From sequence record OL960577.1: a stretch of 64,000 nucleotides of DNA. One strand, 5' to 3'. Below are positions 1 through 64,000 of the stretch, piece by piece. The position numbers and the translations under genes were made by a program. This stretch comes from Escherichia phage vB_EcoM_SA35RD. How positions within the stretch are numbered: position 1 is the stretch's first letter; the number at the start of each line of letters is the position of its first letter. Under the pieces are notes generated by a model. The model did not search any database, was not told the origin of the DNA, and saw nothing but the letters and a program-made list of their open reading frames with translations.

Positions 1-2214
1 TTATTTGGCTGCTTCCACAGCCTTCATGAATTTAACGATTTGAGCGACTTGTTCTTTAGAAAGAGTACCACGTCGTCCCATGTAGTCTGACACAATATGA
101 TAATTGGTTTCGAATTCAATAACCATTTTATCATCATTATCGTAAGCATTATCTTTAAGCTTATCGAAAATTTTAGCACACAATTCTAACTTCTTATTCA
201 GGTCTGTATTAGTAGCACCTGCGAATCGATTCCATCCCCAACGATTATTTACTGTTGAGAGTTTTGCAAAGTCTTTACTGATTTCTTTGTTCTTAGAGCT
301 AAAATACTTACTAAGGAAGTTAAGCTCTTCATTACGAGTAATATGATTCAAATAAGGCTGTGCTCTACGACTTGGTGATACATACTCATCATAATCCACT
401 TTATCGATTAGCATAATATAGTCATTAATTGATTTTTCGAACAAGCATTCTACTTCACCAAGTTTACGAACTTTCTTAGCAATCTGTGGACGGACTACAG
501 TGAACTCTTTAATACCTGACAAATCAGCAATACGGGTCAAGAAATTGGAGTCATAGTTCAACCAACCTTTATCTGCGTCAAGACATTCAGCATTAGAACG
601 ATTACGAACTATAGCATAACCTTGGATTTCATCAGCTTCACTCGCTGGAATAAAGAGATCTTCTGATACCCAAACATCGTTTTCATTCTTAAAGAACCGA
701 TGAGCACTTGGGGATTTAGGACGAGGCCCATTAGAACGAGTCTTGACTTCAATCCATGGCTTAACGATTTGTAAAAGCTCTGAAGTCTTGTACATGTTAA
801 TGTTGTCGCCATCAAAGATAACTTTAAGGCGTTCAAGAAGTTTCATTGCATCTTCGTCTGTAGGGTCAACGAATAGTACGCTTTTACCAAAACCGCGTGG
901 AACTTTACCAGTTAATTTAACCTCGTCTTTAGACATTTCAATTGAATTAAGAGCTCGCATTAATGGAACGCGTCCCTTAACGTCGTCAATAACAATTTCA
1001 ACATTTTTAATGTTAATGCCAATCAGACTGTTAATTGAAATAGTTGCCGATGAGCTACCACTTTCACGAATACGACGAAGTCGTGGGTCTGAAACGATAT
1101 CATATACAACACCAAGGTTGCACCATTCGGGCCCCATTTTAAAACGTTTGTACAACTCGGAATAAGTTAGTTGTTCTTTAGAGTATTTCAGTGATTCAAT
1201 ATTAGACCCAGCCTTTTCCATGTATTTACGAGCGGTATAACCAAGAGAATCAATTTCACGGAATACATGACGTGGGTATTTACAATCAATCCATTTCTTA
1301 GAATCTTCAGCGAACAATTTAGCATCGATTTCTGCAACACGTTTATGGATATTTGCTACTGTACGTTTATCAAATGACAATGCTTCACGAGACGGGGCTA
1401 CATCTAGTTCACCCATAGGGAATTTAATATAAGCTGTAGTGCATCGCGTCATCATCCATGTTTGTTCTTTAATAACACTTCCGATTGGATATACAATACC
1501 ACCATAAACAGCCATGATATTACCACGTTCACCCCATGGAGCTTCCTTGGCCAAATATACATCGTCAAATTCAGGGAAGTATTTAATATCTTTAACACCA
1601 CGAACTTCTGCGATATCACCTAGAGGACGCATAACATATGCAATTTCGGATGCAAACTTTTCAAAATCTTCCGGGTTAACCGGCACAACTACTTCTACAC
1701 CCGTACGGTCATCAGGGCCCATCTTATCTACAAAGGTTGGCTTAATTTGTGGACCCGTGTCATCTTGGTAGATTACATAACCACGAACTTCGCCGTTGTG
1801 ATAAGACGTAAGGTTAAACGTATCGGTATACGCTAGTGGAGCTTTAGAACCGAGTCCGAATCCACCAATGAAATCGTTACTCGATGTTTTAGTTGAAGCA
1901 AAATATGAATTATAGATTCCTGGCTCTTCGTCATTACCTCGAATGGTGAAATCACTCATACCAGGACCAAAGTCTCGAACTACAAAACGTGGGTCTAAAC
2001 GACCTGGAGCCTGAACAATAAACTTATCAGTGCAACCATTAAGAATTTGACCATCGATACAGTTTGTGATTAATTCACGTACACAAGCCAATTCTTTGTT
2101 TGTATAAAGGTCATTAGACAAAATCTTATAAACTTTGCTATTGCCTTGAATAGTAAATGCTGTGCTCTTACCGCCTGAACCAATAATCGTTTCTTTAGCC
2201 GTTTCAATAATCAT
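1..2214 (-). CDS. rIIA: rIIA membrane-associated protein (GHKL ATPase-like N-terminus)
   Basis: 737 aa ORF; size, position at genome start and T4 synteny (rIIA, rIIA.1, topoisomerase); stop codon at window nt 1-3. Confidence 0.8.
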   Translation of the reverse strand: MIIETAKETIIGSGGKSTAFTIQGNSKVYKILSNDLYTNKELACVRELITNCIDGQILNGCTDKFIVQAPGRLDPRFVVRDFGPGMSDFTIRGNDEEPGIYNSYFASTKTSSNDFIGGFGLGSKAPLAYTDTFNLTSYHNGEVRGYVIYQDDTGPQIKPTFVDKMGPDDRTGVEVVVPVNPEDFEKFASEIAYVMRPLGDIAEVRGVKDIKYFPEFDDVYLAKEAPWGERGNIMAVYGGIVYPIGSVIKEQTWMMTRCTTAYIKFPMGELDVAPSREALSFDKRTVANIHKRVAEIDAKLFAEDSKKWIDCKYPRHVFREIDSLGYTARKYMEKAGSNIESLKYSKEQLTYSELYKRFKMGPEWCNLGVVYDIVSDPRLRRIRESGSSSATISINSLIGINIKNVEIVIDDVKGRVPLMRALNSIEMSKDEVKLTGKVPRGFGKSVLFVDPTDEDAMKLLERLKVIFDGDNINMYKTSELLQIVKPWIEVKTRSNGPRPKSPSAHRFFKNENDVWVSEDLFIPASEADEIQGYAIVRNRSNAECLDADKGWLNYDSNFLTRIADLSGIKEFTVVRPQIAKKVRKLGEVECLFEKSINDYIMLIDKVDYDEYVSPSRRAQPYLNHITRNEELNFLSKYFSSKNKEISKDFAKLSTVNNRWGWNRFAGATNTDLNKKLELCAKIFDKLKDNAYDNDDKMVIEFETNYHIVSDYMGRRGTLSKEQVAQIVKFMKAVEAAK

Positions 2215-2226
2215 ATTTTTCTCTCA

Positions 2227-2427
2227 TCACAAGTTACGTTTAAAAATTTCTGCTACTTCAAGAAGTTCTTCTTTAGTAGCTGTATCGGTTTGTATTTTAT
2301 ATCGAATTTCCTTAAAGCGTTCTTTAAAGGACTCTGCTGATTCGATATCAAAAAATCTTTGGATAAGCCGGAATTCCCGGAGCACCGCTTTATCAAAAAG
2401 TTCCAAGTCCACGTTATATGTTCTCAT
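2227..2427 (-). CDS. rIIA.1: small protein at rIIA.1 position
   Basis: 66 aa ORF immediately upstream of rIIA on same strand; synteny only. Confidence 0.45.
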   Translation of the reverse strand: MRTYNVDLELFDKAVLREFRLIQRFFDIESAESFKERFKEIRYKIQTDTATKEELLEVAEIFKRNL

Positions 2428-2519
2428 AATATTCTCTTCAGTAGATTCCTAGGGCACTATTACTAAAGACCATATAATCTATCATCTTATGTGTAATAGT
2501 GCCTCAGGCGATTCAGGAT

Positions 2520-3620
2520 TTACGCTGTGAAGATTTTATCCCACATCGCAACAACTGCATCTCGGTTATACTTCTTCCATACTGCTTCAGCACGTTTAAC
2601 TCGAGCTTCGTATGTGTCAGTGAATTCTAATACAGCTTTTGTGTAAAGCGCAACTACTTCTTTCTTAGGAGTAGAGGAATCAATTTCTACACGCACAGTA
2701 TCTGGGTCATATTCGAATGTCGCGTGCGGATAATCCTTAAAAACTAACTGAATCACAGGGACACCTTTAGAGATGGCTTCAATAGAACTATTCTCTACCG
2801 TACCCGTGTCAGGACACGTATTGATAAGTGCTTTAGCTGTTTTAAGACGTTCCATGATTTCACTGTGTGGAGCATCAATAATAACAGGATATTTAGCTGG
2901 TGGTGCCCATTTACTAGGACAGTATCCTGCACCATTTTCGCCTAGTGCTTTAATCGCTTCAAGAGCAACATCAGTACGACGCATTTTAGTGTCATAACGT
3001 TGTGCACTAATAATCAGATCAGTCGCCGGAAGAACTTCAGGTTTCTCATTCAAACAAATAACCGGATAATCTTCGGCTTCAAACAACGGATTTGCTCGCC
3101 AATAATCATAATCAATTTTGTCAGTCAGACCTGAAGTCATATAACAATATTTGCGTTCAAATTCACGGAAGGCTTTAGTAGGAGCATAACTCTTACCACC
3201 GTTCTTATGAATTTGAATAGTCTGGTCCCAAATTTGAACAATGCCACGAGATACCGGTTCAAATGGTGTTGCCATAAAATTCTTATGAACTTTAGAGAGA
3301 CCTGCGTCTTTAATTGCCTGAACGGTTAGTTTGGTCGGTTCCATAGTAACAACAAAATCGTATTCATGGATGCCGGCTAGTTCAACAATCTTACGAGCCA
3401 TAGTATAACTCATACCTAGACTGAATTTAGTCAGATGACCAACAGGATGATGATTAACCTTCCAGTCACCAAACGTGTCATTATCAAAGCCGATATAATC
3501 AATATCAGCACCGATGGACACAAGATATTTCAATACATTTAAATGTACTGCTTCAAGACCACCTTGTACACGTTCTGGGTTAAATGGGACTGCGCGAGAT
3601 GGGATAAACATAACTTTCAT
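2520..3620 (-). CDS. GT-B fold glycosyltransferase, candidate DNA hmC arabinosyltransferase
   Basis: 366 aa; N-terminal MKVMFIPS...GGLE and C-terminal GTVENSSIEAISKGVPVI resemble GT1/GT4 motifs; occupies the gene 60/mobA slot of T4. Confidence 0.55.
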   Translation of the reverse strand: MKVMFIPSRAVPFNPERVQGGLEAVHLNVLKYLVSIGADIDYIGFDNDTFGDWKVNHHPVGHLTKFSLGMSYTMARKIVELAGIHEYDFVVTMEPTKLTVQAIKDAGLSKVHKNFMATPFEPVSRGIVQIWDQTIQIHKNGGKSYAPTKAFREFERKYCYMTSGLTDKIDYDYWRANPLFEAEDYPVICLNEKPEVLPATDLIISAQRYDTKMRRTDVALEAIKALGENGAGYCPSKWAPPAKYPVIIDAPHSEIMERLKTAKALINTCPDTGTVENSSIEAISKGVPVIQLVFKDYPHATFEYDPDTVRVEIDSSTPKKEVVALYTKAVLEFTDTYEARVKRAEAVWKKYNRDAVVAMWDKIFTA

Positions 3621-3631
3621 AATTAAGCCTT

Positions 3632-3664
3632 ATTAAAATTAAAATGAAGCTCCCGAAGGAGCTT
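3632..3664 (-). terminator. stem-loop with UUCG tetraloop followed by U-rich tract
   Basis: Plus strand AAGCTCC-CGAA-GGAGCTT preceded by A-run, just after topoisomerase stop. Confidence 0.45.
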
Positions 3665-5480
3665 AGGACATCCATTCTTTACGAAGTTCTGAATCATCAC
3701 CCATCAGCATTTCAAAGAGTTCTTTCCAATTTTCAGGAAGTTTAACTACGTCGTACACAGGGTTCTGAATCATTTCACGATACTCTGACTTTTCAAGGGA
3801 GCCCAATCCCTTGATGTATCGAATACTATGCTTAGGCAGTGTATCTTTAACTTCTTCATACTCAGCTACAGTATAAAACCATTTTTGAGTTTTGCCAATT
3901 TGTGCAATAATTACAGGTGTTTTAACAAAGCGAATACGTCCTTGTTCAAACAATTCAGGCCAATTACTAAAGAAAGCAAGCAAAGCAGGATAAATACTTC
4001 CAAGGCCGTCATGATCGGCATCGGTCATAATTGCAATATTACGATAGTTCGTATTCTCTGCCTTTTCACCAAGAATAAGACCTGTGATAGCACAGATATC
4101 AAAGAGCTCTTTGTTCTTCATCATATCAGCATATGACATACCCCAGCTATTCATCACCTTACCACGTAACGGGAATCCGCCGTGTAGTTCACGGTCACGA
4201 ACATCAATGAGATATCCAATTGCCGAATCACCTTCTGTTAAAAACAATGTCGTATCTGCATCTTTACCACATTGGTTAGCTTTAATATGCTTATGAACCT
4301 TAGCTTTAGTTGCCTTTTTAGCTGCTTTAGTTTCTGCAGCCTTTTCTGCCGCCAATTTACGAGCTAATGCTGCTTCAACAATAGGCATAATCAAGGCTTC
4401 ATTTTTAAGAAGTGCCTGAGCAATTTTCTTAGCATCTAATTGGATATGATTACGAATATCACCATACGTTGACGTTAAACGTTCTTTAGTCTGAGAATCA
4501 AAACGCATGTTGCTCATGTCTCTAATAAACATCAACATTGTGAGACATTCTTTAACACGAGCTTTAGTGACTTCAATACCATTATATTTCTTTTTAATGC
4601 CGGGCAAAAGATGTTCGCAGATATCATCCATTACACATTCAACATGATGACCACCATTTTTAGTATGGATGTTATTCACATAAGTTAAATGACGGAAGCC
4701 GTCTGGTGATGTTGTGAATGCTATAGAGACTTTATCATTTTCTTGAATGATATTATCTTCACCAAATTGTTTAGCAAATCGTTTAAAATTACCATCAACC
4801 TTTTTACCATTAAATGTGAACTTGATATCAGGATAAACGACTGCCAATGTTTGAAGTCGGTCTAAAGTAATATCTAAATAAATTTGAGATAAATTATGCT
4901 CTTCAAATGAAGAGAAATCAGGAGTGAAGATTACTTTAGTGCCTTTACCTTTAGATTTCTTAGAAGACCATGATTTGTTTTCCATTCCGTTTGAACAGTT
5001 AACAGTGATTTCATTTTCGCCATCTGACGTGATGCCTGTAAACAACGTAGAGAAGATATTAGTTAAACTACTTCCGACGCCGTTCATACCACCAGTCTTG
5101 CGTTCAGAATCATCACCAAAGTTACCACCAGCCTTTGGAATAGTCCAGGCTGCTACAGGACCAGGAATTTGTTCACCTGTTTGGTCGGTAACTAAACCTT
5201 GAGGAATACCACGTCCGTTATCTTCCACCGAAACTTGGTTATTTTTAATTTGCACATCAATTTTATTTGCAAACTTAAATGATGTACGAATAGCTTCATC
5301 AACCGAGTTGTCAATAATCTCATCGATTAATTTAACCAGACCAGGAACATATTCAACTTGTTGATATTTACCAAACAAAAAACGCTCGTGGGCTTCTTTA
5401 GCAGAAGAACCAATATACATACCACTGCGTTTCTTAATATGTTCTACATCTGACAATACCTTAATTTCATTTTTAATCAT
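3663..5480 (-). CDS. 39: DNA topoisomerase II large subunit, fused gp60+gp39 (GyrB-like ATPase)
   Basis: 605 aa single ORF, longer than T4 gp39 (516 aa), consistent with gene 60 and 39 fused; synteny. Confidence 0.75.
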   Translation of the reverse strand: MIKNEIKVLSDVEHIKKRSGMYIGSSAKEAHERFLFGKYQQVEYVPGLVKLIDEIIDNSVDEAIRTSFKFANKIDVQIKNNQVSVEDNGRGIPQGLVTDQTGEQIPGPVAAWTIPKAGGNFGDDSERKTGGMNGVGSSLTNIFSTLFTGITSDGENEITVNCSNGMENKSWSSKKSKGKGTKVIFTPDFSSFEEHNLSQIYLDITLDRLQTLAVVYPDIKFTFNGKKVDGNFKRFAKQFGEDNIIQENDKVSIAFTTSPDGFRHLTYVNNIHTKNGGHHVECVMDDICEHLLPGIKKKYNGIEVTKARVKECLTMLMFIRDMSNMRFDSQTKERLTSTYGDIRNHIQLDAKKIAQALLKNEALIMPIVEAALARKLAAEKAAETKAAKKATKAKVHKHIKANQCGKDADTTLFLTEGDSAIGYLIDVRDRELHGGFPLRGKVMNSWGMSYADMMKNKELFDICAITGLILGEKAENTNYRNIAIMTDADHDGLGSIYPALLAFFSNWPELFEQGRIRFVKTPVIIAQIGKTQKWFYTVAEYEEVKDTLPKHSIRYIKGLGSLEKSEYREMIQNPVYDVVKLPENWKELFEMLMGDDSELRKEWMS

Positions 5481-5523
5481 GTTGTCTCCTCGTTATGAAG
5501 GTATTCTATCATCCGAAATCTAA

Positions 5524-5545
5524 AGCAAAAAGGGCCGAAGCCCTT
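5524..5545 (-). terminator. intrinsic terminator-like hairpin (UUCG loop)
   Basis: AAGGGC-CGAA-GCCCTT preceded by A5 on plus strand (U-run on minus RNA). Confidence 0.5.
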
Positions 5546-5969
5546 ATTTAAATTTAATTTTCTGAAGTGCATCAATTGCAGCCAAACGCCCTTGTTCACT
5601 TTTAACTGTAATGACCACATCGCCTGATACGATCACCGAACCATCAATAAATTCTATAGAGCCTTTTTTGAAATCGACAGCTGTATCTGGTTCCTGAACT
5701 TCTTCAAAGAATTTAAATTCTGCACCATAAAGCAGAATATCACCTTGCATACTATGAATAGTTCGGCCATAATCGCCTACGGCTTCTACAGCAATAACCG
5801 AAACACCGTAACCAATCATCTCTTCCACAATAAAATCTTTGGACAATAAAGTAGTATGCAGATTAGTATTAAGACGTTTACCAGTCGTATTAAGAATTCT
5901 CAAGAAATTATCTTCTTGACCTTTGATAATATGATATTTCTTACCAACTTCAAAACCTTTAAAAGCCAT
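5544..5969 (-). CDS. hypothetical protein at goF position
   Basis: 141 aa ORF, same length and position as T4 goF; no motif recognised. Confidence 0.4.
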   Translation of the reverse strand: MAFKGFEVGKKYHIIKGQEDNFLRILNTTGKRLNTNLHTTLLSKDFIVEEMIGYGVSVIAVEAVGDYGRTIHSMQGDILLYGAEFKFFEEVQEPDTAVDFKKGSIEFIDGSVIVSGDVVITVKSEQGRLAAIDALQKIKFK

Positions 5970-5971
5970 AA

Positions 5972-6151
5972 TTATCCCTTCTTAAGTAAGTCGTAAAAAC
6001 CACCGTTCACATGTTTAGGAGCAGAAACCAGACGAGTAGACAGACGATGACATTCAGGGCAAACATCGTTTTCTCGTTCAGAAATCCTTTTAATTTTTTC
6101 ATATTCATGACCACAATCTTCAGATTGACATTTATAGTCGTATAACGGCAT
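5972..6151 (-). CDS. small zinc-ribbon protein (FmdB-like, CxxC...CPEC)
   Basis: Hand translation MPLYDYKCQSEDCGHEYEKIKRISERENDVCPECHRLSTRLVSAPKHVNGGFYDLLKKG (59 aa, below ORF-track cutoff); abuts flanking genes. Confidence 0.4.
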   Translation of the reverse strand: MPLYDYKCQSEDCGHEYEKIKRISERENDVCPECHRLSTRLVSAPKHVNGGFYDLLKKG

Positions 6152-6153
6152 TA

Positions 6154-6582
6154 TTATTCCTTAAAATGTGCTTTCAACATTTGATACAAAGACCATGCCT
6201 GGTCGTTATTTTCGATAGTAATCGACATCACCGGAAATTCAGACAATTCACCAAGTTCACTAGAATCTTGCTCTTCGGACGCTTGATATGGATTTCCAAC
6301 TTCGTCAAAGAACTCTGCTTCATTCGTGGAGAGCCAGATAAAGTTTTCATCAAGGATATCACCACCTGTTGCGTATCCAACCATGCCAGTAGATGTCACA
6401 ATTTTAGTAGGACGACCAAGATGGTCAACATCTAATACTTTAAATGGTTCCATGCCAAGACGTCGTGCATAAATCCCATTATCGGTGTGGTCCTTAATAA
6501 ACTCTTCTTGGGCACGTTTATCTTTAAATTGGTACCACGAGTTAACGCGGAATTTATTAGCCATTAGTAAGTTTCCTTCCAA
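6154..6582 (-). CDS. hypothetical protein (motB region)
   Basis: 142 aa ORF in minus-strand gene array. Confidence 0.4.
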
Positions 6583-6791
6583 TAAGTTGTACCGTTTTCA
6601 GTGATTTCACGGAAGATACCGTAGATAGGCATTTCATCACCGAGTTTTTCGTAAACGTAAACCACTTCGGTGTAGCATAAAAATCCGGTCCAGTTTTTCT
6701 GTACAACAACTAAATCAGGATTAAACAGAACATCTTCAAACTCATCGATGTTTGAATCAGTAGTTACGTTTTTAATGATTTGACGTTTCAT
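6564..6791 (-). CDS. hypothetical protein
   Basis: Start moved to internal Met (MKRQIIK) preceded by AGAGGAGAA SD and upstream promoter motif. Confidence 0.4.
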
Positions 6792-6819
6792 AATATTCTC
6801 CTCTTGTTTTGATAGGTCT

Positions 6820-6847
6820 ATAGTATCATAGGCCATAGTTGTTGTAC
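6820..6847 (-). promoter_or_regulatory. T4-type early promoter-like element (GTACAA -35, TACTAT -10)
   Basis: Minus-strand GTACAA-16nt-TACTAT followed by AGACCTATC, SD and ATG. Confidence 0.4.
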
Positions 6848-6848
6848 A

Positions 6849-7373
6849 TCATTTTAGCAAAATAAAATCAACTTGTTCTGCCAATGAACGTCTAAACATT
6901 AATTGACAACTTCCGAGGATGAAATCAGGTGCTTCATAGACCGCGATGTAGTATCCTTTAGCTTTCAAGAGTTCAACATCCACCTGGTCATCAAACCATG
7001 CATAAACCGCGTCAACGCTTTCAAATCCAAAATAGAACCCTTGAGCCCAATCTTCACTCAATTCAAATGTGTACTCAATTCTATGGTATCTTAAGATATT
7101 TTGTTCAAGAAGTTTGTCTTCATTTACTGTAGGACGATTAGGGACATTATAGTTGTCGCCGTGATGGTAGAAGTTACCTGAGAGTATTCCATGCTTATCA
7201 AGGAACTCCCATGTTTCTTCAGAGTTGTCAGTGCCAGACCAACCGTAAGGTGAGCGAGGTTCTTTATTCCAAGAGGTTTCCCAAATTCTGACGGCTTTAC
7301 CGTCTTCGATAACAATTCCTGGTAATGATTCACGTTGAGTACAAAAACTACGTTCTACGCGGTAAACTAACAT
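6849..7373 (-). CDS. hypothetical protein
   Basis: 174 aa ORF; SD AGGAGA before ATG; promoter motif upstream. Confidence 0.45.
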   Translation of the reverse strand: MLVYRVERSFCTQRESLPGIVIEDGKAVRIWETSWNKEPRSPYGWSGTDNSEETWEFLDKHGILSGNFYHHGDNYNVPNRPTVNEDKLLEQNILRYHRIEYTFELSEDWAQGFYFGFESVDAVYAWFDDQVDVELLKAKGYYIAVYEAPDFILGSCQLMFRRSLAEQVDFILLK

Positions 7374-7398
7374 ATTATTCTCCTCTGGTTGATATGGT

Positions 7399-7427
7399 TA
7401 TAATATCAAAACCAGAGGAGAAGTAAA
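7399..7427 (-). promoter_or_regulatory. T4-type early promoter-like element
   Basis: GTTTAC-17nt-TATTAT; spacer is inverted repeat of downstream SD region. Confidence 0.45.
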
Positions 7428-7432
7428 CAACT

Positions 7433-7852
7433 TTATGCGAAAGCAGCTGGGCTATATTTTTTAATTTGGAATTCAGGAACTACCATGAACTGACCAGCGA
7501 AAACGATGTTATAAAGCTTAACACCATCTTCTACCCAACGGTCGCTAATAAATCCGGCGATTTGCTTAGTTTTCCATGGCGTTCCATCAGTTGCCGCAGC
7601 AATAGTGAATTCATGGTCTTTTTCAACAGAAACTGATCTGCATAGTCCCCATTTGAACGCTTTTTCTTCTGGCTCAATGAACTGGCTTGAGACGTAGCCA
7701 ATATTACCATTAGCATCACGAACTTTAACTTGGTTACGACCAAAAACCGGATCACTCACAGAAAGAACTTCAACCAACTTCCCGGCAACTTTAGAGCGAG
7801 AAGCAACAGATACATATACGTAATCACCTGTAGAGAGATTTACAATATTCAT
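7433..7852 (-). CDS. hypothetical protein, tandem paralog family member 1
   Basis: C-terminal motif SDRWVEDGVKLYNIVFAGQF shared with the two upstream ORFs. Confidence 0.5.
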   Translation of the reverse strand: MNIVNLSTGDYVYVSVASRSKVAGKLVEVLSVSDPVFGRNQVKVRDANGNIGYVSSQFIEPEEKAFKWGLCRSVSVEKDHEFTIAAATDGTPWKTKQIAGFISDRWVEDGVKLYNIVFAGQFMVVPEFQIKKYSPAAFA

Positions 7853-7861
7853 AATAATTCC

Positions 7862-8317
7862 TTAAGCTTTACGAGGAGACACATAGCGAGTGATTTCAGA
7901 TTCTTTAACAACTCGGAAGTCACCTAAGAATACGATATTGTATAACTTTTCACCATCTTCAACCCATTGGTCACTGATGAAGCCGCACATAATATCAGTT
8001 TTGTTTGGATAACCATATTCGTCGATGAAATCAAATTCTTTATCAGTCCGGAATTCAACGCCTTTGCAAAGGGCCCATTTGAACTGTACATTAGGTTCAG
8101 TAGAAGCAAAATGAGCGCTCACATGAGTTTCCAAGAATTTAGGACTTACGTAAGCGTACTGAGTTTCAGTTTTTCCAGAACTAGGAATGATTCGAACTTT
8201 AACTTCTTTAACACGTCCAGTGCCATTAGTACGAAGTCCTACCACTTCAACTAGACGACCTGCAGCTTTAGAACGAGATGCAGACGATACACGCTTAATT
8301 TCACCAATAGTAATCAT
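7862..8317 (-). CDS. hypothetical protein, tandem paralog family member 2
   Basis: Motif SDQWVEDGEKLYNIVFLGDFRVV; start moved to MITIGEIKR after SD, since longer ORF would start inside promoter. Confidence 0.5.
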   Translation of the reverse strand: MITIGEIKRVSSASRSKAAGRLVEVVGLRTNGTGRVKEVKVRIIPSSGKTETQYAYVSPKFLETHVSAHFASTEPNVQFKWALCKGVEFRTDKEFDFIDEYGYPNKTDIMCGFISDQWVEDGEKLYNIVFLGDFRVVKESEITRYVSPRKA

Positions 8318-8347
8318 AATTTCTCTCTCTTTGTTTAAATTGAATTC

Positions 8348-8377
8348 ATTATACTCCATCCATCCTTGGATGTACAA
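8348..8377 (-). promoter_or_regulatory. promoter cassette with internal palindrome (variant copy)
   Basis: TTGTAC ... CATCCA-TCCT-TGGATG ... TATAAT; both palindrome arms changed relative to other copies. Confidence 0.45.
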
Positions 8378-8379
8378 CA

Positions 8380-8874
8380 TTAATTAAGGATATTAACCAC
8401 AGCACTACGTGGAACTACACTAAAATCACCTGCATGAACAACGTTCAGAAGTTCAACACCGTCTTCAATCCACTGGTCAGTTACCCATCCATTTACTGGA
8501 CCTGCGAACGGACGTCGAATTGAAACATATTTACACAACAAATCAGTAGGCTCAATAGGCTTAATCAGGGTACCGTACATACAAGCGATATCCATATCAA
8601 TACAGATATCTTTAACGGGTTCTACTTCTTCAATCAACAGTTCAAAGTCGGTGCTTGGAAGGGCGGTAGTAGAAATTGTACCATATGAATTTTTAATTTC
8701 TAAGAATAACCAAGGGCCTTCAACTTGTTTGATGAAGTTAACAACAGTGAAACTATTACCTTGAGTGGCACCTAAAATTTCACAAAACTTTTCATAAGCT
8801 CGCACTGAAGCACCATACCAGTTGATTTGTTTTTCATCTTTCAGGATGTAAGTAGCCGTTGTATTGATATTCAT
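8380..8874 (-). CDS. hypothetical protein, tandem paralog family member 3
   Basis: Motif TDQWIEDGVELLNVVHAGDFSVVP; start moved to MNINTTAT after AGGAAA SD. Confidence 0.5.
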   Translation of the reverse strand: MNINTTATYILKDEKQINWYGASVRAYEKFCEILGATQGNSFTVVNFIKQVEGPWLFLEIKNSYGTISTTALPSTDFELLIEEVEPVKDICIDMDIACMYGTLIKPIEPTDLLCKYVSIRRPFAGPVNGWVTDQWIEDGVELLNVVHAGDFSVVPRSAVVNILN

Positions 8875-8904
8875 AATGTTTTCCTGTTTGGTTAAGATAG
8901 AAAG

Positions 8905-8934
8905 ATTATACTCCAACCATCCTTGGTTGTAAAC
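8905..8934 (-). promoter_or_regulatory. promoter cassette with internal palindrome
   Basis: GTTTAC-CAACCA-TCCT-TGGTTG-GAG-TATAAT; ~50 bp near-identical to copy at 50541-50590. Confidence 0.5.
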
Positions 8935-8939
8935 TGGTT

Positions 8940-9617
8940 TTATCGCTGTTTTACACTTAACGGGTCAGGATTCTCAGGGACATCTTCAAGGCCAAGCGCA
9001 TAACGCTGAGCATATTTTAACATCAAAATATCTTTAGCACAATCGTGAATACTATCATGGGCAACGAATCCTTTTAGCGTACCCATCGGTAATGGACACA
9101 TACTTAATCCTCGTGTCAACGAGTAAGCTTCGATTGCTGTACGAATATCACGTTGAGCCCAGAATTTAACCGGTTCTAATTTATCAGTATCAATATCTGG
9201 TTCAAGAACACCTTCATCACGATAGAGATCACGAATCAAATCTACCAAGATCGGGAAGTCAAAGCTCATACCACGGCACCACATCTGTGATTTCCATTGG
9301 TCAACTTTATTAGCTCGACAATAATATAAAAAGATTTTAATGCCTTCAAGCGTAGTGACATCGTCTTCAGACGGAGCCAGGTTTTTACGTGCTTCTGCTG
9401 ATTGTTCTTTCCACCATTTCATAGTGGATTTAGCGAAAACTCGCTTCCCTTTTTGAGAAGCTAAATTAAATTTAATTCGCTTACCTCGTTGAACAAGTTC
9501 TTCAAATGTTTCAACAACTTCAGGGTCCGAATTATATGCAATAACCGCAAGGTCAATAACAGCAGCTTTTGACGTATTGCCGAATGTTTCAAAATCTATA
9601 ATAACATCAGTGCTCAT
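8940..9617 (-). CDS. dexA: exonuclease A (DEDDh 3'-5' exonuclease)
   Basis: 225 aa, N-terminal IDFETFG motif; position before dda as in T4. Confidence 0.7.
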   Translation of the reverse strand: MSTDVIIDFETFGNTSKAAVIDLAVIAYNSDPEVVETFEELVQRGKRIKFNLASQKGKRVFAKSTMKWWKEQSAEARKNLAPSEDDVTTLEGIKIFLYYCRANKVDQWKSQMWCRGMSFDFPILVDLIRDLYRDEGVLEPDIDTDKLEPVKFWAQRDIRTAIEAYSLTRGLSMCPLPMGTLKGFVAHDSIHDCAKDILMLKYAQRYALGLEDVPENPDPLSVKQR

Positions 9618-9626
9618 AATTTTCTC

Positions 9627-10940
9627 TCAAATAAAATGGACGTCAAAACGACCACGAGTTGTGCCGACATACAATAACTGTTTAGCTAGTTCTGAATCGG
9701 CATAATGGATACACGGTGTATAAACAAAGGCCGTGTCAACAGACATACCCTGGGCCTTATGGAAGGTTGATACTGGTAGTGCCTTCACCTTAGTGAACAT
9801 GCGTTTAGCATCCCAGAATTCGCTCCATGGAGCTTTACCACCTTTATTCCAGAATTTGTATGTTTCTGCAGTCTTAGCCAAAAACAAATTGAATTTATAA
9901 AGCTCTTCTTCAGAAGAAATAACCTTTATATCTTCGCGGACGTATTCTTCATCATCGCCATATGTTTCTACTGTAAGATTCCAGTATCGTATCATATATT
10001 CGCCTGAAACACCACGTGCTTTAACAAATGTAGACGTTTCTACAGCATCTCGAATACGAACGAATTGCCCGTTATTGAAAAGCATTTCAGACATATTTTT
10101 GCCATCTAGCTTATACGTCTTGGTAAACGGCTCTTGTAGAACAATGACCTCGTCTTTAATAAATGGCTTTTCTGTTTCGAGAAGTTTTCGGCGAATAATT
10201 GAATTTAACTTGTCCACCGACTTATTTGTGAATGCCATCATTCGATTTTCGAAAAGGTCTTCAGGAGTTTTAACGACATTAAAATAGTTCATCATATACG
10301 ATTTAAGGTCTGTATATCCATGAACACCGTGTCCATCAACTACTTTATCGTAAATCCATTTGCCATTACGAATATCAGTCGCAACATCAATAATTGGTGC
10401 ATTGCTACGTTTAACTTCTGTAAGGTTGCATTGCACGAAGTCTTTGTGAGTGAAGAAAGGACTTAGATACGCAGTGGATTCGCCTGGGTCTACCGGTCGA
10501 ATTTGACATCGGTCGCCGATTCCAATTACTGTGCACCATTTAGGGATACTAGCTAACATTATTTTAAACAGAGAACGGTCACACATTGATGCTTCATCAA
10601 ATAACAATACACGGCACAAGGCTAAGTCGGGAACCTTTTTCTGTTCAAATAATACGTTTTCTTCGTATGTAGTTGGGTTGATTTTAAGAATGCTATGAAT
10701 AGTCGATGCTTCTTGACCTGCAAGTTTGCTTAGAACCTTTTTAGCAGCATGTGTAGGGGCTGCTAAAATAATACCTGATTCTCCAGAAGAAATAAGGGCT
10801 TCAACGATGAATCTAGTAAGGGTTGTTTTACCTGTACCAGCAGGTCCATTAATAGTTACGTGATGTTTCTTTTCTTTAATAGCTTTCATAACAACGTTGA
10901 AGGCGTTTTTCTGGCCTTCAGTCAAGTCATCAAATGTCAT
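9627..10940 (-). CDS. dda: Dda DNA helicase (SF1)
   Basis: 437 aa, Walker A GPAGTGKTT; T4 synteny. Confidence 0.85.
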   Translation of the reverse strand: MTFDDLTEGQKNAFNVVMKAIKEKKHHVTINGPAGTGKTTLTRFIVEALISSGESGIILAAPTHAAKKVLSKLAGQEASTIHSILKINPTTYEENVLFEQKKVPDLALCRVLLFDEASMCDRSLFKIMLASIPKWCTVIGIGDRCQIRPVDPGESTAYLSPFFTHKDFVQCNLTEVKRSNAPIIDVATDIRNGKWIYDKVVDGHGVHGYTDLKSYMMNYFNVVKTPEDLFENRMMAFTNKSVDKLNSIIRRKLLETEKPFIKDEVIVLQEPFTKTYKLDGKNMSEMLFNNGQFVRIRDAVETSTFVKARGVSGEYMIRYWNLTVETYGDDEEYVREDIKVISSEEELYKFNLFLAKTAETYKFWNKGGKAPWSEFWDAKRMFTKVKALPVSTFHKAQGMSVDTAFVYTPCIHYADSELAKQLLYVGTTRGRFDVHFI

Positions 10941-11248
10941 CGTAAAGTCCCTGCAATTGGAATACTAACAATACGGCCGGTATCTAGAATTCGTTGATAC
11001 AATCTTTGCGTCTCTGCATCTAGTTTAACGTGTTTCATTTCAAGCTTATTAAACCAGAACTTACGCGGAGTTTCGACCATTCTTAGAACTCCCATTTTTA
11101 AATCTGTTTTATACTGTGTTTTCAAAGTATCGAAAACTTTATCTGCAATATCCTTTCTAAAAAATACTGCAGGACGATGCTCATCAAGTGGAACTGGGAC
11201 AGTAAATCCTTCCATATCTCGATAAACTATTGCATATACATAAACCAT
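10937..11248 (-). CDS. hypothetical protein (dda.1 position)
   Basis: 103 aa ORF overlapping dda start by 4 nt. Confidence 0.45.
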   Translation of the reverse strand: MVYVYAIVYRDMEGFTVPVPLDEHRPAVFFRKDIADKVFDTLKTQYKTDLKMGVLRMVETPRKFWFNKLEMKHVKLDAETQRLYQRILDTGRIVSIPIAGTLR

Positions 11249-11250
11249 AA

Positions 11251-11997
11251 TTAACCTTTAATAAGTTGGAATAATGATGCGCTAAGTGGTAAGCCACGTT
11301 TCAATTTTAATTTACCAATGAAACCAATCTTTTCAAAACGTCGCAGACCTTGGATAACTTTATCATATGTATCGAAAAGCGATTCAGCATCAGTTAATTT
11401 AGTTTTAGTTTTCCAGTCAGAGCCTTTAAGAAGAACGTTGAGTTTAGTAAGTTCATGGCCTTCTGCTTGATGTGAGCCATTAATGCGTGCTTTCAAAGCA
11501 ACAATTCTAAGTTTAGATTCGTTAGATAAAGGTTGATTTTTCATCATGTTCGCCATATGCTTAACACGATTTTCACGTTTTGCTCGGATTTTTAAAATAG
11601 TACCATAAACCTTTTTAATTTGGGCCCATTTCTTCTCGTCGAGATTAAGTTTCTCTACTTTACGGGCAGAAGGATTAGCGATACGTCTTGCAATGGCATC
11701 ACGTTTCTCAATAAGTTCTTCTAATGTTAAATCAGAACGAGCCGTGTTATATTTTTTCTTAACTGGGATAACATTACCTTTAATGTAGCCTATATCGTTA
11801 TTAAAACGTTCTAAGGATAATTTCTCACCTTCAACAGAGTTATTGAAAGATTCACCTGAGTAAGCGCAGACCTTTTGATCAAGAATGTTTTTAAGGTAAT
11901 TAAAGTCTAAGTTAAAATCCTTAGAGCGTCTCTTCGCAGAAGCTCTGGTGTGGTCAAGACGACGATTGATTTTGTTAATTTTATTATTTGATAACAT
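11251..11997 (-). CDS. srd: Srd-like protein (sigma-70 region-like decoy)
   Basis: 248 aa, size and position between dda.1 and modA as T4 srd; no strong motif check. Confidence 0.45.
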   Translation of the reverse strand: MLSNNKINKINRRLDHTRASAKRRSKDFNLDFNYLKNILDQKVCAYSGESFNNSVEGEKLSLERFNNDIGYIKGNVIPVKKKYNTARSDLTLEELIEKRDAIARRIANPSARKVEKLNLDEKKWAQIKKVYGTILKIRAKRENRVKHMANMMKNQPLSNESKLRIVALKARINGSHQAEGHELTKLNVLLKGSDWKTKTKLTDAESLFDTYDKVIQGLRRFEKIGFIGKLKLKRGLPLSASLFQLIKG

Positions 11998-12047
11998 AAT
12001 ATTTTCCTCTGTCTTACGGACGTTAAGGTCATTTAGCTGATAAGTCT

Positions 12048-12076
12048 ATAATATCATGCCCTCAGGTAGTGTACAC
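12048..12076 (-). promoter_or_regulatory. T4-type early promoter-like element upstream of srd
   Basis: GTGTAC-17nt-TATTAT-AGACTTA. Confidence 0.4.
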
Positions 12077-12152
12077 TCTTTTTTTTCATAAAATGCTTTA
12101 ATTTTTTATGTGTTATAATGGTTCTGAGTTCCATCCGGTTATTCCAATTCAG

Positions 12153-12761
12153 TCAGTAACTGACAATAGACAGATTCCAGATTGTATAACGTCCATCCTG
12201 AATAATAGAATCTACACGCAGTGTAGTCCCTATAGGGAGCATAAATTCACATTCGTCAGATATAAGTCTAGCATTAGACCGTCTTGTCGCTTCAGGGAAA
12301 GCTCCATTGAACTCACAAGATGGCGCAGCCAGAATCATGTTAAGCATATGTTCACGGAAGTTGAAAGCAAATGGTGCATCTTTGATGCAGAACATATTAA
12401 ATGTTCCGTAAAAATTATACGAAGCAAAGTTACGTGCTACACCGAACACTGGGCTGAAGCTCATTACTCTGTCAAATTTAATAATACTACCAATACCTTT
12501 ATCATCGAGTGTGGCCATAGTTTTCTTAGAGATTCCACGATACATTGTCTCAGGAACAGAAGACGTCCAATTTCTACGAACGATTGAACTTAACTCCTGT
12601 TGAATACAGTCTGGCTTGTTTTCCATACACTGCCATAGTACACTTTGTTCAATGTCGCTGAATTGACTATCAATTTCGTACTGCAATACATCTTGATATT
12701 CGGGGTTTTGAGCACGACGAACCATTTCTTCAATTTCACACTCGTTATACGGCATAAACAT
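12153..12761 (-). CDS. modA: ADP-ribosyltransferase ModA-like
   Basis: 202 aa; paralogous to next ORF; R (YRGIS) and S-x-S style ART motifs; T4 synteny. Confidence 0.6.
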   Translation of the reverse strand: MFMPYNECEIEEMVRRAQNPEYQDVLQYEIDSQFSDIEQSVLWQCMENKPDCIQQELSSIVRRNWTSSVPETMYRGISKKTMATLDDKGIGSIIKFDRVMSFSPVFGVARNFASYNFYGTFNMFCIKDAPFAFNFREHMLNMILAAPSCEFNGAFPEATRRSNARLISDECEFMLPIGTTLRVDSIIQDGRYTIWNLSIVSY

Positions 12762-12789
12762 TTAGGTTTCTCCTGTGGTTGATAAAAGT

Positions 12790-12819
12790 ATAGTATCATC
12801 GTAGGTAGAGTTTGTAAAC
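12790..12819 (-). promoter_or_regulatory. T4-type early promoter-like element upstream of modA
   Basis: GTTTAC-18nt-TACTAT. Confidence 0.4.
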
Positions 12820-13400
12820 TAAAAATTCAACATCTTTAAGTGAATGATTTTGTATACTCGAGACAAAGGGTCATACTCTAACTCTTCGATTTCCACAATC
12901 TCAAATCTAGAGATACCTGAAACCATGTACTCTTGTTCAGATTCAATCATATCTAGGACGTCAACACGTGTTTCTTCCATAACATGCTTAGGGTTCTTTC
13001 CGGCGAGTACAATGTTAACCATGTTTTGGTAGTAATCAAAAATGAATGGAGCATTCCTGAGACTAAGAATAGTGTACGTCTGATATTCCCAACTCCCAGA
13101 GAATTGACGAGCTGTGCTGAAATCAGTTGTGAACGATGTTACTCGTCCAGGAGACCAATGGCATCCAACAGAAAGAAGGGAAAGACGTTCTACTTCTTCT
13201 GGAGTTACACCACGGTAGAGTTCTACTGGTACTGTAGAAGTCATATGCTTACGAACAAGATGGTCTAATTCATAGTGGAAATCCGGGTCTTCCTTAGAAT
13301 CGGTGCAAGCCCAGAGAATGTTTTGTTCTTGGCGGGTGAATTTGCTATCAATCAGATTTGTTAGGTATTCGCGTTCTTGAAGTTCAGATTGACATGTCAT
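12819..13400 (-). CDS. modB: ADP-ribosyltransferase ModB-like
   Basis: 193 aa; paralog of ModA-like ORF (YRGVT, FTTDFSTARQF); synteny. Confidence 0.6.
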   Translation of the reverse strand: MTCQSELQEREYLTNLIDSKFTRQEQNILWACTDSKEDPDFHYELDHLVRKHMTSTVPVELYRGVTPEEVERLSLLSVGCHWSPGRVTSFTTDFSTARQFSGSWEYQTYTILSLRNAPFIFDYYQNMVNIVLAGKNPKHVMEETRVDVLDMIESEQEYMVSGISRFEIVEIEELEYDPLSRVYKIIHLKMLNF

Positions 13401-13427
13401 GATAGACCTCCATTTAAAGATAAGTCT

Positions 13428-13456
13428 ATCATAACACGAGAGGAGGGAATGTAAAC
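13428..13456 (-). promoter_or_regulatory. T4-type early promoter-like element upstream of modB
   Basis: GTTTAC-17nt-TATGAT-AGACTTA. Confidence 0.4.
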
Positions 13457-13797
13457 TACTTTTTAAGCTTTCCTACTAAAGGTCCATCAGGGCCAGGTTG
13501 TTCTAACATGAATAAGGACGCTTTAAAAAGCAATGTCAACCCTTTCACCATTCGGTACCATGTCTCAAAGTCTTTTTCCTTGATTTCTAGTAAGAATTTC
13601 TCTTTAAATTTCTCTTTCATTTCCAAGGACTCCATGGTGGCGGGTCGTCATAATAAGATGCAAGGTCTTTCAGGGCTTCAACAGGTAAACTAAAGCCGTG
13701 TCGTTGTATAATACTATCTAGTTCATCAACAAGTTCACTACGATGCACTTTAGGAGCCTCAACTTCAGGCTCGTCAAACATACTCATAAGGTCCATA

Positions 13798-14262
13798 TTA
13801 TTCACCTAGATAAAAACTAGCCGGTTCAGAGAATGTTTCTAGTGCTACACCTTTTGTCTTAAAAAATTTCCAAATAGCTCGTTGCAAATGGACTAAATCT
13901 GCTAATGATGTAATAAAGTATTTTTTGGCAAAATACTTATGGTCTCGCTTTTCAAACAAGTCTAAACGCTTTTCAGGATTCACATAAACTGCATTTTCCG
14001 TAGATTCATAACCTAAGTCCTTTATGCCTTCTTCAAGACTAAACGGAGAATTTTTAGAACGAGTAATAGCTCCAACTCGCTCTACACGAATTTTGTAACC
14101 TTTAGGAATCTGCAATTTGCAGAATTCTTCTACGATATATTGCGGATTATTTAGACTTTTGTTAATGAGAATAGCTATTTCTAGTGGAGTCTTATCTTCC
14201 ACTGGTATATGTTTAAATGACTTGGCTTCAAGCAAATACATTTTAAATAGCATAGCATCCAT
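13798..14262 (-). CDS. hypothetical protein
   Basis: 154 aa ORF in gene array. Confidence 0.45.
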   Translation of the reverse strand: MDAMLFKMYLLEAKSFKHIPVEDKTPLEIAILINKSLNNPQYIVEEFCKLQIPKGYKIRVERVGAITRSKNSPFSLEEGIKDLGYESTENAVYVNPEKRLDLFEKRDHKYFAKKYFITSLADLVHLQRAIWKFFKTKGVALETFSEPASFYLGE

Positions 14263-14468
14263 TATAATTTCCTCGATGGTTCACCCATATAAAGTTTTAC
14301 AATACGTTCGCCTTCATCTTCGACGAGCTTTTCTTCATGTTTCTGGAATTCTTTAGCCATATTCTCTTCAAGAACATCCAGCCAATCTTCTGGACCGACA
14401 CCATCGTCCCAGCTTTTAAACCATTTAACTATCTTGTTCATTCGCAGCTCCCTGAGCTTGAACCACAA
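14262..14468 (-). CDS. hypothetical protein
   Basis: 68 aa ORF, start overlaps stop of upstream gene. Confidence 0.4.
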   Translation of the reverse strand: MWFKLRELRMNKIVKWFKSWDDGVGPEDWLDVLEENMAKEFQKHEEKLVEDEGERIVKLYMGEPSRKL

Positions 14469-14674
14469 TCAGAATAACTTGACCCAGAATCACCAGACCA
14501 AGACGATACGTATGAATGATTATAACTTGAAGAGTTTGAAGCAGACTTAGGACGAATAACTTCTTCCATCATGCCGTCACCAATGTATTCCCAAGCCTTT
14601 TCATGTGTATCAGGAATAGGCATCATACCTTCGCCTGGTTTAACAGCAAACAACTTCTTCAGTATCGTAAGCAT
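14438..14674 (-). CDS. hypothetical Ser/Gly-rich small protein
   Basis: Internal Met MLTILKK preceded by GAGGAA SD; overlaps neighbour, start uncertain. Confidence 0.3.
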   Translation of the reverse strand: MLTILKKLFAVKPGEGMMPIPDTHEKAWEYIGDGMMEEVIRPKSASNSSSYNHSYVSSWSGDSGSSYSDCGSSSGSCE

Positions 14675-14867
14675 TAATTGTTCCTCGAACAAAACGAACA
14701 CCGCCATCATCCCAACGGATTTCAGCATTAAATTTGACGTCTTCACCGTCCATCATGAAAGAATGTACCACAACATCATCATAGTATCCAAGACCGTACT
14801 TTAATGAAACTTCTTGAGCAATCAAAGCACCTAATGTGTTATTAGGTTTAATCCAACGATTTAACAT
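14640..14867 (-). CDS. hypothetical protein
   Basis: Start moved to MLNRWIKP after AGAGGAGAA SD; longer ORF would start within terminator/promoter. Confidence 0.4.
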   Translation of the reverse strand: MLNRWIKPNNTLGALIAQEVSLKYGLGYYDDVVVHSFMMDGEDVKFNAEIRWDDGGVRFVRGTINAYDTEEVVCC

Positions 14868-14895
14868 ATTGTTCTCCTCTTGAGTAAGTAGAGTA

Positions 14896-14925
14896 ATCAT
14901 ATCACAATCTAGAACCTTTGTAAAC
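14896..14925 (-). promoter_or_regulatory. T4-type early promoter-like element
   Basis: GTTTAC-18nt-TATGAT then AGAGGAGAA SD. Confidence 0.4.
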
Positions 14926-14933
14926 CACAGAAA

Positions 14934-14960
14934 CGAAAAAAGGAATCCCGAAGGATTCCT
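14934..14960 (-). terminator. intrinsic terminator downstream of soc (UUCG loop)
   Basis: AGGAATCC-CGAA-GGATTCCT preceded by A6 on plus strand. Confidence 0.55.
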
Positions 14961-14965
14961 CATAA

Positions 14966-15199
14966 TTAAACTACATCTGTTGGGGTGAACATTGCTTCGT
15001 TCTTAGTACGCCAGTCTTCTGCATCAGTCACCACCGTAGAGTACGCGGCTTCTTCAGACGGGAAAGTCTGATAATGGGCATTAGCAATTCGGTGCTCATT
15101 CGAATAAATCTCAAATGGAACTGAAACTTCAACGCCTTTAACTTCTTTACCTTCACCGGCCGGATGCGTAAAGGTTTTGATATTGACATAACCACCCAT
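14966..15199 (-). CDS. soc: small outer capsid protein Soc
   Basis: 77 aa; GYVNIKTF...AHYQTFPSEEAAYSTV matches remembered T4 Soc; late promoter upstream, terminator downstream. Confidence 0.8.
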   Translation of the reverse strand: MGGYVNIKTFTHPAGEGKEVKGVEVSVPFEIYSNEHRIANAHYQTFPSEEAAYSTVVTDAEDWRTKNEAMFTPTDVV

Positions 15200-15230
15200 A
15201 ATTAACTCCTTTGCTGTTTAATTACAGGTG

Positions 15231-15238
15231 TATTTATA
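15231..15238 (-). promoter_or_regulatory. T4 late promoter TATAAATA upstream of soc
   Basis: Exact TATAAATA on minus strand ~32 nt upstream of soc ATG. Confidence 0.5.
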
Positions 15239-15240
15239 AC

Positions 15241-15762
15241 TTAATACCCGTTGTCCTGGCGTTCGAAGTTATGTTTATTTTTCAAATAATACAGCTTAAA
15301 GATTTCTTCAGCAGAAAGACCCAGACCTTGGAACATGTTCAGAACGAAATGCAGAATATCAATCATTTCGAATTTAATTTCGAGCTGGTCTTCAGGAGAT
15401 AGTTCATCGATACGACGATTACGATATTCAGCATGTTGGGCCTTCCACGGTTTCCATACAGCAGATGCATCTTTTTCACCATTGCTCATACCACCAAGTG
15501 AAGTCAACAGTTCACGGAATTCATCATCAATATAATCTTTCTGATTACGCAGCCAATCAACAACATCACCAGCAGTAGCCAATTCATCAGGATGTTTGTT
15601 ATGTTCAGGCTTGTCATTTGCCAGACGAACCTGTAAAGATTTCTGCATATCAAGCATTACCTGCAGTGGGTCTTTATCTTCGTGAATCAGAGCATTAAAA
15701 TAAGCTTCTTCTGCTTTATCAACACCAGAAATAAGTTGTGAACATTCGTTAAAGTGTGCCAT
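15241..15762 (-). CDS. 56: dCTP pyrophosphatase gp56 (MazG-like)
   Basis: Start at MAHFNEC after AAGGAAAA SD; size and synteny. Confidence 0.65.
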   Translation of the reverse strand: MAHFNECSQLISGVDKAEEAYFNALIHEDKDPLQVMLDMQKSLQVRLANDKPEHNKHPDELATAGDVVDWLRNQKDYIDDEFRELLTSLGGMSNGEKDASAVWKPWKAQHAEYRNRRIDELSPEDQLEIKFEMIDILHFVLNMFQGLGLSAEEIFKLYYLKNKHNFERQDNGY

Positions 15763-15851
15763 TATTTTTCCTTTCAATTCAGTAATAAGTGAGTTAATTC
15801 TAACATTAATTTTATAAAGCGTAATAAATAATAGGTAACTAAGGAGATATT

Positions 15852-16049
15852 ATGTTTAAACTTCCATCGTTAATCAACGCTATTAAAGGCAATAAAAAGA
15901 AAACTGCTATCGCTGCAATAGTTGTAGGTGGCATTATTTCATGGAACTTCGGGATTGCACCATTGTTAGTTGCCCATGGTATTATAGTTCCTTCTGTTCC
16001 ATTGGATACTGTAGTTGATTTGGCCTTTGCTATTATAGGGCTTGTTTAA
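15852..16049 (+). CDS. hypothetical small membrane protein (plus strand)
   Basis: 65 aa hydrophobic ORF; strong SD AAGGAG 7 nt before ATG; AATAAATA late-promoter-like element upstream; convergent with gene 61. Confidence 0.4.
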   Translation: MFKLPSLINAIKGNKKKTAIAAIVVGGIISWNFGIAPLLVAHGIIVPSVPLDTVVDLAFAIIGLV

Positions 16050-17068
16050 ATCTTCGAATAACGAGATAATCTCATTTTAGCATGCAACCCACTTGAAATA
16101 TTCTGTTTCATATATTCTAAAATTTCTTGTGGTGTTGCATTTTCTTTCATTACCATATCATTCACATCCTTTGAACTCCATGGAGCTCTATCCCAGAACA
16201 TGACACGTTCGCCTGCATCAACTAATCGCTTCATGCGAGCTATAGTATCTGGATGCCTAGGTTCATTATCCATTACCCATACCCGACGTTCTTTAAATGG
16301 TACCACATCTAAATCTATTGAGCCGCCTGTAATAGCGATTGCATTGGGTATGAATAAACTATCAATAGGGCCTTCCATTACCCAGACGTCTCCTTCCTTA
16401 ACACGTTCAACACCATAAATTTTTGTTGCAGACTCAAACGCTTTAATAGTGATATATTTCTGAGGAGCGTCTTTACGAAGTGCACGTCCTTGGAATGACT
16501 CGGCCTTCCCGTCTTTATTAAAAATAGGAATCACTAAACGTGGCTCGGGAATCTCTTTCTTATACGTACCAGGTTGAATCTTGTTGACCAATTTAGGCCA
16601 TTCTAATGTGAACCATAATCTATTCCACGATTCTTTAGGAATACACCGAGACTTAACATATTTCACAATAGGATGCTCTTCAGGCAACTTGTCTAGACGA
16701 GAACAAGACGGCAAAGAATTTATAGTCTTTTTCTCCGGTTCTGGTTTATGTTCAGGAACCTTTTCAATCTTTGGTTCCATTCTAGCTTTTTCTTTACGAA
16801 CTTCCATTAGATATTCGCGATAAAGCTCTTCATCATACTCTTTTAAGTATCCTGAAATTGTATTGTGGTATTGACAGTTATAGCAATGTACATTACCAGG
16901 AGTACCGCCATAATACCATCCGCGAGCTTTCATTGCATCTGTCTGGGAGTCGCCACAAACTGGACATCGAAATGTTAATTTAAATGTACTTGAATTATTG
17001 ATTTGTCTAAAACGAGGTAGGTGAGAAAACGCACGATAAGCAAATTCATTATCTATCCATTCAGCCAT
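16046..17068 (-). CDS. 61: DNA primase gp61
   Basis: 340 aa, zinc finger CPVCGDS...CYNCQYH; T4 synteny. Confidence 0.85.
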   Translation of the reverse strand: MAEWIDNEFAYRAFSHLPRFRQINNSSTFKLTFRCPVCGDSQTDAMKARGWYYGGTPGNVHCYNCQYHNTISGYLKEYDEELYREYLMEVRKEKARMEPKIEKVPEHKPEPEKKTINSLPSCSRLDKLPEEHPIVKYVKSRCIPKESWNRLWFTLEWPKLVNKIQPGTYKKEIPEPRLVIPIFNKDGKAESFQGRALRKDAPQKYITIKAFESATKIYGVERVKEGDVWVMEGPIDSLFIPNAIAITGGSIDLDVVPFKERRVWVMDNEPRHPDTIARMKRLVDAGERVMFWDRAPWSSKDVNDMVMKENATPQEILEYMKQNISSGLHAKMRLSRYSKI

Positions 17069-17107
17069 AGTATTCTCCAGAGGCCTTAAATTAATAAGGC
17101 CATCTTA

Positions 17108-17602
17108 TCACAACTTATTAATATTTACTTTAATTCGCTTTCTTTTCTTGGAAGGAATTTGTTCTGGACCTTTATTTACGACTGCACCTGTAGTTGTTCC
17201 TGATGCAATAGCTTGAGGACTGCCGCCTGAATCACCAGCAACCATATCCTCAAATAAAGGGAGTTCTTTAAATATTTCTTTCTGTTGTTCTTCAGTAATG
17301 TTATAGCGTGAAGCTACAGCACTCCAGGCAGACATCATTGAGGCCATTCCATTAAGACCTGGAACAGTACTCATCATTCGCTTCATTGAACGAACTGAAG
17401 CATGAAAAGGTGTATAAGCCGCTTTCTCTTCGGGAGTAGAAGGACGTTTAAGAACACTTCCACGTTCGTCGATTATTTTGGCTTCGTACGCTTTCCATTC
17501 GGTAAAAGGTTTTTGCATTAGTCGAATAAACTTATATGCGTAAACAGAATCTATTGCAGTGTTAATAATACCCATAGGTACCTCCTGAGTATATTTAATC
17601 AA
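17108..17602 (-). CDS. hypothetical protein (61.1 position)
   Basis: 164 aa ORF. Confidence 0.5.
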   Translation of the reverse strand: MIKYTQEVPMGIINTAIDSVYAYKFIRLMQKPFTEWKAYEAKIIDERGSVLKRPSTPEEKAAYTPFHASVRSMKRMMSTVPGLNGMASMMSAWSAVASRYNITEEQQKEIFKELPLFEDMVAGDSGGSPQAIASGTTTGAVVNKGPEQIPSKKRKRIKVNINKL

Positions 17603-17792
17603 TCACAAAGATCGCTTTATCACCGTTCGCATCTGTGACTTCATATGTAGTGTCTTCATAGTGTGGAATATTCCAAATTACACCATCATTAGCTTTTACG
17701 CTAATATGGCATTGGTGTTTTGAAACAACTTCATAATCTTCAAAACTTGTAAAAACACTAATTTTAGAACCAGTGCAAATTGCAGTAGTCAT
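17595..17792 (-). CDS. hypothetical protein
   Basis: 65 aa ORF between neighbours. Confidence 0.4.
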   Translation of the reverse strand: MTTAICTGSKISVFTSFEDYEVVSKHQCHISVKANDGVIWNIPHYEDTTYEVTDANGDKAIFVID

Positions 17793-17793
17793 T

Positions 17794-18453
17794 TTAACCT
17801 CGATTCATAAATGCATTAAATATTTGGTCATCAACAGAAATTTCTAATTCGACTTCAATTGTTTCAGCCTTTTCTTCAGGTGGTAATTCGTATCCACACA
17901 CTACAATTTTTTCATCGATATCAAAATATACAGAAGCAATACGATTAATGTTACTTTCAGTTAAGTCTAAATCAACATCAACATCTTTTTGACCTACACT
18001 TAAAGGATAACTAATACGAGTTATTTTATTATCTTTAACAAAGAGTCCACCAACATACTCTGTACTACGTTTGAAGTTTACACGTTTCCGAATTGAAAGA
18101 TATGATACATCTTTACCGTGAGCTCGGCTCATAGGACATAATGAATAACTAGAATAAGAGATGTCAAATCCTACGCCTTCAACATGTGCTAGAGTATCAT
18201 GAGTAAACCAATTATAGTCGTATGCTAAATCCATTATATTGTAATATGTGAAAGGCACAGGATTAACATCATATGTTGTACCTTTAAAATCTGCCCAGGC
18301 AACGATTTCGTTATCTTTAACAATTACAAAAATTACACCAATATGGTACCCGTTATTATTTTCATTCGGCGTTATATTATAACATTGTGCATTAGGAAAT
18401 TTACCATATTTAAACGGCGCGTTTTTGTGCATATAATAAATCATATTATTCAC
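17794..18453 (-). CDS. hypothetical protein (61.2 position)
   Basis: 219 aa ORF. Confidence 0.5.
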   Translation of the reverse strand: MNNMIYYMHKNAPFKYGKFPNAQCYNITPNENNNGYHIGVIFVIVKDNEIVAWADFKGTTYDVNPVPFTYYNIMDLAYDYNWFTHDTLAHVEGVGFDISYSSYSLCPMSRAHGKDVSYLSIRKRVNFKRSTEYVGGLFVKDNKITRISYPLSVGQKDVDVDLDLTESNINRIASVYFDIDEKIVVCGYELPPEEKAETIEVELEISVDDQIFNAFMNRG

Positions 18454-18739
18454 CTGTGATTTCGGTTACGATATCTTTGTTATCGAAATTAGGGTCACAA
18501 TACAAAACATAGTTGTACTGCATGATACCACCAGACTTAAGTTGTTCAACAACTTTATTAACCATATTAGGACGGTCTCGTTTAGTGATGTTCATGATAT
18601 CAGAGAAGATTTGTTGTTCAACATCTTCTTGATTTGCAGTCATTGACCACTCACAGAGGTCTTTATCATAACCTGCCGTAACTGGAGCCGGTGCACATGA
18701 TACTGCAAGTAAGATTGCTGCCAATGATAACTTTTTCAT
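18446..18739 (-). CDS. sp: Spackle-like periplasmic protein
   Basis: 97 aa with N-terminal signal peptide MKKLSLAAILLAVSCAPA; same size and position as T4 sp. Confidence 0.5.
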   Translation of the reverse strand: MKKLSLAAILLAVSCAPAPVTAGYDKDLCEWSMTANQEDVEQQIFSDIMNITKRDRPNMVNKVVEQLKSGGIMQYNYVLYCDPNFDNKDIVTEITGE

Positions 18740-18802
18740 TTTAACTCCTTAGTTGATTTGATAGGACTACTATACTATAGTCCATCTATAATGTAAACAA
18801 AT

Positions 18803-19051
18803 TTATTCTTTTTCGCGAATAATAATTACTTGTTGAGGCTGCTGAGCCGATTTCTTTTCGGCAACGAAAGACCAAATTAAAGTTCCAATCCAACCAATCA
18901 TCGTCCAGTTAAAGAGTAAAGATACAAAGAAGATTGCTGTTGTGCTTTTTGTGCCACGAATAAGTGCGATTACCCAAGGCAACATGTAAATGATGATTGA
19001 ACCAATACCTGCGATTAAAACTGCTACTGAACTAGCTACGAATAATTCCAT
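18803..19051 (-). CDS. hypothetical membrane protein
   Basis: 82 aa, two hydrophobic segments. Confidence 0.45.
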   Translation of the reverse strand: MELFVASSVAVLIAGIGSIIIYMLPWVIALIRGTKSTTAIFFVSLLFNWTMIGWIGTLIWSFVAEKKSAQQPQQVIIIREKE

Positions 19052-19079
19052 GTTAATTTCCTCTTGATTTGTTATGTTT

Positions 19080-19109
19080 ATAGTATCTTGGTTTAACTTT
19101 AGTGTAAAC
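19080..19109 (-). promoter_or_regulatory. T4-type early promoter-like element
   Basis: GTTTAC-18nt-TACTAT. Confidence 0.4.
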
Positions 19110-19112
19110 CAA

Positions 19113-19481
19113 TTAATTAAATTTGTTTAAACGTTCAATACACTGGACGTAGTTATTTGCGATTTGTTTCTGGGTAGGCTCTTTACCAGTTGTTTCAACA
19201 TAGCGAATGAATGCGATTTCAGTAGCCTGTAAGCAATGTTCTTTAACGCGCTGTTCTTTTGACATAGCTACAGTATCAGAATCACGATAACGTTGAGCAT
19301 GAGCATCAGCTTGAATCATTCGATTACCTACAGTAACCGGGTCTTCCACTTCAACTTTAGGTTGTTCATATTGTTTAACATTCGGATTGTAAATCAGTTG
19401 GCCAACATTATTAGGAATAAAGCCATGGGCACCACATCCGGTTAATCCAAATACCATTGCTAAAGCGATTAATTTTTTCAT
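19113..19481 (-). CDS. putative lipoprotein
   Basis: 122 aa, lipobox LTGC after signal peptide. Confidence 0.5.
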   Translation of the reverse strand: MKKLIALAMVFGLTGCGAHGFIPNNVGQLIYNPNVKQYEQPKVEVEDPVTVGNRMIQADAHAQRYRDSDTVAMSKEQRVKEHCLQATEIAFIRYVETTGKEPTQKQIANNYVQCIERLNKFN

Positions 19482-19509
19482 TTCAATTTCCTCTGTAGTT
19501 GATAGAAAG

Positions 19510-19539
19510 ATAGTAACACAGTATGTGGTGCTTGTAAAC
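19510..19539 (-). promoter_or_regulatory. T4-type early promoter-like element
   Basis: GTTTAC-18nt-TACTAT. Confidence 0.4.
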
Positions 19540-19550
19540 AGTTTTTAAAA

Positions 19551-19739
19551 TTATCGAAAATCTGATTCGAAAACTTTCTCGTCATTAACAAATGCTTTAA
19601 CTAATGCGTTGTTCACTTCAGCAAGTTGTACCACAACCCACTCGATTTCTTCGCGATCACCTGATAACATGATATCTTTAGTGAACATCTCACCGCTTTT
19701 AAACCAACCGATAAAAGTAACTTTAGTTAATTTGCTCAT
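19551..19739 (-). CDS. dmd: Dmd-like antitoxin (discriminator of mRNA degradation)
   Basis: Start at MSKLTKVTFIGWFKSGEMFTKDI after GAGGAA SD; size (~62 aa) and position before gene 41 as T4 dmd. Confidence 0.5.
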   Translation of the reverse strand: MSKLTKVTFIGWFKSGEMFTKDIMLSGDREEIEWVVVQLAEVNNALVKAFVNDEKVFESDFR

Positions 19740-20053
19740 ATTTCCTCGCAAAATGCCCATTCAGCGTGATAAACTGTAGCGCCTTTAGTATCATTCATTT
19801 GAACTACATCTACCGGAGAAATTACTCGATAGAGACGTGGTTCACCTCCATAAGAGCGTGCTGCTCGTCCTGCATAAATCTTTGCTAAACCAATATCTTC
19901 AGTAAAGAATACACGATCCAAGTTTTTCTTACGTCCAGTTTCAGACAGAACTCCTGTTTCTTCAGGAGGACAAAGCATGTTTTCGATGTTAGCTGAACTA
20001 CTTGAACCGTGATAAAAAATCTTAAATTCTGCTTTACAATCGATGGTTTTCAT
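19736..20053 (-). CDS. small Arr/Tpt1-like protein (possible ADP-ribosyltransferase fold)
   Basis: 105 aa; FYHGSSS...VFFTED...YAG...YRVISPV pattern resembles Arr family; weak, by eye. Confidence 0.35.
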   Translation of the reverse strand: MKTIDCKAEFKIFYHGSSSSANIENMLCPPEETGVLSETGRKKNLDRVFFTEDIGLAKIYAGRAARSYGGEPRLYRVISPVDVVQMNDTKGATVYHAEWAFCEEI

Positions 20054-20079
20054 TTTGTTCTCCAGTAGTTGATAGGTCT

Positions 20080-20109
20080 ATAATAACACAACTACTGGAG
20101 AAGTAAACT
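20080..20109 (-). promoter_or_regulatory. T4-type early promoter-like element with RBS-pairing spacer
   Basis: GTTTAC-18nt-TATTAT-AGACCTATC; spacer AACTACTGGAG complementary to SD region CTCCAGTAGTT. Confidence 0.45.
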
Positions 20110-20483
20110 TAAAAACGTAATTTAGATACATCTGCGTTGATTTCGTTTTGGTTTGCGTCGTATGCAATTAAACGAACCGCTTTAGATGGGTCATTCAATG
20201 CATAGAAATGATGGAACATTGCTCGAACGATATCACCATTTACGAGTTCTACCTGGATAGGAGAACCTTTTTCGAGTTGGAAATGTTCATAAGCTTTGAT
20301 GGTTCGCAGATAATCAAGTTTTTGATTTCCGGCTCCAACGATTTGTACGATACGTTTGCCCATGTTTTCCATACGAGATACAATAGTTTTAGGAGCAAGA
20401 ATAACGTAGGTTGCCAGTGGAGAAACTACTTCAACAGTTGTGTTTTCGGTGATTGCAGTAAAAATTGCTTGAGACATATTCAT
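20109..20483 (-). CDS. hypothetical protein
   Basis: 124 aa ORF with upstream promoter motif. Confidence 0.45.
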   Translation of the reverse strand: MNMSQAIFTAITENTTVEVVSPLATYVILAPKTIVSRMENMGKRIVQIVGAGNQKLDYLRTIKAYEHFQLEKGSPIQVELVNGDIVRAMFHHFYALNDPSKAVRLIAYDANQNEINADVSKLRF

Positions 20484-20512
20484 AATGTTTTCCTCTTGGT
20501 TAGTGTAAGTAC

Positions 20513-20542
20513 ATCATATCATGCCTAGAGGAAGATGTAAAC
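20513..20542 (-). promoter_or_regulatory. T4-type early promoter-like element
   Basis: GTTTAC-18nt-TATGAT; spacer partially complementary to downstream SD region. Confidence 0.4.
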
Positions 20543-20549
20543 CCCGAAA

Positions 20550-20570
20550 GGAGACCGAAGTCTCCTTTTT
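20550..20570. terminator. hairpin with T-run on plus strand and A-run on minus, possible bidirectional terminator
   Basis: GGAGAC-CGAA-GTCTCC followed by TTTTT on plus strand, immediately after gp41 stop. Confidence 0.4.
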
Positions 20571-20571
20571 A

Positions 20572-22014
20572 TTAAAATTTTAACTCATTGGCTAAGCTAT
20601 CTAGGTCAGCACGTGTTGCTTTGGCTTTACCTACGCGTTCCGTACGATTCACCTCTGCCTGACGCATCTGAGCACCTGCGTTTTCATTTACTGTGTTAGG
20701 TGTGTTCATGCCTTCTTGCTCAATCTCAATCCATTTCTGGTTACCTTTACGTACACCCATCAGGAATTTATTCCACTTATTCTTATCACCATATCGTGAT
20801 TTGATTTGTTTGATAAGTTGTTGTTCAGCTTGTGCAAGTTCTTCGGTTTCAATTACAGCCAACATGAAATCTGCCGTTGCTGGTAAACCTGCTGATTCTG
20901 CAATATCACTCATGTTCATATCCGAAGCATCCCATGCTGCACGTCCTACTTGAGCTGCAGTCCATAGAACTGTTTCAGATTCTACTGCTAATGCACGAAG
21001 TTCTTCTGCGATAGCTTTAACTAATGTGTAGCTATTTTCAGTGTAAACTCTGATACGACAAGACCCACAAATACCTAAGTAATCAACCATGATTACAGAT
21101 GGCACAAAGTTCTTCTTAAGTTTTAACTCATTAAGCAATGCACGAAATGTATTAGCATTAGCTCCACCAGTAGGATACTGTTTAACTACTAAACGTCCTA
21201 ATGTGGATTTTGAACGCCATTTTTCCATCTTGGCTTTATATTCAGCATAAGATACGTTACCGTCATCAATATCATCAAGTGATACGTCAAGCATGTTTGC
21301 ATCTATACGCTTAGCGCAAACTTCTTCAGCCATTTCCATTGAAATATAAAGAACATTATGGCCTGTTTGAAGATAATCTGCAGCAAGTGAACAAAGGCCT
21401 AAAGATTTACCAACGTTAACACCAGCCATTAAAACATTCAGTGTACCGGTTTCAGCACCACCTTTAGTGATTTTATTCAGAATGTTTAATTTGAACGGGA
21501 CCTTACGTGCTTTGTTCAGATAAGAAAGCCAGCGTGCTTCATAGTCTTCCATCCAGTCATGCCCAACATAACTATCAAACGAAATTGAAAGTGCTTGACG
21601 CATAATATCAGGAATAGCTCCTACGTCAGGCATTTTCTTGTTACGTTGTTCTGGAGGTAGTTCAGCATTAGACTGAATCTCAATGATTTTGGATGTAGCA
21701 TTATACATCGCTTTTTGCTGGACATATTTCTCAGTTTCTTTAACCAACCATTCATGGTCTTCAGGAGTATCAGCCAATTTTTCAATTAGGTCTGAAGTTC
21801 CTTTATACTCTACTTCGGTTAAAGAACTGTTATCTAAAGCCACCTTTAACGCATTGATGGATGGCATTGCATTATATTCGTTAACGTGGTTCTTTATAAT
21901 TTTAAAGACATTTTTTGCCGGTCCACGCTCAAAGTATTCAGAATCCATATAAGGCCAGACCTTAGAAAAATAAGCCTGGTCGTATACTAGATGAGACAAA
22001 ATAATTTCTACCAC
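20572..22014 (-). CDS. 41: replicative DNA helicase gp41 (DnaB-like)
   Basis: 480 aa; Walker A GVNVGKS; T4 synteny. Confidence 0.85.
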   Translation of the reverse strand: MVEIILSHLVYDQAYFSKVWPYMDSEYFERGPAKNVFKIIKNHVNEYNAMPSINALKVALDNSSLTEVEYKGTSDLIEKLADTPEDHEWLVKETEKYVQQKAMYNATSKIIEIQSNAELPPEQRNKKMPDVGAIPDIMRQALSISFDSYVGHDWMEDYEARWLSYLNKARKVPFKLNILNKITKGGAETGTLNVLMAGVNVGKSLGLCSLAADYLQTGHNVLYISMEMAEEVCAKRIDANMLDVSLDDIDDGNVSYAEYKAKMEKWRSKSTLGRLVVKQYPTGGANANTFRALLNELKLKKNFVPSVIMVDYLGICGSCRIRVYTENSYTLVKAIAEELRALAVESETVLWTAAQVGRAAWDASDMNMSDIAESAGLPATADFMLAVIETEELAQAEQQLIKQIKSRYGDKNKWNKFLMGVRKGNQKWIEIEQEGMNTPNTVNENAGAQMRQAEVNRTERVGKAKATRADLDSLANELKF

Positions 22015-22023
22015 GATAACTCC

Positions 22024-22365
22024 TTAAAAGAATTTAAATTTTTTCTTGGTTCGTTCATTAAAAGCTTGTTGTACTTGCATTGTAACACATTTTTCAACGT
22101 GTGGTGCAAGTTCTGCTTTTCTGTCCTGGTCAAGAACTGCAAAGTCCATTACGATTTTACCATCAACCCAGTCTAGTTTTGTAATATAGACTATATGATG
22201 AGAACCATCTTCAAGTGTAATCAGAATCTCTTGAATGACGTTTTCCATTGCTGAACGGATAATTTTAAGAGATTCATTAAACACTCGTTCTTTGCGAATG
22301 TCTTCCCCTTCCGAAGAAGGGGATTCATCAACGATTTCTAGATTTAAATCATCGAGATTATTCAT
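22024..22365 (-). CDS. 40: gp40-like protein
   Basis: Start at MNNLDDLNLE after GGAAGA SD, 2 nt after uvsX stop; position as T4 gene 40. Confidence 0.4.
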   Translation of the reverse strand: MNNLDDLNLEIVDESPSSEGEDIRKERVFNESLKIIRSAMENVIQEILITLEDGSHHIVYITKLDWVDGKIVMDFAVLDQDRKAELAPHVEKCVTMQVQQAFNERTKKKFKFF

Positions 22366-23530
22366 CGAAATCTTCCATTTCGTCAAGGTCGTTTTCAATA
22401 TCTGCTGCAGACGGAGCATCAGAAGCTTTAACAGGAACTTTAGTTGTTGCTTTGCAATTAATAAGGTCGTTAACAGCGTCATCAACTTCTTTAATAGAAG
22501 AGATAGCACCTAGTTTATATTTAGTTTCAATTGCATCTCGGAAAGGTTTGTGTTTAAACAACGGTCCCCAGAATTCTACACAATCAGTAGCTTTAGCACG
22601 CCACGATTTCTCTTCACGAATCATTTCGCCTGTTTCTTCGTCAAGGAATTCACGAGCATACCAACCGGCTTTAGGCTTAACAACAAATCCAATTTCAGTT
22701 GCCATTTCTAACAAGCCACTGAATGGGTCGATACCACCATCAAAATTAACTGTGATTGGGAAAGTAGATTTTTCTTTAACTGTACGAGATTTTTCTGCTT
22801 TCAACGTGAAGTCATAACCGGTCAATTCTGTACCTTCTTTAACCTGACGTTTAGAGATAAAGAATACAGTGTTAGCAGAGTAAAGAATACCTGTACCACC
22901 ACCCATAATCTCTTTAGGATATAGTCCGCCGATTTCCATTGCTGTATGGTTGATTGCAACGCACGGAATATCTTTAATAGTCAGATAAGGAGTCACAATA
23001 CGGAACAGAGATTTAAGTGCCTTAGCACGAGACATATCACCTACGACTTTCTCGTTCAATGCATCTTCGGTTTCTTTCTTAGATGCAGTATTACCGATTG
23101 AATCGATAAAGATAATAACTTTATCACCGCGTTCAATAGCGTCAAGCTGATTAGTCATATCAACTTTAAGTTGTTCGACGGACTGAATTGGTGTGTGAAC
23201 TACACGGTCTAAATCAACACCCATTGAACGAAAATAAGATTCTGAAGCACCAAATTCTGAATCATAGAACAAACAAATTGCATCTTTATATTTCTTCATA
23301 TATGCTGCAACCATAGTTAGTCCAAACAACGTTTTAAAGTGTTTAGAAGGAGCAGCAAAAATAGTTAAGCCTGATTGCAACCCAGCATTCAGTGCACCAC
23401 CTAATGCAATATTCAACATCGGAATACGAGTAGGGACTTCATCACGATTATTAAACAGCTTAGACTTAGTCAAGTCTGCAGTCATTTTAGAAGTAGAAGC
23501 TTTAATCAGACGAGATTTTAAATCAGACAT
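22358..23530 (-). CDS. uvsX: UvsX recombinase (RecA-like)
   Basis: 390 aa; RecA-like core; T4 synteny. Confidence 0.85.
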   Translation of the reverse strand: MSDLKSRLIKASTSKMTADLTKSKLFNNRDEVPTRIPMLNIALGGALNAGLQSGLTIFAAPSKHFKTLFGLTMVAAYMKKYKDAICLFYDSEFGASESYFRSMGVDLDRVVHTPIQSVEQLKVDMTNQLDAIERGDKVIIFIDSIGNTASKKETEDALNEKVVGDMSRAKALKSLFRIVTPYLTIKDIPCVAINHTAMEIGGLYPKEIMGGGTGILYSANTVFFISKRQVKEGTELTGYDFTLKAEKSRTVKEKSTFPITVNFDGGIDPFSGLLEMATEIGFVVKPKAGWYAREFLDEETGEMIREEKSWRAKATDCVEFWGPLFKHKPFRDAIETKYKLGAISSIKEVDDAVNDLINCKATTKVPVKASDAPSAADIENDLDEMEDFDE

Positions 23531-23630
23531 TGTATTTTTCCATAGGCATCATTATATTTTACTCATGTTTAAAAGATAAGACGATTATATACTAAGGGTT
23601 ATACAGCATTTAAAAACTTTAAACAGGCTC

Positions 23631-24179
23631 TTAACGAGCCCATTTGATAATTTCTGTAATCAAATTATTACGTTCGCTTGCATTAAATCCTATAACTTTG
23701 TTAGCACCATCATGATTAAGTAATTGATACGTTTGGATTTCGTTATGAATTGCAAACTCTTCAAAATATGAAATGACTGTATTAAAACCGAATGAAGACA
23801 AAGTAATAAGGTCGTCTTCAAAACTTTCAGTCATTTCGTTACGTGTTAAAATAATTGTGAACACATCATGGTTTTGGCAAAGACGAACATAATCCTGTTC
23901 ATAAACGTCAAGAACCGAGTCCGCATCTTGTCGAATACGTCCATAAACCCAGTTACTAATATATCCACGGTCTAACAGATAAATCTTAGTAGGGTCTAAA
24001 TAATTCAACATCGTTTCGAAACAGCCAACTTCATTTCGAGACTTAACATCGAAACGTCCATCAACTGTTCGTTTAGGGAAATCAATCTTTACATATCTTT
24101 CACTAATTTCCATTATGTCATTAATGAAAGTTGTTTTACCAGCATTATCCGGGCCATCTACTAAAATAATTTTAGCCAT
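23631..24179 (-). CDS. P-loop kinase, thymidylate/dNMP kinase-like
   Basis: 182 aa; Walker A VDGPDNAGKTT and LLDRGYISNWVYG (DR-Y-like motif). Confidence 0.5.
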   Translation of the reverse strand: MAKIILVDGPDNAGKTTFINDIMEISERYVKIDFPKRTVDGRFDVKSRNEVGCFETMLNYLDPTKIYLLDRGYISNWVYGRIRQDADSVLDVYEQDYVRLCQNHDVFTIILTRNEMTESFEDDLITLSSFGFNTVISYFEEFAIHNEIQTYQLLNHDGANKVIGFNASERNNLITEIIKWAR

Positions 24180-24180
24180 T

Positions 24181-25080
24181 TTATTCCTCGATTACGACAT
24201 CTTCGTATTTAGGTATATTATACGGTGAAGAAATTAAAGCATTAAAGTAGATGAACTCACCAAGACCTGGATGGAATACTTCTTCAGGATTTTCGAAATA
24301 TTGAATCTTCGGACGTCCTTTAAGAATTTGATAGTACTCAGTTTTAGTTGGATTAAAAATTCGAATCAGCGCTTCTTCAGGATACTTATTTCTGTCGAAA
24401 CTATTATTTGGATCAGTTATATAAAGCGGTTGACCTAATTGAATTGCGCATTCAACCACTTGTTCAAAACGATAGCATGGGTCACTAATTCGAAATGGAT
24501 GAAAAATACCATCTAGATGAATAGGAGCCAAATCACCTACAAGACGCTGCATGACGGAAGGACGTATAACTTTCTGCGTTACGATAATCTTATTACCATC
24601 TGCACCTGCGTTAACCAGCACTTCTTTTTGACGTTCATTCAACACAGTAGTTTGAAGTGAACGATTAACAGACAACATGTCGGTTTTTAAGAATTCATCA
24701 ATATAAAAACGTGGTTTATTAGGGTCTGCAGTGATATTGAAATTGAATTCTACATCAAAAGCGCCGTCATATCCAGTGATATCTGTGATTAGAAAATCAC
24801 AATCATAATAAGCAATTAATGAATCAACCACAAATTCATTTTCAGACCAAAAATATTTACGAGTGTTATACGCGTTATCTTTATACCATAATGGAACAAA
24901 CTTAAATTCTGGGAAAAGACGTTCACATTCTTTAATATCAGATGCATTACGTGGATATGTAATCACATCACCCGGATTAGCACGGTGCAAATGAAGTTGG
25001 AAGTTGCCATCCTTAAGGATAGCATACTGTCCAGTTTCATAAGACCGCATACTCAAGATAGGTACGCGGAAAATAGCCAT
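24181..25080 (-). CDS. hypothetical protein in modification locus
   Basis: 299 aa ORF, no recognised motif. Confidence 0.45.
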   Translation of the reverse strand: MAIFRVPILSMRSYETGQYAILKDGNFQLHLHRANPGDVITYPRNASDIKECERLFPEFKFVPLWYKDNAYNTRKYFWSENEFVVDSLIAYYDCDFLITDITGYDGAFDVEFNFNITADPNKPRFYIDEFLKTDMLSVNRSLQTTVLNERQKEVLVNAGADGNKIIVTQKVIRPSVMQRLVGDLAPIHLDGIFHPFRISDPCYRFEQVVECAIQLGQPLYITDPNNSFDRNKYPEEALIRIFNPTKTEYYQILKGRPKIQYFENPEEVFHPGLGEFIYFNALISSPYNIPKYEDVVIEE

Positions 25081-25796
25081 TAGTCAAGGAATCCTTTAAC
25101 ATAATCAAAATCACGTTCAAACACATGGGCACTTACCATGGTATGAGTATAATCACCAACTTCTACACCACATTCGTTAGCGATATAATGAAGTAATTTT
25201 CCTTGGAGATAAAAATCCAACTGCATAACAACAGCACAGTTCTGGGAACGCATATGACAGTGGGTATAAAGCTTACCGTCACGAATATAATAAGTCACTG
25301 AGTCAGTACATGGATATTCAAGCGTTTCGTCCGAATCAAGCAAAGCCTGATCAGAACTTTCTAGAATTTGGAACACAACTCTTCGAGAGTTAGGTTTCTC
25401 TTTAAGTTCTTTTAGAAGAGCTGGTAATTGGGCCGCAATGCGAGGACCATAGAAAGTGTTGAAGTTCGCCGGCAAAGCGTCTGATTTAGGTTTAGAAATA
25501 AATTTAGCGACATTAGGATATGCCTTAAACGCTTCTTCTGCATCAGTACCACCAGAAATCATAAACTTCCAGAAGTCTTCGGCATATTCATAAGAGATGC
25601 GGTTAATACGTGGGTCGGTCATTTTGAATGATGATGGATTGTCAACAACTACTGTCATGGACCCGATTTCATTACAACGTCCAATACGAGAATCAGTTAC
25701 GAATTCAGGATTTTCTAAAATTTCACGATTGACTGCTTTAAATGCGGCTTGAAAATCTGCGGCTTTGATATATTTCATTGTGTTATGTTTTCCCAT
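25080..25796 (-). CDS. 42: dCMP hydroxymethylase gp42 (thymidylate synthase fold)
   Basis: 238 aa; EYPCTD segment and size; T4 synteny (42 upstream of 43). Confidence 0.7.
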   Translation of the reverse strand: MGKHNTMKYIKAADFQAAFKAVNREILENPEFVTDSRIGRCNEIGSMTVVVDNPSSFKMTDPRINRISYEYAEDFWKFMISGGTDAEEAFKAYPNVAKFISKPKSDALPANFNTFYGPRIAAQLPALLKELKEKPNSRRVVFQILESSDQALLDSDETLEYPCTDSVTYYIRDGKLYTHCHMRSQNCAVVMQLDFYLQGKLLHYIANECGVEVGDYTHTMVSAHVFERDFDYVKGFLD

Positions 25797-25838
25797 GTTT
25801 ACCTCAATACAATTTATTATATACTCAATTCGTAAAGC

Positions 25839-26078
25839 TTATTTGAATTTCTTGGCAATGTTGATATAACGTAAAGCTTCAGAATCTATACTTCCAAGAA
25901 CACTATGAAGGAATGCATCAGTGTAGTATTCCAATTGAACAGGTTCTTTAATCACTTTAGCCGCTTTGGTTTCAAACAGGCCCATAAGGGCCTTTTTAAG
26001 AATTTGTTCGTTAGTGTTCAGTTTTATAGTCAAAATCTCTTCATTAAGTTGGTGGTTAAAAGTTTTTCTAGAAATCAT
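25839..26078 (-). CDS. hypothetical protein
   Basis: 79 aa ORF. Confidence 0.35.
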   Translation of the reverse strand: MISRKTFNHQLNEEILTIKLNTNEQILKKALMGLFETKAAKVIKEPVQLEYYTDAFLHSVLGSIDSEALRYINIAKKFK

Positions 26079-27244
26079 TCCGGGTACCTCAAAGCGTCAT
26101 CAGAGTTAGTTATATCAATAATAGATATAGAGTTTTCTGATAACCCATTTTTAGATAACTGACGTTTATAATATCTTTCACAATATGTACACGTCGTCCC
26201 GCAGATTTCATTAGCACAATCGAAATCTGGATGTCTGAACCACCTTTTTTCTAAAAAACCGTCTAACAATGAGGTTTCAATATTTACTGTATGTGAAAAC
26301 TCAGTCTCATTTTCAAGAGTGAAAATAGTCTCTAAAGGCTTCCACAGTTCTAACAAATTACCTTCAAACTTTTCAGAAGCGTATGCTTCAAGAACTTTCA
26401 AAATGTAGTCTGTGCTACCTGTACGTCCTGAAACTTTGAATTGAGTGATACCAATATCATTATAAAGTTTCAAATCTTGAGGACGAACAAAACGAGTTCT
26501 CAACCAGTTAAATGGGTCTGTATCACGAGCTTTAATGCAGTGTTGCATTGGATACCCGTTTAAGGATTTAGCATCATCAGCTGTAACATCAGTACTATGG
26601 AAAATATAGCAAGAGTCACGATAGCTACAATGTGTTGTATACCCTTTACCAGCATTAGAACAGAACTCATTTACAAGAACTTCAAATATTATATTGTTCT
26701 TATTGCAAAACTCTGCTGCACGCTTCAGGAAAGAAACTGAACGGTTCTTATGAATTCCACAGCAGACCTTTTTGATATTGTATTGGTCATGTAAGTATTT
26801 TATTTGAGTTACAGCATCGACATGTAGAATTGTTGAAACTTCAATCTCAATGTCTTTATTGACTTCACGAACAATTTCCATAACAACAGGGTTAGCGATA
26901 GTAATACGCCATACGCCTATTGACCAAAGATACTGAACATAATCCTGAATAGCTTTCTTCTTCCACTCAACTAGTTCTCTTTTTGAACCAGGATTTATCG
27001 TGTTGAGTGTATAGTTAAAGCAAATACCTAATTCGTTACAACGTTTAACGTAATCTTCTAACATCTTTTTGTCAACGTCAGGAAGCCTAAAATCAGGTCT
27101 GGCTGCTACAAAAGCCATTTCTCTTGTAGAGCCGTATACTTCATTTATCAAGCTATTAGGATAAGTTTTATTGAGCTCTACGATTTTATCAAGAAGAGCT
27201 AAATCAAAATTCGTTCCGATTTTAAAAGTATTCATTTTTTGCAT
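26075..27244 (-). CDS. Cys-rich protein, possible Fe-S enzyme (U32-like?)
   Basis: 389 aa; Cys clusters EFCSNAGKGYTTHCSYRDSC and CANEICGTTCTYC (CxxxCxxC); family unresolved. Confidence 0.45.
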   Translation of the reverse strand: MQKMNTFKIGTNFDLALLDKIVELNKTYPNSLINEVYGSTREMAFVAARPDFRLPDVDKKMLEDYVKRCNELGICFNYTLNTINPGSKRELVEWKKKAIQDYVQYLWSIGVWRITIANPVVMEIVREVNKDIEIEVSTILHVDAVTQIKYLHDQYNIKKVCCGIHKNRSVSFLKRAAEFCNKNNIIFEVLVNEFCSNAGKGYTTHCSYRDSCYIFHSTDVTADDAKSLNGYPMQHCIKARDTDPFNWLRTRFVRPQDLKLYNDIGITQFKVSGRTGSTDYILKVLEAYASEKFEGNLLELWKPLETIFTLENETEFSHTVNIETSLLDGFLEKRWFRHPDFDCANEICGTTCTYCERYYKRQLSKNGLSENSISIIDITNSDDALRYPE

Positions 27245-27294
27245 CTCGCGTTAATTGATGCGATGGGTTTTTTTTGCAGGTCTTACTTAAATTA

Positions 27295-27696
27295 TTATAG
27301 ATTCGGTTTATACGATTTAAATGTTTCGAATTCGCCTTTATTCATAAGAGCTTTGAATTCGTCAGGACGCATAGCTTTGTCGTCGATAATCCAATCATAT
27401 ACTGGTTTATGTGTTAGCAAATTATGGTACTTCAAACCAATGTTTTCCAAGTTCTGAATCAGACTTGGGAGAATGTCAATTGCTATACGACCAGGACCTA
27501 CCGACTTCATACCACGAGCAGTGTAAAGCGTTATGGTATGCCCTGCATCATACAGGGCATTAATGGCGGTCACCATTTCGACGTCTGGTTTGAAGTTCAC
27601 ATAATCACGATTGTTATTCCACTCTGTTATACAATCATCGACATCAAAACAAAGATTAAGCATGTTTTCTACACGGTGCATTAGATTCGTTCCCAT
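27295..27696 (-). CDS. HAD-superfamily phosphatase
   Basis: 133 aa; DxD motif in FDVDDCIT near N-terminus. Confidence 0.55.
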   Translation of the reverse strand: MGTNLMHRVENMLNLCFDVDDCITEWNNNRDYVNFKPDVEMVTAINALYDAGHTITLYTARGMKSVGPGRIAIDILPSLIQNLENIGLKYHNLLTHKPVYDWIIDDKAMRPDEFKALMNKGEFETFKSYKPNL

Positions 27697-29366
27697 TGAT
27701 GAGTGATATCGCCACCGATTGGACGATAGGAAACACCAGTTTCTTTATCAGTTAGTACCCATTTACCAGGATTTTTTGTAATCAGAGTAGCCGTTACAGG
27801 TTCTGCTACGTCATAACTAATAGAGCCATCTTGAAGTACACGGCCCGTGTTACGTAATTGCTTAGTCAGAAGTTCCATACCTTTATAATATGCGGCTACC
27901 GCTTTAAGTGGATTATTCTTGAAATAACCACCTAATGCAATCCAGATAATTGCTACTGCCAAATGATGATACTCGTTAAACGAACTCATCTTTCCATATT
28001 TGTAAACTAATGGATTGATGTTAATAGTCACATTACAAGTTGTTTCATCAATAATAAACTGGCCCCAGGTCGGATTAGCGTTGAATTCATCATAACCTGA
28101 AACAGCATAAAGCACTTTAGCTTCATCATACAATTTTGGTCCGTAAATCTTGGTTTCACCAAAATATCCACGAGGGTCGATAAACTTGACTTCGCCGTTA
28201 TCAGTAATCATAGTATTACTGAAGTTCGGATCACCGTGAATAACAGAGTACTGTCCCTGAGAACGGTTATGATAACGAATAAGATGTTCTAAAGCTTGTT
28301 TCAACATTGGCTTCAGACGTCCAATCTTAGTGTAGTTCACGTGTGTGATTTTACCAAATGAATCAATCAATGGCTGAATGCTTTCACAACGATCAATAAC
28401 TTTCGTATAGAACTCTTTAGTGAAATCACGGCGAACAGTTTCAGGACTTACAAAATAAGTGTCTGTGCTGAATTTCAGTGCATCTAAAATTGCATCAACA
28501 ATTTGTGGACGAGCAAGACTTGATTTGGATTTAATATATTCAAATGCCGGCTTACCTTTAATACGTTCCATTTCAAAGTTATTTTCATTAACAGAAACTA
28601 ACTGAGGGACTGAATCTGATTTCACTTTCAAATACCATGAAATCTCATCTTTCTGAAGAGCTCGACCTTGTTCGGTTAACGCGAATTTAGTTACAGTTTC
28701 TTCGCCAATTTCAACTGCATTAAAACTACGATTAAGTTCACGAACTTCATGAGCTTTTTCAAGTTTAGGCATATCGCCAAGGTCGATGATATTCATAAGC
28801 TCTGATTTATTGAATGCGCCGCTGTAAAGGAATTCTACGAAATCACGTCCTTTGCAGTATTCATGAATTTCCTCATCAGTAGAACCCATATAGAATTCCC
28901 AGTCTTTGAACTGATAAATTCCTACAACATTACCACCTGTTGAACCTACGTTAGTGATATTTTCACCGTCGAAATTATATCGACATTCGTCACCCTTAAC
29001 ATAGATTGCGTTAACATTCCAAGACCATGAACCAAAATCAGGAATAATATCACACCAGTTAACAATTACATTATGGCCGTCTAAATCTTTGTGTAATTTA
29101 GCAAGAGCATAAGCAGAACCATACGCTTCGTCAACTGTACGAATAGTCACATTGAACCCTTCTTGCTCACAATAAGCTCGAACAGTTTCAGCAAATTTTG
29201 AATGAACTACTACAATAATTTCATCTGCGCCAAGGTCAGAATAAATTGTATACAAATTGCTCAGAATAGTGTCTTGTTTATAGTTCACAAGAACTTTTGG
29301 AATATGATGCGTTATTGGATACAAACGAGTTGCCAGTCCAGCACCAAGAATAACAGCTTTTTTCAT
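27681..29366 (-). CDS. bifunctional sugar-1-phosphate nucleotidyltransferase / sugar kinase
   Basis: 561 aa; N-terminal GAGLATRLYPITHHIPK (G-x-G-T-R...PK); C-terminal HGDPNFSNTM...IDPRG (APH/choline-kinase-like). Confidence 0.6.
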   Translation of the reverse strand: MKKAVILGAGLATRLYPITHHIPKVLVNYKQDTILSNLYTIYSDLGADEIIVVVHSKFAETVRAYCEQEGFNVTIRTVDEAYGSAYALAKLHKDLDGHNVIVNWCDIIPDFGSWSWNVNAIYVKGDECRYNFDGENITNVGSTGGNVVGIYQFKDWEFYMGSTDEEIHEYCKGRDFVEFLYSGAFNKSELMNIIDLGDMPKLEKAHEVRELNRSFNAVEIGEETVTKFALTEQGRALQKDEISWYLKVKSDSVPQLVSVNENNFEMERIKGKPAFEYIKSKSSLARPQIVDAILDALKFSTDTYFVSPETVRRDFTKEFYTKVIDRCESIQPLIDSFGKITHVNYTKIGRLKPMLKQALEHLIRYHNRSQGQYSVIHGDPNFSNTMITDNGEVKFIDPRGYFGETKIYGPKLYDEAKVLYAVSGYDEFNANPTWGQFIIDETTCNVTININPLVYKYGKMSSFNEYHHLAVAIIWIALGGYFKNNPLKAVAAYYKGMELLTKQLRNTGRVLQDGSISYDVAEPVTATLITKNPGKWVLTDKETGVSYRPIGGDITHQWERI

Positions 29367-29407
29367 GTTGAAGTCCTCATTGGTAAGTAGATGTATTGTA
29401 CACTATT

Positions 29408-29551
29408 CTAGTTAAAGCATTCATACTTTGCCTGTAGACCAATCATAATCCATCCAATTACAAGTGTTGGAATCATTACTGGAGCCGTTAAGCTCCAGTA
29501 GATAGTCATGACAAGCATTAATAGTAAAAGTCCTATTGTTATTGCTTTCAT
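29408..29551 (-). CDS. small hydrophobic peptide translationally coupled to isomerase gene
   Basis: Hand translation MKAITIGLLLLMLVMTIYWSLTAPVMIPTLVIGWIMIGLQAKYECFN; ATGA overlap with upstream stop. Confidence 0.3.
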   Translation of the reverse strand: MKAITIGLLLLMLVMTIYWSLTAPVMIPTLVIGWIMIGLQAKYECFN

Positions 29552-30183
29552 TGTTCGCCTCGTAACATGGCACCTAGTGCACCACCAGGGTGGAACTTAA
29601 GGAAGTCATTAGAGGTAAATCCGCGTTCAGACGAAAGGTTGATAGCAAACGTATCGATAAGCGCTAACAACAATGTGGTGGACATTGTCGGAGCTAAAGA
29701 GTTCTCGTCAACTTCTACCGCGATACCGGTACAGAACGTATAATCAAAAAGAGCTTCGTATTCTTGTGGAATGTCAGGGTTACAATGTAACAGAATCTGT
29801 TTAACCTGAGGACGAATCATACGAAGATGTTTAGCAACACCTATCATTTCTTCAGTCTTACCAGAACGACTAATATGAATCAACACATCATTAGGCGCAA
29901 TGAATCCTGCATCACCGTGAGAATAATGCCCGGTGTTCAAGTACATACTCGGGATACCGAGTGAAGCAAATGTCTCAGAAGCTTTAGTTGCAATATTAGC
30001 ATTCTTACCAACACCTGTAATAATTACTCGGCTTTCATAATTACTAAGTCCTGGGCGTCGAAGAGTTTCTAGAATAGCATTATAACGAGCAGGGTTTTGA
30101 CTAATTACTTTGGCCATAGCGGCCAAAGAAGAAGCTTGTTTTATGATTGCGTCAATAGCGATAGTAATAGGAGTAGTTTTCAT
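29548..30183 (-). CDS. SIS-domain sugar-phosphate isomerase, arabinose-5-phosphate isomerase-like
   Basis: 211 aa; GVGKNANIATKASETFASLGIPS...SHGD resembles KdsD/GutQ SIS domain. Confidence 0.6.
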   Translation of the reverse strand: MKTTPITIAIDAIIKQASSLAAMAKVISQNPARYNAILETLRRPGLSNYESRVIITGVGKNANIATKASETFASLGIPSMYLNTGHYSHGDAGFIAPNDVLIHISRSGKTEEMIGVAKHLRMIRPQVKQILLHCNPDIPQEYEALFDYTFCTGIAVEVDENSLAPTMSTTLLLALIDTFAINLSSERGFTSNDFLKFHPGGALGAMLRGEQ

Positions 30184-30223
30184 ATTTCTCTCATTTAATT
30201 AGTTTACCGTCCATGTCATTATA

Positions 30224-32935
30224 TCAAAAATCGAACATATCGAACAGAGATGCTTTCTTCTCGTAATCGAGTTTCGCTGCTGATGTGAATCCTTCAAGTG
30301 GTTTAATAAATGTCTTCTCAAGGAGAACAGTGTAGTCCATCCAATGAAGTACGTCGTCTTTAATTAAATCTGTTATTTCAGTGCCAGAAGGCCATGCGAT
30401 ACATTTATCACCGAATGGGTTTCCTTCACGTAAAGGCAGAACATATACTTTTTCACCTTCTACAACTTGTGGTGCATCGATATTACCTTTGATAGCCCGG
30501 TTATACGTCAGAATTCCACGAATATGGAACGGGCATTTAGGACCAGGGAATCCACCGACGTCATATTTAGCAATGTTATTCGCAGAAGATACCGACGCGA
30601 TGCTAATATAATTCAATTGACGGAATTCTTTTTCAAACTCTTTAAAATATTCTTGTAATGATTCTTCACCTTCTTGAAGCATACGACGAATACATTCTTT
30701 AAGAGCTTTCTGTACTGCTTTAGGGGTCGAAGATTTCTGAGTCTCTAGACCCATGATTTTGAGTTTAGGCTCAGCGTAACGAGTACCTTCCATATCCCAC
30801 ACGTTTAATGCATAACGTTTCTTACCAGTCCAAAATCCGCCAATACCTTTAGAACCAAGCGGAGGTCCAGCGATAGCTTCTCGGTCCATGAACATCAAAT
30901 GTTGCTTATTATTCATGTATTCGCACATTTCACGGAAACCTCTATCAATAGCAGGTTCCATACGTTCACGAGCGAACTTATCTAAGAAGTCTACCCAGTG
31001 GTTGGTATCACGGAATTTAGATTCACCAACCTTATCGATAATTTTATCAGCAGATACGTAAATAGAGTCTGTATCACCATAAAGAACGAAAGCTTCACCT
31101 TCTGTACCACAAACTTCATTCAGATATTCATTAACTTTACGTTCAATCCACTGTAAAGCCATTTGCCCGAATGTTGTGATTGCAGTAGCATTACGCAAAT
31201 CATAATAACGGAACCAAACGTTTCCAAGTGCACCATAAAGTGAGTTGATGAGCAATTTACGGTTAATTTGTGCAGTCATACCTGCAACTTCAGTACGTTG
31301 AGCTCTAAACAACATTTCATTAAGAGATTTAGCAGACAACTTTTTAATCTTTTCTTTAATCTCATCGCTGAAGTCGAAACGATAATCAACATCTAACGGT
31401 TCGTCAACAGAAAGATTAGGATTATGCAATGCCTCTTTAATTATTTCACCATTACGTTGAGCTGCAAGCATATAACCTTTATGTTCTTTACGTTGATTAA
31501 AGACCTTAGTGATTTCAGTTGGAACAACACCATCACGGTCTTTATAATACATCATGCCGTTAGGAGAGCAACTATACACATCTGAAGGACGTTCAGCGAT
31601 TGCGTTAATATAATCATGCAATGGAGCTACTTTAAACGTTCCTGCTATTGTTTCCGGGCTAATATTCACTTGGCGAATAATACTTGGATACAGAGATGTA
31701 AGGTCGAAACTCATTACATATTTGTATCGATTTGGAATAGGTTCCTTAACAAAAGCGCCAGGATAAGGTTGAACCGGGTGAGAACGACCTTGTGGAATCA
31801 CCTTGTTCTGCTCTTTAAGGCTATTAAAAATAATAGCATCCCATGTTTTAATTGGGCTAAACACAGATTGAATCTGTATCTTAGCATAATAACCCATGTC
31901 CAAGCTCAAGTTGATGAACTGTCGCTTAGCATCAATTTGCAATACACGATACACATCGATAATGTTATAAGAAATATATCGTTGGTGATTGCTTTCACGA
32001 AGCTTAGAAATAGGGCCGTCATATTTCAGTTTACCAACGTTCAATTCAAATTCTGAAATGTAATCCAGAGAATACGACGGTTGATTGGTAAAAGAGAATT
32101 TTTTGTAAAGGTCAATGTAATCAAGAACAGAGATACCGAACAATGTAATGATTTCACGAGAACCATACATGTTTTCGATAACTTTAACACGAGTTTTACG
32201 ATGTGGTGATAAACGTTTCGCAGTAGATTCGCCAAAAATATTCTTGATTCGGTTATACACATATGGAATATCAAATGACTCAACGTTCCATCCAGTCAAA
32301 ATGACAGGAGTTTTCTGTTGCCAGAAGTTGAGATATTCCATCAACAATTCTTTTTCGTTATCAAACGGCATATAAATGATTTTATCGATAATTTCGGATG
32401 GAACTTCATCACCACCTTGTTCTTGAAGCTTAGCCGCAATTTCGATAGACCATTCTTCTACATTACCGTATGGAGAATTCAATAGATCAAATACGTAGAA
32501 CCTGTCGTCAATTGAGTCATAATGGGTGATAGCATCAATCGGATGTTTTGCTTGTGACGGCTCAGGGAACCCATCCGGAGATGTTACTTCGATGTCGAAG
32601 TTAGCCACACGAATTTTTGTATGGTCGTATTTGATTTCATAGTTATAAGTGTCAGACAAATACGCCAATTTGAAATCGTCCATGCCAAGTGCTTCAAGTC
32701 CGATATCTTCCATGCGTTTAATCCATTGGGAGGCATCACGCATATTAGCGAACAACTTACGAGTACACGGCTTACCATAGATATCGAAATATTTCGTAGC
32801 CTGACTTTCCGGACAATGAGCAAACAGTGATGGTTTATATTCTACTTCACGAGTACGTTCACGGCCATTAGAATCGATGTAACGTTCAAAAATTGAATCA
32901 CCAATCTGTTCAACCGTTAAGTAAAATTCTTTCAT
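30224..32935 (-). CDS. 43: DNA polymerase gp43 (family B)
   Basis: 903 aa; N-terminus MKEFYLTVEQIGDSIFERYIDSNGRERTREVEYKPSLFAHCPE matches remembered RB69 gp43; YGDTDS motif. Confidence 0.95.
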   Translation of the reverse strand: MKEFYLTVEQIGDSIFERYIDSNGRERTREVEYKPSLFAHCPESQATKYFDIYGKPCTRKLFANMRDASQWIKRMEDIGLEALGMDDFKLAYLSDTYNYEIKYDHTKIRVANFDIEVTSPDGFPEPSQAKHPIDAITHYDSIDDRFYVFDLLNSPYGNVEEWSIEIAAKLQEQGGDEVPSEIIDKIIYMPFDNEKELLMEYLNFWQQKTPVILTGWNVESFDIPYVYNRIKNIFGESTAKRLSPHRKTRVKVIENMYGSREIITLFGISVLDYIDLYKKFSFTNQPSYSLDYISEFELNVGKLKYDGPISKLRESNHQRYISYNIIDVYRVLQIDAKRQFINLSLDMGYYAKIQIQSVFSPIKTWDAIIFNSLKEQNKVIPQGRSHPVQPYPGAFVKEPIPNRYKYVMSFDLTSLYPSIIRQVNISPETIAGTFKVAPLHDYINAIAERPSDVYSCSPNGMMYYKDRDGVVPTEITKVFNQRKEHKGYMLAAQRNGEIIKEALHNPNLSVDEPLDVDYRFDFSDEIKEKIKKLSAKSLNEMLFRAQRTEVAGMTAQINRKLLINSLYGALGNVWFRYYDLRNATAITTFGQMALQWIERKVNEYLNEVCGTEGEAFVLYGDTDSIYVSADKIIDKVGESKFRDTNHWVDFLDKFARERMEPAIDRGFREMCEYMNNKQHLMFMDREAIAGPPLGSKGIGGFWTGKKRYALNVWDMEGTRYAEPKLKIMGLETQKSSTPKAVQKALKECIRRMLQEGEESLQEYFKEFEKEFRQLNYISIASVSSANNIAKYDVGGFPGPKCPFHIRGILTYNRAIKGNIDAPQVVEGEKVYVLPLREGNPFGDKCIAWPSGTEITDLIKDDVLHWMDYTVLLEKTFIKPLEGFTSAAKLDYEKKASLFDMFDF

Positions 32936-32993
32936 TTAATTTCCTTTAGACGAGTTATTGTCTTTTGTTTGTTGATGAACTTATTATACTCCA

Positions 32994-33013
32994 AATGGGA
33001 CCGAAGTCCCATT
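32994..33013 (-). other. stable hairpin (UUCG loop) between regA stop and gene 43 5'UTR
   Basis: AATGGGAC-CGAA-GTCCCATT; followed on minus strand by GGAGTATAAT and gene 43 SD. Confidence 0.45.
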
Positions 33014-33016
33014 GCT

Positions 33017-33385
33017 TTAATTACCAATTGTATATTTTGCTTTCAAAGTCCAGTCATCTTTCTGTTTAAAAGAGATAACACGGAAGTTATTAGTAAGGCC
33101 AAACAGATCTTCACGAGCAGAGTCTTCAATAACAATCAAGCCCCAGTCTTCAAGCAACTGAGCAATCGAATCACGTCGCTGATAGTCTTCACCGTCAATA
33201 TCAACCTGACGTCCATCCATACGCAGCATTTCTTTAAAGTGGACGATGTAGTATTTACCTTGCTTTTGGAGGATATGACAGGACTGATAAAGGACTTTAT
33301 CCTTGTTATTAGCGATGCCCATACGGGTCAAAGTCTCTTTGACTTTAAGAAAATCTTCAGGGTTCTTCAATTTAATTTCAATCAT
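33017..33385 (-). CDS. regA: translational repressor RegA
   Basis: LKVKETLTRMGIANNKDKVLYQSCHILQK and NNFRVISFKQK match remembered T4 RegA; start at MIEIKL. Confidence 0.85.
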   Translation of the reverse strand: MIEIKLKNPEDFLKVKETLTRMGIANNKDKVLYQSCHILQKQGKYYIVHFKEMLRMDGRQVDIDGEDYQRRDSIAQLLEDWGLIVIEDSAREDLFGLTNNFRVISFKQKDDWTLKAKYTIGN

Positions 33386-33387
33386 TT

Positions 33388-33951
33388 TTACCATTCCAAT
33401 GCTAATTTTTTAAATTGTTTTTGTTCTTTCACATTTTTTGTAACTTCTTTGAGAAACTCATCAGTGACCATGGCCTTCAGTTCTTTAAGGACTATTGGCA
33501 GCTTGTTATTTTTTTCAAGGAGCCGCTTATACTCGGTAGCATCATTCATGTTGATTGTGTAATGTTTCATCAACAGTTTGATAACTAGTAACTCTGAAGT
33601 GTCTTCGACTAGTTTAGCCCATTTAGAGAATCGTCGGCCACGTGGAATTGCCGCCATCATATAGTTGAAGTGCGCTTCATCACTTAATTCAGAACCGACT
33701 AAGTTCATCATGTAAACGGCTGGCATACATTCTGGGAACTGGGATAATGAGTTCTCAACCATAAATTTTGAGTAGTCGACCTGAGCAATTGACATAGATT
33801 TCTTTTCATTAATAGCATTAATGATTTTAAAGAATTCATTCTCAGGTTTTTCTTTAAACATGTCAGCACATTTTTGAATCGCGTCAGCGTCGTTAGACTT
33901 CCATGCAATTTGGTGCTCGTTAAGTTGGACGTCATCATCAAATAAGTTCAT
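33388..33951 (-). CDS. 62: clamp loader subunit gp62
   Basis: 187 aa, same length as T4 gp62; synteny. Confidence 0.7.
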
Positions 33952-33952
33952 A

Positions 33953-34915
33953 TTATTTCCAAGTCAGTTCGCAGGTCAGTTGAAGAAGCATATACATAAC
34001 ATGTAATTCAATATTACTTGCTAATCCATGAAACTTATTATTTTCGCCTGCAATTTCATAAAGCGAAATAATACTTTTACCAGGTGCAACTTGGTCATAA
34101 CATTCTGAAACTAATTTATCGATGAACCATGAATAATCTGCGGCATATTTTGGAGCTAATGCACGAAGCTGTTTGATATCTTTGTTCTTCATTGCTTCGA
34201 TAACATCAGAGACTGTGCCACGGTCATTAGTTACGATAGACAAAATACCAGCATCAAGAACACCTTTAGACGAGTACTGGTCTAATTGACCAATTGTACG
34301 ACGAAAGTCCGGGAAGTTCTTTTTAACCAGAGCTGCAACAACTTTCATATCAGCGATTTCGATATTTTCATTCTTACAGATTTCAACCATACGATGAATC
34401 ATTTTCTTCATCATCGAGATTTTATCTTCTTCGGTTGGACGTCCGAATTCAATAACTCGACAACGACTACGTAATGGTTCAATAATTCCATCGATGTTGT
34501 TAGCAGTAATAACAATAGAGCAGTTACTAGAGAATTCTTCCATAAACGTACGAAGGTGACGTTGTGATTCGGCGAGACCACTACGGTCGAATTCATCAAT
34601 AACAATAACTTTAGGCTTGCCTTCCATTGAGACTGAACGAGCGAATGCAGTTAACGGACCACGCACAAAATCAATCTTACAATCAGAACCGTTGACGAAC
34701 ATCATTTCGGCATTGATATCATTACATAATGCTTTTGCTACGGTTGTTTTACCTGTACCAGGAGAAGGAGAGTGCAAAATAATATGAGGAAGTTTTCCTT
34801 TAGATACTAAAGACTTGAATGTTTCATGGTCATACGCAGGCAGAATACATTCGTCAATGGAAGAAGGACGATATTTCTGTTCTAGAATGTGTTCTTTGGA
34901 ATTGATAGTAATCAT
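33953..34915 (-). CDS. 44: clamp loader AAA+ subunit gp44
   Basis: 320 aa; Walker A SPGTGKTT; synteny. Confidence 0.85.
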
Positions 34916-34990
34916 GTAATTTTCCTCATTATCATTAAACTGGAGGATTTCTCCTCCATAATCGTATCACAATAAACGTAAAGCTTTGAC

Positions 34991-35677
34991 TTAGAAGTCG
35001 TGAGTAGAATCGGCTTCCATCGCAATAACATAACTTACTTGAGAGCTTTCAAACTTGGCTGCAACTTTATCACCGGCTCCCCACAACATTACTTTATAAT
35101 TACCTGGCTGGATTTTCATATTAGCCATATTGATTACGAAGTTAAAGTTGTTAGAACCATCATAATCGGTAAGAGTCAAAGAATACTTAGGACGAGTTAG
35201 TCCAGAATCTTCAACTTTATTATAGCCATTGATAACAATTTTACCATCTTTATTTGTAATAGCAATTGTATCAATCTGAAGACCACGTGAAACTCGAAGC
35301 AATTGTTGAAGGTCTTCAGCTTTAATTTCAGTAATCACAGAAGCCACTGGGAATTGAATTGGCTTATTAGGAAAAACAATGGTGCTCTTGTCAGCGGCAG
35401 GCCAATAAACCGTGGAGCGTGTGTCTGCAATTTTAATATTGCCATCAGTGTGCATTGAAATTTCAGCATCATCAGACACTAGACTCAAAATGCTTAAGAA
35501 GCTATTCAAATCATAAAGTGCTACGTCAAAATCAATTTCATCAGAGATATTTGCTTCCGCATAAGTGGTGCCATTAACTGCACGAGTCATAATAAATTTA
35601 CCTTGACTCAGCAGAATGCCGGAGTTAATAGAGGCAAAGTTTTTCAGAATAGCGATAGTATCTTTAGACAGTTTCAT
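34991..35677 (-). CDS. 45: sliding clamp gp45
   Basis: MKLSKDTIAILKNFASINSGI matches remembered T4 gp45 N-terminus. Confidence 0.85.
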   Translation of the reverse strand: MKLSKDTIAILKNFASINSGILLSQGKFIMTRAVNGTTYAEANISDEIDFDVALYDLNSFLSILSLVSDDAEISMHTDGNIKIADTRSTVYWPAADKSTIVFPNKPIQFPVASVITEIKAEDLQQLLRVSRGLQIDTIAITNKDGKIVINGYNKVEDSGLTRPKYSLTLTDYDGSNNFNFVINMANMKIQPGNYKVMLWGAGDKVAAKFESSQVSYVIAMEADSTHDF

Positions 35678-35719
35678 TTTATTTCCTTTCAAGACAATTC
35701 AAAGTTTATAACAAATTTA

Positions 35720-36136
35720 TTATGCAGCAACCATCTGCTTTTTAATAGCTTCAGGCAGTGATTCAATATATTCTGGAATTTTAGAGGCAACAATTTCGCC
35801 AGCTGCAATTAGTTGTTCGTCGGCATCAACACAGTAGAAATCTTCCAGACGCTCAGAACCGTCTTTATCAAGAACGATTTTTCCACCAGCTTCAATAGAA
35901 TCTTTATAGTGCTTACGCATCAGATGAATCCACATATCAGATACATCGTTATCAATAAAACCGTAAATCATAAAACGAGTTTCTTGTGGCAAAGATTGGA
36001 GTTTTTTAGCACTTGCGTCATCACAATGCAGGACCCATGCTTTACGAACACGATTATGGTTATGTGGGTTAGCGTCAGTACGGATAGAAGTAACTTTCAG
36101 ATCAGCAGCAGTGAAACCTTTAGCAGTAGTAAACAT
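35720..36136 (-). CDS. rpbA: RNA polymerase-binding protein RpbA-like
   Basis: 138 aa ORF at rpbA position. Confidence 0.4.
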   Translation of the reverse strand: MFTTAKGFTAADLKVTSIRTDANPHNHNRVRKAWVLHCDDASAKKLQSLPQETRFMIYGFIDNDVSDMWIHLMRKHYKDSIEAGGKIVLDKDGSERLEDFYCVDADEQLIAAGEIVASKIPEYIESLPEAIKKQMVAA

Positions 36137-36148
36137 ATTATTTCTCTC

Positions 36149-36349
36149 TTATTCGTAGAAGTCGGTAACTGTCCATGCGGAATTGCGATTAGACATTATT
36201 TTATTATACTCATCTTTAAAAGCAGATTTGAGCATTTGTTCAGTAACAATATGTTCTTCACCTGAAAACGTATTGGTCAAAACATATTTTTTAATTTCAG
36301 GGACAACGAGAAGATGTTGGCCGGTTGAATACTCCATGTTGTTCTCCAT
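36149..36349 (-). CDS. hypothetical protein (45.2 position)
   Basis: 66 aa ORF. Confidence 0.4.
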   Translation of the reverse strand: MENNMEYSTGQHLLVVPEIKKYVLTNTFSGEEHIVTEQMLKSAFKDEYNKIMSNRNSAWTVTDFYE

Positions 36350-36391
36350 TTAATTTGATGTGGTCATTATAACCACATCGTGTTAAAGCGT

Positions 36392-38080
36392 TTATGAAAC
36401 AGTCATTACCGTAAATCGTCCAACTTTGCTCATTTGAAGATGTTGTCCATAAGCTTGTGGGTCATGGTCTCTGTGACTAATTATAAACACGTTTGCATCG
36501 GTTAGAGAGTTAAGAATTGTTGAAATAGCTTTAATACCTTCAGAATCAGTCGCGGAATCCATGACTTCGTCCATAATTAATGTATTGATTCTAACACCAG
36601 AGACCTTTTCAGCAATATCTCGCCATGTAAACAACAACGCGATATCGATACGCGCTTTTTCGCCTTGACTAAATGAAGCATAACTGAACTCTTCACGGCC
36701 ACGTGATTTTATAGATTCATTGAATTCTTCGTCAATAGAAAACACGTAATCGGCTTCCATGATTTTAAGATAATGGTTAATCTGCTTATTGAACAAAGGC
36801 ACGTATTTTTTAATGATAGCACCTTTAATACCAGAATCTTTTAACATATCTGTGATAATACCACGATGGTATTTTTCAAGAACGATATCTGATTTTGTTT
36901 TAATGATTTTATCAAGTTCTTTTTGAAGCAAAGCTATCTCATCGGCATGGTCGATAAATTCCGCTGAGGCTTGTTCTATTGCAGCTTTAACTTTCTTAGC
37001 TTTATCAATAGTGGCAATCATTGCTTGTTTCTTGGTACGAATATCAGATGCAAGGTCCTGTTTAGTCTTAACATTAGCTCTATATTCGTCCACTAGGACA
37101 CTCAGATTATCTCTGTGGCAGGTAAGTTGCTCGAATGAGTGATTACATTCATGAAGCTTATCGGTAATCTTAGAGACAATAGGGTCACCCTGGTGCAACT
37201 GTGATGCGCAAGTAGGACATGTACCGCCATCATGATACATCTTAATAACTTTGTTATATGAGTCAATTTTAGATTTAATCAAGAATGCTTCTTGTCCGAT
37301 CTTGTTGAATGCCTCAGTAGGGTCTTCGTCAAGAACGATATTAAGTAGACGCTCGTTAGCTTCTTCAATTTCTGCTTTTAATGAACGAGCTTCTTTGGCT
37401 AGGTCGTCATACATATTCTGTAGACGCGCTACATTATCGCCAGATAATTTCTTTTGACGTTCGATATTCTCGTTATAAATCTTAATTTGTTGGATAATAC
37501 CATCTTTCTTGGCATCGAGAACTTGTCCCTGGGAATTAAGTTCTCGAACTTGAGACTTATTGATTTTATCCATTTCGGCGAGTGTGCCGACTTCTAAAAG
37601 GTCTTCGACAAGTTTTCTACGAGCAGGGGTGCTAAGAGCCATGAAAGGGGTATACCCTGCCGTCCCAAGCACAACGATTTGTTTAAAAGACGCGTATGAC
37701 ATTCCGATGCTACGTTCAAATTCTTCTTGGAAGTCACGACTGCTGGCAGATTCATCAAGACGAACACCGTCAACGGAGATTTCGAAAATATTGGGCTTTT
37801 GGCCTCGTTTAATGAAGTATTTTTTACCATCGAATTCCATCCAAAGCTCAACTAAGAGCTCTTTCTTGTTCGTGCTATTAATGATTTGTCCTTTCTTAAC
37901 ATCACGAAATGGTTTACCGAAAAGTCCGAAAGTAATGGCTTCTAACATCGTAGATTTACCACCGCCATTTTTACCAGTGATTAATGTCTTTTGGACTTTA
38001 TCTAATTGGATATCAATAGGATTCCCACCTACCGACATGATGTTTTGATAACGAACACGATTTAATTTAAATGATTTCAT
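36392..38080 (-). CDS. 46: recombination nuclease subunit gp46 (Rad50/SbcC-like)
   Basis: 562 aa; Walker A GKNGGGKST, central coiled coil, zinc hook CPTC. Confidence 0.85.
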   Translation of the reverse strand: MKSFKLNRVRYQNIMSVGGNPIDIQLDKVQKTLITGKNGGGKSTMLEAITFGLFGKPFRDVKKGQIINSTNKKELLVELWMEFDGKKYFIKRGQKPNIFEISVDGVRLDESASSRDFQEEFERSIGMSYASFKQIVVLGTAGYTPFMALSTPARRKLVEDLLEVGTLAEMDKINKSQVRELNSQGQVLDAKKDGIIQQIKIYNENIERQKKLSGDNVARLQNMYDDLAKEARSLKAEIEEANERLLNIVLDEDPTEAFNKIGQEAFLIKSKIDSYNKVIKMYHDGGTCPTCASQLHQGDPIVSKITDKLHECNHSFEQLTCHRDNLSVLVDEYRANVKTKQDLASDIRTKKQAMIATIDKAKKVKAAIEQASAEFIDHADEIALLQKELDKIIKTKSDIVLEKYHRGIITDMLKDSGIKGAIIKKYVPLFNKQINHYLKIMEADYVFSIDEEFNESIKSRGREEFSYASFSQGEKARIDIALLFTWRDIAEKVSGVRINTLIMDEVMDSATDSEGIKAISTILNSLTDANVFIISHRDHDPQAYGQHLQMSKVGRFTVMTVS

Positions 38081-38325
38081 ATGTATTCTCTTCGAATGAA
38101 GTCCTCTACATATTTTAACATGTCATCTCTATCAGCAAAATATTCATCTAGTTCTGCATACATAACAACACCTGGGGCGTACTCACAGGTAACATACATT
38201 GTTCCAAAGAAACGAGGAGTTGATTCCTCGTAATTCTCAGTCCATTCAACGATACCAATATAACCGTCACCAATACTAAATTCGTGACGATGGATTTCAT
38301 AGTCAGTCTTCGTCATTATACGCAT
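38077..38325 (-). CDS. hypothetical protein
   Basis: 82 aa ORF. Confidence 0.4.
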   Translation of the reverse strand: MRIMTKTDYEIHRHEFSIGDGYIGIVEWTENYEESTPRFFGTMYVTCEYAPGVVMYAELDEYFADRDDMLKYVEDFIRREYI

Positions 38326-38560
38326 CCTCGATACATGCTTCAGCCATTTTAAGAATAGAGCCAGGAGTATCGTTGTCCATTATATTAAAGCTAAATTCAA
38401 TAGCCCAGTCAGTGCAGACATGAACTGCTTTAACTTCATTGCCTTCAACGCGTAATGGCTCAATCCAATACTTGATAGTGTTCTCGAATCCATCGTCATC
38501 TTTAACGTCCATTTCAACTTCAAGCCTGAGACCAGCATTGTTAAATTCATCTAAAGTCAT
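38303..38560 (-). CDS. hypothetical protein
   Basis: 85 aa ORF. Confidence 0.4.
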   Translation of the reverse strand: MTLDEFNNAGLRLEVEMDVKDDDGFENTIKYWIEPLRVEGNEVKAVHVCTDWAIEFSFNIMDNDTPGSILKMAEACIEDAYNDED

Positions 38561-39576
38561 TGTGTTGCCTCAATATAAAGTTCGTTGGAATATTTGACCA
38601 GCGCTTCTCTGTCTTCGTCTGAGATATCTGGAATCGCGTCAATATATTCTTTAATGATATCTTGAAGTGATTTAATCTCGATTTCCTGGTCGTCATCAGA
38701 TTCAACACTGTTATCAACTTTAGAAACCATACGAAGAGAGTGAACTACTTTTTCAAGTTCGGATTCAAACTTAGTCAACTCAGAATCAATTTCTGATACT
38801 ATAACACGTACGGCTAGATTAGTATAATCAGAATAATTGATTTTGCCTTTAAACGGATAAGTGATTCGTCGATGCCATGTTGTTTCATTAGGAATAAATT
38901 CCATACGTTCAACATCGGTGTCAAATACCCAGAATCCGCGCGGGTCGTTCTCATCACCTGCAGTAAGGGTCCATGGTGTCCCAATATATTTGACGTTAGC
39001 AGCTTCAGAGATTGTGTGGAAGTGGCCGGACCAGACTTGTTTATAAGTCTTTAAGAAATCAGGTTCAAGCCCATGAGACTTCATCCCTTTATAGAAATAA
39101 AAGCCATTCAGTTCCCAGTGCCCAACACAATACGCAGCAGAAGAAGTCTTGATGTGCTCTAAGATTTCACCTGTATTTTCTTCACACATCCATGGAACGA
39201 TATCAATCAGACATCCGTCAAAATCTACAGTAGTTGGATGCTCGTAAATAGTAAAGTTTTCAAATTGAGTTAACAATTCAGAAACAGTGTTAGGTGTTAT
39301 TGTATTCTTAAACGCCATGTCATGGTTTCCTATCGTGACATGAACGTGAATGCCTGCTTTAGAAATCATATCAACGATTTCACGATTGAATTCCATTGTA
39401 CGATGTGTTATTGCTTTACGGACGTCAAACCAATCACCGTACTGAATCCAAGTTTTAATCCCGTGTTTCTTAGAGTATTCAATTGCTTGACGAATACCAT
39501 CACGTTGAATATCTTGAACCCATGGGTCGTCTTGTTTGACTCCGATATGGAAGTCGCCTAAGTGCAAAATTTTCAT
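38557..39576 (-). CDS. 47: recombination nuclease subunit gp47 (Mre11/SbcD-like)
   Basis: 339 aa; phosphoesterase motifs HLGDFH, GNHD; synteny. Confidence 0.85.
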   Translation of the reverse strand: MKILHLGDFHIGVKQDDPWVQDIQRDGIRQAIEYSKKHGIKTWIQYGDWFDVRKAITHRTMEFNREIVDMISKAGIHVHVTIGNHDMAFKNTITPNTVSELLTQFENFTIYEHPTTVDFDGCLIDIVPWMCEENTGEILEHIKTSSAAYCVGHWELNGFYFYKGMKSHGLEPDFLKTYKQVWSGHFHTISEAANVKYIGTPWTLTAGDENDPRGFWVFDTDVERMEFIPNETTWHRRITYPFKGKINYSDYTNLAVRVIVSEIDSELTKFESELEKVVHSLRMVSKVDNSVESDDDQEIEIKSLQDIIKEYIDAIPDISDEDREALVKYSNELYIEATQ

Positions 39577-39622
39577 ATTATTTCCTCATTAGTTAATTCA
39601 TTCTATCATCCGTTTATAAAGC

Positions 39623-39648
39623 AAAAAAAGGAACTCCGAAGAGTTCCT
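39623..39648 (-). terminator. intrinsic terminator (UUCG loop + U7)
   Basis: AGGAACTC-CGAA-GAGTTCCT preceded by A7 on plus strand, upstream of gene 47. Confidence 0.55.
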
Positions 39649-39820
39649 ATCCACATAGTACACCGTACAGAGGCTCATTTGAACTTTTAAATCGAATGGG
39701 CTTGTATGTAATAGTTCCTTCGGCTTTAGCTTTATCATAAGACTCTTTAAAACGTCTCATTCTTTCTGCTTTGCCTTTACGGATTTTATCGAAATTTTCA
39801 GAAGTCGGGATGTTCGTCAT
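39647..39820 (-). CDS. small basic protein
   Basis: Hand translation MTNIPTSENFDKIRKGKAERMRRFKESYDKAKAEGTITYKPIRFKSSNEPLYGVLCG; followed by terminator hairpin. Confidence 0.3.
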   Translation of the reverse strand: MTNIPTSENFDKIRKGKAERMRRFKESYDKAKAEGTITYKPIRFKSSNEPLYGVLCG

Positions 39821-39859
39821 GCATAAGCACCTCTCAGAAAATGCCTAAATCAATTTCTC

Positions 39860-40081
39860 TCATCGTTTCCACCATTTCTTAACTTGAAATGAATCAACCC
39901 ACACGAGTTGTTTTGGGTCTGCCTTTACAATAGGCGGACAAATTTCTGTAATAGAACCGTCGTGATATTCCTTTTCAGAAATTTTAACACAAAGAGGACC
40001 TCCCAATTTAAGGGTGAACCCTGCGTTCAGCTTCAGACGTTTAAACTTTGTTTGAACTAGCGCCATTAATGATGTCCTCAA
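39860..40081 (-). CDS. hypothetical protein
   Basis: 73 aa ORF. Confidence 0.35.
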   Translation of the reverse strand: MRTSLMALVQTKFKRLKLNAGFTLKLGGPLCVKISEKEYHDGSITEICPPIVKADPKQLVWVDSFQVKKWWKR

Positions 40082-40364
40082 TAGCCTGACGAGTAGTAAC
40101 CCACTGGATTTTAATTAACTTGTCATTATATGGTTGTCGTAGAATATCCCGAGATTTCTTAATAGCATATTCGTAAGCTTCGAAGTTGTTTTGAATTGCT
40201 GCTTCTTGAGCATGAGCATAAAGACGGTTTAGTTCAAAACGATTCTTTTTAAGAATCTTTTCGGATTTTTTACGTGCTTCAGCTTCATTTTTCTTTTGGA
40301 TTTCTTGTAGCATTTTAGCTACTGCATCTTCTGCTTCTTTATTTTCAATAATCTCGGTAGTCAT
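40041..40364 (-). CDS. hypothetical protein
   Basis: 107 aa ORF. Confidence 0.4.
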   Translation of the reverse strand: MTTEIIENKEAEDAVAKMLQEIQKKNEAEARKKSEKILKKNRFELNRLYAHAQEAAIQNNFEAYEYAIKKSRDILRQPYNDKLIKIQWVTTRQAIEDIINGASSNKV

Positions 40365-40365
40365 A

Positions 40366-40575
40366 TTATCTCATTAAATTAAAATAAAAACGTCCATCCT
40401 CTTCAATACAGAACTCATATTCAACTGGAGTCCCGTTTATCGAAAATGACACGTCATGTGGGTTCAAAGGGTCGATGTCAAAATTAATTTTAAATTCACG
40501 ACCCAACAGTTTTACCAAATAAGGGATTGCTTCGTCAAAAGGTTCTTCTAAGTAGTTAGAGATGTCAATTGTCAT
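40366..40575 (-). CDS. hypothetical protein
   Basis: Start moved to internal Met near gp55 stop; start uncertain. Confidence 0.3.
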
Positions 40576-41140
40576 CCTCATATAAAAAATCCAAACTAGG
40601 CGAATCGCTAACAACTTCCTTCTTTTCAGCCCCAGGAGCTTTATAAGCGGATTCTTCATAATGCGTCATTTTATCGTAGATGTCTTGAATAAACGTTTCA
40701 TCTACCAACGCTACCATATCATCGTCATGGCTGTCGTAGACATTATGAACGAAGTAACTATATTTCTTTGCAACTTCCTTACGTTCTTTTTTGATACGTT
40801 GGACAAAAGCATTAAAACAAGCTCGAGTTATGTATGCATGTGGGTTATTGTACTTAGTTTCGTCGAAATTATGAAGTCCCTTAATAGAGGCTTCAATCCC
40901 ATCTGCAATCATCTCCTGCTTCCAAGACTGGGTATATCCTGAAAAGTTGAAACGTTTGGACAGGCCTTCGGCGATAAGCATAATTGCTAAACCGATGGTA
41001 TCATTCTGACGAATAATTTTGTTTGGGTCTTTATTATTTAAGAGCTCCTTTTTCCACTCGATTATAGCGGCGAGAAGCTCTTTATTATTCACATAGTTAT
41101 TTTTAGGTTTTTGTTCAGTCATAAGTACCTCTTGGCTCAA
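40565..41140 (-). CDS. 55: late-transcription sigma factor gp55
   Basis: 191 aa; size and position downstream of 47; no a-gt between 47 and 55. Confidence 0.7.
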
Positions 41141-41194
41141 TTCATAGGTCTATTATATCATAATATTTAGAGACCTATCTTAAAGCACGAGATA

Positions 41195-41464
41195 CTATCG
41201 GAGCAAACAATAAGCCTGAAACACTTTTTCCATTAAACGTTTGAACTCATGGATATCGATATAAAGCTCAGTAAGACCGGCATTATAAAGAAAATCTAAA
41301 AAGTTCTCATGTGTTTCGTTATAGTCGCCTTCGTTTAATTGAGATACATGAGTTTCCCAAAAACCAACACCTTTAACGAATGGAAAATACGTGACTTTCA
41401 TGTATTCGTCAACATAAAATTCGCCCAGCTTTTCTTCAGTTATACTGATTCGAGTTAATTTCAT
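41195..41464 (-). CDS. hypothetical protein
   Basis: 89 aa ORF. Confidence 0.4.
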   Translation of the reverse strand: MKLTRISITEEKLGEFYVDEYMKVTYFPFVKGVGFWETHVSQLNEGDYNETHENFLDFLYNAGLTELYIDIHEFKRLMEKVFQAYCLLR

Positions 41465-41688
41465 TCTAGTTCCTTTGCTGCTTCAAGAGCAGCATCCAGC
41501 GAATCAAATTGGTCAACGAAATCAATATTCAACGCATCGTCAACCGTAGCATATAACCACCATTGTTTGAATTCGTATTCTAGAATAAATCCAGGACCTT
41601 CAATCTGAGGAAGACCTAGACTATTTGTACCAACTTCGTAACCAGCTAGACGCAGGTCATTAATCAAAGTTTCTGTTAATACGCTCAT
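41461..41688 (-). CDS. hypothetical protein
   Basis: 75 aa ORF. Confidence 0.4.
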   Translation of the reverse strand: MSVLTETLINDLRLAGYEVGTNSLGLPQIEGPGFILEYEFKQWWLYATVDDALNIDFVDQFDSLDAALEAAKELE

Positions 41689-42065
41689 TTTACCGCCTTA
41701 ACAATTTTAAGGTCAACGAATTTTTTCTTACGTTGATTTTTCATACGACGGATAGTCTTTTCAGAGATTTCATGTTTCTGATAAGCTTTAGATTCAACAC
41801 CAAATGCAGCAACGTCAAATTCAGAAAGAATATATTGTACTAGAATTTCACGAATAGAATTACGTCCAATTTTCTGGTCGTGTTTTTGCATGATTTCATA
41901 AAGACGGAATTCCCACGCGTCAAGAACTTGAGGAGTAACAATATTGCCGGATTCCAGAAGAGCAACAACTTTATCGAAAGCGAAAGAATTAACTACGTTT
42001 TTGATTTTAGTAGACATATTATTTTCCTCGGTTATTTTATTATCCAACGAGAGAATTATACTCAT
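41685..42065 (-). CDS. hypothetical protein
   Basis: 126 aa ORF. Confidence 0.4.
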   Translation of the reverse strand: MSIILSLDNKITEENNMSTKIKNVVNSFAFDKVVALLESGNIVTPQVLDAWEFRLYEIMQKHDQKIGRNSIREILVQYILSEFDVAAFGVESKAYQKHEISEKTIRRMKNQRKKKFVDLKIVKAVK

Positions 42066-42083
42066 CTCTCAAGAGTTTGTATA

Positions 42084-42323
42084 TTATTTTTTAAGCATGA
42101 AAAGTAAGTAATTTGTATCACGTGGAGTAATATCAACACCCATATCAAAGACGCCTTTATAGATTGGGTATTTGTTTTCGGTTGTATCGAAGCTGAAACT
42201 ATTTCCATCACAACTAACAGTAATAACATCTGTTAAAATGTCATACTCAATCCTAACAATTGAATCCCCAATTTTAACGTCGAGGTGTTTTTTGAATTTG
42301 ATAAAATCTAATTCTTGGGCCAT
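42084..42323 (-). CDS. hypothetical protein
   Basis: 79 aa ORF with promoter-like element upstream. Confidence 0.4.
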   Translation of the reverse strand: MAQELDFIKFKKHLDVKIGDSIVRIEYDILTDVITVSCDGNSFSFDTTENKYPIYKGVFDMGVDITPRDTNYLLFMLKK

Positions 42324-42386
42324 GATATTTTACTCATTTTAAGACGATAGGAAGATAATAACATGTCTTCCTATCGTTGTACATTA

Positions 42387-42599
42387 TTAACCGAACTTTT
42401 TAGCGCCTTTCCAGCCTTCATACATAACTGCACAAGTCAATAGTACAGCGTGCTGGCATTCTTTGTATTTGTAAACCCAGAACCAGCGTAAGAAGTCTTC
42501 ATCCTCAACGCCGTTGAGTTTCATATTGGCAAAGAATTCTGCACGTTCTTCACGAAGCTTTTGCGATAACATAGATTCAGGATTCATTTTGTGTTCCAC
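42387..42599 (-). CDS. hypothetical protein
   Basis: 70 aa ORF. Confidence 0.4.
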   Translation of the reverse strand: MEHKMNPESMLSQKLREERAEFFANMKLNGVEDEDFLRWFWVYKYKECQHAVLLTCAVMYEGWKGAKKFG

Positions 42600-42718
42600 G
42601 CCCCATTTTCATCGATGAACTTAATCCAGTCATTTACAGACCATTTAGTTGTATCACCCTTTGGATTAACATTTAAAGTGTATAATCCCTGCTTAAAAAG
42701 CATTCGTTTGATATTCAT
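42584..42718 (-). CDS. hypothetical small protein
   Basis: Internal start MNIKRMLF; uncertain. Confidence 0.25.
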   Translation of the reverse strand: MNIKRMLFKQGLYTLNVNPKGDTTKWSVNDWIKFIDENGAWNTK

Positions 42719-42725
42719 AATTTCC

Positions 42726-43019
42726 TCAACTGTAACGATAACATTCGTTAGCTTTACGTTTGGCTTCAGTATGAGAAGTATTATAATCATAATCTTCTTT
42801 ACTGTAAACATCTTTTTTCAACTTACGAACTTCTTTGCGGAGTTGTCGATTCATTTCATTCTTGACTTCAGAATCAACGCCTTTCATACGTTTCCATTTA
42901 TCTGAGCGGAAGATGTTTTCAACCATGTCTTTGTGGCTAACACCATCAGGAGCTTTACGCTTACCAAAATAGTCATAATCACGAACTTTCAAATCTTTAC
43001 GACGATATGTTTTACCCAT
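42726..43019 (-). CDS. hypothetical basic protein
   Basis: Start at MGKTYRRKDLK; Lys/Arg-rich. Confidence 0.35.
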   Translation of the reverse strand: MGKTYRRKDLKVRDYDYFGKRKAPDGVSHKDMVENIFRSDKWKRMKGVDSEVKNEMNRQLRKEVRKLKKDVYSKEDYDYNTSHTEAKRKANECYRYS

Positions 43020-43026
43020 AAGTACC

Positions 43027-43275
43027 TCAGAGGTTGATCGATACAACGCGTTTGATAAAATTCACTTCACTTACTGAAAGGTCTTTAAGACCGATTGATT
43101 CTAAACGCTGAGTAAGCGTCAACATCGGGATATAATCCCATTGAGTTTTATTTGCTTGATAAGTACGAACGCCATTAGCAATTTCAACATGCAAATCGGA
43201 AATGGTAATGAATACCGGATGCTCGTCATTAACTTTAAGGGTTAGAACAACCTTCTTTGAATCTAAACTAATCAT
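43027..43275 (-). CDS. hypothetical protein
   Basis: 82 aa ORF. Confidence 0.4.
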   Translation of the reverse strand: MISLDSKKVVLTLKVNDEHPVFITISDLHVEIANGVRTYQANKTQWDYIPMLTLTQRLESIGLKDLSVSEVNFIKRVVSINL

Positions 43276-43454
43276 GGCTTAATTTCCTTCGCAATTGAAC
43301 AGAAGATACTACGGTCACAAAGCATTTCACCAATTTCTGGATATTTGATTGAACGGTACCAAACATCCAGGCTTGAAATTCTGGTTATCCGTACTGCATT
43401 ACCATTGACAGAATAATACCGGTCAACCTTAATTTCTTTATCTTCAATTGTCAT
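43272..43454 (-). CDS. hypothetical protein
   Basis: Start at MTIEDKEIK after GGAAAATAAA SD. Confidence 0.35.
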   Translation of the reverse strand: MTIEDKEIKVDRYYSVNGNAVRITRISSLDVWYRSIKYPEIGEMLCDRSIFCSIAKEIKP

Positions 43455-43584
43455 TTTATTTTCCTCTATAGTAGATGGTTTAATCTTAACACATTTATTG
43501 AGGATGTAAACTGTTTTATGAAAATATTTTTTGATTTGAGAGGGGCACAAGGAGATAGTGAAGTGAAGATTCCAATGGATTATA

Positions 43585-43622
43585 TTAGAAATGAGATAAA
43601 GAAGACCAGGCGGCACCTGGTC
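43585..43622 (-). terminator. terminator-like hairpin after glutaredoxin-like gene
   Basis: GACCAGG-CGGCA-CCTGGTC overlapping stop codon, followed by U-rich tract on minus RNA. Confidence 0.4.
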
Positions 43623-43944
43623 AATCTTCTATGATATCAGAGTCATATCCTAATGAAATCAAGGACTTTTTAAACTCTGCAATATTCTTTTGTTTCTTAT
43701 CATTTAAAAATATGACAGGATAACGAATATTAAGTGAAGTGAATCCTGCACGTTTAGCAAGAGATACAATTAAAGGACGGTCATATTCAATCTTACCATT
43801 ATTAGTGAGGACTTTATAAAATGTATAAGGAGCATTGAGCTCCTTTAAAAGTTTTGTAACAGTATAACATCCTGGACAACGTCCAACTTCTTCAGGGATG
43901 CCATAGATTTCAATCTTGTTCTTTAAGTTCGAGTTTTGTTCCAC
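43621..43944 (-). CDS. glutaredoxin-like protein (NrdH-like, CPGC active site)
   Basis: Motif GRCPGCYT; no in-frame ATG after upstream overlap, so GTG start with AAGGAA SD proposed. Confidence 0.45.
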   Translation of the reverse strand: MEQNSNLKNKIEIYGIPEEVGRCPGCYTVTKLLKELNAPYTFYKVLTNNGKIEYDRPLIVSLAKRAGFTSLNIRYPVIFLNDKKQKNIAEFKKSLISLGYDSDIIED

Positions 43945-44227
43945 GAGAAATAATTCCTTGGTAAGCCCAATAAGGAGGATTAACAGAATCCTCACCAGAG
44001 TTTTCTTCAGGAAAATAAACCTGGATAACAAATCCAGACTCATCAAAGGTAAAATAAACCGTAGGCAGTTCACCTAACAAATCGGCACGAGCGTTGATTT
44101 CTTCGAGGTCTTGTTCACGCCCAGCCCAAAAACTAGGATTTAGATTACATTCGTAAAAATAATAGTCATTACCGAACATATCAAACCCCTTCCAACTCTC
44201 TACCACATACCGCTCAAAACTAATCAT
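43910..44227 (-). CDS. hypothetical protein
   Basis: 105 aa ORF. Confidence 0.4.
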   Translation of the reverse strand: MISFERYVVESWKGFDMFGNDYYFYECNLNPSFWAGREQDLEEINARADLLGELPTVYFTFDESGFVIQVYFPEENSGEDSVNPPYWAYQGIISRGTKLELKEQD

Positions 44228-44229
44228 AA

Positions 44230-44445
44230 TTAAGCCTTTTTATCAAGAACAGAATTCAGTTTATTAGTAATTTTGTCCAAACGTTCATTGAATTCGCTGG
44301 AGGATAAACCCTTTTCCGGAGAAATTAAACTAATCACGAAAAATACACCAGTAAAAGGAATAAGAAAAATAGCTCCAACTGCCATAAACAAAAAGAACGT
44401 TACAGTTGTAAGAAAATCAGCTAAACCTTTACGAAATTTGTACAT
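44230..44445 (-). CDS. hypothetical membrane protein
   Basis: 71 aa, hydrophobic core. Confidence 0.4.
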   Translation of the reverse strand: MYKFRKGLADFLTTVTFFLFMAVGAIFLIPFTGVFFVISLISPEKGLSSSEFNERLDKITNKLNSVLDKKA

Positions 44446-44555
44446 ATTTACCCTTAATTAACTAAGCATTGATAATCATTAAACTATATTGCGAATAAAA
44501 TTCTGGACCAAAACGAAAAATCATATCATTTATAGTATCCATAATGTAATTCAAT

Positions 44556-45026
44556 TTAATCATGTTTCCACACCCCATCGGTATTTGACCAAAGTCGCTG
44601 ATTATCTGATCCTCGCCACAGCTTTTTGGTCGGAAGATTTTTCTCATACTTCCCATCAATAATAACATCAACATATTTAAGCATTTCTAGTTGTTTAATA
44701 TCTTCAAACTTATATCCTGTCCACAACCAAATGCTTTTACTGGGATAAAGATTTTTTACTGTTTGAACAATGCAATGAATAACATCTCGATTATCAGGAT
44801 AGAGAGGGTCTCCTCCAGTTATAGTTAATCCTTCTATATAATCATTATTCAAACATTCAATTAATTGTTCTAGTGTCTCTCCAGTGAATGGAACACCGTT
44901 TCTAGCATTCCATGTTGATTTATTATAACATCCTTCACATTTATGCAAACAACCTGTAACGAAAAGAACGACCCTGCAACCAGGGCCATTCACAAAATCG
45001 CAAGGATAAAATCTATCATAATTCAT
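44556..45026 (-). CDS. nrdG: anaerobic ribonucleotide reductase activating protein (radical SAM)
   Basis: 156 aa; CLHKCEGCYN cluster; directly downstream of nrdD. Confidence 0.8.
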   Translation of the reverse strand: MNYDRFYPCDFVNGPGCRVVLFVTGCLHKCEGCYNKSTWNARNGVPFTGETLEQLIECLNNDYIEGLTITGGDPLYPDNRDVIHCIVQTVKNLYPSKSIWLWTGYKFEDIKQLEMLKYVDVIIDGKYEKNLPTKKLWRGSDNQRLWSNTDGVWKHD

Positions 45027-46840
45027 TGGTGTTTAACCCTATGCATGATTTCTTTATTTTTGCCAAGATTAAATCCGCGTTCGTTCGGATTTCCCAAATA
45101 ACCACAAGTTCTTCTTATTGTGTTCATCTTTTTAGGGTCAGTTTCTCCGCAAACTGAACAAACAAATCCGTTTTCAGTAGGAGTCATTTCATGGGTACTT
45201 CCACATGTAAAACATTTATCTACTGGCATATTAACACCAAAATAATCTAAATGTTGTGCGGCATAATCCCATACAGCCTCAAGACCTTTTAAGTTATTTT
45301 TCATATCAGGAAGTTCAACATAAGAAATGTGTCCGCCAGTCGCAATGAAATGATATGGGGCTTCGCGAGAAATCTTTTCAAACGGAGTGATATTTTCTTC
45401 TACTGAAACATGGAAACTATTAGTGTACCAGCCTTTATCAGTAACATCCTTTACACTTCCATATTTTTCAGTATCAAGTTTACAGAAGCGATAACAAAGG
45501 TTTTCAGCAGGTGTAGAATACAAACTAAAAGCAAAACCGGTTCTTTCAGTCCACTGTTTAAGATGAGCATTCATTTTAGTTAAAATTTCTTGTCCAATAT
45601 CACGACCGACAAGAATATTCAATTCGTGAATACCAATGTATCCTAGGGACACTGAACTTCTACCGTTTTTAAATAACTCAATTATATCGTCATCAGGTTT
45701 AAGACGAACCCCGAATGCACCTTCTTGGTAAAGAATAGGAGCAACAGTCGCTTTAACTCCTTTTAAGGAACTAATTCTACACATCAAAGCTTCAAAACAC
45801 AAATCCATTCGTTCATTGAACAATTCGGCAAATTTCTGTTCATTGAATTGTGTTCCAATATAAGAATCTAACGCAATGCGAGGAAGATTCAGTGTTACAA
45901 CACCAAGATTATTGCGTCCATCAAGAATTTCATTACCAGTCGAATCTTTCCATACACTCAAGAAACTACGGCAACCCATTGGAGAAACTGGAACTGAAGA
46001 ACCAGTAATAGCTTTATTATTCTTAACCGAAATAATGTCAGGATACATTCTTTTGCTTGCACATTCTAACGCAAGTTGTTTAATATCATAGTTCGGATCA
46101 TCTTTATAAAGATTAACACCTTCTTCAACGAACATAACAAGCTTAGGGAAAATAGGAGTTATTCCATCACGACCAAGGCCTTTAATGCGGTTTTTAAGAA
46201 TTGCTTTCTGAATCATTCGTTCAGTCCAGTCGGTTCCTGTACCAAATGTAATTGTTACAAAAGGAGTCTGTCCGTTTGAACTAAAGAGAGTATTTACTTC
46301 ATATTCATAAGCTTGGAATGCATCGTATACGTCTTTTTCTGTTTTAGATTGAGCATAATTCAACGCATCAGCGATTTGCCATTTTTCTGCATCTTCAACA
46401 TGTTTAGCGTATGTACGTTTAACATAAGGAGAAAGAACTTTATCGACATTTGCAAATGTAGTTCCGCCATACTGATGTGAAGCAACTTGTGCAGTAATTT
46501 GTGCCATAATTGCAGTAGCAACACCAATCGATTTAGGCGTTTCAATTTGAGCATTGCCTAATTTAAATCCATTCTCAAGCATCCCCTTTAAATCGACTAA
46601 ACAGCAATTGGTAAACGGAAGAGCAGGAGAATAATCAATATCATGCATGTGGATAATTCCACTTTCATGCGCATTCATAATAAAAGACGGGACCGTATTT
46701 TTGGCAATGTGCTTAGACACAATACCAGCCATAAGGTCCCGTTGAGTTGGAAAAACACGAGAATCTTTATTAGCATTCTCGTTTAAAAGGTCTTTATTAG
46801 TTTTATGAATTAATCCTTCAATTTCTTTTTCAATTTTCAT
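45023..46840 (-). CDS. nrdD: anaerobic ribonucleoside-triphosphate reductase
   Basis: 605 aa, uninterrupted; C-terminal zinc ribbon CFTCGSTHE...CSVCG and glycyl radical region RRTCGYLG. Confidence 0.85.
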   Translation of the reverse strand: MKIEKEIEGLIHKTNKDLLNENANKDSRVFPTQRDLMAGIVSKHIAKNTVPSFIMNAHESGIIHMHDIDYSPALPFTNCCLVDLKGMLENGFKLGNAQIETPKSIGVATAIMAQITAQVASHQYGGTTFANVDKVLSPYVKRTYAKHVEDAEKWQIADALNYAQSKTEKDVYDAFQAYEYEVNTLFSSNGQTPFVTITFGTGTDWTERMIQKAILKNRIKGLGRDGITPIFPKLVMFVEEGVNLYKDDPNYDIKQLALECASKRMYPDIISVKNNKAITGSSVPVSPMGCRSFLSVWKDSTGNEILDGRNNLGVVTLNLPRIALDSYIGTQFNEQKFAELFNERMDLCFEALMCRISSLKGVKATVAPILYQEGAFGVRLKPDDDIIELFKNGRSSVSLGYIGIHELNILVGRDIGQEILTKMNAHLKQWTERTGFAFSLYSTPAENLCYRFCKLDTEKYGSVKDVTDKGWYTNSFHVSVEENITPFEKISREAPYHFIATGGHISYVELPDMKNNLKGLEAVWDYAAQHLDYFGVNMPVDKCFTCGSTHEMTPTENGFVCSVCGETDPKKMNTIRRTCGYLGNPNERGFNLGKNKEIMHRVKHQ

Positions 46841-47310
46841 TTTAAACTCTTTCTAAGCTGCTTTTTGAATGAAGCTATTAATTGTGTTTTAGTATCAGAT
46901 TCATTATATTCAAATCCTCTTTGAAGCATCTCGGACATCATTTCCTCTTTACCTAGTCTTGAGAACTCTTTAGTTTTGTCTGGAACAAAATTAGGATGGA
47001 TATTATTATCAGAATAATCTTGTTTCAAATAAGCAAGAAGAGATTCAAGCCATTCGAGGTAGTCGACATCACGACCTTTAAGACCAGAACGGTTGAACTT
47101 ATGCTTCATTTGGCCTTCTGCTGCGTTGCACAGATTACAGAGTAACCCACGAACTCTACCTGCTTTTGGCCCGTTTAATTCGTGGTCGTGGTCAAGATGG
47201 TTACCTTGAACATCAGGGTCTAATTCACGGTGGCAAATAGGACACTTACCGTTCTGTGCATCATAAAATTTTTGTTTTTCTTCTTTGTATAATTTGCCAG
47301 ATAATAACAT
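46837..47310 (-). CDS. 49: endonuclease VII gp49 (Holliday junction resolvase)
   Basis: 157 aa; CPICHRELD...HLDHDHE...CNLCN zinc/His motif; TATAAATA late promoter upstream. Confidence 0.75.
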   Translation of the reverse strand: MLLSGKLYKEEKQKFYDAQNGKCPICHRELDPDVQGNHLDHDHELNGPKAGRVRGLLCNLCNAAEGQMKHKFNRSGLKGRDVDYLEWLESLLAYLKQDYSDNNIHPNFVPDKTKEFSRLGKEEMMSEMLQRGFEYNESDTKTQLIASFKKQLRKSLK

Positions 47311-47339
47311 AATAAACCCTTACCATATATAGATAAGGG

Positions 47340-47347
47340 TATTTATA
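47340..47347 (-). promoter_or_regulatory. T4 late promoter TATAAATA upstream of gene 49
   Basis: Exact TATAAATA on minus strand ~30 nt upstream of gp49 ATG. Confidence 0.45.
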
Positions 47348-47349
47348 AT

Positions 47350-47529
47350 TTAGTAAACGTTATAAAAGTCTCGATGAAAACGTTTATACTGTCGAATCAT
47401 TCTTTTAGTAGGACGTGTTACCGAAATGATTGAAGTCCTCATGTTCGGATTGTTTGGAGCCCCAATCATAATAAATTTCCAGGATTTTTGGCCGTTTGTT
47501 CTTTCGCCATAAAATAGTTCAGTTTTCAT
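47350..47529 (-). CDS. small basic protein, paralog of 47954..48124
   Basis: Hand translation MKTELFYGERTNGQKSWKFIMIGAPNNPNMRTSIISVTRPTKRMIRQYKRFHRDFYNVY. Confidence 0.3.
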   Translation of the reverse strand: MKTELFYGERTNGQKSWKFIMIGAPNNPNMRTSIISVTRPTKRMIRQYKRFHRDFYNVY

Positions 47530-47538
47530 AATAAACCT

Positions 47539-47952
47539 TTAACTTAAACGTCTTTCTAAATATTCAATGTATTCCGCTGCGGCTTGCATCAGATTACCTT
47601 CATAACCGTCATTATTTTCTTGGGCGGCTAATTTAGCTAAAGCATAAGAAATACGTTCACCTTCGAATTCGCCAAGTCCACCATCACAAACTACTTGGTC
47701 AATTTCTTCGAGTTCATCTATTGAATGGGATTCCCAGAAGCACCAAAGAGAAGTATCACGGTCATAGATGCAAAGTTTCTCACCTGTGTTCAACATCACT
47801 TCAATAATGCCATGGTCGCCATAACCATCTTCGGTAGTAGTACCAATTACCTTGATGATCGTATCTTTCTTTAATTCAGGAAACTTGACTTGTAGTTCTT
47901 CATCTTCTTTAACAATCTTGAACCATTTACCGCGAGTTTCAGAAATATTCAT
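47539..47952 (-). CDS. hypothetical protein
   Basis: Start moved to MNISETRGKW; flanked by two small paralogous ORFs. Confidence 0.4.
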   Translation of the reverse strand: MNISETRGKWFKIVKEDEELQVKFPELKKDTIIKVIGTTTEDGYGDHGIIEVMLNTGEKLCIYDRDTSLWCFWESHSIDELEEIDQVVCDGGLGEFEGERISYALAKLAAQENNDGYEGNLMQAAAEYIEYLERRLS

Positions 47953-47953
47953 A

Positions 47954-48124
47954 TCAATATTCTCTATAAAAGTTACGATGAGAACGTTTAGCTTTGCGAA
48001 GCTGACGTTTAGTAGGACGAACTGTAAATGGTTGTCCAGAGAAAAAATTCGGATCGGTTTTAATAAGCAAATACCAATCATGCTTGCCATTTTTTAATAA
48101 ACGGTACAATAATTTAACTTGCAT
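47954..48124 (-). CDS. small basic protein, paralog of 47350..47529
   Basis: C-terminus TVRPTKRQLRKAKRSHRNFYREY resembles VTRPTKRMIRQYKRFHRDFYNVY. Confidence 0.3.
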   Translation of the reverse strand: MQVKLLYRLLKNGKHDWYLLIKTDPNFFSGQPFTVRPTKRQLRKAKRSHRNFYREY

Positions 48125-48252
48125 AATAATCTCTTCCCATCTCCATATCAATTAATTCATTTATTGAAGGTTCATCATAACACGTTTCTTCGTCGTTGTA
48201 AACTGTTTCGACGTCTGGCTCGACTGTCTCCCATCGAGCCGAATACCATGGC

Positions 48253-48609
48253 TTAACCCCGGAGTTTATTGAGCTCTTCATAATCAATCCAGGATTCTAG
48301 CCCTGACGGCAGGTCACATTCAATGTTCCACAGAAGCTCTTCAATGGCTTGCAGGCGATTATATTCTTCAACGGTAATGGTAACCATTGGTGCAACCGGT
48401 TCTGTCTTTTTAACCATCATGTCGTTCATCAGGACGTAAAGGTCATCACGAACGACAGTGTCGTTCCATCCCCATGATTTGGCTTCGTAAGCTAATGATG
48501 AAGGGAGCACATTTAAAACTTCAATAATAGTTGGAGCATCAGGACCAAGTTCATTGGCACAAACTTCGTATACATCTTGGAAATCTTTAAGATTTAATGA
48601 ATATGTCAT
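48253..48609 (-). CDS. hypothetical protein
   Basis: 118 aa ORF. Confidence 0.4.
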   Translation of the reverse strand: MTYSLNLKDFQDVYEVCANELGPDAPTIIEVLNVLPSSLAYEAKSWGWNDTVVRDDLYVLMNDMMVKKTEPVAPMVTITVEEYNRLQAIEELLWNIECDLPSGLESWIDYEELNKLRG

Positions 48610-48869
48610 TTAAAATATTCTCGTAGTTGGTCAAAGCCACCGATCGAAGTTCCATCAGGAGCAAACACTTGAGGCATAGTCAATCCGACTTGTGATTCAC
48701 GTCCAAGCTTAACCAGAAGCTCAGCAATTTTTTCTTCATCGAATACACCTTTTTCTGGCATAACATTAATGAATTCGAACGGCTGTTTCTTAACAGTCAG
48801 CAATCGTTTCGCATTATCACAATAAATGCATTTATGAATAATAGAGTCATACCCGTACACTTTAAACAT
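48606..48869 (-). CDS. nrdC: thioredoxin/glutaredoxin NrdC-like
   Basis: Active-site-like CIYCDNAKRL; size ~87 aa; start at MFKVYGYD. Confidence 0.6.
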   Translation of the reverse strand: MFKVYGYDSIIHKCIYCDNAKRLLTVKKQPFEFINVMPEKGVFDEEKIAELLVKLGRESQVGLTMPQVFAPDGTSIGGFDQLREYFK

Positions 48870-49275
48870 TATTTTTCCTTTCATCGATTAAATATGCAAT
48901 GCCAAATACAATACATGTAATAAAACCTGTTATACAGATAGAAACCAACAACACTGTACCAAAGAACCAAATCAAGTTATCTTTAGTAGTTTGTTTGATA
49001 TCCATCTCACGAATTTCTATAGCTATCGTATCACCTTTATTCAGAAGCGTATAAAACGAAGGTGATACACGCCTGTCAAAAACTCGTCCTTGCTCATCTT
49101 TATAGACTGCAATAAATTCTAATTTAGAATATTTTCCTGTAGATTGGCCTGAGATTAATTCCACTACCTCCACAGGAATTACTTTAGTTTCCATGTAAGT
49201 ATTCTGGCTGTTCCAAATGAATGGAATAATAGCAAAAACTAAAGCTGCGATAAAACAACGAAGGCTATATCTCAT
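48862..49275 (-). CDS. hypothetical membrane protein
   Basis: 137 aa; N- and C-terminal hydrophobic segments. Confidence 0.4.
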   Translation of the reverse strand: MRYSLRCFIAALVFAIIPFIWNSQNTYMETKVIPVEVVELISGQSTGKYSKLEFIAVYKDEQGRVFDRRVSPSFYTLLNKGDTIAIEIREMDIKQTTKDNLIWFFGTVLLVSICITGFITCIVFGIAYLIDERKNNV

Positions 49276-49580
49276 TATAATGTTCTCTCAAATTTGTGGA
49301 AGCATTTACGGCATTTCAATTTCAAGTTATCACTGGTCCAGTTAACCAGTTGGACTTGGATAGTTCCACATTCCGGACATGGATGTTTTGCTGCCGATTT
49401 GGCAGCATTTTCACGTCGTTCAACCATTTTCATTATTTCGTTCCATGCCGGAGGAACGAACTCTTCTTCACCATGAATTTTATCTCGCTGAACAAATTCA
49501 ATCTTTGAACTATCATCAATAAACTTAACTAAGCCATGATTAGTGCTCATATCAATATCCTCTAGAAGACGTAGGTTCAT
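49275..49580 (-). CDS. zinc-ribbon protein
   Basis: 101 aa; CPECG...CRKC. Confidence 0.4.
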   Translation of the reverse strand: MNLRLLEDIDMSTNHGLVKFIDDSSKIEFVQRDKIHGEEEFVPPAWNEIMKMVERRENAAKSAAKHPCPECGTIQVQLVNWTSDNLKLKCRKCFHKFERTL

Positions 49581-50527
49581 TATAACACCTCAATGGCATT
49601 TCGTAAACCATCCGCTTTCGCGTTCAGAGCTTTTAACGATTTAGTCTGTTCTTTAATCTGGGCTTCGACTTCTTTAAGACGAGATTTGAGATATTCACGT
49701 TCTTCGCTCAAGTTGTCAACTTTTTCTACTTTAGGTTCTTTAATAGTCTTAAGTTTATACTCGTTAGGGTTCTTCAACTTAATTTGAATGCGAGAACTGA
49801 ATAACATCGAACCGTTATCTTCGGTTTCGTCATACATTTCTACTACGTCCATGATTCTTAACATCATGCGAAGTTTATAAGACAGCGAACGAACGGTTTT
49901 ATTGTGCTTCTTAATTTCTTCAGCTTTCATGGTGCCGAGATTACGTGAGTAGTAATAAGGAACCTGGATATCAATTGACAATGATGCGTTACCATTACCT
50001 GTTGGTTTGAATACTGCAGTAACCCAATCTTTAACATGAACTTTATTTGTACGATCATCGCCACCAGTGAATAATTTACGAGAATGTTTAAAAAGCATAT
50101 TCACTTGGTTATTGAATTCACAAGCAAATTTATCAGCAAATTTAGTTTCAGGAATGGTAGATAACCAATCAGCCAAATGAGTCTTTTTAACATCATTAAC
50201 AATAGTGAATTCAACCAAATCGGTTTTAGATGTCACAGATTTAATAAAGCTCGGCTTCATAAAGTTTTTAATGTTATCGCGAGCTACAGTAGAAGATAAT
50301 AAACGAGAACGTTTGAACCATTGAAGCAGCGTCCCTAATGAATGAGAATATGCATTTTGAGTATCTTTACAGATATGATTTTCTTGGCCTGTGTATGTAA
50401 GAAAATCACGAAGAATACTATAAACCACACCTTTATGTGGAACATCAGTCCAAGCACCAGTAGCACGTTGAGCGTGAGCGTTAGCGATAAGACCGGCAAA
50501 GTATTCAATGTAATGTGAACGTGTCAT
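49580..50527 (-). CDS. hypothetical protein with C-terminal coiled coil
   Basis: 315 aa; heptad-rich C-terminus; palindrome-containing promoter cassette upstream. Confidence 0.5.
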   Translation of the reverse strand: MTRSHYIEYFAGLIANAHAQRATGAWTDVPHKGVVYSILRDFLTYTGQENHICKDTQNAYSHSLGTLLQWFKRSRLLSSTVARDNIKNFMKPSFIKSVTSKTDLVEFTIVNDVKKTHLADWLSTIPETKFADKFACEFNNQVNMLFKHSRKLFTGGDDRTNKVHVKDWVTAVFKPTGNGNASLSIDIQVPYYYSRNLGTMKAEEIKKHNKTVRSLSYKLRMMLRIMDVVEMYDETEDNGSMLFSSRIQIKLKNPNEYKLKTIKEPKVEKVDNLSEEREYLKSRLKEVEAQIKEQTKSLKALNAKADGLRNAIEVL

Positions 50528-50554
50528 AATATTTTCCTCTCGTTAAGATAGGTT

Positions 50555-50584
50555 CATTATACTCCAACCATCCTTGGTTGTAAA
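50555..50584 (-). promoter_or_regulatory. promoter cassette with internal palindrome
   Basis: GTTTAC-CAACCA-TCCT-TGGTTG-GAG-TATAAT. Confidence 0.5.
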
Positions 50585-50589
50585 CTGAT

Positions 50590-51549
50590 TTATGATTTTA
50601 ATGCATTCATTGCGTTAAAAAGTTTAGAGTACTGCAACTGGAGATTGGTCACCACCTGTTGAGCATCACGAAGCTTAGCTTGTGCTTTGTCAAGTTCAAC
50701 GGACAGTTGGTCTACAGTAGCCTTGATTTGGTTGTAATGATAATCTTCGGCCGGAAGAAGGTCATTAGAAACATTTAGTTTTACTGCCGACAGTTTGCAC
50801 ACATTTGGCAAACCTTTAAACATACCAGATTGTGCTGGAGAATATGCGCCTAGAACCTCTGCATTACCGACTGGTGTTGCTGTAATATTGCCTTCAAACA
50901 ATGCATTTTCCTTTTTAAGATTTTGATAGTATTCAGAGTCTTTGTGCCACCATGGCGCAGGAACCTTTTTACCAATAGATACACGAGCTTGGATAGCGAT
51001 ATGGCCCTTATTCTTGATAGGGTCGATAATATTAAGCTCACGAGAATAAATTGCTTTAATCTGGTGGATATTATCACCTAAAACTTCCAACGCTTGGTGA
51101 AATACACGAGCAACGTTATCATTCTTAGGTTTATACGTAAGAGTGAACTCATTCTCACTGATAACCATGATTTCCAACTTATCATAAGTATATTTCAAAT
51201 GTTTCATGTTAATTGCTTGAGGACGAATACGAGAAGCAATGGCCATCAGATTGTTAAGGTTATTCCGGAACTGCTTAGCGAAATATTGTCCTTCACCGCC
51301 AATACAAAAATTACGAAGTTTCTGTTTGGCCAATAAACGGCTGAACTCACCATTTTTAATGAACTCTTTAACGGGTGTGTTAGTAACACATTCAAATTGA
51401 GTAAACTTACGAGAATTAATCCCATAATACGAACAGATTTCCTCAATCTCTTCAGGAGTCTTTACAGGCATACGGATAGGATTAGGTCCTGGAGTATATG
51501 CGTTCGAGGTAAATTCTTTGATAAGTTCTCTACGTGTAATAAAAGCCAT
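50590..51549 (-). CDS. hypothetical protein with C-terminal coiled coil
   Basis: 319 aa; GAGGAA SD; palindrome promoter cassette upstream. Confidence 0.5.
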   Translation of the reverse strand: MAFITRRELIKEFTSNAYTPGPNPIRMPVKTPEEIEEICSYYGINSRKFTQFECVTNTPVKEFIKNGEFSRLLAKQKLRNFCIGGEGQYFAKQFRNNLNNLMAIASRIRPQAINMKHLKYTYDKLEIMVISENEFTLTYKPKNDNVARVFHQALEVLGDNIHQIKAIYSRELNIIDPIKNKGHIAIQARVSIGKKVPAPWWHKDSEYYQNLKKENALFEGNITATPVGNAEVLGAYSPAQSGMFKGLPNVCKLSAVKLNVSNDLLPAEDYHYNQIKATVDQLSVELDKAQAKLRDAQQVVTNLQLQYSKLFNAMNALKS

Positions 51550-51575
51550 TTTATATTCCTCATGTTGAAAAATTT

Positions 51576-51605
51576 ATTATACTCCAACCATCCTTGGTTG
51601 TACAT
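51576..51605 (-). promoter_or_regulatory. promoter cassette with internal palindrome
   Basis: GTACAA-CCAAGGATGGTTGG-AG-TATAAT. Confidence 0.5.
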
Positions 51606-52600
51606 CATTCCTTAAGAAGTTTTACTACCTGAATAAGATTAGCTCGTTCTGTTTTATTTTTACCATTTAAGCCTGCTAATCGTGAGATTTCATCGTCAGT
51701 CTGTTGAATAGTTACATTAAGTTCGTTAATCAAAGCTTCAAAGTATTTGATTTGCTCAGCATGTTTTGATTCAAATTTCTGAACCGGAATAACGTCTTGG
51801 TTTAGTTCATCAATAAGGTCTTTAAGAGCATCTTCTTGGTTGATATCATATTCAACTTCTTTTATTTCTTCAACGAGCTCGTCTTTATATCTAACGTCTT
51901 TTAGTCCTGGTGCTGGTCCTGAAATCTCTTCTTTAAGAGTACAAACATATCCAATACGGTATCCAATGCCGTCTCGCTTGATATCAACTTCGTCGATAAA
52001 TCCACAATGTTTAAGCCCGGAGCCGATTATGTCAAAATATCCTTGACGTCGTCCTTCAAACGTTACACGAACTACTAAGACAGTTTTACCTGCAACCTTT
52101 TGAAGCTCACATTTATAAAAGTCAGTTGAACCTGAATAACGTGGATGAGTTTTAAAGTTCATCTGACGATCTAGGCCCATTTGTAAGCGTGCTGTTACGG
52201 CCATAAAACGTGTTTGGTTCTCGTTAAGATGAGCAACAATCCATTTCAAAGGCATTTTACACTGTTCACGGCCGAACAAATCGGTACGTCCTAAATTACG
52301 CAGGATATTGTTAGAGTTAATCATCGACAGAACGTTAAGTTTATTCAGCGCGCTGAAGATTCCATCAGCCATTGATTTTCCATAACCTTTACACGCTTTA
52401 ATAAGTGCTCGCGGCAGATTAGTATAGATTTCAGACGGCATATGAAAATCAAATTTACTAACCAGTAATTGATGAACTTGGATAGCAATTTGTTCATAAT
52501 TAAGTGCTCTGCGATCGTTATGGTCTTTAAACCACACTTTAATCTGTGAAGCACATAAACCGTTAATTTCATGTTTTACCGCATCAGATGTAATGCTCAT
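51605..52600 (-). CDS. hypothetical protein with C-terminal coiled coil
   Basis: 331 aa. Confidence 0.5.
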   Translation of the reverse strand: MSITSDAVKHEINGLCASQIKVWFKDHNDRRALNYEQIAIQVHQLLVSKFDFHMPSEIYTNLPRALIKACKGYGKSMADGIFSALNKLNVLSMINSNNILRNLGRTDLFGREQCKMPLKWIVAHLNENQTRFMAVTARLQMGLDRQMNFKTHPRYSGSTDFYKCELQKVAGKTVLVVRVTFEGRRQGYFDIIGSGLKHCGFIDEVDIKRDGIGYRIGYVCTLKEEISGPAPGLKDVRYKDELVEEIKEVEYDINQEDALKDLIDELNQDVIPVQKFESKHAEQIKYFEALINELNVTIQQTDDEISRLAGLNGKNKTERANLIQVVKLLKE

Positions 52601-52662
52601 AACTATTTCCTCAGATTGAATTGGAACTCAAAACCATTATAACCCGTCCTTGGGTAAAGCGT

Positions 52663-53190
52663 TTATGCGTGAACCGTCTTTAAACGTTCTTCAAATTTCC
52701 GAAGAGTACTAATACGTTCTGCTTTCTGTTTTGTATAGTTTGCAATACGTTCTGAAGTGAGAGCGTATCGTTCGTTTACTGTTTCTTTCATGAAGTCAGG
52801 GATTTCACGAGAAGCTTTAATTTCATCAAACTTATCGAGTACTGCCTGGTCTTCAGCGATTAAATTTTCGTACATCTCGATATCTTTCTTGATAAACTCG
52901 ATATCTTCCTGGGTTACTTTGGATAAACGAGATGCTTTATCCTTTTTGTACTGCTCGTTAGTTTCACGAGACCAGAATAATGTACGTTTTTTGTTGGTGT
53001 TTTTGTAGACTTCCACAATTCCAACTGAATCGATGATAACGATCCAATTCCAGCGAGATTTGAAAATCTGTCCTCCGTCCACGGTAATCTCGTTACCATA
53101 AGCAATGTCATTAAAGAACTTACTTTGTGCTTCAGATTTAAATTTACCGTCGTTATAATTTACCAGGTTGAAAATATCTTTAGCGTTCAT
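52663..53190 (-). CDS. hypothetical protein
   Basis: 175 aa; promoter cassette upstream. Confidence 0.45.
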   Translation of the reverse strand: MNAKDIFNLVNYNDGKFKSEAQSKFFNDIAYGNEITVDGGQIFKSRWNWIVIIDSVGIVEVYKNTNKKRTLFWSRETNEQYKKDKASRLSKVTQEDIEFIKKDIEMYENLIAEDQAVLDKFDEIKASREIPDFMKETVNERYALTSERIANYTKQKAERISTLRKFEERLKTVHA

Positions 53191-53217
53191 GTTTTACCTC
53201 CAGTAGTTGATAGGTCT

Positions 53218-53246
53218 ATAATAACATAACTATAGACCTTGTAAAC
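53218..53246 (-). promoter_or_regulatory. T4-type early promoter-like element
   Basis: GTTTAC-17nt-TATTAT-AGACCTATC; ~30 bp identical to locus at 20060-20090. Confidence 0.45.
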
Positions 53247-53248
53247 AA

Positions 53249-53536
53249 CTAAAAGAAACTTTTTTCGGTATTTTTTCCACTGAACCAAACAGACTTCGGG
53301 ATTTTTTGTAATTTTTCAGATTTAAGTTTCTCTTCCTGTTCTTTCTTATATACACCCTTGTCGTACTGGAGCGTCTCTATGGCATTCTTTTGCAAACGAT
53401 CTAAGGTAATTAAGGCTTTAGTTTTTCCTTTCAAGGAAGAGTCCTGGCGAACCTCCTCACTATATTGCATCGTAGAACTAACCATACGATGAGCATACAG
53501 TTCGACTGCGGCTTTAATTTTTTGCATAAAATCCAT
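53249..53536 (-). CDS. hypothetical protein
   Basis: 95 aa ORF. Confidence 0.4.
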   Translation of the reverse strand: MDFMQKIKAAVELYAHRMVSSTMQYSEEVRQDSSLKGKTKALITLDRLQKNAIETLQYDKGVYKKEQEEKLKSEKLQKIPKSVWFSGKNTEKSFF

Positions 53537-53673
53537 AACATATCCTCTTTGATTTGTACATCATTATTTTAAATATTTCTATGCCCTCAGTAGGTTCCTG
53601 GTGTCCTTCTTTGAGGTAAGCCATATGATTATTCATCTTTATGGCTTTTGTTACCTCAGAACTTCCTATAAGC

Positions 53674-54675
53674 TTATTTCAGTAAAGTTACTTCAGAGAT
53701 TTCCTCCCAACCATCTTTATCAGTTGAAATAAAATCTGCTACATAAAGAGCGGTACGTAATGATACATTGCGAAGACGAGATACATTAGCCTTCATCCAG
53801 GACAATGCTTTATACGTTTCTGCATCAGTCAGACCACGTTTCTGCATCATGTCAGTAGATAATATTACATCTTCAACTCGAACCATAATCTCTTCATTAG
53901 AGTGTACTCCAAGGTCGAGATACACTGAGCGAGATACTAAAGCTTGAAGGTGTGGAGCAAGTTTCGAACCGCGTTCTAACTCTTTATCGATATCAACGTT
54001 TGTAATGAAAACGATAGTACCTTCAAACTCAAATTCTTTATCAATACCCTTATCATCGAGATAAGATGACGCAGTGCTCCAACAAACTTTGCGTTTATCA
54101 CCGGTATCTAATGCTGCTTTAAGAAGGTTCAGGATGTCCATATCTGAGAATACGTCAACGTCATCGATTAAGAGAACGCTGTCTGCATCACGGTTGAGCC
54201 AAAGTTGTTCGTAAAGGCCAATACCAGAGATTTTACCATTAATGCTTTTGTATTTGATGAAACCATTATCATTAGCATTATTAAGTGCTTTATCCAGAGA
54301 ATACGTCTTACCAATACCGGCTGCACCTGAAATAATGAGTGAACGAATTTTGCCATCGATAATGCCATTCGTCATCATGTTCATTACTTTAAAGCGTTTG
54401 TTGATACGAGTTTTCATATCTTCAGTGCTTTCAACAACTGCAACTGGTGATGTCTCAACTCCTTCCATTACGATGTCTGATTTGAAGACCCATACTCCAC
54501 GTTCAGAACCATCAATCATAACGAAAATTTTACCGTCACCTAAGTGGGAACATTCAGGATTAAGCTTTGCTGGGAACCAGGTCTTTGTGGCAACATAAGA
54601 ACCAGAGATTTCGTTATTACGATAGATACCTTTTTTGATTTGAACGTTGAACATTTTATTCTCCAATTTACTCAT
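53674..54675 (-). CDS. P-loop ATPase (Walker A/B)
   Basis: 333 aa; Walker A GAAGIGKT, Walker B LLIDDVD. Confidence 0.5.
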   Translation of the reverse strand: MSKLENKMFNVQIKKGIYRNNEISGSYVATKTWFPAKLNPECSHLGDGKIFVMIDGSERGVWVFKSDIVMEGVETSPVAVVESTEDMKTRINKRFKVMNMMTNGIIDGKIRSLIISGAAGIGKTYSLDKALNNANDNGFIKYKSINGKISGIGLYEQLWLNRDADSVLLIDDVDVFSDMDILNLLKAALDTGDKRKVCWSTASSYLDDKGIDKEFEFEGTIVFITNVDIDKELERGSKLAPHLQALVSRSVYLDLGVHSNEEIMVRVEDVILSTDMMQKRGLTDAETYKALSWMKANVSRLRNVSLRTALYVADFISTDKDGWEEISEVTLLK

Positions 54676-54692
54676 TTCGTTTCGATAGGTCT

Positions 54693-54721
54693 ATAATAAC
54701 ATATCCTAAAAGCATGTACAC
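54693..54721 (-). promoter_or_regulatory. T4-type early promoter-like element
   Basis: GTGTAC-17nt-TATTAT-AGACCTATC. Confidence 0.4.
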
Positions 54722-54739
54722 TACTTTTTAAAAATATTT

Positions 54740-54767
54740 TAACCCCCTAAAGGGACCCGAAGGTCCC
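54740..54767 (-). terminator. hairpin with UUCG loop downstream of secreted-protein gene
   Basis: GGGACC-CGAA-GGTCCC; moderately U-rich after on minus RNA. Confidence 0.35.
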
Positions 54768-54772
54768 CACAT

Positions 54773-55054
54773 TTACTTATCACACTTAGCAACATAATTA
54801 GGCATATCACAGAATACGGAGCGAGTAACTACTCGACCCTTTGACCATGCTTCAGTTGCTTGTCCGGCCGTGCTATTAATATAGCTTGATTTAATGTTCT
54901 CAATACCCTGAGAATGTGATGCATTTACCGAACCATTGGAAGGCCCAGAAGACTGGTTACCACCAGCTCCTGCACTACCGCTGGCTGCACCCGTGGTAGC
55001 ACCAACAGAGAATGCCATCATTACTGCGAATAAACCAATTGCTAATTTTTTCAT
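54773..55054 (-). CDS. secreted Gly/Ser-rich small protein
   Basis: 93 aa; signal peptide then GATTGAASGSAGAGG. Confidence 0.4.
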   Translation of the reverse strand: MKKLAIGLFAVMMAFSVGATTGAASGSAGAGGNQSSGPSNGSVNASHSQGIENIKSSYINSTAGQATEAWSKGRVVTRSVFCDMPNYVAKCDK

Positions 55055-55085
55055 ATTTACCTCAAGTTAAGGGTTATTTATCTAC

Positions 55086-56075
55086 TTATTTATAGTAAGA
55101 ATTATGATTTTCGAGATAGACTTGCTCAAGGAAATCATCCCAGAAACTCATATCTACTTTTTGTTGCATACCATTCTTGGCAGCTTGTTCTGACGCATGT
55201 TCAACTTGGTCAACGATATCTTCTAGGAATTCTTGTACAGTTTTAAACGTATGTTTACCAAGCTTAACATCGAGAATAAATGGAGCATCCTGAAGTGGGT
55301 AAACCAGGTCGCCGGTTTTGTAAATTTCCAATAATTGAAGTCCACCACGACACGCATGACTCAATGCTTTCCAGTCAATACCTTCGTTAGCTTCTGCCTT
55401 ACGAGCACGTTCACCATAGTTCTCTTCCAGTTTAACCAAGATGGCATTGAACTCTTTATTGGTTAACGTGTCTTGGAATTTACGGTCTAACAGATTATAG
55501 AATGTTTGCTTACCTGTTTTCTCGTTTTCGGTTTCAACCCACGAAGCAAATTCACCTATAGGCAGAACATTCTTCATATGTGATAAACGAATTACTGCAC
55601 CGTTATCAAAGTATTGTCCCCATTCATTAGAACGTTTAAGGGCTTGACGAAGAACAGCCAGTCGAGAACCCTTGACACCATATTTAGAAGCTTGCTTACG
55701 GACGTACCCTAAATAAGATTTCATGTTAGTGGTATAGAAACGAGACCTGTTATCTTGAATATACTTCCATACATCAGGCAAATCAGATTTAACTACTAAA
55801 CTTTGTGGAGTGTGAAGCATATCTAATGCGACAGTTTCACCGTCCGCAGCTAGTTTAAAGAAATATTTGAGACTATACAACTCATGGTCCACGTCGTCTT
55901 TTGTGTTCTTAGAAGATGTGTTATTCGTGTTCTTGCTCATATGTTCTTTAACGTTACCGGTCAAGATATCACGAGCATGAGGGACATAAATTTCTTTAAA
56001 ATCAACGTCAGATTCTGGGGTAGACGTTCCATAAAGGTGGCTACCAAAGTAGCCTTTCATAATTGTTTTCATCAT
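55086..56075 (-). CDS. Pol-beta superfamily nucleotidyltransferase
   Basis: 329 aa; GSHLYGTSTPESDVDF fits G[SG]-x(9-13)-D-x-[DE]; further acidic residues DVDHE/ALDML. Confidence 0.45.
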   Translation of the reverse strand: MMKTIMKGYFGSHLYGTSTPESDVDFKEIYVPHARDILTGNVKEHMSKNTNNTSSKNTKDDVDHELYSLKYFFKLAADGETVALDMLHTPQSLVVKSDLPDVWKYIQDNRSRFYTTNMKSYLGYVRKQASKYGVKGSRLAVLRQALKRSNEWGQYFDNGAVIRLSHMKNVLPIGEFASWVETENEKTGKQTFYNLLDRKFQDTLTNKEFNAILVKLEENYGERARKAEANEGIDWKALSHACRGGLQLLEIYKTGDLVYPLQDAPFILDVKLGKHTFKTVQEFLEDIVDQVEHASEQAAKNGMQQKVDMSFWDDFLEQVYLENHNSYYK

Positions 56076-56545
56076 TTAGCCTTATATTCAAGAGTAGGAC
56101 AGACTTTTTCTTTACGAGCTTTAAGGTATTCACCTATTAATGATTTCTTACGTTCAATAGGCTCAAGTCCATTTTTAATTCGTTCTTGGTTTTGCGCAAT
56201 GAGCTCAATTTCTTTATAATATTTTCTGTCGTTATATTTGTCTAACAACCAAGACGGACCAATTACCAACCCGGTAGCAATAAAAGCCATGACTGCTACC
56301 ATTAAAATGCCTACACCAATTGAAGCCGGAACTAATGTCCATAGACTGCTAAAAACAAAGAATTTAGTTAAAATTTCCTGGCCAATGATTGTGACTGCTG
56401 CTAAAATCGCAAATCCAATAATTGAAACAGCCAATACCGGGATTAACGTTTTCCAAAAATAAGCACACAACGTTTTCGGACGATTCCATGTACTATTGAA
56501 CGCGGCATAAAGTTTAAAGTGCCAAGAGTTTTCATTGATAATCAT
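56072..56545 (-). CDS. hypothetical membrane protein
   Basis: 157 aa; multiple hydrophobic segments. Confidence 0.45.
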   Translation of the reverse strand: MIINENSWHFKLYAAFNSTWNRPKTLCAYFWKTLIPVLAVSIIGFAILAAVTIIGQEILTKFFVFSSLWTLVPASIGVGILMVAVMAFIATGLVIGPSWLLDKYNDRKYYKEIELIAQNQERIKNGLEPIERKKSLIGEYLKARKEKVCPTLEYKAK

Positions 56546-56554
56546 AATAATTCC

Positions 56555-57085
56555 TTATTTCAAAGTTGGGATAATAGAATCGAGATAAGCTTTAAGAGCA
56601 ACTGCTTCATCTTTGTCTAATGTAATGATATGTTGACGAAGGTCATCAATTTGACGAATAACTACGACATCACCATCTTCATAAGAAGGATTAACGCCTA
56701 GGACTGTTGTATAGTCAGGGCGGTCCTGATTTGTAATAAAAGCATTACGGCATTTAGCCCATTGAAGTTTGGCCTTTTTAGCTGTTTCAGATTCCACGAA
56801 TTCTTTCACCTTAGTGACGAATGTTTTCCAATTATTAATAGAAAAACATTCGTCTTCAGTTTCGATATTAACCCCACTATAAAGTCCATGATAAAAACGA
56901 ACTTGAAGGTCTTCGTCAATGTTAATTACAGATGCATGGCCCGGTGGATTGAGTTTCAAAATCTTGTCCAGTTCCATAGGAAGAATAGTAGCAGCATCAT
57001 CTTCTTGTGTCAGAACATACACATAACCACGTTTTTCGATACATAAATCACCAAACAACTCGGTTGTTTCAATTACAGTTTTCAT
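56555..57085 (-). CDS. hypothetical protein
   Basis: 176 aa ORF. Confidence 0.45.
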   Translation of the reverse strand: MKTVIETTELFGDLCIEKRGYVYVLTQEDDAATILPMELDKILKLNPPGHASVINIDEDLQVRFYHGLYSGVNIETEDECFSINNWKTFVTKVKEFVESETAKKAKLQWAKCRNAFITNQDRPDYTTVLGVNPSYEDGDVVVIRQIDDLRQHIITLDKDEAVALKAYLDSIIPTLK

Positions 57086-57265
57086 TTATTCACCAATTAA
57101 AGTTTCAACAAAATTCACCAAAGCATTCTGGCAAGCATCAACCTGATTTTCGTAAAAGTCTCCGCTATCATTTACCGCATGATAAGCTACATCATTCAAA
57201 TCTGAATCGGCTTCACGTAAGTCACGGATAAGGTCCATCAATTTATTAGCTTGTTCACGGGTCAT
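57086..57265 (-). CDS. hypothetical small acidic protein
   Basis: Hand translation MTREQANKLMDLIRDLREADSDLNDVAYHAVNDSGDFYENQVDACQNALVNFVETLIGE; TAAATG junction with downstream gene. Confidence 0.3.
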   Translation of the reverse strand: MTREQANKLMDLIRDLREADSDLNDVAYHAVNDSGDFYENQVDACQNALVNFVETLIGE

Positions 57266-57429
57266 TTTACCATACTCGTTTCAATAAGATTCACTATGCC
57301 GTTTACCATGTTATAAGTAAACATCGGATAATTGTATTGTACTACAACATAAGCGATAAGCAAAAGTTTCATTTTGTTCTCCATTTGTTTTGGTAGGATT
57401 ACTATATCATAGTCCTACCAAGACGTAAA

Positions 57430-57645
57430 CTACCGATTGTGTTTTAAATGTTGATAAAGCTCTTCAACTTGTTTAGGGTCCAGGTAAATAACATCATCAT
57501 CTTGCTCAATGGAAATTCCGCCAGTATTACCTTCAACGAAATTACATTCGCATACTTCAACGGTGCGATATACATCACCAACTGGATGCCCAGGCTCCAG
57601 AACAATCACACCATCTTCAGAACAACCGCTTGGGTCATATAACAT
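57430..57645 (-). CDS. hypothetical small protein, tandem paralog A
   Basis: Start MLYDPSGCSEDGVIVLEPGHP after AGGAAA SD; paralog of next ORF. Confidence 0.4.
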   Translation of the reverse strand: MLYDPSGCSEDGVIVLEPGHPVGDVYRTVEVCECNFVEGNTGGISIEQDDDVIYLDPKQVEELYQHLKHNR

Positions 57646-57736
57646 TACAGTTTCCTCGCTAACCATGAAAAGAATAAACCAATTAAAACAGGTCCTACAG
57701 TCATTGTTAACCAAGCCCAAGGTTCAAGATAATAAA

Positions 57737-57901
57737 TCATCTCATGCTCCTGTGCCAACAGTTTCTTGGTTCACGTTTAAAAATTTCATCATGCATTGAT
57801 TGACAACCAACACAATATATCACCACCATATCATCTTCAGCGCTTTCAGGTAAAAGTTCAAGTACACCGTCTTCAGATTTTCCAGTATAATCGTAAAGCA
57901 T
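57737..57901 (-). CDS. hypothetical small protein, tandem paralog B
   Basis: Start MLYDYTGKSEDGVLELLPESA; similar N-terminus to 57430..57645. Confidence 0.4.
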   Translation of the reverse strand: MLYDYTGKSEDGVLELLPESAEDDMVVIYCVGCQSMHDEIFKREPRNCWHRSMR

Positions 57902-57908
57902 AATATCC

Positions 57909-58088
57909 TCACATAATCTCGTTAACATACATTTGCAATTCGGTGTGGGCTTCGGCCATCTTTTTCATAGCTCTGTTAATGTCGATGTCTCCATCTTCGC
58001 AACCATGAGCATTTTCCCAATCAGATACCGCATTAGCGTACTCTTCAATCAAAAACATTAACTTAGAAATTTTTTCTTTACGTGTCAT
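57909..58088 (-). CDS. hypothetical protein
   Basis: Start MTRKEKISKL after GAGGAGAA SD, downstream of promoter motif. Confidence 0.4.
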   Translation of the reverse strand: MTRKEKISKLMFLIEEYANAVSDWENAHGCEDGDIDINRAMKKMAEAHTELQMYVNEIM

Positions 58089-58115
58089 AATGTTCTCCTC
58101 TAGTAAGTAAGGACT

Positions 58116-58144
58116 ACTATAACACAACCTGAGGAGAAGTAAAC
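58116..58144 (-). promoter_or_regulatory. T4-type early promoter-like element with RBS-pairing spacer
   Basis: GTTTAC-17nt-TATAGT; spacer GAGGAGAA inverted with SD region TTCTCCTC. Confidence 0.4.
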
Positions 58145-58189
58145 TGATAGATGCCAAAAAGCCCCAACCATAAGGAAGGGGCTAGTAAA

Positions 58190-58492
58190 TTAGATAGATG
58201 TAGGCTCTAATTTTATTTTCATGAACTCGGCAAATTGTCTGGCAGTTTTTATGCCTTGTTCATGGCATTCAAATGCATCATCACAGGGGCTATTTTTGTA
58301 ATGCTTTGCCATATACTTATAGAATTTTTCAGAATTCTCGACATTTTGAATTTCAAACAAAGTATATACGTTTTTAATCCCTGATTCCATAAAGTTATCA
58401 AAATATGGGTCGGTGTACGCAGTACCAACGATAGGAGTTGTTGCTGCAAAAAACCCCAGCATCGCCATGACAGCTATCGCTCTTAAGGCCAT
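58190..58492 (-). CDS. rI: rI-like lysis-inhibition protein
   Basis: 100 aa, signal-anchor N-terminus, position just upstream of tk as T4 rI; sequence similarity not verified. Confidence 0.4.
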   Translation of the reverse strand: MALRAIAVMAMLGFFAATTPIVGTAYTDPYFDNFMESGIKNVYTLFEIQNVENSEKFYKYMAKHYKNSPCDDAFECHEQGIKTARQFAEFMKIKLEPTSI

Positions 58493-58504
58493 ATAGGCCT
58501 CCTG

Positions 58505-58717
58505 TTAATTTTGACCAGTATTTATTTTTCGCCTTTGGACGGCCTTAACATCTGTGAGGTATTTTTCCAGCTTGCGCTTGCGTGTATAATCAGCTTTAGA
58601 ACCAGTTTGACGGATATCCTCGTTTAAATGAGAAATAGAATGTCCTAATTCTCTTCGGATTTCATCCAATTGGGTTACAGTAAGATTACGAAGTTGTCTT
58701 TCGTTTAATTGCTGCAT
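58505..58717 (-). CDS. hypothetical protein
   Basis: 70 aa ORF. Confidence 0.4.
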
Positions 58718-58744
58718 ATATACCTCTTGGTTAGATATTAGTAT

Positions 58745-59326
58745 TTATAACAACCCTGTCAAATCATTCCAATGCTTCCGGCATAATGACACGTATCTAT
58801 CGGTATCACCAATTTCAATTTGACTGCCATCTGTAATTGGAAGTCCGTCTTCCGTGACTCTAGCTACCATTGTGGCCTTTTTACCACAATGACAGACACC
58901 TTTAAGTTCAACAAGCTTATCGGCAATAGCCATTAATGCTTGAGAACCTTCAAATAGATTACCTTTAAAATCTGTTCGTAGTCCATATGCCATTACCGGC
59001 ACATTGTATACGTCAACAATACGACTAAGTTGATACACCTTTTCAGTAGTTAAGAACTGAGCTTCGTCAACAAATACACAATGAATATCCTTTTGTGCTG
59101 CAGCCCATTTATAGAATTCAAAGATATCCATGTCTTTTGTAATTATATTGGCATCCTGACGAATACCAATACGAGAGACTATTTCACCTTTTGAATCGCG
59201 AGTATCAATAGCCGGTTTAAGAACTAATACACCCATGCCACGTTCTTTATAGTTGTGTGCGGCAGTAAGTAATGAAGCAGACTTACCAGCGTTCATAGCG
59301 GCATATGTAAAAATTAAACTAGCCAT
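58745..59326 (-). CDS. tk: thymidine kinase
   Basis: 193 aa; P-loop AAMNAGKS and C-terminal zinc motif CHCGKKA; T4 synteny. Confidence 0.85.
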   Translation of the reverse strand: MASLIFTYAAMNAGKSASLLTAAHNYKERGMGVLVLKPAIDTRDSKGEIVSRIGIRQDANIITKDMDIFEFYKWAAAQKDIHCVFVDEAQFLTTEKVYQLSRIVDVYNVPVMAYGLRTDFKGNLFEGSQALMAIADKLVELKGVCHCGKKATMVARVTEDGLPITDGSQIEIGDTDRYVSLCRKHWNDLTGLL

Positions 59327-59335
59327 AAGAGTCCC

Positions 59336-59518
59336 TTATAGTGAATTCACGTAGTCAATGAGTTCTTGTTCTTTCCTGTCAAATGATTCCATCAATGCGT
59401 GATATTCTTCATCTGTTAAAGGAGCATATTCATCGTACGCATTGGTGGCTGCTTGTTCATCCAATAGGTCATGGATAAGTTCGAACAGTTTAGCTTTCTC
59501 TTCTTTAGTTAATTTCAT
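59336..59518 (-). CDS. hypothetical protein
   Basis: 60 aa ORF. Confidence 0.35.
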   Translation of the reverse strand: MKLTKEEKAKLFELIHDLLDEQAATNAYDEYAPLTDEEYHALMESFDRKEQELIDYVNSL

Positions 59519-59742
59519 TTAGGTTCACCTTCTTTAACGAAATCTGGGTAAGGGTAAAATCCTGAGTAAAACCCTTCACCTTTATGATTGCTACAACCTT
59601 TGTTCGAACAGTAACACCAATAATCAAAATCACAAGCCATTTCGTCATTGCATAAAGCAAAAACTACAGGCCATTCGCATTTTTCGCATTTAGCACCTGT
59701 AAGAATTTTTGTTTGACTCATAGCCATGTCACCTTTAAGCAA
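59515..59742 (-). CDS. Cys-rich small protein
   Basis: 75 aa; CEKCEW...CNDEMACDFDYWCYCSNKGCSNH. Confidence 0.4.
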   Translation of the reverse strand: MLKGDMAMSQTKILTGAKCEKCEWPVVFALCNDEMACDFDYWCYCSNKGCSNHKGEGFYSGFYPYPDFVKEGEPK

Positions 59743-59945
59743 TATTCTTCTACATGTTGTTTACGGCCTTTCTTATCAATAAAGGTATATTCAACGAATG
59801 TTCCGATGTAGTCTTTATCTACATCATGTGGACTATTAATTGGGCATTTGGTACGACAAATGCGTTCCCATTGACGAATAATTACTGCCTTATTCTTTGG
59901 GTCATATGGATGTGGATAATGTATATTCATAATAACGGTTCCCAA
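59718..59945 (-). CDS. hypothetical protein
   Basis: 75 aa ORF. Confidence 0.35.
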   Translation of the reverse strand: MGTVIMNIHYPHPYDPKNKAVIIRQWERICRTKCPINSPHDVDKDYIGTFVEYTFIDKKGRKQHVEEYCLKVTWL

Positions 59946-60424
59946 TCAACAATCACAATTTCTAGTTTAGTAGAATACGTATCTAAAATCTCTTCGATGA
60001 CATCCCAGTTTCCACCACCAATACCTGCACCAATTCTTGGCATATAAATTACAGGCTTTATTATCTTATTCTTTCCGAATTCATTTAATTCTATTATACA
60101 ATTCATTAAAGCATAGTACTCAAAATTAGGTCCCGGCTCAAACTGTGTATAAAGATTAAAGCAATAAGCTTTATGGGTCTTAAAATATTTTTCATAAACC
60201 GAATAAGTCCCGAGTTTAGACTCGTCTCCGAATTCGGTTTGAAGTTTATCGGCTTCCAGAATTTTTGGATAAGCCTTTGCTAATTGTCCTGCCACACCGG
60301 CGCCCATTGTATGAAAACAATTACACCCATGAGCAATATTATTACCTTTAGAAAACAGGGCGACAATATCGCCCTTGATGTAGTTTTTAATCACTTGCTG
60401 CAAGTCCTCTATTATAAGAGTCAA
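59927..60424 (-). CDS. macro domain protein (ADP-ribose binding/processing)
   Basis: 165 aa; GCNCFHTMGAGVAGQ and RIGAGIGGGNW motifs typical of macro domains. Confidence 0.55.
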   Translation of the reverse strand: MTLIIEDLQQVIKNYIKGDIVALFSKGNNIAHGCNCFHTMGAGVAGQLAKAYPKILEADKLQTEFGDESKLGTYSVYEKYFKTHKAYCFNLYTQFEPGPNFEYYALMNCIIELNEFGKNKIIKPVIYMPRIGAGIGGGNWDVIEEILDTYSTKLEIVIVDWEPLL

Positions 60425-60734
60425 CTAGACGGTCCACCATAGAATTGCATGCTGCCTTATCTTTAGGTTCCGCCACCGAGCATTCTAATATTTGCCATTT
60501 TTTATAGTATCTTTTAATTAAGGTAGACGCCTTGAACCTACTAGACGCCCCATCTTTTTCTCCGTCTTTATACGCGTATAACAATTTTTGTGAAAAATCT
60601 ACTTTACACTCTTGACTTTTACCACAATAATCAGACGCCGTTCTGTTTGTATACTCCGTTACATCAGTATATGTAGTATTAGCAAGAGCGTTAAATGAAA
60701 CCAAGCTAACTATTAAAGCCAACATTTTGGTCAT
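60387..60734 (-). CDS. vs: Vs-like protein, secreted
   Basis: 115 aa, same length and position as T4 vs; N-terminal signal peptide. Confidence 0.4.
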   Translation of the reverse strand: MTKMLALIVSLVSFNALANTTYTDVTEYTNRTASDYCGKSQECKVDFSQKLLYAYKDGEKDGASSRFKASTLIKRYYKKWQILECSVAEPKDKAACNSMVDRLVDSYNRGLAASD

Positions 60735-61273
60735 TCTTTTATTTCCAGTAGTTTATTTGATTTAAGGTAATTAGCCTTTTCTAGGACTTCAGAAGCATAT
60801 TTACTTCCAGCACTTGTCTTCCATCCCGCATTATATGAGGATATAGCTTTTCTTATATCCCCGTTATGTATATTTAACCAATAAGAAAATTCGATATAAG
60901 CCCATCTGGCTGAATTAGACCGCTTAGATAGCATTTTCTTAATTTGGGCATCAGTCATATTATAACCAAGCTGGTTAATTCTTGCCCTCATTGTTGGTAG
61001 ATAATTTTGGAACATTCCATACGCATGGTGACCTTTCTTATCTTTAAGATTAATACCGGCAGATGATTCTTGCCATAGTATTGCGGCCATTATGTATCCA
61101 AGTCCTTTCTTATGCATATTTTCATGCGTTTTAAATTTTCCGTCCTTAGAAAACTGTTCCCCAAACTGATAAGCATAATTCAAGTTATCGAGTTGGACAT
61201 TACTAAAAGTATGCTCGGAGCTATGTGCTGATAATGAAAGAGCAAATAGACCAGCGAGTAGTGCTTTTCTCAT
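60731..61273 (-). CDS. lytic transglycosylase-like periplasmic protein
   Basis: 180 aa; signal peptide; LWQESSAG...YGMFQ...SYNAG resembles Slt catalytic motifs. Confidence 0.55.
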   Translation of the reverse strand: MRKALLAGLFALSLSAHSSEHTFSNVQLDNLNYAYQFGEQFSKDGKFKTHENMHKKGLGYIMAAILWQESSAGINLKDKKGHHAYGMFQNYLPTMRARINQLGYNMTDAQIKKMLSKRSNSARWAYIEFSYWLNIHNGDIRKAISSYNAGWKTSAGSKYASEVLEKANYLKSNKLLEIKE

Positions 61274-61281
61274 GTTTACCT

Positions 61282-61740
61282 CTAGATTTTAATCACTGCT
61301 TTAGAAGCTTTTCCTGGTAGTCGTTTACTGTTAATAATAGCCATTCTACATTGAAGAGTCTTCATTTTGAATGTCGGATTTTCGCGACAAACTGTAAGTC
61401 CTAACCAAAGATTTCCGTCAGTTATTTCTAAACGGCCTGGACGATACTCGACACCTTCGACAAAATCTTCATCAACATCTGGACGTGCCGGCATTGATAA
61501 AAATTCTGCAACTTCTTTAACGTGATTTTTTACTTTATGAAATAATTCAAAAACGTAATTCTCATCTATTTCTCTCTGGATGGCACGATCTAAGAGATGT
61601 TGAGAATACTTGATATGAAAGCCTGGTAGTCCAAGAGACTTTGCAGCATCTTTTATACCGGCATTTATTTTGCGGAACTCCGTTTCAAAGATTCGACGGA
61701 GTTTATTACGACGGATAAAAACGTCTGAATTGATAGTCAT
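61282..61740 (-). CDS. regB: RegB site-specific endoribonuclease
   Basis: 152 aa; KYSQHLLDRAIQREIDE...RPGRLEITDGNLWLG matches remembered T4 RegB; synteny. Confidence 0.7.
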   Translation of the reverse strand: MTINSDVFIRRNKLRRIFETEFRKINAGIKDAAKSLGLPGFHIKYSQHLLDRAIQREIDENYVFELFHKVKNHVKEVAEFLSMPARPDVDEDFVEGVEYRPGRLEITDGNLWLGLTVCRENPTFKMKTLQCRMAIINSKRLPGKASKAVIKI

Positions 61741-61768
61741 TTTGATTTCTCCTCTAGTTGACAGGTCT

Positions 61769-61797
61769 ATAGTAACACAACTAGAGGAGAAGTAAAC
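61769..61797 (-). promoter_or_regulatory. T4-type early promoter-like element upstream of regB with RBS-pairing spacer
   Basis: GTTTAC-17nt-TACTAT; 14-bp inverted repeat TTCTCCTCTAGTTG / CAACTAGAGGAGAA spans promoter and SD. Confidence 0.45.
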
Positions 61798-61801
61798 TAC
61801 T

Positions 61802-62059
61802 TTATTGATAAAATGGAGTTAAAGCCCAAGATTCTTTAGATACTATATTGGCGAAATGCCTCATCTCTTCGATTTGGCGACGACGTTGGTCAGCATAGTC
61901 TTCTTCGCCTTCTTCCTTACAATCTTCAAGGTCTTCTTCAAGATACTTTAAGTATTCACTACAAATTTTGTTGACCTTTTCTTGGAAGTCCAATAACCCA
62001 GTAATAGTAGAAGCCATTAGTATTTTTCCTCGGGTCGAAATACTGCACGACATGCCCAC
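61802..62059 (-). CDS. hypothetical protein
   Basis: 85 aa ORF. Confidence 0.4.
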   Translation of the reverse strand: MGMSCSISTRGKILMASTITGLLDFQEKVNKICSEYLKYLEEDLEDCKEEGEEDYADQRRRQIEEMRHFANIVSKESWALTPFYQ

Positions 62060-62283
62060 ATGCTGGCTTCTTTTAGATGTTGCTTAGCATACTTAAGAGC
62101 CTGCACTGCATCCATATCTTCTTTGGTTTGTTGCTCTGTTTCATTTTCTTTCAAGATATATGCTTCTTCAATCAGAGCATCAAACATCAATCCAAGACGG
62201 ACTTCTGCATCTTTAATAGCGTTCACTTTACTGATTTTATCATCGGTATGCGGTTTGTAGCCTTTGATGTCTTCAATCGACAT
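62017..62283 (-). CDS. hypothetical protein
   Basis: Start moved to MSIEDIKGYK; longer ORF would overlap upstream gene. Confidence 0.35.
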   Translation of the reverse strand: MSIEDIKGYKPHTDDKISKVNAIKDAEVRLGLMFDALIEEAYILKENETEQQTKEDMDAVQALKYAKQHLKEASMWACRAVFRPEEKY

Positions 62284-62497
62284 AAGGAATTTCCTCATCG
62301 GTGGCAAGGTCATATTCGACCAATTGGATAGGCTCATTAATACCATATCCACGTACAGTGATATCAGTTGTCGGATAGTTTCCAGTAATATCACCCATTC
62401 TAAATGCTTCAGTGAATGATTGCTCGCCTGAGCAACTAAACCAGGCGGCAAAACATTTTAAAACATCTTCAGACCCGTCTATAATCAATTTAGCCAT
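62273..62497 (-). CDS. hypothetical protein
   Basis: 74 aa ORF. Confidence 0.4.
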   Translation of the reverse strand: MAKLIIDGSEDVLKCFAAWFSCSGEQSFTEAFRMGDITGNYPTTDITVRGYGINEPIQLVEYDLATDEEIPYVD

Positions 62498-62859
62498 TAT
62501 AGACTCTCAGTAAAGGTACGAGCGATAACGTCGCGCTGCTGTTCTGGAGTCAGAGAGTTAAAGCGAACTGCATAACCGGATACACGAATGGTCAGCTGAG
62601 GATATTTTTCCGGATGCTTAACTGCATCTTCCAGAGTTTCACGACGCAGAACGTTAACGTTCAGGTGTTGACCACCTTCAATTTTAACTTTAGGTTGATG
62701 TTCAATTTCAATTTCACGGGCGTTAAGACCGTAGAAAATTTCCGGGTCTACAATAGCGTCTTCTTTAAAAGTCTTAGAGACAATAATCCGGGCTTGAGTA
62801 CAGTCTTCAAAATAAATAGTGCCTTTGTGTGTGCCTTCAAGAATTTGATATGCTTTCAT
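62497..62859 (-). CDS. autonomous glycyl radical cofactor (GrcA/YfiD-like)
   Basis: 120 aa; [26 protein letters not shown] glycyl-radical signature. Confidence 0.6.
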
Positions 62860-62865
62860 ATAACC

Positions 62866-63174
62866 TCAATTAGAAAATAAATTTATCCAAGTTTTTTCTT
62901 TAATCAAAAATGGGTCGGAATTAAACGCCATTAAACTTTGAGTGATTAATCCCTTAAATGGCCCATCAATAAATTCCATTTTGAAATGCGGAATACTAGT
63001 CATCAACCGTGCATTAGGAGCAGTACAAAGAACCTGCTGCCCTGCGAACGGACCTTTAGTCAAACGATATCGTTTAGGTTTAAAATGGTAAATCTCGTAA
63101 TTTTCTACAAGGGCCCTTTTATTGCATACTGGACTGTTATAACAATACTCAAAAACTTCAATAGTGGTCATCAT
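62866..63174 (-). CDS. hypothetical protein
   Basis: 102 aa ORF. Confidence 0.4.
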   Translation of the reverse strand: MMTTIEVFEYCYNSPVCNKRALVENYEIYHFKPKRYRLTKGPFAGQQVLCTAPNARLMTSIPHFKMEFIDGPFKGLITQSLMAFNSDPFLIKEKTWINLFSN

Positions 63175-63710
63175 TGCATTCCAATCACAAAAAATTGAGG
63201 ACGAGCATTACTGCCGATGCAATATTTGCTTTTGCAGCAGTGCTGTACTGTTTTAATGTGGACATTGTAAATCTTATCCATATCAGGAGCTTTAATAGGC
63301 TCGTCAATTATATACAGAATACGAGAAAGCGTTAATCCACGGAATTTAGAACCTTCATTGCCAATAAAACTACGAACAGAATCAGTAAATAAACGGAATC
63401 GAATATCGTCGCTAGAATAACGAGAAAATTCTTTTTCAATGTTGCCAGCAGAAATTTTAGCATAAGCTGAAGTATTAGAAAGAACAATAACCGTTCCACC
63501 ATCATACAGCCAATTAGCAGCAAAGTTAGTCACAGCAATTGATTTACCTGATTGTCGGCCGCCGTCTAAACGAAGTGTACAGTACTGCTTGAGTACGTCT
63601 TCAAATGGTGGGGCATAACCGTTCTTACAAATTTCTTCTACTCTAGCATCAGAATGGTGTGTAAAAGCATTCATCAGGGATAGATAAGGTCCAGTTAAAA
63701 ATGTTCTCAT
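63171..63710 (-). CDS. hypothetical protein, possible P-loop NTPase
   Basis: 179 aa; GGRQSGKS and ILYIIDEP resemble Walker A/B. Confidence 0.4.
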   Translation of the reverse strand: MRTFLTGPYLSLMNAFTHHSDARVEEICKNGYAPPFEDVLKQYCTLRLDGGRQSGKSIAVTNFAANWLYDGGTVIVLSNTSAYAKISAGNIEKEFSRYSSDDIRFRLFTDSVRSFIGNEGSKFRGLTLSRILYIIDEPIKAPDMDKIYNVHIKTVQHCCKSKYCIGSNARPQFFVIGMQ

Positions 63711-63823
63711 TTAGTTTCTCTTTTAGGTTGGGCCATTCCGTGGCGCATGAATTGTCCATTTCTGTATTTACCCCTCCAAGTAATTATGAATATACTATCA
63801 CAATTCTAGGAGAAAGTAAACTG

Positions 63824-64000
63824 TTATTTACCTTTAATTACTTTAGCTGCTTCGATAGCCGCTTGCTGAAGGTCATCCATAGACATACCGAATTTAGAAG
63901 CAAAGTTATCAATTTTCTTTTCGACAGCATTCAAAGGCTTGGCCTGTTTACCTTCATTAGCGCCAGGAAGAGCGAGAATACGCTCTTTGTCAATATAAAG
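63824..64000 (-). CDS. hypothetical protein, 5' end beyond window (C-terminal fragment)
   Basis: Hand translation of minus frame ending ...FGMSMDDLQQAAIEAAKVIKGK then stop; open to window edge. Confidence 0.3.
   Translation of the reverse strand, partial: LYIDKERILALPGANEGKQAKPLNAVEKKIDNFASKFGMSMDDLQQAAIEAAKVIKGK

Follow-up and report, generated by a model that had tools for sequence, protein, structure and literature searches.

We propose that the small open reading frame (ORF) located directly upstream of the antitoxin-like gene dmd in the window, i.e., the complete 64,000-nucleotide stretch of Escherichia phage vB_EcoM_SA35RD (OL960577.1) analyzed here, probably encodes a stand-alone, minimal ADP-ribosyltransferase of the H-Y-[EDQ] clade (hereafter ART), which would act as an NAD-dependent mono-ADP-ribosyltransferase effector, would be expressed early from within a counter-defense island, and would not be the toxin of dmd. 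The ORF originates from an RB69-like phage, and we infer its predicted catalysis, its expression as an early gene and its biological role. Viral ADP-ribosylation is classically illustrated by the T-even phages with their Alt, ModA and ModB, a picture to which the present gene contributes an ART from another clade. It has never been studied, probably because T4 does not have it; the literature searched contained no experimental work on it, and nothing relevant on RB69 ORF040c or on a characterized Mosigvirus ART (the match obtained for "ORF040c" concerned ORFs of other phages).

The idea is not new, as both the ART fold and the link with dmd were predicted computationally in 2022 (PMC9503650). 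In that study, Iyer, Burroughs, Anantharaman and Aravind (Viruses 14:1977) described a "p0068-like" ART family, which is among the most frequent viral ART families, as an H-Y-[EDQ] ART whose gene directly precedes dmd in phages of Escherichia and Shigella. Their pair is very probably the one studied here, the match being by description and not by accession.

Gene, distribution and conservation

The initial annotation had drawn attention to a 105-aa ORF with the pattern FYHGS...VFFTED...YAG...YRVISPV, and all four motifs are present in it, at residues 13-17, 48-53, 60-62 and 75-81, respectively (see Table 1 for coordinates). The ORF matches PHROG 2110 over its full length (E 3e-60), tblastn finds homologs in 608 phage records, and an alignment of 42 diverse homologs contains 25 invariant columns, which together establish that the ORF is real and not a product of chance. 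According to the phage names, the 608 records include 116 of Klebsiella, 68 of Acinetobacter, 62 of Aeromonas, 29 of Enterobacter, and 14 each of Cronobacter and Vibrio phages. The ART is under stronger conservation than the replicative helicase gp41: for the same phage pairs, the identities of ART and gp41 are 89.5 vs. 68%, 74 vs. 58%, and 70.5 vs. 51%. Since some homologs begin at "MxFYHG", the conserved core comprises about 95 residues. Nearly all homologs are labeled "hypothetical" in the annotations, sometimes with a truncated start. By residue count the protein has a slightly acidic net charge, which gives no hint of nucleic-acid binding.

Table 1. Coordinates of the ART-dmd region and predicted elements of the ART protein
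Feature	Position	Strand	Details
dmd	19551..19739	-	62 aa, antitoxin-like inhibitor of host RnlA/LsoA RNases; PF17587, PHROG 2102
Shine-Dalgarno of dmd	19744..19747	-	GAGG, inside the 3' end of the ART gene; read directly, GCGAGGAAATATGA
ART-fold ORF	19736..20053	-	105 aa, RB69 ORF040c homolog; PHROG 2110
Early-type promoter (candidate)	20080..20108	-	GTTTAC (20108-20103)-N17-TATTAT (20085-20080); TG two bases upstream of the -10
Perfect 14-bp inverted repeat	20058..20102	-	arms 20102-20089 and 20071-20058
ART predicted strands	residues 15-17 and 49-51		H15-G16-S17 on strand 1; F49-F50-T51 on strand 2
ART loop	residues 29-47		P29 P30 (~90% or more); E38 R41 K43 N44 invariant
ART predicted helix			A57, Y60, R63; then G69 G70

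An exhaustive profile search for relatives yielded 222 cluster representatives, and the family is essentially restricted to phages and mobile elements. Only six loci were found in bacterial genomes, three of which resemble T4-like phage genomes deposited as bacteria, and another two come from CPR bacteria as stand-alone copies; one of the latter adjoins an ORF that we take to be an integrase or transposase. The contigs carrying distant stand-alone relatives were too short for an informative gene context.

A predicted Arr-like NAD-binding core in a very small protein

The initial annotation had suggested, from the motifs, a resemblance to the compact Arr-type or Tpt1 folds. The AlphaFold2 model of the protein (pLDDT 84.4, pTM 0.78) displays the split beta-sheet of the ART fold, and the product is predicted to be among the smallest ADP-ribosyltransferases seen. 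In the structural check proposed for it, the model matches in BFVD a phage protein of 94 aa that bears the name "Ms Rifampin ADP-ribosyl transferase" (E 7.8e-8, TM 0.72-0.79), and Foldseek against the PDB returned nothing significant (best E 0.34).

Profile comparisons lead to Arr in particular. A wider family alignment (A3) aligned by hhalign with an Arr alignment (A4) gives a probability of 94.3% and an E value of 9.8e-8 over residues 7-84 of the ORF, as compared to 49% and 1.7e-4 for the narrow T4-like alignment (A1) alone. A search of the PDB with A3 retrieved Arr-ms (2hw2/9iaf, E 0.0018) and Arr-2 (E 0.05), and no other family. The Pfam family Arr-ms is touched by 25 of the 42 family members, and several of the 222 cluster representatives exceed its cut-off of 25 bits in exactly the matching region (P0127 with 26.9, P0132 with 27.5 and P0149 with 29.4 bits). 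The ORF itself has no match in Pfam (E<=1), NCBIfam or PADLOC, and neither phmmer with the ORF nor hmmsearch with the narrow profile found anything among PDB sequences. Relatives reach only 26 bits against the NCBIfam rifampin_ARR equivalog (NF033144), whose cut-off is 130, and cover just positions 2-70 of its 131. Thus, the ART appears to share with Arr the NAD-binding N-terminal two thirds and to fall in the H-Y-[EDQ] clade, while it is a member proper of neither the Arr family (PF12120/NF033144) nor Tpt1, so that the suggested resemblance holds for the Arr core. It was also rejected as an Arr orthologue, the C-terminal half being unalignable.

What the ART has in common with Arr (PDB 2hw2, 9iaf, 9iba) is a small, single-domain architecture, the succession of strand 1, D-loop, strand 2, helix and strand 3 in the N-terminal core, and the Y-H-G-[ST], E-x-G-R, [YF]-x-T and A57 positions. 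The two differ in length (~140 aa for Arr), in the part past residue 84, and in context, Arr being a resistance gene and the ART a presumably early phage gene for which a rifamycin substrate is not expected. H19, Y49 and D84 are required for Arr activity. The ART keeps the histidine, as H15-G16 corresponds to H19-G20 of Arr and provides the strand-1 His (H-G-[ST]) that characterizes the H-Y-[EDQ] clade; H15 and G16 are invariant in A1, in A3, and in all 142 aligned relatives. However, the Arr tyrosine is replaced by F49 (Phe in 140 relatives and Tyr in nine), and the alignment stops before D84, leaving 21 residues in the ART vs. about 60 in Arr. Besides F49 with Y49, A57 pairs with A57 of Arr and E38-x-G-R41 with its E-x-G-R. 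H15, G16, E38, R41, F49, T51, Y60, G69 and G70 are invariant in A3 and nearly so across 151 relatives, so the His and aromatic residues of the putative NAD site are conserved throughout the family. The invariant Y60 lies 11 residues past F49, presumably the same spacing as that of the two tyrosines of diphtheria toxin and PARP1. Two residues are candidates for the acidic position: D82, which is Asp or Glu in 69 of about 130 relatives and is not among the A1 columns conserved at 90%, and E103, which is invariant in the T4-like alignment A1 and is aligned in only 31 of the 151 relatives. E103 was rejected as the catalytic Glu of an H-Y-E triad, as most of the wider matches stop short of it and several of the relatives that extend this far have Val or Ile there.

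It had been noted as well that the phage already encodes ModA/ModB-like enzymes, and this is borne out by two minus-strand ORFs (12153-12761 and 12819-13400) that match PHROG 832, "RNA polymerase ADP-ribosylase", with E values of 1e-37 and 3e-38. The ORF does not represent a third NAD-utilizing fold, as had been considered, since ModA and ModB belong to a different clade of the same ART superfamily: they are of the R-S-E type, and the present ART is of the H-Y-[EDQ] type (clades according to Iyer et al., PMC9503650). Like T4 Alt, ModA and ModB, it is a phage-encoded ART that would serve host take-over; unlike them, it does not have ~200 or more residues but about half that size, and it is located in another genome region. 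AcrIF11, a phage anti-CRISPR mono-ADP-ribosyltransferase (PDB 6kyf), differs in having no detectable sequence homology to the ART, which also has no CRISPR link.

Relationship with dmd and possible roles of the ART

The gene downstream of the ART is a genuine dmd. It scores 68.9 bits against Pfam PF17587 (cut-off 27) and matches PHROG 2102 "Dmd" with an E value of 1e-31, and its product shares 95% identity with the Dmd of RB69 and 54% with that of T4, with 22 columns invariant across the three. Since the PF17587 match begins at residue 11 of a 69-aa ORF, we place the true start at the ATG at 19739-19737. As the initial annotation had stated, this start overlaps the ART stop: in the ATGA at 19739-19736, the ATG of dmd overlaps the TGA of the ART (19738-19736). 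The overlap is, however, not specific to dmd, because in other phages the stop codon of the ART often lies in an ATGA shared with an unrelated gene that follows it. The role of Dmd has been described elsewhere (PMC9391042; bioRxiv 10.1101/2025.11.20.689424).

Contrary to what a dedicated partnership would lead one to expect, dmd lies directly downstream in only 10 of 62 IMG/VR ART loci, and in the other 52 no Dmd was detectable within 3 kb, although divergent Dmd homologs may escape tblastn and HMM searches, so that the co-occurrence may be understated. Elsewhere, the ART is followed by unrelated genes encoding Cys-rich peptides of 41-46 aa, lipoproteins or small membrane proteins. All 10 loci with the pair, in which the gap is 0 or -4, come from Mosigvirus and Dhakavirus-like groups, and in T4 gene 41 is followed directly by dmd without an ART. 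Nearly all of the 797 Dmd records stem from Escherichia, Shigella, Yersinia and Salmonella phages, and their genus distribution overlaps with that of the 608 ART records only in the Escherichia/Shigella phage groups. At least 303 ART records bear Klebsiella, Acinetobacter, Aeromonas, Enterobacter, Cronobacter or Vibrio names, which are not among the ten most frequent names of the Dmd search (the lowest count listed there being 2). The distribution of the ART is largely independent of dmd, and the link is weak. The co-occurrence in related phages that was to be looked for is therefore limited to Mosigvirus plus a small number of related groups, and for this reason the adjacency says little about the function of the ART. 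The ART does not seem to be dedicated to dmd as its partner.

These distributions temper the published interpretation, in which "p0068-family ART + Dmd" of Escherichia, Shigella and Salmonella phages is a toxin-antitoxin system (Iyer et al. 2022, PMC9503650). According to it, the two would form a phage-borne type II pair, with the ART as the toxin, perhaps acting on RNA, and Dmd neutralizing it besides RnlA/LsoA. Apart from having been proposed in print, it accommodates the ATGA overlap and a putative promoter common to both genes, the maintenance of the pair in all 10 Mosigvirus/Dhakavirus-like loci, and the report that certain Klebsiella phages pair Dmd with a Mod-like ART (PMC9503650). Yet we regard it as unlikely, because conserved adjacency together with a common distribution, as is characteristic of type II pairs, is not what ART and Dmd show: the ART mostly occurs without Dmd, and conversely some 566 Dmd records (below 60% identity, T4 type), as well as T4 itself, are without the ART. 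Moreover, Dmd has an established target of its own and is essential on rnlA+ hosts in the ART-less T4, and it is not obvious why a lytic phage should have to shield its host from its own effector. We prefer the view that the position of the ART beside dmd would reflect membership of the 41-to-61 island instead of a dedicated toxin-antitoxin partnership.

This accessory island is the stretch of dmd, tifA, imm.1, imm, sp and adfA/61.2, in which tifA, adfA and dmd are known counter-defense genes. The ORF was considered as either of the other two, and rejected: AdfA, which we take to be gp61.2 on the basis of the RB69 annotation, lies at 17794-18453 in the window, and TifA, presumably 61.4, is absent from it. 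Under our preferred reading, the ART would use NAD+ to mono-ADP-ribosylate a target that the phage encodes or that is conserved among T4-like phage hosts, and would thereby serve host take-over or counter-defense. An effector role is suggested by giant polyvalent proteins in which the same domain accompanies ART-PolyVal and NUDIX domains, as polyvalent proteins have been argued to be effectors delivered with the DNA (Iyer et al., PMC5512222); a PcfJ-like protein also carries the domain, as does a portal fusion that includes a 2H/Acb1-like domain.

Three further readings start from the fold itself. That the ART works on RNA ends as a Tpt1/KptA-like enzyme, by removing 2'-phosphates or by ADP-ribose capping of 5'- or 3'-phosphates, and that together with Dmd it repairs RNA or shields it from host RNase toxins, appears improbable to us. 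The BFVD match to a "putative RNA 2'-phosphotransferase" of phage PaBG (E 0.095), the activity of the neighbor dmd against an endoribonuclease, and a relative (P0166) in which the ART domain is fused to a 2H phosphoesterase-like domain would agree with it, but the P0166 fusion sits in a polyvalent-type protein whose domain neighbors are functionally mixed, and all sequence evidence is toward Arr and none toward Tpt1. No family member (0 of 42) matches Pfam PTS_2-RNA (E<=1), and 105 aa, 75 of which align to a 179-aa chain, leave no space for the N-terminal RNA-binding lobe. Tpt1 enzymes have an Arg-His-Arg-Arg tetrad, whereas the residue preceding the ART His is Tyr in 120, Phe in 14, Trp in three and Leu in three of the 140 relatives listed out of 141 aligned, with no Arg among them. 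Strand 2 has Phe in the ART instead of the His of the H-H-h clade, to which Tpt1/KptA belongs (clade definition and the partnership of 2H phosphoesterases with KptA in RNA repair: PMC9503650). Membership of Tpt1/KptA was thus rejected, as its Pfam match, its Arg-His/H-H-h signature and its RNA-binding lobe are all missing.

We give a similarly low chance to the ART having the fold but no catalytic activity, and serving as a sponge, decoy or stoichiometric inhibitor through binding of NAD+, of signals derived from ADP-ribose, or of a host ART toxin or defense protein. The very small size, the replacement of the canonical Tyr by Phe, and the lack of a universally conserved acidic residue that can be assigned would be in line with this, as would the fact that its island neighbors Dmd, TifA and AdfA all work by binding and not by catalysis. 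However, distant relatives show little or no variation in the strand-1 His-Gly, the strand-2 aromatic residue, A57, Y60 and the D-loop motif, as is typical of a working NAD site; the Phe, too, may provide stacking for the nicotinamide or adenine ring; and conservation above that of gp41 suits an enzyme better than a binder that has to track fast-evolving defense proteins. Very remote, finally, is the possibility that the ART modifies small molecules in the way of Arr, inactivating a rifamycin-like compound or another chemical inhibitor. Arr is the sole characterized family with detectable sequence homology to the ART, but its C-terminal half, which is probably the rifampin-binding part, is missing or unalignable in the ART; the low equivalog scores and the near-restriction of the family to phages and mobile elements also speak against it.

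Somewhat speculatively, and with no great chance of being right, the family could be the smallest self-sufficient ADP-ribosyltransferase known, with its ~95-residue core modifying a universal target such as the ends of RNA or DNA or a core factor of translation or transcription; an alternative for phages with dmd would be ADP-ribosylation, by the ART, of the Dmd-bound RNase toxins of the host. A universal target would follow from conservation above the replicative helicase across Enterobacteria, Acinetobacter, Aeromonas and Vibrio phages, and, if the alternative were true, ART-dmd would be a two-pronged anti-RNase cassette. The ART is present in RB69 and in hundreds of phages of E. coli, Klebsiella, Acinetobacter and Aeromonas that are candidates for therapy, and RB69 ORF040c, being small, strongly conserved and located in a counter-defense island, is a cheap and well-defined experimental target. 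Once found, the target of the ART could expose a new take-over or anti-defense step and define the minimal catalytic unit of ARTs.

Predicted transcription of the ART-dmd unit

The ART and dmd are predicted to be transcribed as a two-gene unit, probably from the early-type promoter located just upstream. A consensus scan reports this site at 20107..20080, matching in 9 of 12 positions, with the remark "TG before second hexamer", and three further (G)TTTAC-type sites stand before neighboring genes on the same strand. It should be noted that the seven sites found by the scan are not above the 5.0 +/- 2.5 obtained in shuffled sequences, and the promoter call is therefore based on where the site lies and on its similarity to the early consensus of T4 (PMC1524935).

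The promoter overlaps the perfect inverted repeat, whose loop carries the -10 element and whose 3' arm carries the Shine-Dalgarno sequence of the ART (GGAG, 20063-20060). The repeat is kept in RB69 and Bas46, with sequences so nearly identical that they are uninformative on covariation. The predicted RNA fold has an energy of -21.5 kcal/mol (z -5.1), a value equaled by none of 200 shuffles. In read-through transcripts the Shine-Dalgarno sequence of the ART would be hidden in the hairpin, while transcripts from the local promoter would be without the 5' arm.

Relation of the 105-aa protein to Arr and Tpt1

Taken alone, the 105-aa ORF had no match in Pfam, NCBIfam or PDB sequences; it matched PHROG 2110, listed as 'unknown function', from end to end (E 3e-60). 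When a profile of its T4-like homologues was searched against 1.84 billion cluster representatives, 222 relatives were found, many of them stand-alone proteins of ~100-150 aa and others single domains in very long proteins (up to 3,924 aa), three of which (P0127, P0132 and P0149) attain the Pfam Arr-ms gathering score in the matching region. The profile of the wider-family alignment containing our ORF (A3), of which 25 of the 42 members touch Pfam Arr-ms, matched Arr-ms (2hw2/9iaf, E 0.0018) and Arr-2 (E 0.05) in the PDB, and no family except Arr below E 1. In hhalign, A3 aligned with bona fide Arr over residues 7-84 (94.3%, E 9.8e-8), compared with 49% for the narrow T4-like alignment. H15-G16 corresponds to H19-G20 of Arr, F49 to Y49, T51 to T51 and A57 to A57, and the E38-x-G-R41 motif aligns with E-x-G-R in the loop of Arr that work on this enzyme has equated with the D-loop of human ARTs. 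Arr activity requires His19, Tyr49 and Asp84. The His is kept in the family, as is the aromatic position, where 140 of 149 relatives have Phe in place of Tyr. D82 lies 33 residues after F49 (35 in Arr) and by this spacing is the candidate third catalytic residue, but only about half of the wider family has D or E at the position. E103 does not vary within the T4-like set; most wider matches stop short of it, and V or I takes its place in several of the printed relatives long enough to include it. These sequence comparisons point to a predicted ADP-ribosyltransferase (ART) homologous to the Arr core.

The structural comparisons agree with this assignment. An AlphaFold2 model built on the alignment (mean pLDDT 84.4, pTM 0.78) has the order strand, long loop, strand, helix and four strands. 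Among predicted viral structures, Foldseek matched it to a 94-aa phage protein named 'Ms Rifampin ADP-ribosyl transferase' (E 7.8e-8, TM 0.72-0.79); against the PDB, the best E (0.34) was not significant, with KptA and toxin ARTs high in the ranking. PARPs, pertussis-like toxins, DarT and RES toxins were later entries among the structural matches. Together, the model and the comparisons support an ART fold well, and the protein very likely adopts it.

The initial annotation had proposed a resemblance to Arr or Tpt1 from four motifs (FYHGS, VFFTED, YAG and YRVISPV), all of which are found in the ORF; homology to the Arr core stands, but strict membership of either family does not. Strict membership of Arr fails on the score, since the NCBIfam rifampin_ARR equivalog has a cut-off of 130 bits and the relatives reach 26, and on the alignment, which ends at residue 84, just short of Arr Asp84, and leaves 21 residues where Arr has ~60. 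As for Tpt1, no family member matched Pfam PTS_2-RNA, and of 141 aligned relatives, the 140 listed have Y, F, W or L immediately before the His, with no Arg among them. Moreover, strand 2 carries Phe and not the His of the H-H-h clade to which Tpt1 belongs, and the protein is too small for the RNA-binding lobe.

The locus and its predicted expression

The source phage is a Mosigvirus, an RB69-like T-even phage, and over a 2-kb stretch around the ORF it shares 98% identity with phages AV115, mobillu and Bas46. The dmd gene is genuine (RB69 Dmd is 95% identical), and the ATG with which it begins (19739-19737) overlaps the TGA (19738-19736) that ends the 105-aa ORF, which bears out the stop/start overlap reported initially; a GAGG lies a few bases 5' of this ATG, within the ORF.

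Features around the 105-aa ORF; early-type sites follow (G)TTTAC-N16/17-TA(T/C/G)(T/G)AT
Feature	Coordinates	Strand	Remarks
Gene 41	20572-22014	-	helicase
Early-type site	20513-20541	-	precedes 124-aa ORF
124-aa ORF	20109-20483	-	RB69 ORF041c, PHROG 10668; between gene 41 and ART
Early-type site	20080-20107	-	precedes 105-aa ORF
Inverted repeat	20058-20102	-	perfect, 14 bp
105-aa ORF (ART)	19736-20053	-	homologue of RB69 ORF040c
dmd	19551-19739	-	Pfam PF17587, 68.9 bits
dmd-imm.1 spacer	19482-19550		69 bp
Early-type site	19510-19538	-	precedes imm.1; within spacer
imm.1	19113-19481	-	
Early-type site	19080-19108	-	precedes imm
imm, then sp		-	beyond imm.1 in gene order
gp61.2 homologue	17794-18453	-	last in listed gene order; presumably adfA

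Just 5' of the ART gene lies a GTTTAC-N17-TATTAT site with an upstream TG (20080-20108, minus strand). It is one of four such sites, each in an intergenic gap directly 5' of a small gene or gene pair, that resemble the T4 early consensus described for T4-like phages (PMC1524935); consensus sites are no more numerous overall than expected by chance, and we infer the promoters. This arrangement suggests that the accessory island is transcribed as a series of separate early units. The consensus scan found no early-type site between ART and dmd, which suggests that the two genes form one unit; its counterpart in T4 is the early unit dmd-tifA. The inverted repeat (RNA fold -21.5 kcal/mol, z -5.1) has the ART Shine-Dalgarno sequence in its 3' arm and the -10 of the predicted promoter in its loop, so that the ribosome-binding site would be hidden in read-through transcripts from upstream and not in those from the local promoter. 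The repeat is kept in RB69 and Bas46, without informative variation.

The 124-aa ORF had no match in Pfam, NCBIfam or PADLOC and was seen in two of 62 loci, closest relatives only. The spacer between dmd and imm.1 occupies the position at which RB69 carries a 70-aa tifA (61.4, ToxN inhibitor), which is absent here; in T4, tifA is directly 3' of dmd. In Bas46 (MZ501056.1, 3737-4054), GenBank gives an 80-aa product starting at Met26; this start is probably wrong because it drops the predicted catalytic His15 and the full 105-aa frame is intact, with the single change D88V.

Distribution and the link to dmd

A tblastn search found homologues in 608 phage records (Escherichia 214, Klebsiella 116, Acinetobacter 68, Aeromonas 62, Enterobacter 29, Shigella 17, Cronobacter 14, Vibrio 14, plus others). 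An alignment of 42 diverse homologues has 25 invariant columns and a mean column identity of 68%. Compared within the same pairs of phages, ART is more conserved than the neighbouring essential replicative helicase gp41 (89.5% versus 68%, 74% versus 58% and 70.5% versus 51%). T4 lacks ART, and its dmd comes 58 bp after gene 41. Bacterial chromosomes are nearly devoid of the family, with six loci among 185,579 species (one representative genome each). Three of these, L080, L081 (Flagellimonas marina contig, 178 kb) and L082 (167 kb 'bacterium' bin), have ART at 64-71% identity and resemble phage genomes that were binned or assembled together with bacterial genomes; two of the contigs are the size of a T4-like phage genome. 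Stand-alone homologues of 143-148 aa (~50% identity) occur in a Candidatus Kaiserbacteria and a Patescibacteria genome (L083 3902-4348, L084 3923-4354), the former adjoining a 347-aa ORF taken from its sequence as a putative integrase/transposase.

The pairing with dmd, whose co-occurrence in related phages had been put forward as a check, did not hold generally. Among 62 related IMG/VR loci, a Dmd homologue lies 3' of ART in only 10, always as the direct neighbour (gap 0 or -4), and these are the closest relatives (ART identity at least 82%). In the other 52, ART is followed by unrelated genes (for acidic Cys-rich peptides of 41-46 aa, for lipoproteins and for hydrophobic proteins of 55-60 aa, and larger ORFs), many of which share the ATGA overlap with the ART stop. 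Dmd occurs in 797 GenBank phage records, nearly all of them for phages of Escherichia, Shigella, Yersinia and Salmonella; ~566 are of the T4 type (<60% identity to the query). At least 303 ART records are named for phages of Klebsiella, Acinetobacter, Aeromonas, Enterobacter, Cronobacter or Vibrio, and the top ten of the Dmd search contains none of these names. The two distributions are therefore largely independent, although divergent Dmd proteins may have escaped the searches. This weighs against the published reading of the ART-Dmd pair as a toxin-antitoxin system (PMC9503650), though the two proteins may interact secondarily in phages with both genes. In several Enterobacter-/Pectobacterium-type phages (L011, L016-L018), the dmd position is taken by the 41-46-aa acidic peptide, with two CxxC pairs (zinc-ribbon-like), and in Klebsiella-type phages by a hydrophobic protein of 55-58 aa.

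Likely role

Both the ART fold and the position next to dmd were very probably described in print in 2022, under 'p0068-family ART plus Dmd', and homologues are already called 'ADP-ribosyl transferase' in a few database records; our literature search found no experimental study of this gene, an uncharacterised ART-type protein. What is added here is direct evidence, from the fold and from profiles, for a link between the family and the Arr core, the failed tests of Arr and Tpt1 membership, the finding that dmd pairing is the exception and not the rule, the conservation above gp41 and the minimal protein size.

The T-even 41-to-61 stretch contains dmd (anti-RnlA/LsoA), tifA (anti-ToxN) and adfA/61.2 (anti-DarT), as well as the exclusion genes imm and sp. 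AcrIF11 illustrates that a mini-ART can act as a counter-defence enzyme. Elsewhere, the mini-ART domain co-occurs with ART-PolyVal and NUDIX domains in giant proteins (1,955 and 3,735 aa, both with ART-PolyVal and the former also with NUDIX). It is also fused, together with a 2H/Acb1-like phosphoesterase domain, to a lambda-type portal protein, and it lies at the end of a PcfJ-like protein. Because of these effector-type fusions, the near-absence from bacterial chromosomes, the counter-defence island and AcrIF11, we favour, with some reserve, the reading that the gene is expressed early and encodes an NAD-dependent mono-ART effector whose target is conserved. The fusion proteins belong to the 'polyvalent' and head-associated effectors for which Iyer et al. 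propose delivery with the DNA to subdue the host (PMC5512222). Among the relatives from the profile search, P0166, P0163, P0139 and P0149 have the mini-ART domain embedded in very large proteins.

Follow-up and report, generated by a model that had tools for sequence, protein, structure and literature searches.

The window (the whole 64,000-nucleotide stretch analyzed) belongs to a Mosigvirus and contains a cluster of sugar and nucleotide genes at positions 23631-30183. The cluster and the two more distant genes considered with it comprise the following features:

2520..3620, minus strand: predicted second arabinosyltransferase (ortholog of RB69 ORF003c/gp3), outside 23631-30183
15241..15777, minus strand: gp56-type dCTPase, for dCTP removal and dCMP supply (Pfam dUTPase_2, 1.1e-6)
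23631..24179, minus strand: dTMP-kinase-like P-loop nucleotide kinase (RB69 gp45), 182 aa, from an ortholog-profile search
24181..25080, minus strand: GT-B-fold glycosyltransferase (RB69 gp47:46), 299 aa, from AF2 and Foldseek
25080..25796, minus strand: thymidylate-synthase (TS)-superfamily protein, predicted 5-hydroxy-dCMP synthase (RB69 gp48), 238 aa (Pfam Thymidylat_synt, 2.4e-15)
25839..26078, minus strand: 79-aa small protein (RB69 gp49), its start overlapping the U32 stop
26075..27244, minus strand: U32-family Fe-S-type Cys-rich protein (RB69 gp50), 389 aa (Pfam Peptidase_U32)
27295..27696, minus strand: HAD phosphatase (RB69 gp51; AfhF-like), 133 aa as called (NCBIfam TIGR01689)
27681..29366, minus strand: bifunctional nucleotidyltransferase (NTase)/kinase (RB69 gp53:52; HY126 AfhE-like), 561 aa, from Pfam, motif, and RB69 identity
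29408..29551, minus strand: conserved hydrophobic 47-aa small protein, its ATG overlapping the isomerase stop (ATGA)
29548..30183, minus strand: SIS-only arabinose-5-phosphate isomerase (RB69 gp55 ortholog), 211 aa (Pfam SIS, 4.8e-10)

All of the ORFs named in an earlier sequence-only reading lie on the minus strand where that reading had placed them; its gene list omitted the 47-aa (29408-29551) and 79-aa (25839-26078) ORFs. Profile-HMM searches upheld its assignments to the SIS, HAD, NTase/kinase, P-loop, and Cys-rich families. The cluster genes are tightly spaced, with stop and start codons that overlap or abut (gaps of -16, -4, -1, and +1), and their GC content resembles that of the flanking DNA. 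Matches to promoter and terminator consensus sequences within the cluster occurred at chance level.

The cluster shares 97.2% DNA identity with phage RB69 across 6.7 kb, and its proteins are 98-99.7% identical to RB69 gp45-gp55, except for gp49 (92%). Gene set and order are those of RB69 gp45-gp55 plus gp3, with the cluster located between uvsX and the DNA polymerase gene and the second transferase gene adjoining rIIA in both phages. A database search found the whole region in 150 phage records at 95-99% identity; the best match was ATK47 (98.5%), and the window represents an isolate distinct from RB69. The 299-aa and 561-aa genes are whole in the window, whereas sequencing errors break up both of them in the RB69 reference record. 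The RB69 cluster, whose equivalent in E. coli phage HY126 is named Afh, is involved in biosynthesis of 5-arabinosyl-hydroxycytosine DNA, and the system is already published (Thomas 2018; Mahler 2025; He 2026; Lee/Weigele 2026). On the strength of near-identity to RB69 and HY126, the basis of the assignment for this phage, the cluster very probably encodes the RB69-type pathway, in which all phage cytosines would become mono- and diarabinosylated 5-hydroxycytosine (5hoC). The sequence-only reading had proposed an arabinosylating nucleotide-sugar module that acts on a modified cytosine and is probably the same system as in RB69, and both proposals are borne out by the RB69 identity and the families of the sugar genes. 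Its statement that α- and β-glucosyltransferase genes are missing also stands, as tblastn detected no homologs of T4 α-gt or β-gt in the whole 64 kb (best E > 2).

The sugar branch would start with the SIS protein, whose predicted role is conversion of ribulose-5-P to arabinose-5-P (PMC13326640), the entry point envisaged from the DNA alone. This protein is 98.1% identical to RB69 gp55 and matches the NCBIfam KpsF/GutQ (TIGR00393, 111 bits) and KdsD (106 bits) models, in each case under the cut-off because CBS domains are absent. The 561-aa protein contains an NTP_transferase domain (Pfam, residues 3-99, 8.4e-10), weak matches to APH, fructosamine-kinase, and EcKL families at residues 344-409, and a Brenner motif (HGDPNFSN) at 377, confirming the fusion of an NTase with an APH-like kinase recognized earlier; it matches PDB 1jyk (2e-5) and is 98-99% identical to RB69 gp53 plus gp52. 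The HAD protein, likewise placed in the right family, matches the TIGR01689 capsule-biosynthesis phosphatase model (2e-13, under the model cut-off), gave no Pfam match, and is 97.7% identical to RB69 gp51 over 128 aa. Its true start is probably at 27681, giving the 128-aa product annotated in RB69 and PhAPEC2. Kinase, 5-phosphatase, and nucleotidyltransferase activities were shown for HY126 AfhE and AfhF (He et al., as cited in PMC13326640); by that account, the kinase uses arabinose-5-P and the phosphatase uses the 1,5-bisphosphate, and AfhE and AfhF homologs are all that is required to make UDP-Araf from arabinose-5-P. By analogy, the C-terminal kinase domain of the 561-aa protein would phosphorylate arabinose-5-P at C1, the HAD phosphatase would strip the 5-phosphate from the resulting arabinose-1,5-bisphosphate, and the N-terminal domain would convert Ara-1-P to UDP-arabinofuranose. 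This reverses the order suggested previously, in which dephosphorylation preceded anomeric phosphorylation.

In the base branch, the dCTPase (15241-15777) would yield dCMP; its gene is collinear with one in PhAPEC2 whose annotation notes similarity to T4 gp56, and RB69 gp28 is listed as dCTPase (PMC13326640). The TS homolog had been taken for gene 42, the dCMP hydroxymethylase. Its sequence instead identifies it as an FMN- and O2-dependent 5-hydroxy-dCMP synthase: it is 98% identical to PDB 9iqc/9ir2/9iqu and 99.2% identical to RB69 gp48 but only 25% identical to T4 gp42. It carries Cys146, E143 (L143E), D177 (N177D), and N169 (RSQN; the D169N signature), and at ThyA position 169, where it has Asn, T4 gp42 has Asp. 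RB69 gp48 forms 5hodC and binds FMN, and the hydroxyl is labeled from 18O2 (PMC13326640). The window enzyme would thus hydroxylate dCMP at C5 using FMN and O2, and kinases would take 5-hydroxy-dCMP to the triphosphate for incorporation by the polymerase; the base-branch steps were demonstrated (PMC13326640) with RB69 gp48 and gp159, which are 99% identical to the window proteins. In a competing scheme for the whole pathway, gene 42 would supply hydroxymethyl-dCMP, and arabinose-5-P would be converted to free arabinose, phosphorylated at C1, and activated, giving arabinosyl-hmC. That product was proposed for RB69 in 2018 from HPAEC and MALDI (PMC6024577), and the TS homolog does share with T4 gp42 the dCMP-specifying Asp177 and an acidic residue at 143. 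The scheme is nevertheless hardly tenable and, for RB69, has already been refuted. NMR and MS placed arabinose on C5-O through an ether bond, the hydroxyl was labeled by 18O2, and RB69 DNA contains mono- and diarabinosyl-5hoC (PMC13326640). The DNA of Mosigvirus NP carries the same modification as RB69 (PMC13390438), and the 2018 assignment was revised (PMC13326640) and termed erroneous (PMC13390438). The low identity to gp42, Asn at 169, and the kinase and phosphatase substrates attributed to He et al. in PMC13326640 also argue against hmC, so the acceptor base named in the sequence-only reading gives way to 5-hydroxycytosine.

The 299-aa protein, previously listed as unknown, can now be assigned a fold. 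Sequence searches gave no family or PDB match for it, but its AF2 model (pLDDT 93.9) has a GT-B fold with Foldseek matches to MshA 3c4q, sucrose-P synthase 6kih, 8x3q, and UDP-GlcNAc 2-epimerases (TMq 0.5-0.62). It is 98-99% identical to RB69 gp47 plus gp46, and its gene occupies the exact position of T4 β-gt. RB69 gp47:46 was assigned as the first arabinosyltransferase from fold and synteny (PMC13326640); on the same grounds, the 24181-25080 enzyme is predicted to place the first arabinose on the 5-OH and the ORF003c-type enzyme (2520-3620) to add the second. The latter is 98.6% identical to PhAPEC2 gp003, whose annotation notes similarity to RB69 ORF003c, and 40-42% identical to the two additional glycosyltransferases in the cluster of Acinetobacter phage fHyAci03. 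These sit at the position of DLP3 gp76/gp77, which jointly add arabinose from UDP-Araf (PMC13326640). Single glycosyltransferases were inactive on 5hoC-DNA and the first transfer has not been reconstituted (PMC13326640), so the acceptor may be DNA or a nucleotide.

The P-loop protein is 98.9% identical to RB69 gp45 and occurs in all of the arabinosylation clusters examined, among them clusters with no TS homolog within 10 kb. Searched alone, it gave no significant thymidylate-kinase match, but a profile of 13 orthologs matched thymidylate kinases (1tmk, 7e-7; YorR 2axp, 2e-6; 2v54), in support of the dTMP-kinase-like call made earlier. The 47-aa protein has an ortholog in Klebsiella phage KLB31, whose record notes a transmembrane domain, and 47-48-aa ORFs occupy the matching position in Virsaitis27 and TG1. 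The 79-aa protein (92.4% identical to RB69 gp49) adjoins the place where relatives carry chorismate mutase. It gave no Pfam or NCBIfam match, and its identification as a chorismate mutase was rejected. The small ORFs that separate chorismate mutase from U32 in two other phages, TG1 of Yersinia and 92A1 of Serratia, are homologous to it (44-45% and 31-32%, respectively). Its close homologs are confined to Mosigvirus, and many are truncated.

The ORF described earlier as a Cys-rich protein was confirmed and has 13 Cys and a Peptidase_U32 match (Pfam, 42 bits; cut-off, 22.4). It is 99.7% identical to RB69 gp50, and the best PDB fold match of its AF2 model (pLDDT 91.5) is the U32 protein 5d88. Alignment with E. 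coli RlhA by hhalign (95.4%, E 1.8e-8) paired HCSYRDSCYIFH with LCVAYSGQCYISH, matching both U32-motif Cys that are essential in RlhA (PMC5727448). Among >1,000 homologs, seven Cys are invariant or at least 90% conserved; three of these belong to a C-terminal motif of four Cys. We cautiously favor a role for this protein in hydroxylating cytosine at C5 with prephenate and without O2, which would open a second route to the 5-hydroxy base. U32 enzymes take their O from prephenate (PMC10990095), which, as for RlhA, TrhP, and UbiU/UbiV, would act as hydroxyl donor together with Fe-S clusters; paired O2-dependent and prephenate-dependent pyrimidine hydroxylation has a precedent (PMC6599085). Counting against this role are the Cys spacing (x5, compared to x6 in RlhA), the placement of the U32 motif by MAFFT, which differs from that by hhalign, and the lack of in vitro reconstitution of any U32 hydroxylase (PMC10990095). 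The accessible literature establishes no role for the protein, and He 2026 (Nat Chem Biol) and Mahler 2025 (Cell Host Microbe) may assign or exclude one. Characterized U32 pyrimidine hydroxylases target rRNA and tRNA (PMC5727448; PMC6599085) and the historic family name is collagenase/peptidase, but it is highly improbable that the protein is a passenger acting as an RNA hydroxylase (a phage RlhA/TrhP analogue) or peptidase. In at least three phage types that are unrelated to one another, its gene is embedded in DNA-modification operons whose stop and start codons overlap, and in huge-phage contigs it lies beside dCMP deaminase, thymidylate-kinase-like, and UDG genes. At 389 aa, compared to 653 aa for RlhA, the protein is missing the C-terminal extension with which RlhA binds RNA, and the hydroxylase clades have no established peptidase activity.

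The genomic company of U32 points to prephenate. A Pfam-verified chorismate mutase gene adjoins U32, or lies one small ORF away, in 56 T4-like records from 13 organism-name genera. In Shewanella phage Thanatos-2, U32 and chorismate mutase have moved together as one cassette, and within Kanagawavirus this cassette is either wholly present or wholly absent. In unrelated viral contigs, a DAHP synthase-chorismate mutase fusion, or either enzyme alone, flanks U32 at 7 of 32 loci. Alternatively, the protein might serve UDP-arabinose or heterocycle metabolism, for example as a reductase: RB69 gp50 is labeled "sugar or heterocycle reductase" (PMC13326640 Table 1), the Bas47 record MZ501047 has "enzyme involved in UDP-arabinose biosynthesis", the U32 gene is always found among sugar-activation genes, and Foldseek matches the predicted TIM barrel to flavin-dependent methylenetetrahydrofolate reductase (E 3e-6). 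This is unlikely, as it leaves the recurrent chorismate mutase/DAHP synthase linkage unexplained and the reductase matches reflect a generic barrel (TMq 0.37). According to the account in PMC13326640, no enzyme beyond the AfhE and AfhF homologs is needed for UDP-Araf; clusters without U32 (Acinetobacter, Dhakavirus, PspYZU05, IME523) keep the full sugar module, and the U32-less Acinetobacter phage DLP3 produces triarabinosyl-5hoC (PMC13326640).

In nine non-T4-like loci (L018, L039, L040, L041, L043, L045, L046, L048, and L062), GT/SIS/NTase-kinase genes and U32 form one co-directional cluster; TMK-like kinase and HAD genes were verified in L041 and L043, and no TS homolog was found within 10 kb of the U32 cluster in any of the nine. 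This distribution bears on a still less likely role, as an Fe-S electron-transfer partner giving reduced flavin to the 5-hydroxy-dCMP synthase. The synthase holds FMN loosely and requires a reductant (PMC13326640), the U32 family has many conserved Cys, and U32 is near the synthase gene in T4-like phages and adjacent to it in L055 and L067. However, U32 occurs in the clusters described above that have no TS homolog within 10 kb, RB69 gp48 and DLP3 gp80 are active in E. coli without gp50 (PMC13326640), and the link to prephenate-making enzymes is unaccounted for. Furthermore, U32 is missing from all sampled phages of strict aerobes, the hosts in which a supplier of reduced flavin would be of greatest use. 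Among phage records with the TS homolog, U32 was absent from Acinetobacter (0/57) and Rhizobium (0/20) and present in Klebsiella (26/26), Proteus (7/7), and Yersinia (6/6), a host correlation based on few independent clades. The window also encodes the anaerobic ribonucleotide reductase NrdD/NrdG. If the hydroxylase role is correct, U32 would let the phage make its DNA even when the host is anoxic and the O2-dependent synthase fails, and this O2-independent back-up would be the novel part of an otherwise published cluster. Against it, the Mosigvirus of the window has no chorismate mutase of its own, and E. coli Dhakaviruses and some Kanagawaviruses manage without U32.

The predicted pathway follows the logic, and occupies the genomic slot, of T4 hmC glucosylation (gp42, α-gt, β-gt, gp56, and gp1). 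In both, dCTP is destroyed, a TS-superfamily enzyme alters C5 of dCMP, a UDP-sugar is used to modify the new hydroxyl, and a glycosyltransferase gene lies directly downstream of the TS homolog. T4 installs a hydroxymethyl group by a folate mechanism, whereas the window enzyme would install a hydroxyl by a flavin/O2 mechanism; T4 uses glucose, whereas the window phage would use arabinofuranose and therefore need a dedicated nucleotide-sugar pathway. The window transferases have no sequence similarity to T4 α-gt or β-gt. The Acinetobacter DLP3/Lazarusvirus cluster shares the isomerase, NTase-kinase, HAD, TS homolog, glycosyltransferase, and P-loop kinase (46-70% identical) but has two extra transferases adjoining it (triarabinosylation) and lacks the U32 gene, chorismate mutase, and 79-aa ORF.

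For U32, the nearest known systems are E. coli RlhA (23S rRNA ho5C2501), TrhP (tRNA ho5U34), and UbiU/UbiV (anaerobic ubiquinone), which have the PF01136 core in common with the phage protein. The U32-motif Glu and Cys pair are conserved, additional C-terminal Cys are present, and RlhA performs the chemical change proposed for the phage enzyme, C to 5-hydroxy-C. The E. coli enzymes are prephenate-dependent, and in phages the U32 genes are linked to genes for prephenate synthesis. Identity is only 15-22%, however, and the phage proteins form a distinct subfamily of ~360-390 aa with the C-terminal four-Cys motif (C343/C348/C352/C355); their presumed substrate is a deoxynucleotide, in contrast to RNA or quinone. 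In the formation of tRNA 5-hydroxyuridine, O2-dependent TrhO and prephenate-dependent TrhP generate one product, a dual route proposed to serve life with and without oxygen (PMC6599085). By analogy, we infer a similar dual O2-dependent/prephenate-dependent arrangement in the phage. The O2-dependent partner of TrhP is a rhodanese, whereas that of the phage U32 protein would be the flavin-binding TS homolog, with the product entering DNA.

The arabinosylation cluster proposed in the sequence-only reading is real, was rightly recognised both in kind and as the same system as in RB69, and was already known; the chemistry stated for it is outdated. Each ORF that it had placed in the cluster is present, co-directional and on the minus strand, and stops and starts overlap or abut. 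The genes of the cluster, with others in the window that bear on it, are as follows.

2520-3620, second transferase, near rIIA
15241-15777, gp56-type dCTPase
23631-24179, minus strand, P-loop kinase (RB69 gp45)
24181-25080, minus strand, 299-aa protein (gp47:46)
25080-25796, minus strand, thymidylate synthase (TS) homolog (gp48)
25839-26078, minus strand, 79-aa ORF (gp49)
26075-27244, minus strand, Cys-rich U32 protein, 389 aa (gp50)
27295-27696, minus strand, HAD phosphatase (gp51)
27681-29366, minus strand, 561-aa nucleotidyltransferase-kinase (gp53:52)
29408-29551, minus strand, 47-aa ORF
29548-30183, minus strand, SIS isomerase (gp55)
44556-46840, minus strand, anaerobic ribonucleotide reductase NrdD (605 aa) and its activase NrdG (156 aa)

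The flanking genes, among them DNA polymerase, uvsX and gene 41, are of the T4-like phage type. The 6.7-kb region matched 232 phage records, 150 of them full-length at 95-99% identity; among the matches listed, the best were RB69-like coliphages throughout, headed by ATK47 (98.5%), and the records checked for taxonomy (AlbertHofmann, PhAPEC2, RB69) belong to Mosigvirus. PhAPEC2 is collinear with the window from base 1 (96.8% over 34 kb). The cluster DNA is 97.2% identical to the RB69 reference, with protein identities of 98.9% for gp45, 98-99% for gp47+46, 99.2% for gp48, 92.4% for gp49, 99.7% for gp50, 97.7% for gp51, 98-99% for gp53+52 and 98.1% for gp55. The RB69 RefSeq record (L068) splits the transferase into gp46/gp47 (2598-3498) and the nucleotidyltransferase-kinase into gp52/gp53 (6095-7781); both are single intact ORFs in the window and in every other relative examined, which supports the published view that the RB69 split is a sequencing error. 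The base composition of the cluster is unremarkable, with no island signature. In T4, imm (superinfection immunity) lies between genes 42 and 43; that interval is occupied in the window by the arabinose genes instead, and an imm homolog is found at 18806-19051 (minus strand), ~11 kb off, beside the spackle (sp) gene.

The modified base had been taken to be hydroxymethylcytosine (hmC). Arabosyl-hmC was reported in RB69 in 2018 (PMC6024577), and the structure has since been revised: MS and NMR of RB69 DNA identified mono- and di-arabinosylated 5-hydroxycytosine whose sugar is joined to C5-O by an ether bond (Lee, Weigele, Peters et al., NAR 2026, PMC13326640), and a 2026 study of Mosigvirus NP found the same bases and termed the hmC assignment erroneous (PMC13390438). 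The TS homolog of the window is of the corresponding 5-hydroxy-dCMP synthase type, being 98% identical to PDB entries 9iqc, 9ir2 and 9iqu and merely 25% identical to T4 gp42. Alignment with E. coli ThyA and T4 gp42 revealed the conserved catalytic C146, together with Glu at ThyA L143 and Asp at N177 (QLDFY), which denote dCMP specificity. Asn at ThyA D169 (RSQN vs RSND in T4) is the signature proposed for 5-hydroxy-dCMP synthases (PMC13326640), so the residues of this type (catalytic Cys, Asp177 and Asn169) are all present. A gp42-type dCMP hydroxymethylase was rejected on the low identity and the Asn169 in place of Asp, and because a near-identical protein, RB69 gp48, forms 5-hydroxy-dCMP in vivo; gp48 binds FMN, and the hydroxyl oxygen of its product comes from 18O2 (PMC13326640).

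In the sugar branch, the family calls of the earlier reading held in profile searches. The isomerase matches Pfam SIS (4.8e-10) and the NCBIfam KpsF/GutQ and KdsD models. Its TIGR00393 match covers profile positions 2-153 of 268 at 111 bits (cut-off 203.7), and C-terminal tandem CBS domains are absent from the 211-aa protein; since the match stops at 153/268 and scores under the family cut-offs, the protein is, as judged from these profiles, a SIS-only, API-like relative outside the full-length KpsF/GutQ/KdsD architecture. The 133-aa HAD phosphatase matches the TIGR01689 capsule-biosynthesis phosphatase subfamily, under the model cut-off, and the 561-aa protein joins an N-terminal sugar-1-P nucleotidyltransferase domain to a C-terminal eukaryotic-type-kinase-like domain with an HGDPNFSN motif. 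By these domain matches and the kinase motif, the predicted pair of a bifunctional arabinose-5-P 1-kinase/UDP-arabinose pyrophosphorylase and a HAD 5-phosphatase is present. Dephosphorylation had been placed before anomeric phosphorylation, an order that is reversed in the HY126-type pathway: the bifunctional enzyme converts arabinose-5-P to the 1,5-bisphosphate, the HAD enzyme then takes off the 5-phosphate and the nucleotidyltransferase domain generates UDP-arabinofuranose (He et al., Nat Chem Biol 2026, as cited in PMC13326640).

The 299-aa protein, previously left as an unknown, is a predicted transferase. It has no sequence match in Pfam, NCBIfam or the PDB and is therefore identified by fold only; its AlphaFold model (AF2, pLDDT 93.9) gave Foldseek matches to GT-B glycosyltransferases and UDP-GlcNAc 2-epimerases, all of them UDP-sugar enzymes. 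RB69 gp46:47 and gp3 have been assigned as the first and second arabinosyltransferases by predicted fold and synteny (PMC13326640). The second transferase of the window is 98.6% identical to the ORF003c-type gene and 40-42% identical to two extra transferases in the cluster of Acinetobacter phage fHyAci03. These sit where DLP3 has gp76 and gp77, which jointly add arabinose from UDP-Araf (PMC13326640). T4 glucosyltransferase homologs, said earlier to be missing at the T4 positions, are absent from all 64 kb: tblastn searches of the full window with T4 a-gt and b-gt gave a best E > 2, and Pfam T4-Gluco-transf, which matches T4 b-gt, matches none of the window's transferases. Homology of these transferases to T4 beta-gt is thereby rejected, and T4-type hmC glucosylation is not supported for the window, where neither a gp42-type enzyme nor an alpha- or beta-glucosyltransferase was found.

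Between the genes for the TS homolog, the GT-B transferase and the TMK-like kinase (23631-25796, minus strand) there is one 1-nt overlap and one 1-nt gap. The kinase, rightly called dTMP-kinase-like, has a GPDNAGKT P-loop, and its ortholog profile matches thymidylate kinases (TMKs) and YorR over the greater part of their length; no arabinosylation cluster seen lacks it, even where a TS homolog is missing. Given this tight coupling, the ubiquity of the kinase and the reported inactivity of single transferases on 5hoC-DNA (PMC13326640), the first arabinose may be added to the nucleotide (5-hydroxy-dCMP) rather than to DNA, with the TMK-like kinase handling the bulky product.

Two small genes had been overlooked. 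The 47-aa ORF is conserved and strongly hydrophobic (MKAITIGLLLLMLVMTIYWSLTAPVMIPTLVIGWIMIGLQAKYECFN), and its ATG overlaps the isomerase stop. It has an ortholog in Klebsiella phage KLB31 (Kanagawavirus), and clusters of Winklervirus and Tegunavirus have a 47-48-aa ORF at the equivalent position; the product is a predicted small membrane protein within a cytoplasmic nucleotide-sugar operon. No gene of the cluster evolves faster than the 79-aa ORF (92% identity to RB69 vs 98-99.7% for its neighbours), many Mosigvirus copies of which are cut short at 47-58 aa. Its homologs include a small ORF between the U32 and chorismate mutase (CM) genes in TG1 and 92A1. Its identity as a diverged CM was rejected, since no CM_2 match was found even at E 10 and the ORF with which it aligns coexists with CM in those phages. 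The 114-aa CM of Winklervirus has the N-terminus MRRINHTMNE, which resembles that of the small ORF (KTFNHQLNE in the window, INHNLNE in 92A1), a likeness that points to a fusion remnant. A promoter and terminator consensus scan of the cluster gave counts equal to those in shuffled sequence. Two sites are thus not evidence in themselves: a terminator-like hairpin with a T-run (23621-23645, minus strand), which overlaps the P-loop kinase stop at the cluster's downstream boundary, ahead of uvsX, and a TTTAAA-16-TATAAT promoter-like site (27294-27321, minus strand) just upstream of the U32 gene.

The Cys-rich protein contains 13 cysteines and is a member of the Peptidase_U32 family, with the PF01136 core at residues 97-289 (42.2 bits vs a cut-off of 22.4). 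A sequence search of the PDB gave no match; the best PDB fold match for its AlphaFold model (pLDDT 91.5) is the U32 structure 5d88. Each of the characterised U32 proteins, namely RlhA (C to 5-hydroxy-C in 23S rRNA), TrhP (tRNA ho5U) and UbiU/UbiV (anaerobic ubiquinone), is linked to hydroxylation that proceeds without O2 and requires prephenate and Fe-S clusters, and in ubiquinone hydroxylation the oxygen donor proved to be prephenate (PMC5727448, PMC6599085, PMC10990095). In vitro reconstitution has been achieved for none of the U32 hydroxylases (PMC10990095). The phage U32 family profile aligned with E. coli RlhA at 95.4% hhalign probability (E 1.8e-8), pairing HCSYRDSCYIFH with LCVAYSGQCYISH. 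The partners of RlhA C169, C176 and E161 are C206, C212 and E188 by hhalign; in a MAFFT alignment, C195 pairs with C169 and Gly stands at the C176 position. The two Cys aligned by hhalign are those essential in RlhA (PMC5727448). Among the 26 aligned members on which Cys conservation was scored, from a family of more than 1000 homologs, seven Cys are invariant or at least 90% conserved, including three of the C-terminal C343-x4-C348-x3-C352-x2-C355 motif. RB69 gp50 has been labelled just "sugar or heterocycle reductase" in a table, without discussion, in a paper whose Discussion cites the RlhA and tRNA ho5U work (refs 65 and 66) as unrelated pyrimidine-hydroxylation pathways; that gp50 shares the U32 family with RlhA is a point not made there (PMC13326640). 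We lean slightly towards the view that the U32 protein is a prephenate-dependent, O2-independent hydroxylase making the 5-hydroxycytosine nucleotide.

The linkage of U32 to prephenate genes favours this assignment indirectly; the sequence data above and, below, the clusters without a TS homolog, the host pattern and the need for such an enzyme are independent observations in the same direction. Among T4-like phages, 13 organism-name genera (Klebsiella, Serratia, Yersinia, Enterobacter, Proteus, Erwinia, Providencia, Edwardsiella, Escherichia, Pectobacterium, Morganella, Kosakonia and Shewanella) account for 56 records in which a Pfam-verified type II CM separates the U32 gene from the TS homolog; overlap of the CM start with the U32 stop is frequent. 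The U32-CM pair of Shewanella phage Thanatos-2 is kept together at another site within the cluster. Within Kanagawavirus, KLB31 (L004, 4548-7089) carries the pair and IME523 (L073, 6637-7693) lacks exactly those two genes, its HAD stop abutting the TS start; the two phages form a natural near-isogenic pair distinguished by clean U32-CM presence or absence. Homologs of U32 with 30-58% identity also occur in other phage types, which have DNA polymerase III alpha and contigs of up to 466 kb, and a prephenate-type gene flanks U32 in 7 of these 32 non-T4-like loci: a fusion of DAHP synthase (DAHPS) and CM in L041, L042, L043 and L054, separate CM and DAHPS genes in L060, CM in L044, and DAHPS in L018. 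The last of these (9145-10804) has a stand-alone 248-aa DAHP_synth_1 protein and an NAD-dependent epimerase downstream of U32. Since PF00793 covers KDO8P synthase as well, an enzyme that uses arabinose-5-P, this gene could serve sugar chemistry and not prephenate supply. The prephenate linkage would be left unexplained if U32 were a reductase or a sugar-pathway enzyme, and UDP-Araf synthesis runs without U32 (He et al. 2026, as cited in PMC13326640); we regard that reading as unlikely.

Nine of the non-T4-like loci, all uncultured viral contigs (L018, L039, L040, L041, L043, L045, L046, L048 and L062), carry homologs of the 299-aa GT, the SIS isomerase and the nucleotidyltransferase-kinase co-directional with U32, and none has a TS homolog within 10 kb. 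Thymidylate-kinase-like and HAD genes were verified in L041 (4618-11083) and L043 (3327-10070) too, where the order is GT, SIS isomerase, nucleotidyltransferase-kinase, TMK-like kinase, DAHPS-CM fusion, HAD and U32. In these clusters U32 occupies the hydroxylase's place, and their predicted product is a glycosylated hydroxypyrimidine, made by a route independent of TS. Their lack of a nearby TS homolog also counts against U32 as the flavin-reducing partner of 5-hydroxy-dCMP synthase, a role made quite improbable by the activity of gp48 without U32 (PMC13326640).

Further arrangements were observed in large contigs. U32 directly follows dCMP deaminase in L017 (7447-9086) and in L019 and L020 (both 7504-9083), which are 466-kb and 60-kb contigs; a thymidylate-kinase-like gene, UDG-family genes and a split DNA polymerase III alpha are near U32, and a 248-254-aa gene downstream has no family match. 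On this setting, huge phages may have a hydroxylated nucleotide of uracil or cytosine. In the 195-kb contig L044 (8415-15877), U32 is preceded at ~440 bp by an ATP-grasp (RimK-like) gene on the other strand and followed by co-directional genes for a 107-aa CM, a 399-aa unknown, a nucleotidyltransferase-kinase homolog, a HAD protein and a 409-aa protein with 27% identity to T4 beta-glucosyltransferase. This cluster may specify a different sugar or an amino-acid-decorated variant. An RNA hydroxylase or peptidase activity for U32 is very improbable, as it conflicts with both the fixed place of U32 in DNA-modification operons and its proximity to dCMP deaminase and thymidylate-kinase-like genes in the huge-phage contigs.

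All 220 phage records with a cluster-type U32 infect Enterobacterales or Shewanella, a host correlation that covers few independent clades. U32 is present in 26/26 Klebsiella, 7/7 Proteus and 6/6 Yersinia phages; among records carrying the TS homolog, it occurs in 0/57 from Acinetobacter and 0/20 from Rhizobium and is absent from Pseudomonas phage PspYZU05. A rule that a facultative-anaerobe host implies U32 fails, since Dhakavirus VR5 (E. coli) and IME523 are without it, and the U32-CM cassette is absent from E. coli Dhakaviruses and some Kanagawaviruses. The converse holds: U32 was never found in the sampled phages of strict aerobes. Mosigvirus-type phages infect gut bacteria, and the window's NrdD/NrdG and a GrcA-like glycyl-radical cofactor gene, annotated in the collinear PhAPEC2 record and placed by collinearity at ~61.3 kb in the window, fit replication in anoxic hosts. 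Formation of the modified base by the one route shown so far depends on O2, yet dCTP is removed by the phage and NrdD/NrdG is encoded, which points to a need for an O2-independent route. As the Mosigvirus of the window is without CM, prephenate would have to come from host PheA and TyrA.

Arabinosyl-5-hydroxycytosine shields Mosigvirus DNA from restriction and CRISPR nucleases, and type IV systems target it. The finding of the sequence-only reading is a rediscovery of a published system and serves mainly as a positive control with updated chemistry; the U32 lead outweighs it in importance. The U32 hypothesis is specific and cheap to test and, as far as seen, unstated in the full-text literature searched, whose coverage stops short of He 2026 and Mahler 2025 and in which no paper ties U32 or CM to this modification. 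If it is true, an O2-independent hydroxylase would account for replication in the gut, and the phages would provide the first U32 hydroxylase with a DNA precursor as substrate and the first phage-encoded prephenate supply for DNA modification. The U32/prephenate hydroxylases would gain a small, soluble and easily assayed nucleotide substrate, and uncultured phages with U32-only clusters would be predicted to carry hydroxylated, glycosylated pyrimidines. The lead also bears on the selection and production conditions of therapeutic Mosigvirus phages.

In the proposed mechanism, arabinosylating phages of facultative anaerobes would possess two interchangeable hydroxylases, the flavin/O2 enzyme serving aerobic hosts and the Fe-S/prephenate U32 enzyme serving anoxic hosts. 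The CM or DAHPS-CM fusion that many relatives encode would supply the oxygen donor, and certain other phage lineages would rely on the U32 enzyme as sole hydroxylase. By analogy, the simplest reading is a dual system resembling TrhO/TrhP, in which an O2-dependent and a prephenate-dependent enzyme would generate the same 5-hydroxypyrimidine.

Follow-up and report, generated by a model that had tools for sequence, protein, structure and literature searches.

Two conserved genes beside a 5-hydroxy-dCMP synthase homologue

The 64-kb stretch of DNA analyzed here (hereafter, the window) belongs to a Mosigvirus, i.e., an RB69-like T-even phage, and is 99% identical to sequenced isolates. Both ORFs named in the original prediction, encoding proteins of 182 and 299 aa, are present at the predicted limits and begin with ATG (Table 1), and the kinase motifs quoted for the shorter one, IILVDGPDNAGKTTF and IYLLDRGYISNW, are found in its translation. 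The final base of the stop codon of a thymidylate synthase (ThyA) homologue is also the first base of the 299-aa ORF (TAATG overlap), the kinase ATG follows 1 nt after the 299-aa stop, and a GAGGAA sequence lies within the final two codons of the upstream gene. The hairpin over the kinase stop codon probably marks the end of this three-gene unit, before uvsX. Upstream of the synthase gene, a candidate middle promoter resembles the consensus of such promoters in T4. The counts of sigma-70 promoters and terminators in the region are no higher than in shuffled sequences (26 versus 27.6 and 4 versus 4.2, respectively), so that what defines the unit is the gene overlap and one hairpin.

Table 1. 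Features of the window discussed in the text
Feature	Coordinates	Strand	Remarks
366-aa GT4 glycosyltransferase (RB69 gp3 type)	2520..3620	-	Predicted second arabinosyltransferase; matches PDB 9iqz/9ir0, "phage HY126 glycosyltransferase" (E 2.8e-249)
Terminator-like hairpin and T-run over the kinase stop codon	23621..23645	-	10-bp stem, tail AAAGTTTTTA; consensus match only
182-aa divergent thymidylate-kinase-fold P-loop kinase	23631..24179	-	RB69 gp45 orthologue; substrate predicted only
299-aa compact GT-B glycosyltransferase	24181..25080	-	RB69 gp46:47 orthologue; predicted first, base-proximal arabinosyltransferase on 5-hydroxycytosine
238-aa thymidylate synthase homologue, flavin-dependent 5-hydroxy-dCMP synthase	25080..25796	-	First gene of the three-gene unit; full-length match to PDB 9iqc/9ir2 (E 2.4e-161)
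Candidate middle promoter of T4 type preceding the synthase gene	25816..25839	-	AGCTTTA (MotA-box-like), 11 nt, TATAAT; read from sequence
389-aa peptidase-U32-family protein (RB69 gp50)	26075..27244	-	Pathway neighbour; Pfam PF01136 (7.4e-11)
133-aa HAD-type phosphatase (RB69 gp51, AfhF-like)	27295..27696	-	Pathway context; ORF, with orthology and role per PMC13326640
561-aa nucleotidyltransferase and APH-type kinase (RB69 gp52:53, AfhE-like)	27681..29366	-	Makes UDP-arabinofuranose, per Pfam and PMC13326640; NTP_transferase (8.4e-10) and weak APH/fructosamine-kinase matches
211-aa ORF, RB69 gp55 orthologue by position	29548..30183	-	Pathway context; syntenic ATK47 gene annotated "arabinose 5-phosphate isomerase"; position only

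As judged from sequence comparisons, the two ORFs are conserved genes rather than chance ORFs. The kinase has 27 cluster matches (E 2e-116 to 5e-35) and the 299-aa protein at least 138, and tblastn places the former in 342 and the latter in 347 phage records, with an identical genus breakdown. The pair is syntenic with that of RB69 and ATK47, between the 5-hydroxy-dCMP synthase gene and uvsX, and the orthologues are gp45 and gp46:47 in RB69 (98.9% and 98.7% identity for the kinase and the 299-aa protein, respectively) and gp78 and gp79 in DLP3. The reference annotation of RB69 splits the longer gene in two, whereas in the window it is one intact ORF. Both genes were already catalogued in 2026, when Lee et al. 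(NAR; PMC13326640) predicted RB69 gp45 to be a "nucleotide kinase", the role of which they did not discuss, and gp46:47 to be "arabinosyltransferase 1"; the structural matches of the window proteins are the same as those given there. New here are the two-gene module formed by the glycosyltransferase and the kinase, and its persistence across sugars.

Two assumptions about the neighbourhood had to be revised. The gene upstream of the pair had been taken for gene 42, yet its product is not a dCMP hydroxymethylase but a flavin-dependent 5-hydroxy-dCMP synthase, according to the match to PDB 9iqc and to the activity demonstrated for RB69 gp48 (PMC13326640); hydroxymethyl-dCMP is thus not a relevant substrate for the kinase. 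Nor does the kinase occupy the position of T4 beta-gt: the slot directly downstream of the gene 42 homologue is filled by the 299-aa ORF, and the kinase lies one gene beyond, at the place of segA in T4.

Fold and family relations of the two proteins

The 299-aa protein, previously described as lacking any recognizable motif, folds into two Rossmann-like domains and is a GT-B glycosyltransferase. In sequence-based searches, none of 34 family members matches any glycosyltransferase family of Pfam, Glycos_transf_1 and Glyco_trans_4 included, at E<=0.01, NCBIfam and PDB sequence searches return no match, and hhalign finds no sequence relation between the family and the gp3-type glycosyltransferase of the window. 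From the sequence alignment, the candidates for binding the nucleotide sugar in the C-terminal domain, where Arg/Lys would contact the diphosphate and Glu the ribose, are invariant R197 and K246 together with E275, a position at which most members have Glu and a few have Asp. The ORF is the true positional counterpart of T4 beta-gt and, by its predicted function, the functional one as well, although genomic position alone is what the two have in common: hhalign detects no relation (probability 0.3%), the 299-aa enzyme is 50 residues shorter, and it is acidic where beta-gt is basic. Its putative activity also differs from those of T4 beta-gt and alpha-GT in the sugar, arabinofuranose, and in the acceptor, a ring hydroxyl instead of a hydroxymethyl group.

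The description of the 182-aa protein as a dTMP-kinase-like P-loop kinase holds for the fold and the N-terminal motifs, but every curated dTMP-kinase cut-off is missed. Its three-dimensional fold is that of TMPK/NMP kinases, and hhalign aligns the family with E. coli Tmk (E 2.5e-5) across the P-loop, FPKRT, and DRGYISNWVY, pairing VDGPDNAGKTT with IEGLEGAGKTT, FPKRT with FTREP, and DRGYISNWVY with DRHDLSTQAY (phage kinase/Tmk). The P-loop pattern [ED]-G-x-[ED]-x-x-G-K-[ST]-T is present, as are DR and S..[AV][YF], although it is Gly, not Y/H/F, that follows DR. D11, K15, D70, R71, S75, and Y79 are invariant across the family; in TMPKs, the acidic residue of the P-loop binds the 3'-OH of the deoxyribose. 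The similarity to TMPKs is limited to the N-terminal 80 residues, and the alignment ends by residue 81; R113, invariant in the LID region, lies beyond the TMPK-alignable part. The kinase also differs from Tmk in having Asn (Asn12) where the P-loop of Tmk has Arg/Gly, in a C-terminal half with a family-specific invariant F-x-DDLI...FN motif, and in being strictly linked to the glycosyltransferase, not to general dTTP supply. Against TIGR00041, the kinase scores 15.6 bits (cut-off, 83.25), and PF02223 gives no match at E<=1; PF02223 matches only 7 of 16 family members weakly (best, 2e-4), the Thanatos homologue reaching 24.3 bits against a GA of 27. With the family profile, matches in the PDB are at the level of the P-loop, with TMPKs at E 0.01–0.08, and Pfam, NCBIfam, and PDB searches with the single sequences found nothing significant for either protein.

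The glycosyltransferase–kinase pair across phages

A kinase-family ORF is present in 55 of the 57 testable glycosyltransferase-family loci and abuts the glycosyltransferase gene in 43 of these 55; on this comparison of sequenced loci, the two genes form a near-universal module. The pair is kept in Thanatos and in Rhizobium phage RL38J1, which uses hexoses (PMC13326640) and encodes a further dNMP kinase, of the gp1 type, as well as in contigs without arabinose-activation genes within 6 kb. Its persistence with other sugars, or without arabinose-activation genes, counts against a sugar kinase.

Loci in which a U32 protein replaces the ThyA homologue still retain the kinase. The window, too, encodes a U32 protein, of 389 aa; in the loci without a ThyA homologue, such a protein directly follows the glycosyltransferase. 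By hhalign, the window protein is related to RlhA of E. coli (E 2.2e-4, Cys residues aligned), and from this profile-level similarity it may be an O2-independent hydroxylase; phmmer found no match to E. coli RlhA, TrhP, UbiU, or UbiV, and there was no PDB sequence match.

Candidate roles in cytosine modification

In the cluster by which RB69-like phages exchange cytosine for arabinosylated 5-hydroxycytosine, the genes for the synthase, the glycosyltransferase, and the kinase form a tightly packed unit in this order, and we regard the following roles as probable. The 299-aa enzyme would most likely attach the first (alpha) arabinofuranose, donated by UDP-arabinofuranose, to the 5-hydroxyl group of 5-hydroxycytosine, and the kinase, as its obligate partner, would most likely use ATP to convert a 5-substituted dCMP into the diphosphate, giving the polymerase access to the modified nucleotide. 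Its substrate would be 5-hydroxy-dCMP and/or the arabinosylated product. Phosphorylation of a modified nucleotide is our best idea of what this kinase does, and our best guess at its identity is a kinase devoted to 5-substituted dCMP, perhaps in glycosylated form. No enzyme assay of either protein itself was found in the literature examined; the folds, motifs, orthology to RB69 gp45 and gp46:47, and gene linkage are observed here, and the donor, the acceptor, the kinase substrate, and the timing of the first sugar relative to replication are inferred.

It is possible, but in our estimate unlikely, that the kinase uses polymeric DNA as its substrate instead, like the 5-hydroxymethyluracil DNA kinases (5-HMUDK) of thymidine hypermodification, adding phosphate to a flipped-out base, a 5-hydroxy(methyl)pyrimidine, or to its sugar, with the glycosyltransferase also working on DNA alongside it. 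In seven members of the kinase family (E 5e-19 to 1e-9), the protein ends in an additional domain of approximately 150 aa, which reaches the Pfam HhH-GPD threshold in one (P0178) and falls below it in another (P0180); the P0178 domain matches MBD4 structures (E 1e-9), a third protein (P0269) has a UDG domain in its place, and at one locus (L069), the gene for the kinase fused to the MBD4-like domain overlaps the start of a gene resembling that of the 299-aa protein. These fusions, and the MBD4-like form beside a glycosyltransferase-like gene, point to action on DNA, as may the retention of the kinase where the U32 protein stands in for the nucleotide-level ThyA homologue. The fusion context was absent from the IMG/VR scan, and a metagenome scan yielded only three loci. 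Like the window kinase, the 5-HMUDK of phage M6 (gp54) is a P-loop kinase of small size whose gene lies next to those of base-modifying transferases, and the relatives with HhH glycosylase-like fusions recall its pairing with the HhH-fold aGPT-Pplase, although among the ORFs of the window no HhH gene adjoins the kinase. By hhalign, gp54 is about as good a match as Tmk (probability 84%, E 7.9e-6), but the likeness is confined to the P-loop region; the window family retains the NMP-site motifs of TMPKs (the acidic P-loop residue, FPKR, and DR..S..Y), which gp54 lacks. The kinase and glycosyltransferase families are also acidic (median pI of about 5), resembling enzymes of nucleotide metabolism, a point that we count for the preferred model, whereas T4 beta-gt (9.05) and gp54 (8.66) are basic; the comparison is weak evidence, as the presumed DNA-acting gp3-type glycosyltransferase is itself near neutral (6.33). 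Furthermore, a phosphorylated 5-hydroxyl would presumably be unable to serve as a glycosyl acceptor, and PMC13326640 describes RB69 virion DNA with ether-linked arabinose and without phosphate.

The Thanatos homologues have been read differently. TH1_063 and TH1_064, 48% and 44% identical to the glycosyltransferase and the kinase, respectively, follow a ThyA homologue in the same order, and in a published in vitro assay, TH1_063 converted UTP and xylose-1-phosphate into UDP-xylose and left DNA, dCMP, and dCTP unmodified. It was accordingly described as a UDP-xylose pyrophosphorylase, and TH1_064 was left undiscussed. That the 299-aa protein, too, is a UDP-pentose pyrophosphorylase supplying the activated sugar, rather than a transferase onto cytosine, strikes us as improbable: its fold is GT-B and not that of a nucleotidyltransferase, none of the acceptors offered to TH1_063 carries a 5-hydroxyl, and the family occurs without nearby sugar-activation genes, yet always beside a base hydroxylase and the kinase. 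The cluster already has a true NTP-transferase domain, reported to make UDP-arabinose in HY126 (cited in PMC13326640).

Still less credible is an ordinary dTMP kinase supplying dTTP for an AT-rich phage genome. RefSeq and PHROG label the protein "thymidylate kinase", and the TMPK fold agrees with this, but the TIGR00041 and PF02223 results do not, and in the hhalign alignment, the Tmk stretch YAARVQLV that follows the aligned Phe, which we take to be the thymine-contacting Arg region, is a gap in the phage family. The host has its own Tmk, the related RB69, DLP3, and RL38J1 have a dNMP kinase of the gp1 type (none was located in this window), and the gene is found essentially only together with the glycosyltransferase family.

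Phosphorylation of a sugar intermediate, i.e., arabinose or arabinose phosphate, had also been proposed and would suit a gene in an arabinosylation cluster, but we find this scarcely tenable and reject it on comparative grounds, since the motifs are of the nucleotide-kinase type, the pair is kept in hexose-using RL38J1 and in contigs without HAD or nucleotidyltransferase-kinase genes nearby, and the Ara5P to Ara1,5P2 step is assigned to the C-terminal APH-type domain of the 561-aa protein (He et al., as cited in PMC13326640).

The reading that we favour, in which the kinase acts on a 5-substituted dCMP, has a parallel in the T4 gp1-type dNMP kinase: RB69 gp159, a phage enzyme that phosphorylates a modified dCMP, as is predicted for the window kinase, turns 5hodCMP into 5hodCDP, and gp48 with gp159 is enough to place 5hodC in E. 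coli DNA (PMC13326640). The activity predicted for the window protein would therefore seem redundant if its substrate were plain 5hodCMP. Purified DLP3 glycosyltransferases tested singly, including gp79, the counterpart of the 299-aa protein, failed to add arabinose to 5hoC-DNA in vitro, and the authors cannot distinguish whether the first sugar is added onto the mononucleotide or onto DNA (PMC13326640). We tentatively raise a pre-replicative route, which we consider a possibility short of an expectation: free 5-hydroxy-dCMP would receive its arabinose from the 299-aa enzyme, the dedicated TMPK-like kinase would phosphorylate the resulting dNMP, whose bulky sugar a gp1-type kinase would be unable to accommodate, and the first sugar would enter DNA via the polymerase, with only later sugars added on DNA. 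Such a route would explain the near-obligate linkage of glycosyltransferase and kinase among unrelated phages with different sugars, the presence of a second kinase in their genomes, and the failure of first-step glycosyltransferases on 5hoC-DNA in vitro.

Arabinosylated 5-hydroxycytosine gives these phages protection against restriction enzymes, certain types of CRISPR-Cas, and the DNA glycosylase Brig1, and many of them are candidates for phage therapy of infections with E. coli, Klebsiella, and Acinetobacter. The literature examined accounts for the hydroxylase and sugar-donor parts of the pathway, but not for the first-sugar step and the conserved kinase. That the kinase accompanies the glycosyltransferase whatever the sugar or the type of hydroxylase leaves only a few substrates to be assayed. 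Should the first sugar go onto the nucleotide, no earlier example of phage genome synthesis from a glycosylated dNTP would exist, and enzymes for making sugar-modified nucleotides would become available.

Gene layout and the neighbouring synthase

The original prediction described a dTMP-kinase-like P-loop kinase of 182 aa and an adjoining 299-aa protein, immediately downstream of gene 42. The limits of both ORFs are exact, both start with ATG on the minus strand, and the two motifs named, VDGPDNAGKTT and LLDRGYIS, are found in the 182-aa sequence. Together with the synthase gene, they form a tightly packed trio: the synthase stop and the 299-aa start overlap in TAATG, a single base separates the 299-aa stop from the kinase ATG, GAGGAA sits in the final two codons of the 299-aa gene, and the kinase stop is overlapped by a hairpin and T-run. 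Over 2.5 kb, the locus is 99.1% identical to those of RB69-group Escherichia phages (Mosigvirus LF82-1, JS09, and ATK47). The 79-aa ORF is kept in only some related clusters (L002, L008, and L015-L017). Both genes are already catalogued, with published predicted functions, and the window is from a near-identical RB69 relative.

The neighbour taken for gene 42 does not encode a hydroxymethylase. Its product matches PDB 9iqc/9ir2 over the full length (E 2.4e-161), and its orthologue in RB69 (gp48) binds flavin and acts as a 5-hydroxy-dCMP (5ho-dCMP) synthase (Lee et al., PMC13326640). RB69 DNA, according to the same paper, carries ether-linked mono- and di-arabinosylated 5-hydroxycytosine (5hoC), not arabinosyl-hmC. 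The nucleotide of interest is therefore 5ho-dCMP and not hm-dCMP. GenBank names for this minus-strand gene vary between thymidylate synthase and dCMP hydroxymethylase. Since the T4 order is 42, beta-gt, segA, uvsX, it is the 299-aa gene, and not the kinase gene as had been proposed, that holds the beta-gt position.

Features of the locus, of related records, and of distant homologues
Feature	Record or locus	Coordinates	Strand	Remarks
Kinase ORF	window	23631-24179	-	182 aa, ATG start
Glycosyltransferase (GT) ORF	window	24181-25080	-	299 aa, ATG start
Thymidylate-synthase homologue	window	25080-25796	-	238 aa, upstream of 299-aa ORF
uvsX	window	22358-23530		downstream of kinase
ORF, PHROG 8601	window	25839-26078	-	79 aa, between U32 gene and synthase
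Peptidase-U32-family protein	window	26075-27244	-	389 aa, RB69 gp50, two genes upstream
GT4 glycosyltransferase, RB69 gp3 type	window	2520-3620	-	366 aa, full-length match to PDB 9iqz/9ir0 'phage HY126 glycosyltransferase', E 2.8e-249
GT gene	RB69, NC_004928	24600-25497		split into ORF046c and ORF047c in the reference
GT gene	ATK47 RefSeq, NC_055708 (L001)	6779-7678		299 aa, no annotated CDS
HAD-GT fusion	L049	5452-7104		551 aa, HAD-like N-terminal domain seemingly fused to GT299-family domain
U32 gene	L048	6954-8048		
U32 gene	L050	5792-6862		
U32 gene	L054	6885-7970		
Fused kinase gene	metagenome L069	70-2138		overlaps start of divergent GT299-like gene
Fused kinase relatives	P0178, P0180, P0185, P0187, P0190, P0195, P0196, P0269			MBD4-like HhH-GPD or UDG-superfamily domain

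The 299-aa glycosyltransferase and the 182-aa kinase

The 299-aa protein had been regarded as an unknown. Sequence searches returned no match in Pfam, NCBIfam, or PDB, none of 34 diverse homologues matched a glycosyltransferase Pfam family, and PHROG 3891, to which it belongs, has no assigned function. The protein is the glycosyltransferase, an identity that the original prediction could not see. It is 98.7% identical to RB69 ORF046c+047c, which Lee et al. (PMC13326640) count as a single protein, 'arabinosyltransferase 1', on the basis only of structure prediction and synteny. No sequence relation was detectable to T4 beta-gt or to the gp3-type GT4 enzyme of the window, the predicted second arabinosyltransferase. 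The hallmark of the GT family is an invariant N-terminal SMRS...Y...KDGN, with FPFR.SD, TDPN, K246, and HPG motifs also conserved in the C-terminal domain. A homologue in phage Thanatos has been reported to make UDP-xylose. This activity clashes with the glycosyltransferase fold, and the acceptors tried in that work had no 5-hydroxyl; the result suggests at least that the protein binds a UDP-pentose. RefSeq gives the HAD phosphatase the name 'phosphoheptose isomerase' and the U32 protein that of 'peptidase'.

For the 182-aa protein, the predicted fold was borne out, whereas the HMM search for a thymidylate kinase came back negative. Thymidylate kinases (TMPKs) are the closest fold to its model (pLDDT 86.3), with PPK2, NadR-type, and deoxynucleoside kinases at lower ranks, and matches in BFVD include viral TMPKs. 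Profile-profile alignment with E. coli Tmk (E 2.5e-5, residues 2-81) pairs the P-loops, FPKRT with FTREP, and DRGYISNWVY with DRHDLSTQAY, the kinase residues being invariant in the family. By curated profiles, however, the protein is outside the thymidylate kinase family: it has no PF02223 match in Pfam and scores 15.6 bits against a TIGR00041 cut-off of 83.25, and just 7 of 16 relatives match PF02223, weakly. An invariant F-x-D-D-L-I...F-N in the C-terminal half is family-specific, with no alignable TMPK counterpart. Lee et al. (PMC13326640) tabulate the RB69, DLP3, and RL38J1 kinases as 'nucleotide kinase' without further comment, and they show that a different kinase, the gp1-type RB69 gp159, turns 5ho-dCMP into the diphosphate.

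A glycosyltransferase-kinase module

What is new here is the comparative evidence that the two genes form a module. Tblastn searches matched 342 phage records with the kinase and 347 with the GT, the genus breakdowns being almost the same. We scanned 58 IMG/VR loci around GT homologues and 3 metagenome loci with family HMMs, and then with a kinase HMM widened by exhaustive-search matches. A GT-family gene was present in 59 loci, two of which stop at the GT and allow no verdict. A kinase-family ORF occurs in 55 of the 57 testable loci (many of them related, and thus not 57 independent events), abutting or overlapping the GT in 43; the exceptions are L049, the HAD-GT fusion, and L051. The linkage spans T4-like phages infecting enterobacteria or Acinetobacter, Shewanella phage Thanatos (48% identity for the GT and 44% for the kinase), 38%-identical contigs (L029-L042 and L047) with arabinose-activation genes absent within 6 kb, and phages with PolA- or PolIII-type replicases. 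Rhizobium phage RL38J1, which glycosylates 5hoC with hexoses (Lee et al., PMC13326640) and also has a gp1-type kinase, encodes a ThyA homologue, GT, and kinase as genes 216, 215, and 214, hhalign scoring gene 215 against the GT family at 99.2%.

The kinase gene has crossed to the far side of the synthase in some T4-like groups, still within the cluster. In L004-L006, L010-L014, L019, L024, and L025, instead of lying downstream of the GT, it precedes the synthase, flanked by the HAD phosphatase and by the U32 or ThyA homologue; these relocated kinases are ~37-41% identical to that of the window, and their GTs 67-69%.

From this distribution, the kinase goes with the GT and the hydroxylated base, and not with arabinose. 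In the best-supported reading, the GT would add the first arabinofuranose to the 5-hydroxyl, and the TMPK-like kinase, as the partner dedicated to it, would take a 5-substituted dCMP as its substrate. A nucleotide-level role is favoured by the NMP-site motifs that the kinase keeps, and by the negative tests of the DLP3 GTs, which, each tested singly, gave no arabinosylation of 5hoC-DNA, the authors explicitly allowing that the first sugar may be added to the mononucleotide (Lee et al., PMC13326640). Weak evidence in the same direction comes from charge: the two families have acidic pI medians (GT 5.1, kinase 5.0), close to the values of the synthase, at 5.57, and of E. coli Tmk, at 5.33, and far from those of T4 beta-gt (9.05) and the 5-hmU DNA kinase M6 gp54 (8.66). 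Given that the gp1-type kinase already handles 5ho-dCMP, a second, GT-linked kinase would most economically serve the GT product, arabinosyl-5ho-dCMP, although that this product needs a kinase of its own is a tentative and rather doubtful proposition.

Action of the kinase on DNA is kept as a rival on account of its distant relatives and of M6 gp54, which scored about as well as Tmk by hhalign to the kinase family. Among 315 cluster representatives from an exhaustive profile search (E<=1e-3), seven, with lengths of 314-357 aa, combine the family motifs with an extra C-terminal domain, which reaches the Pfam HhH-GPD threshold in P0178, where it matches MBD4 structures in the PDB (E 1e-9), and is sub-threshold in P0180; one relative adds a UDG-superfamily domain. 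These fusions to base-flipping DNA domains recall the 5-hmU DNA kinase/HhH-transferase pairs of thymidine hypermodification. A DNA-level role thus stands as an improbable alternative. The tie to the GT and the hydroxylated base also counts against a generic dTMP kinase, which is unlikely. Phosphorylation of a sugar intermediate, suggested earlier, is made very unlikely by the pairing in the hexose phage RL38J1 and in contigs devoid of nearby arabinose-activation genes.

The U32 protein as a candidate hydroxylase

The U32 protein goes by 'reductase' or 'peptidase' in the accessible literature; Lee et al. (PMC13326640) call it a 'sugar or heterocycle reductase', with no link to hydroxylation, and none of the searchable papers joins U32, arabinosyl, and phage. 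Annotated U32-family hydroxylation enzymes in the E. coli genome record are RlhA (23S rRNA 5-hydroxycytidine C2501 synthase), TrhP (tRNA wobble-base hydroxylation protein), and UbiU and UbiV (ubiquinone biosynthesis proteins). UbiU and UbiV work anaerobically. Profile comparison aligns the phage protein with RlhA (E 2.2e-4), in a stretch that pairs THCSYRDSCY with ALCVAYSGQCY and includes the GR motif, and three of its cysteines align to UbiU cysteines that we take to be Fe-S ligands. A C-terminal C-x4-C-x3-C-x2-C cluster (Cys 343, 348, 352, and 355), shared by the phage U32 homologues but lacking in the aligned E. coli U32 proteins, may be a second metal site.

The genes run kinase, GT, U32 in L048, L050, and L054, and in L052 the U32 gene is paired with the GT, in all four with a ThyA homologue absent within 6 kb; in L057, it lies near the GT and an adjoining weak ThyA-like ORF (E 3e-5). 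Taken together, the similarity to RlhA, the aligned cysteines, and the placement beside a GT in loci devoid of a ThyA homologue suggest that the U32 protein may be an oxygen-independent pyrimidine C5 hydroxylase, which could act alongside the O2-dependent flavin enzyme or in its stead. If true, such a hydroxylase would make sense in gut phages.
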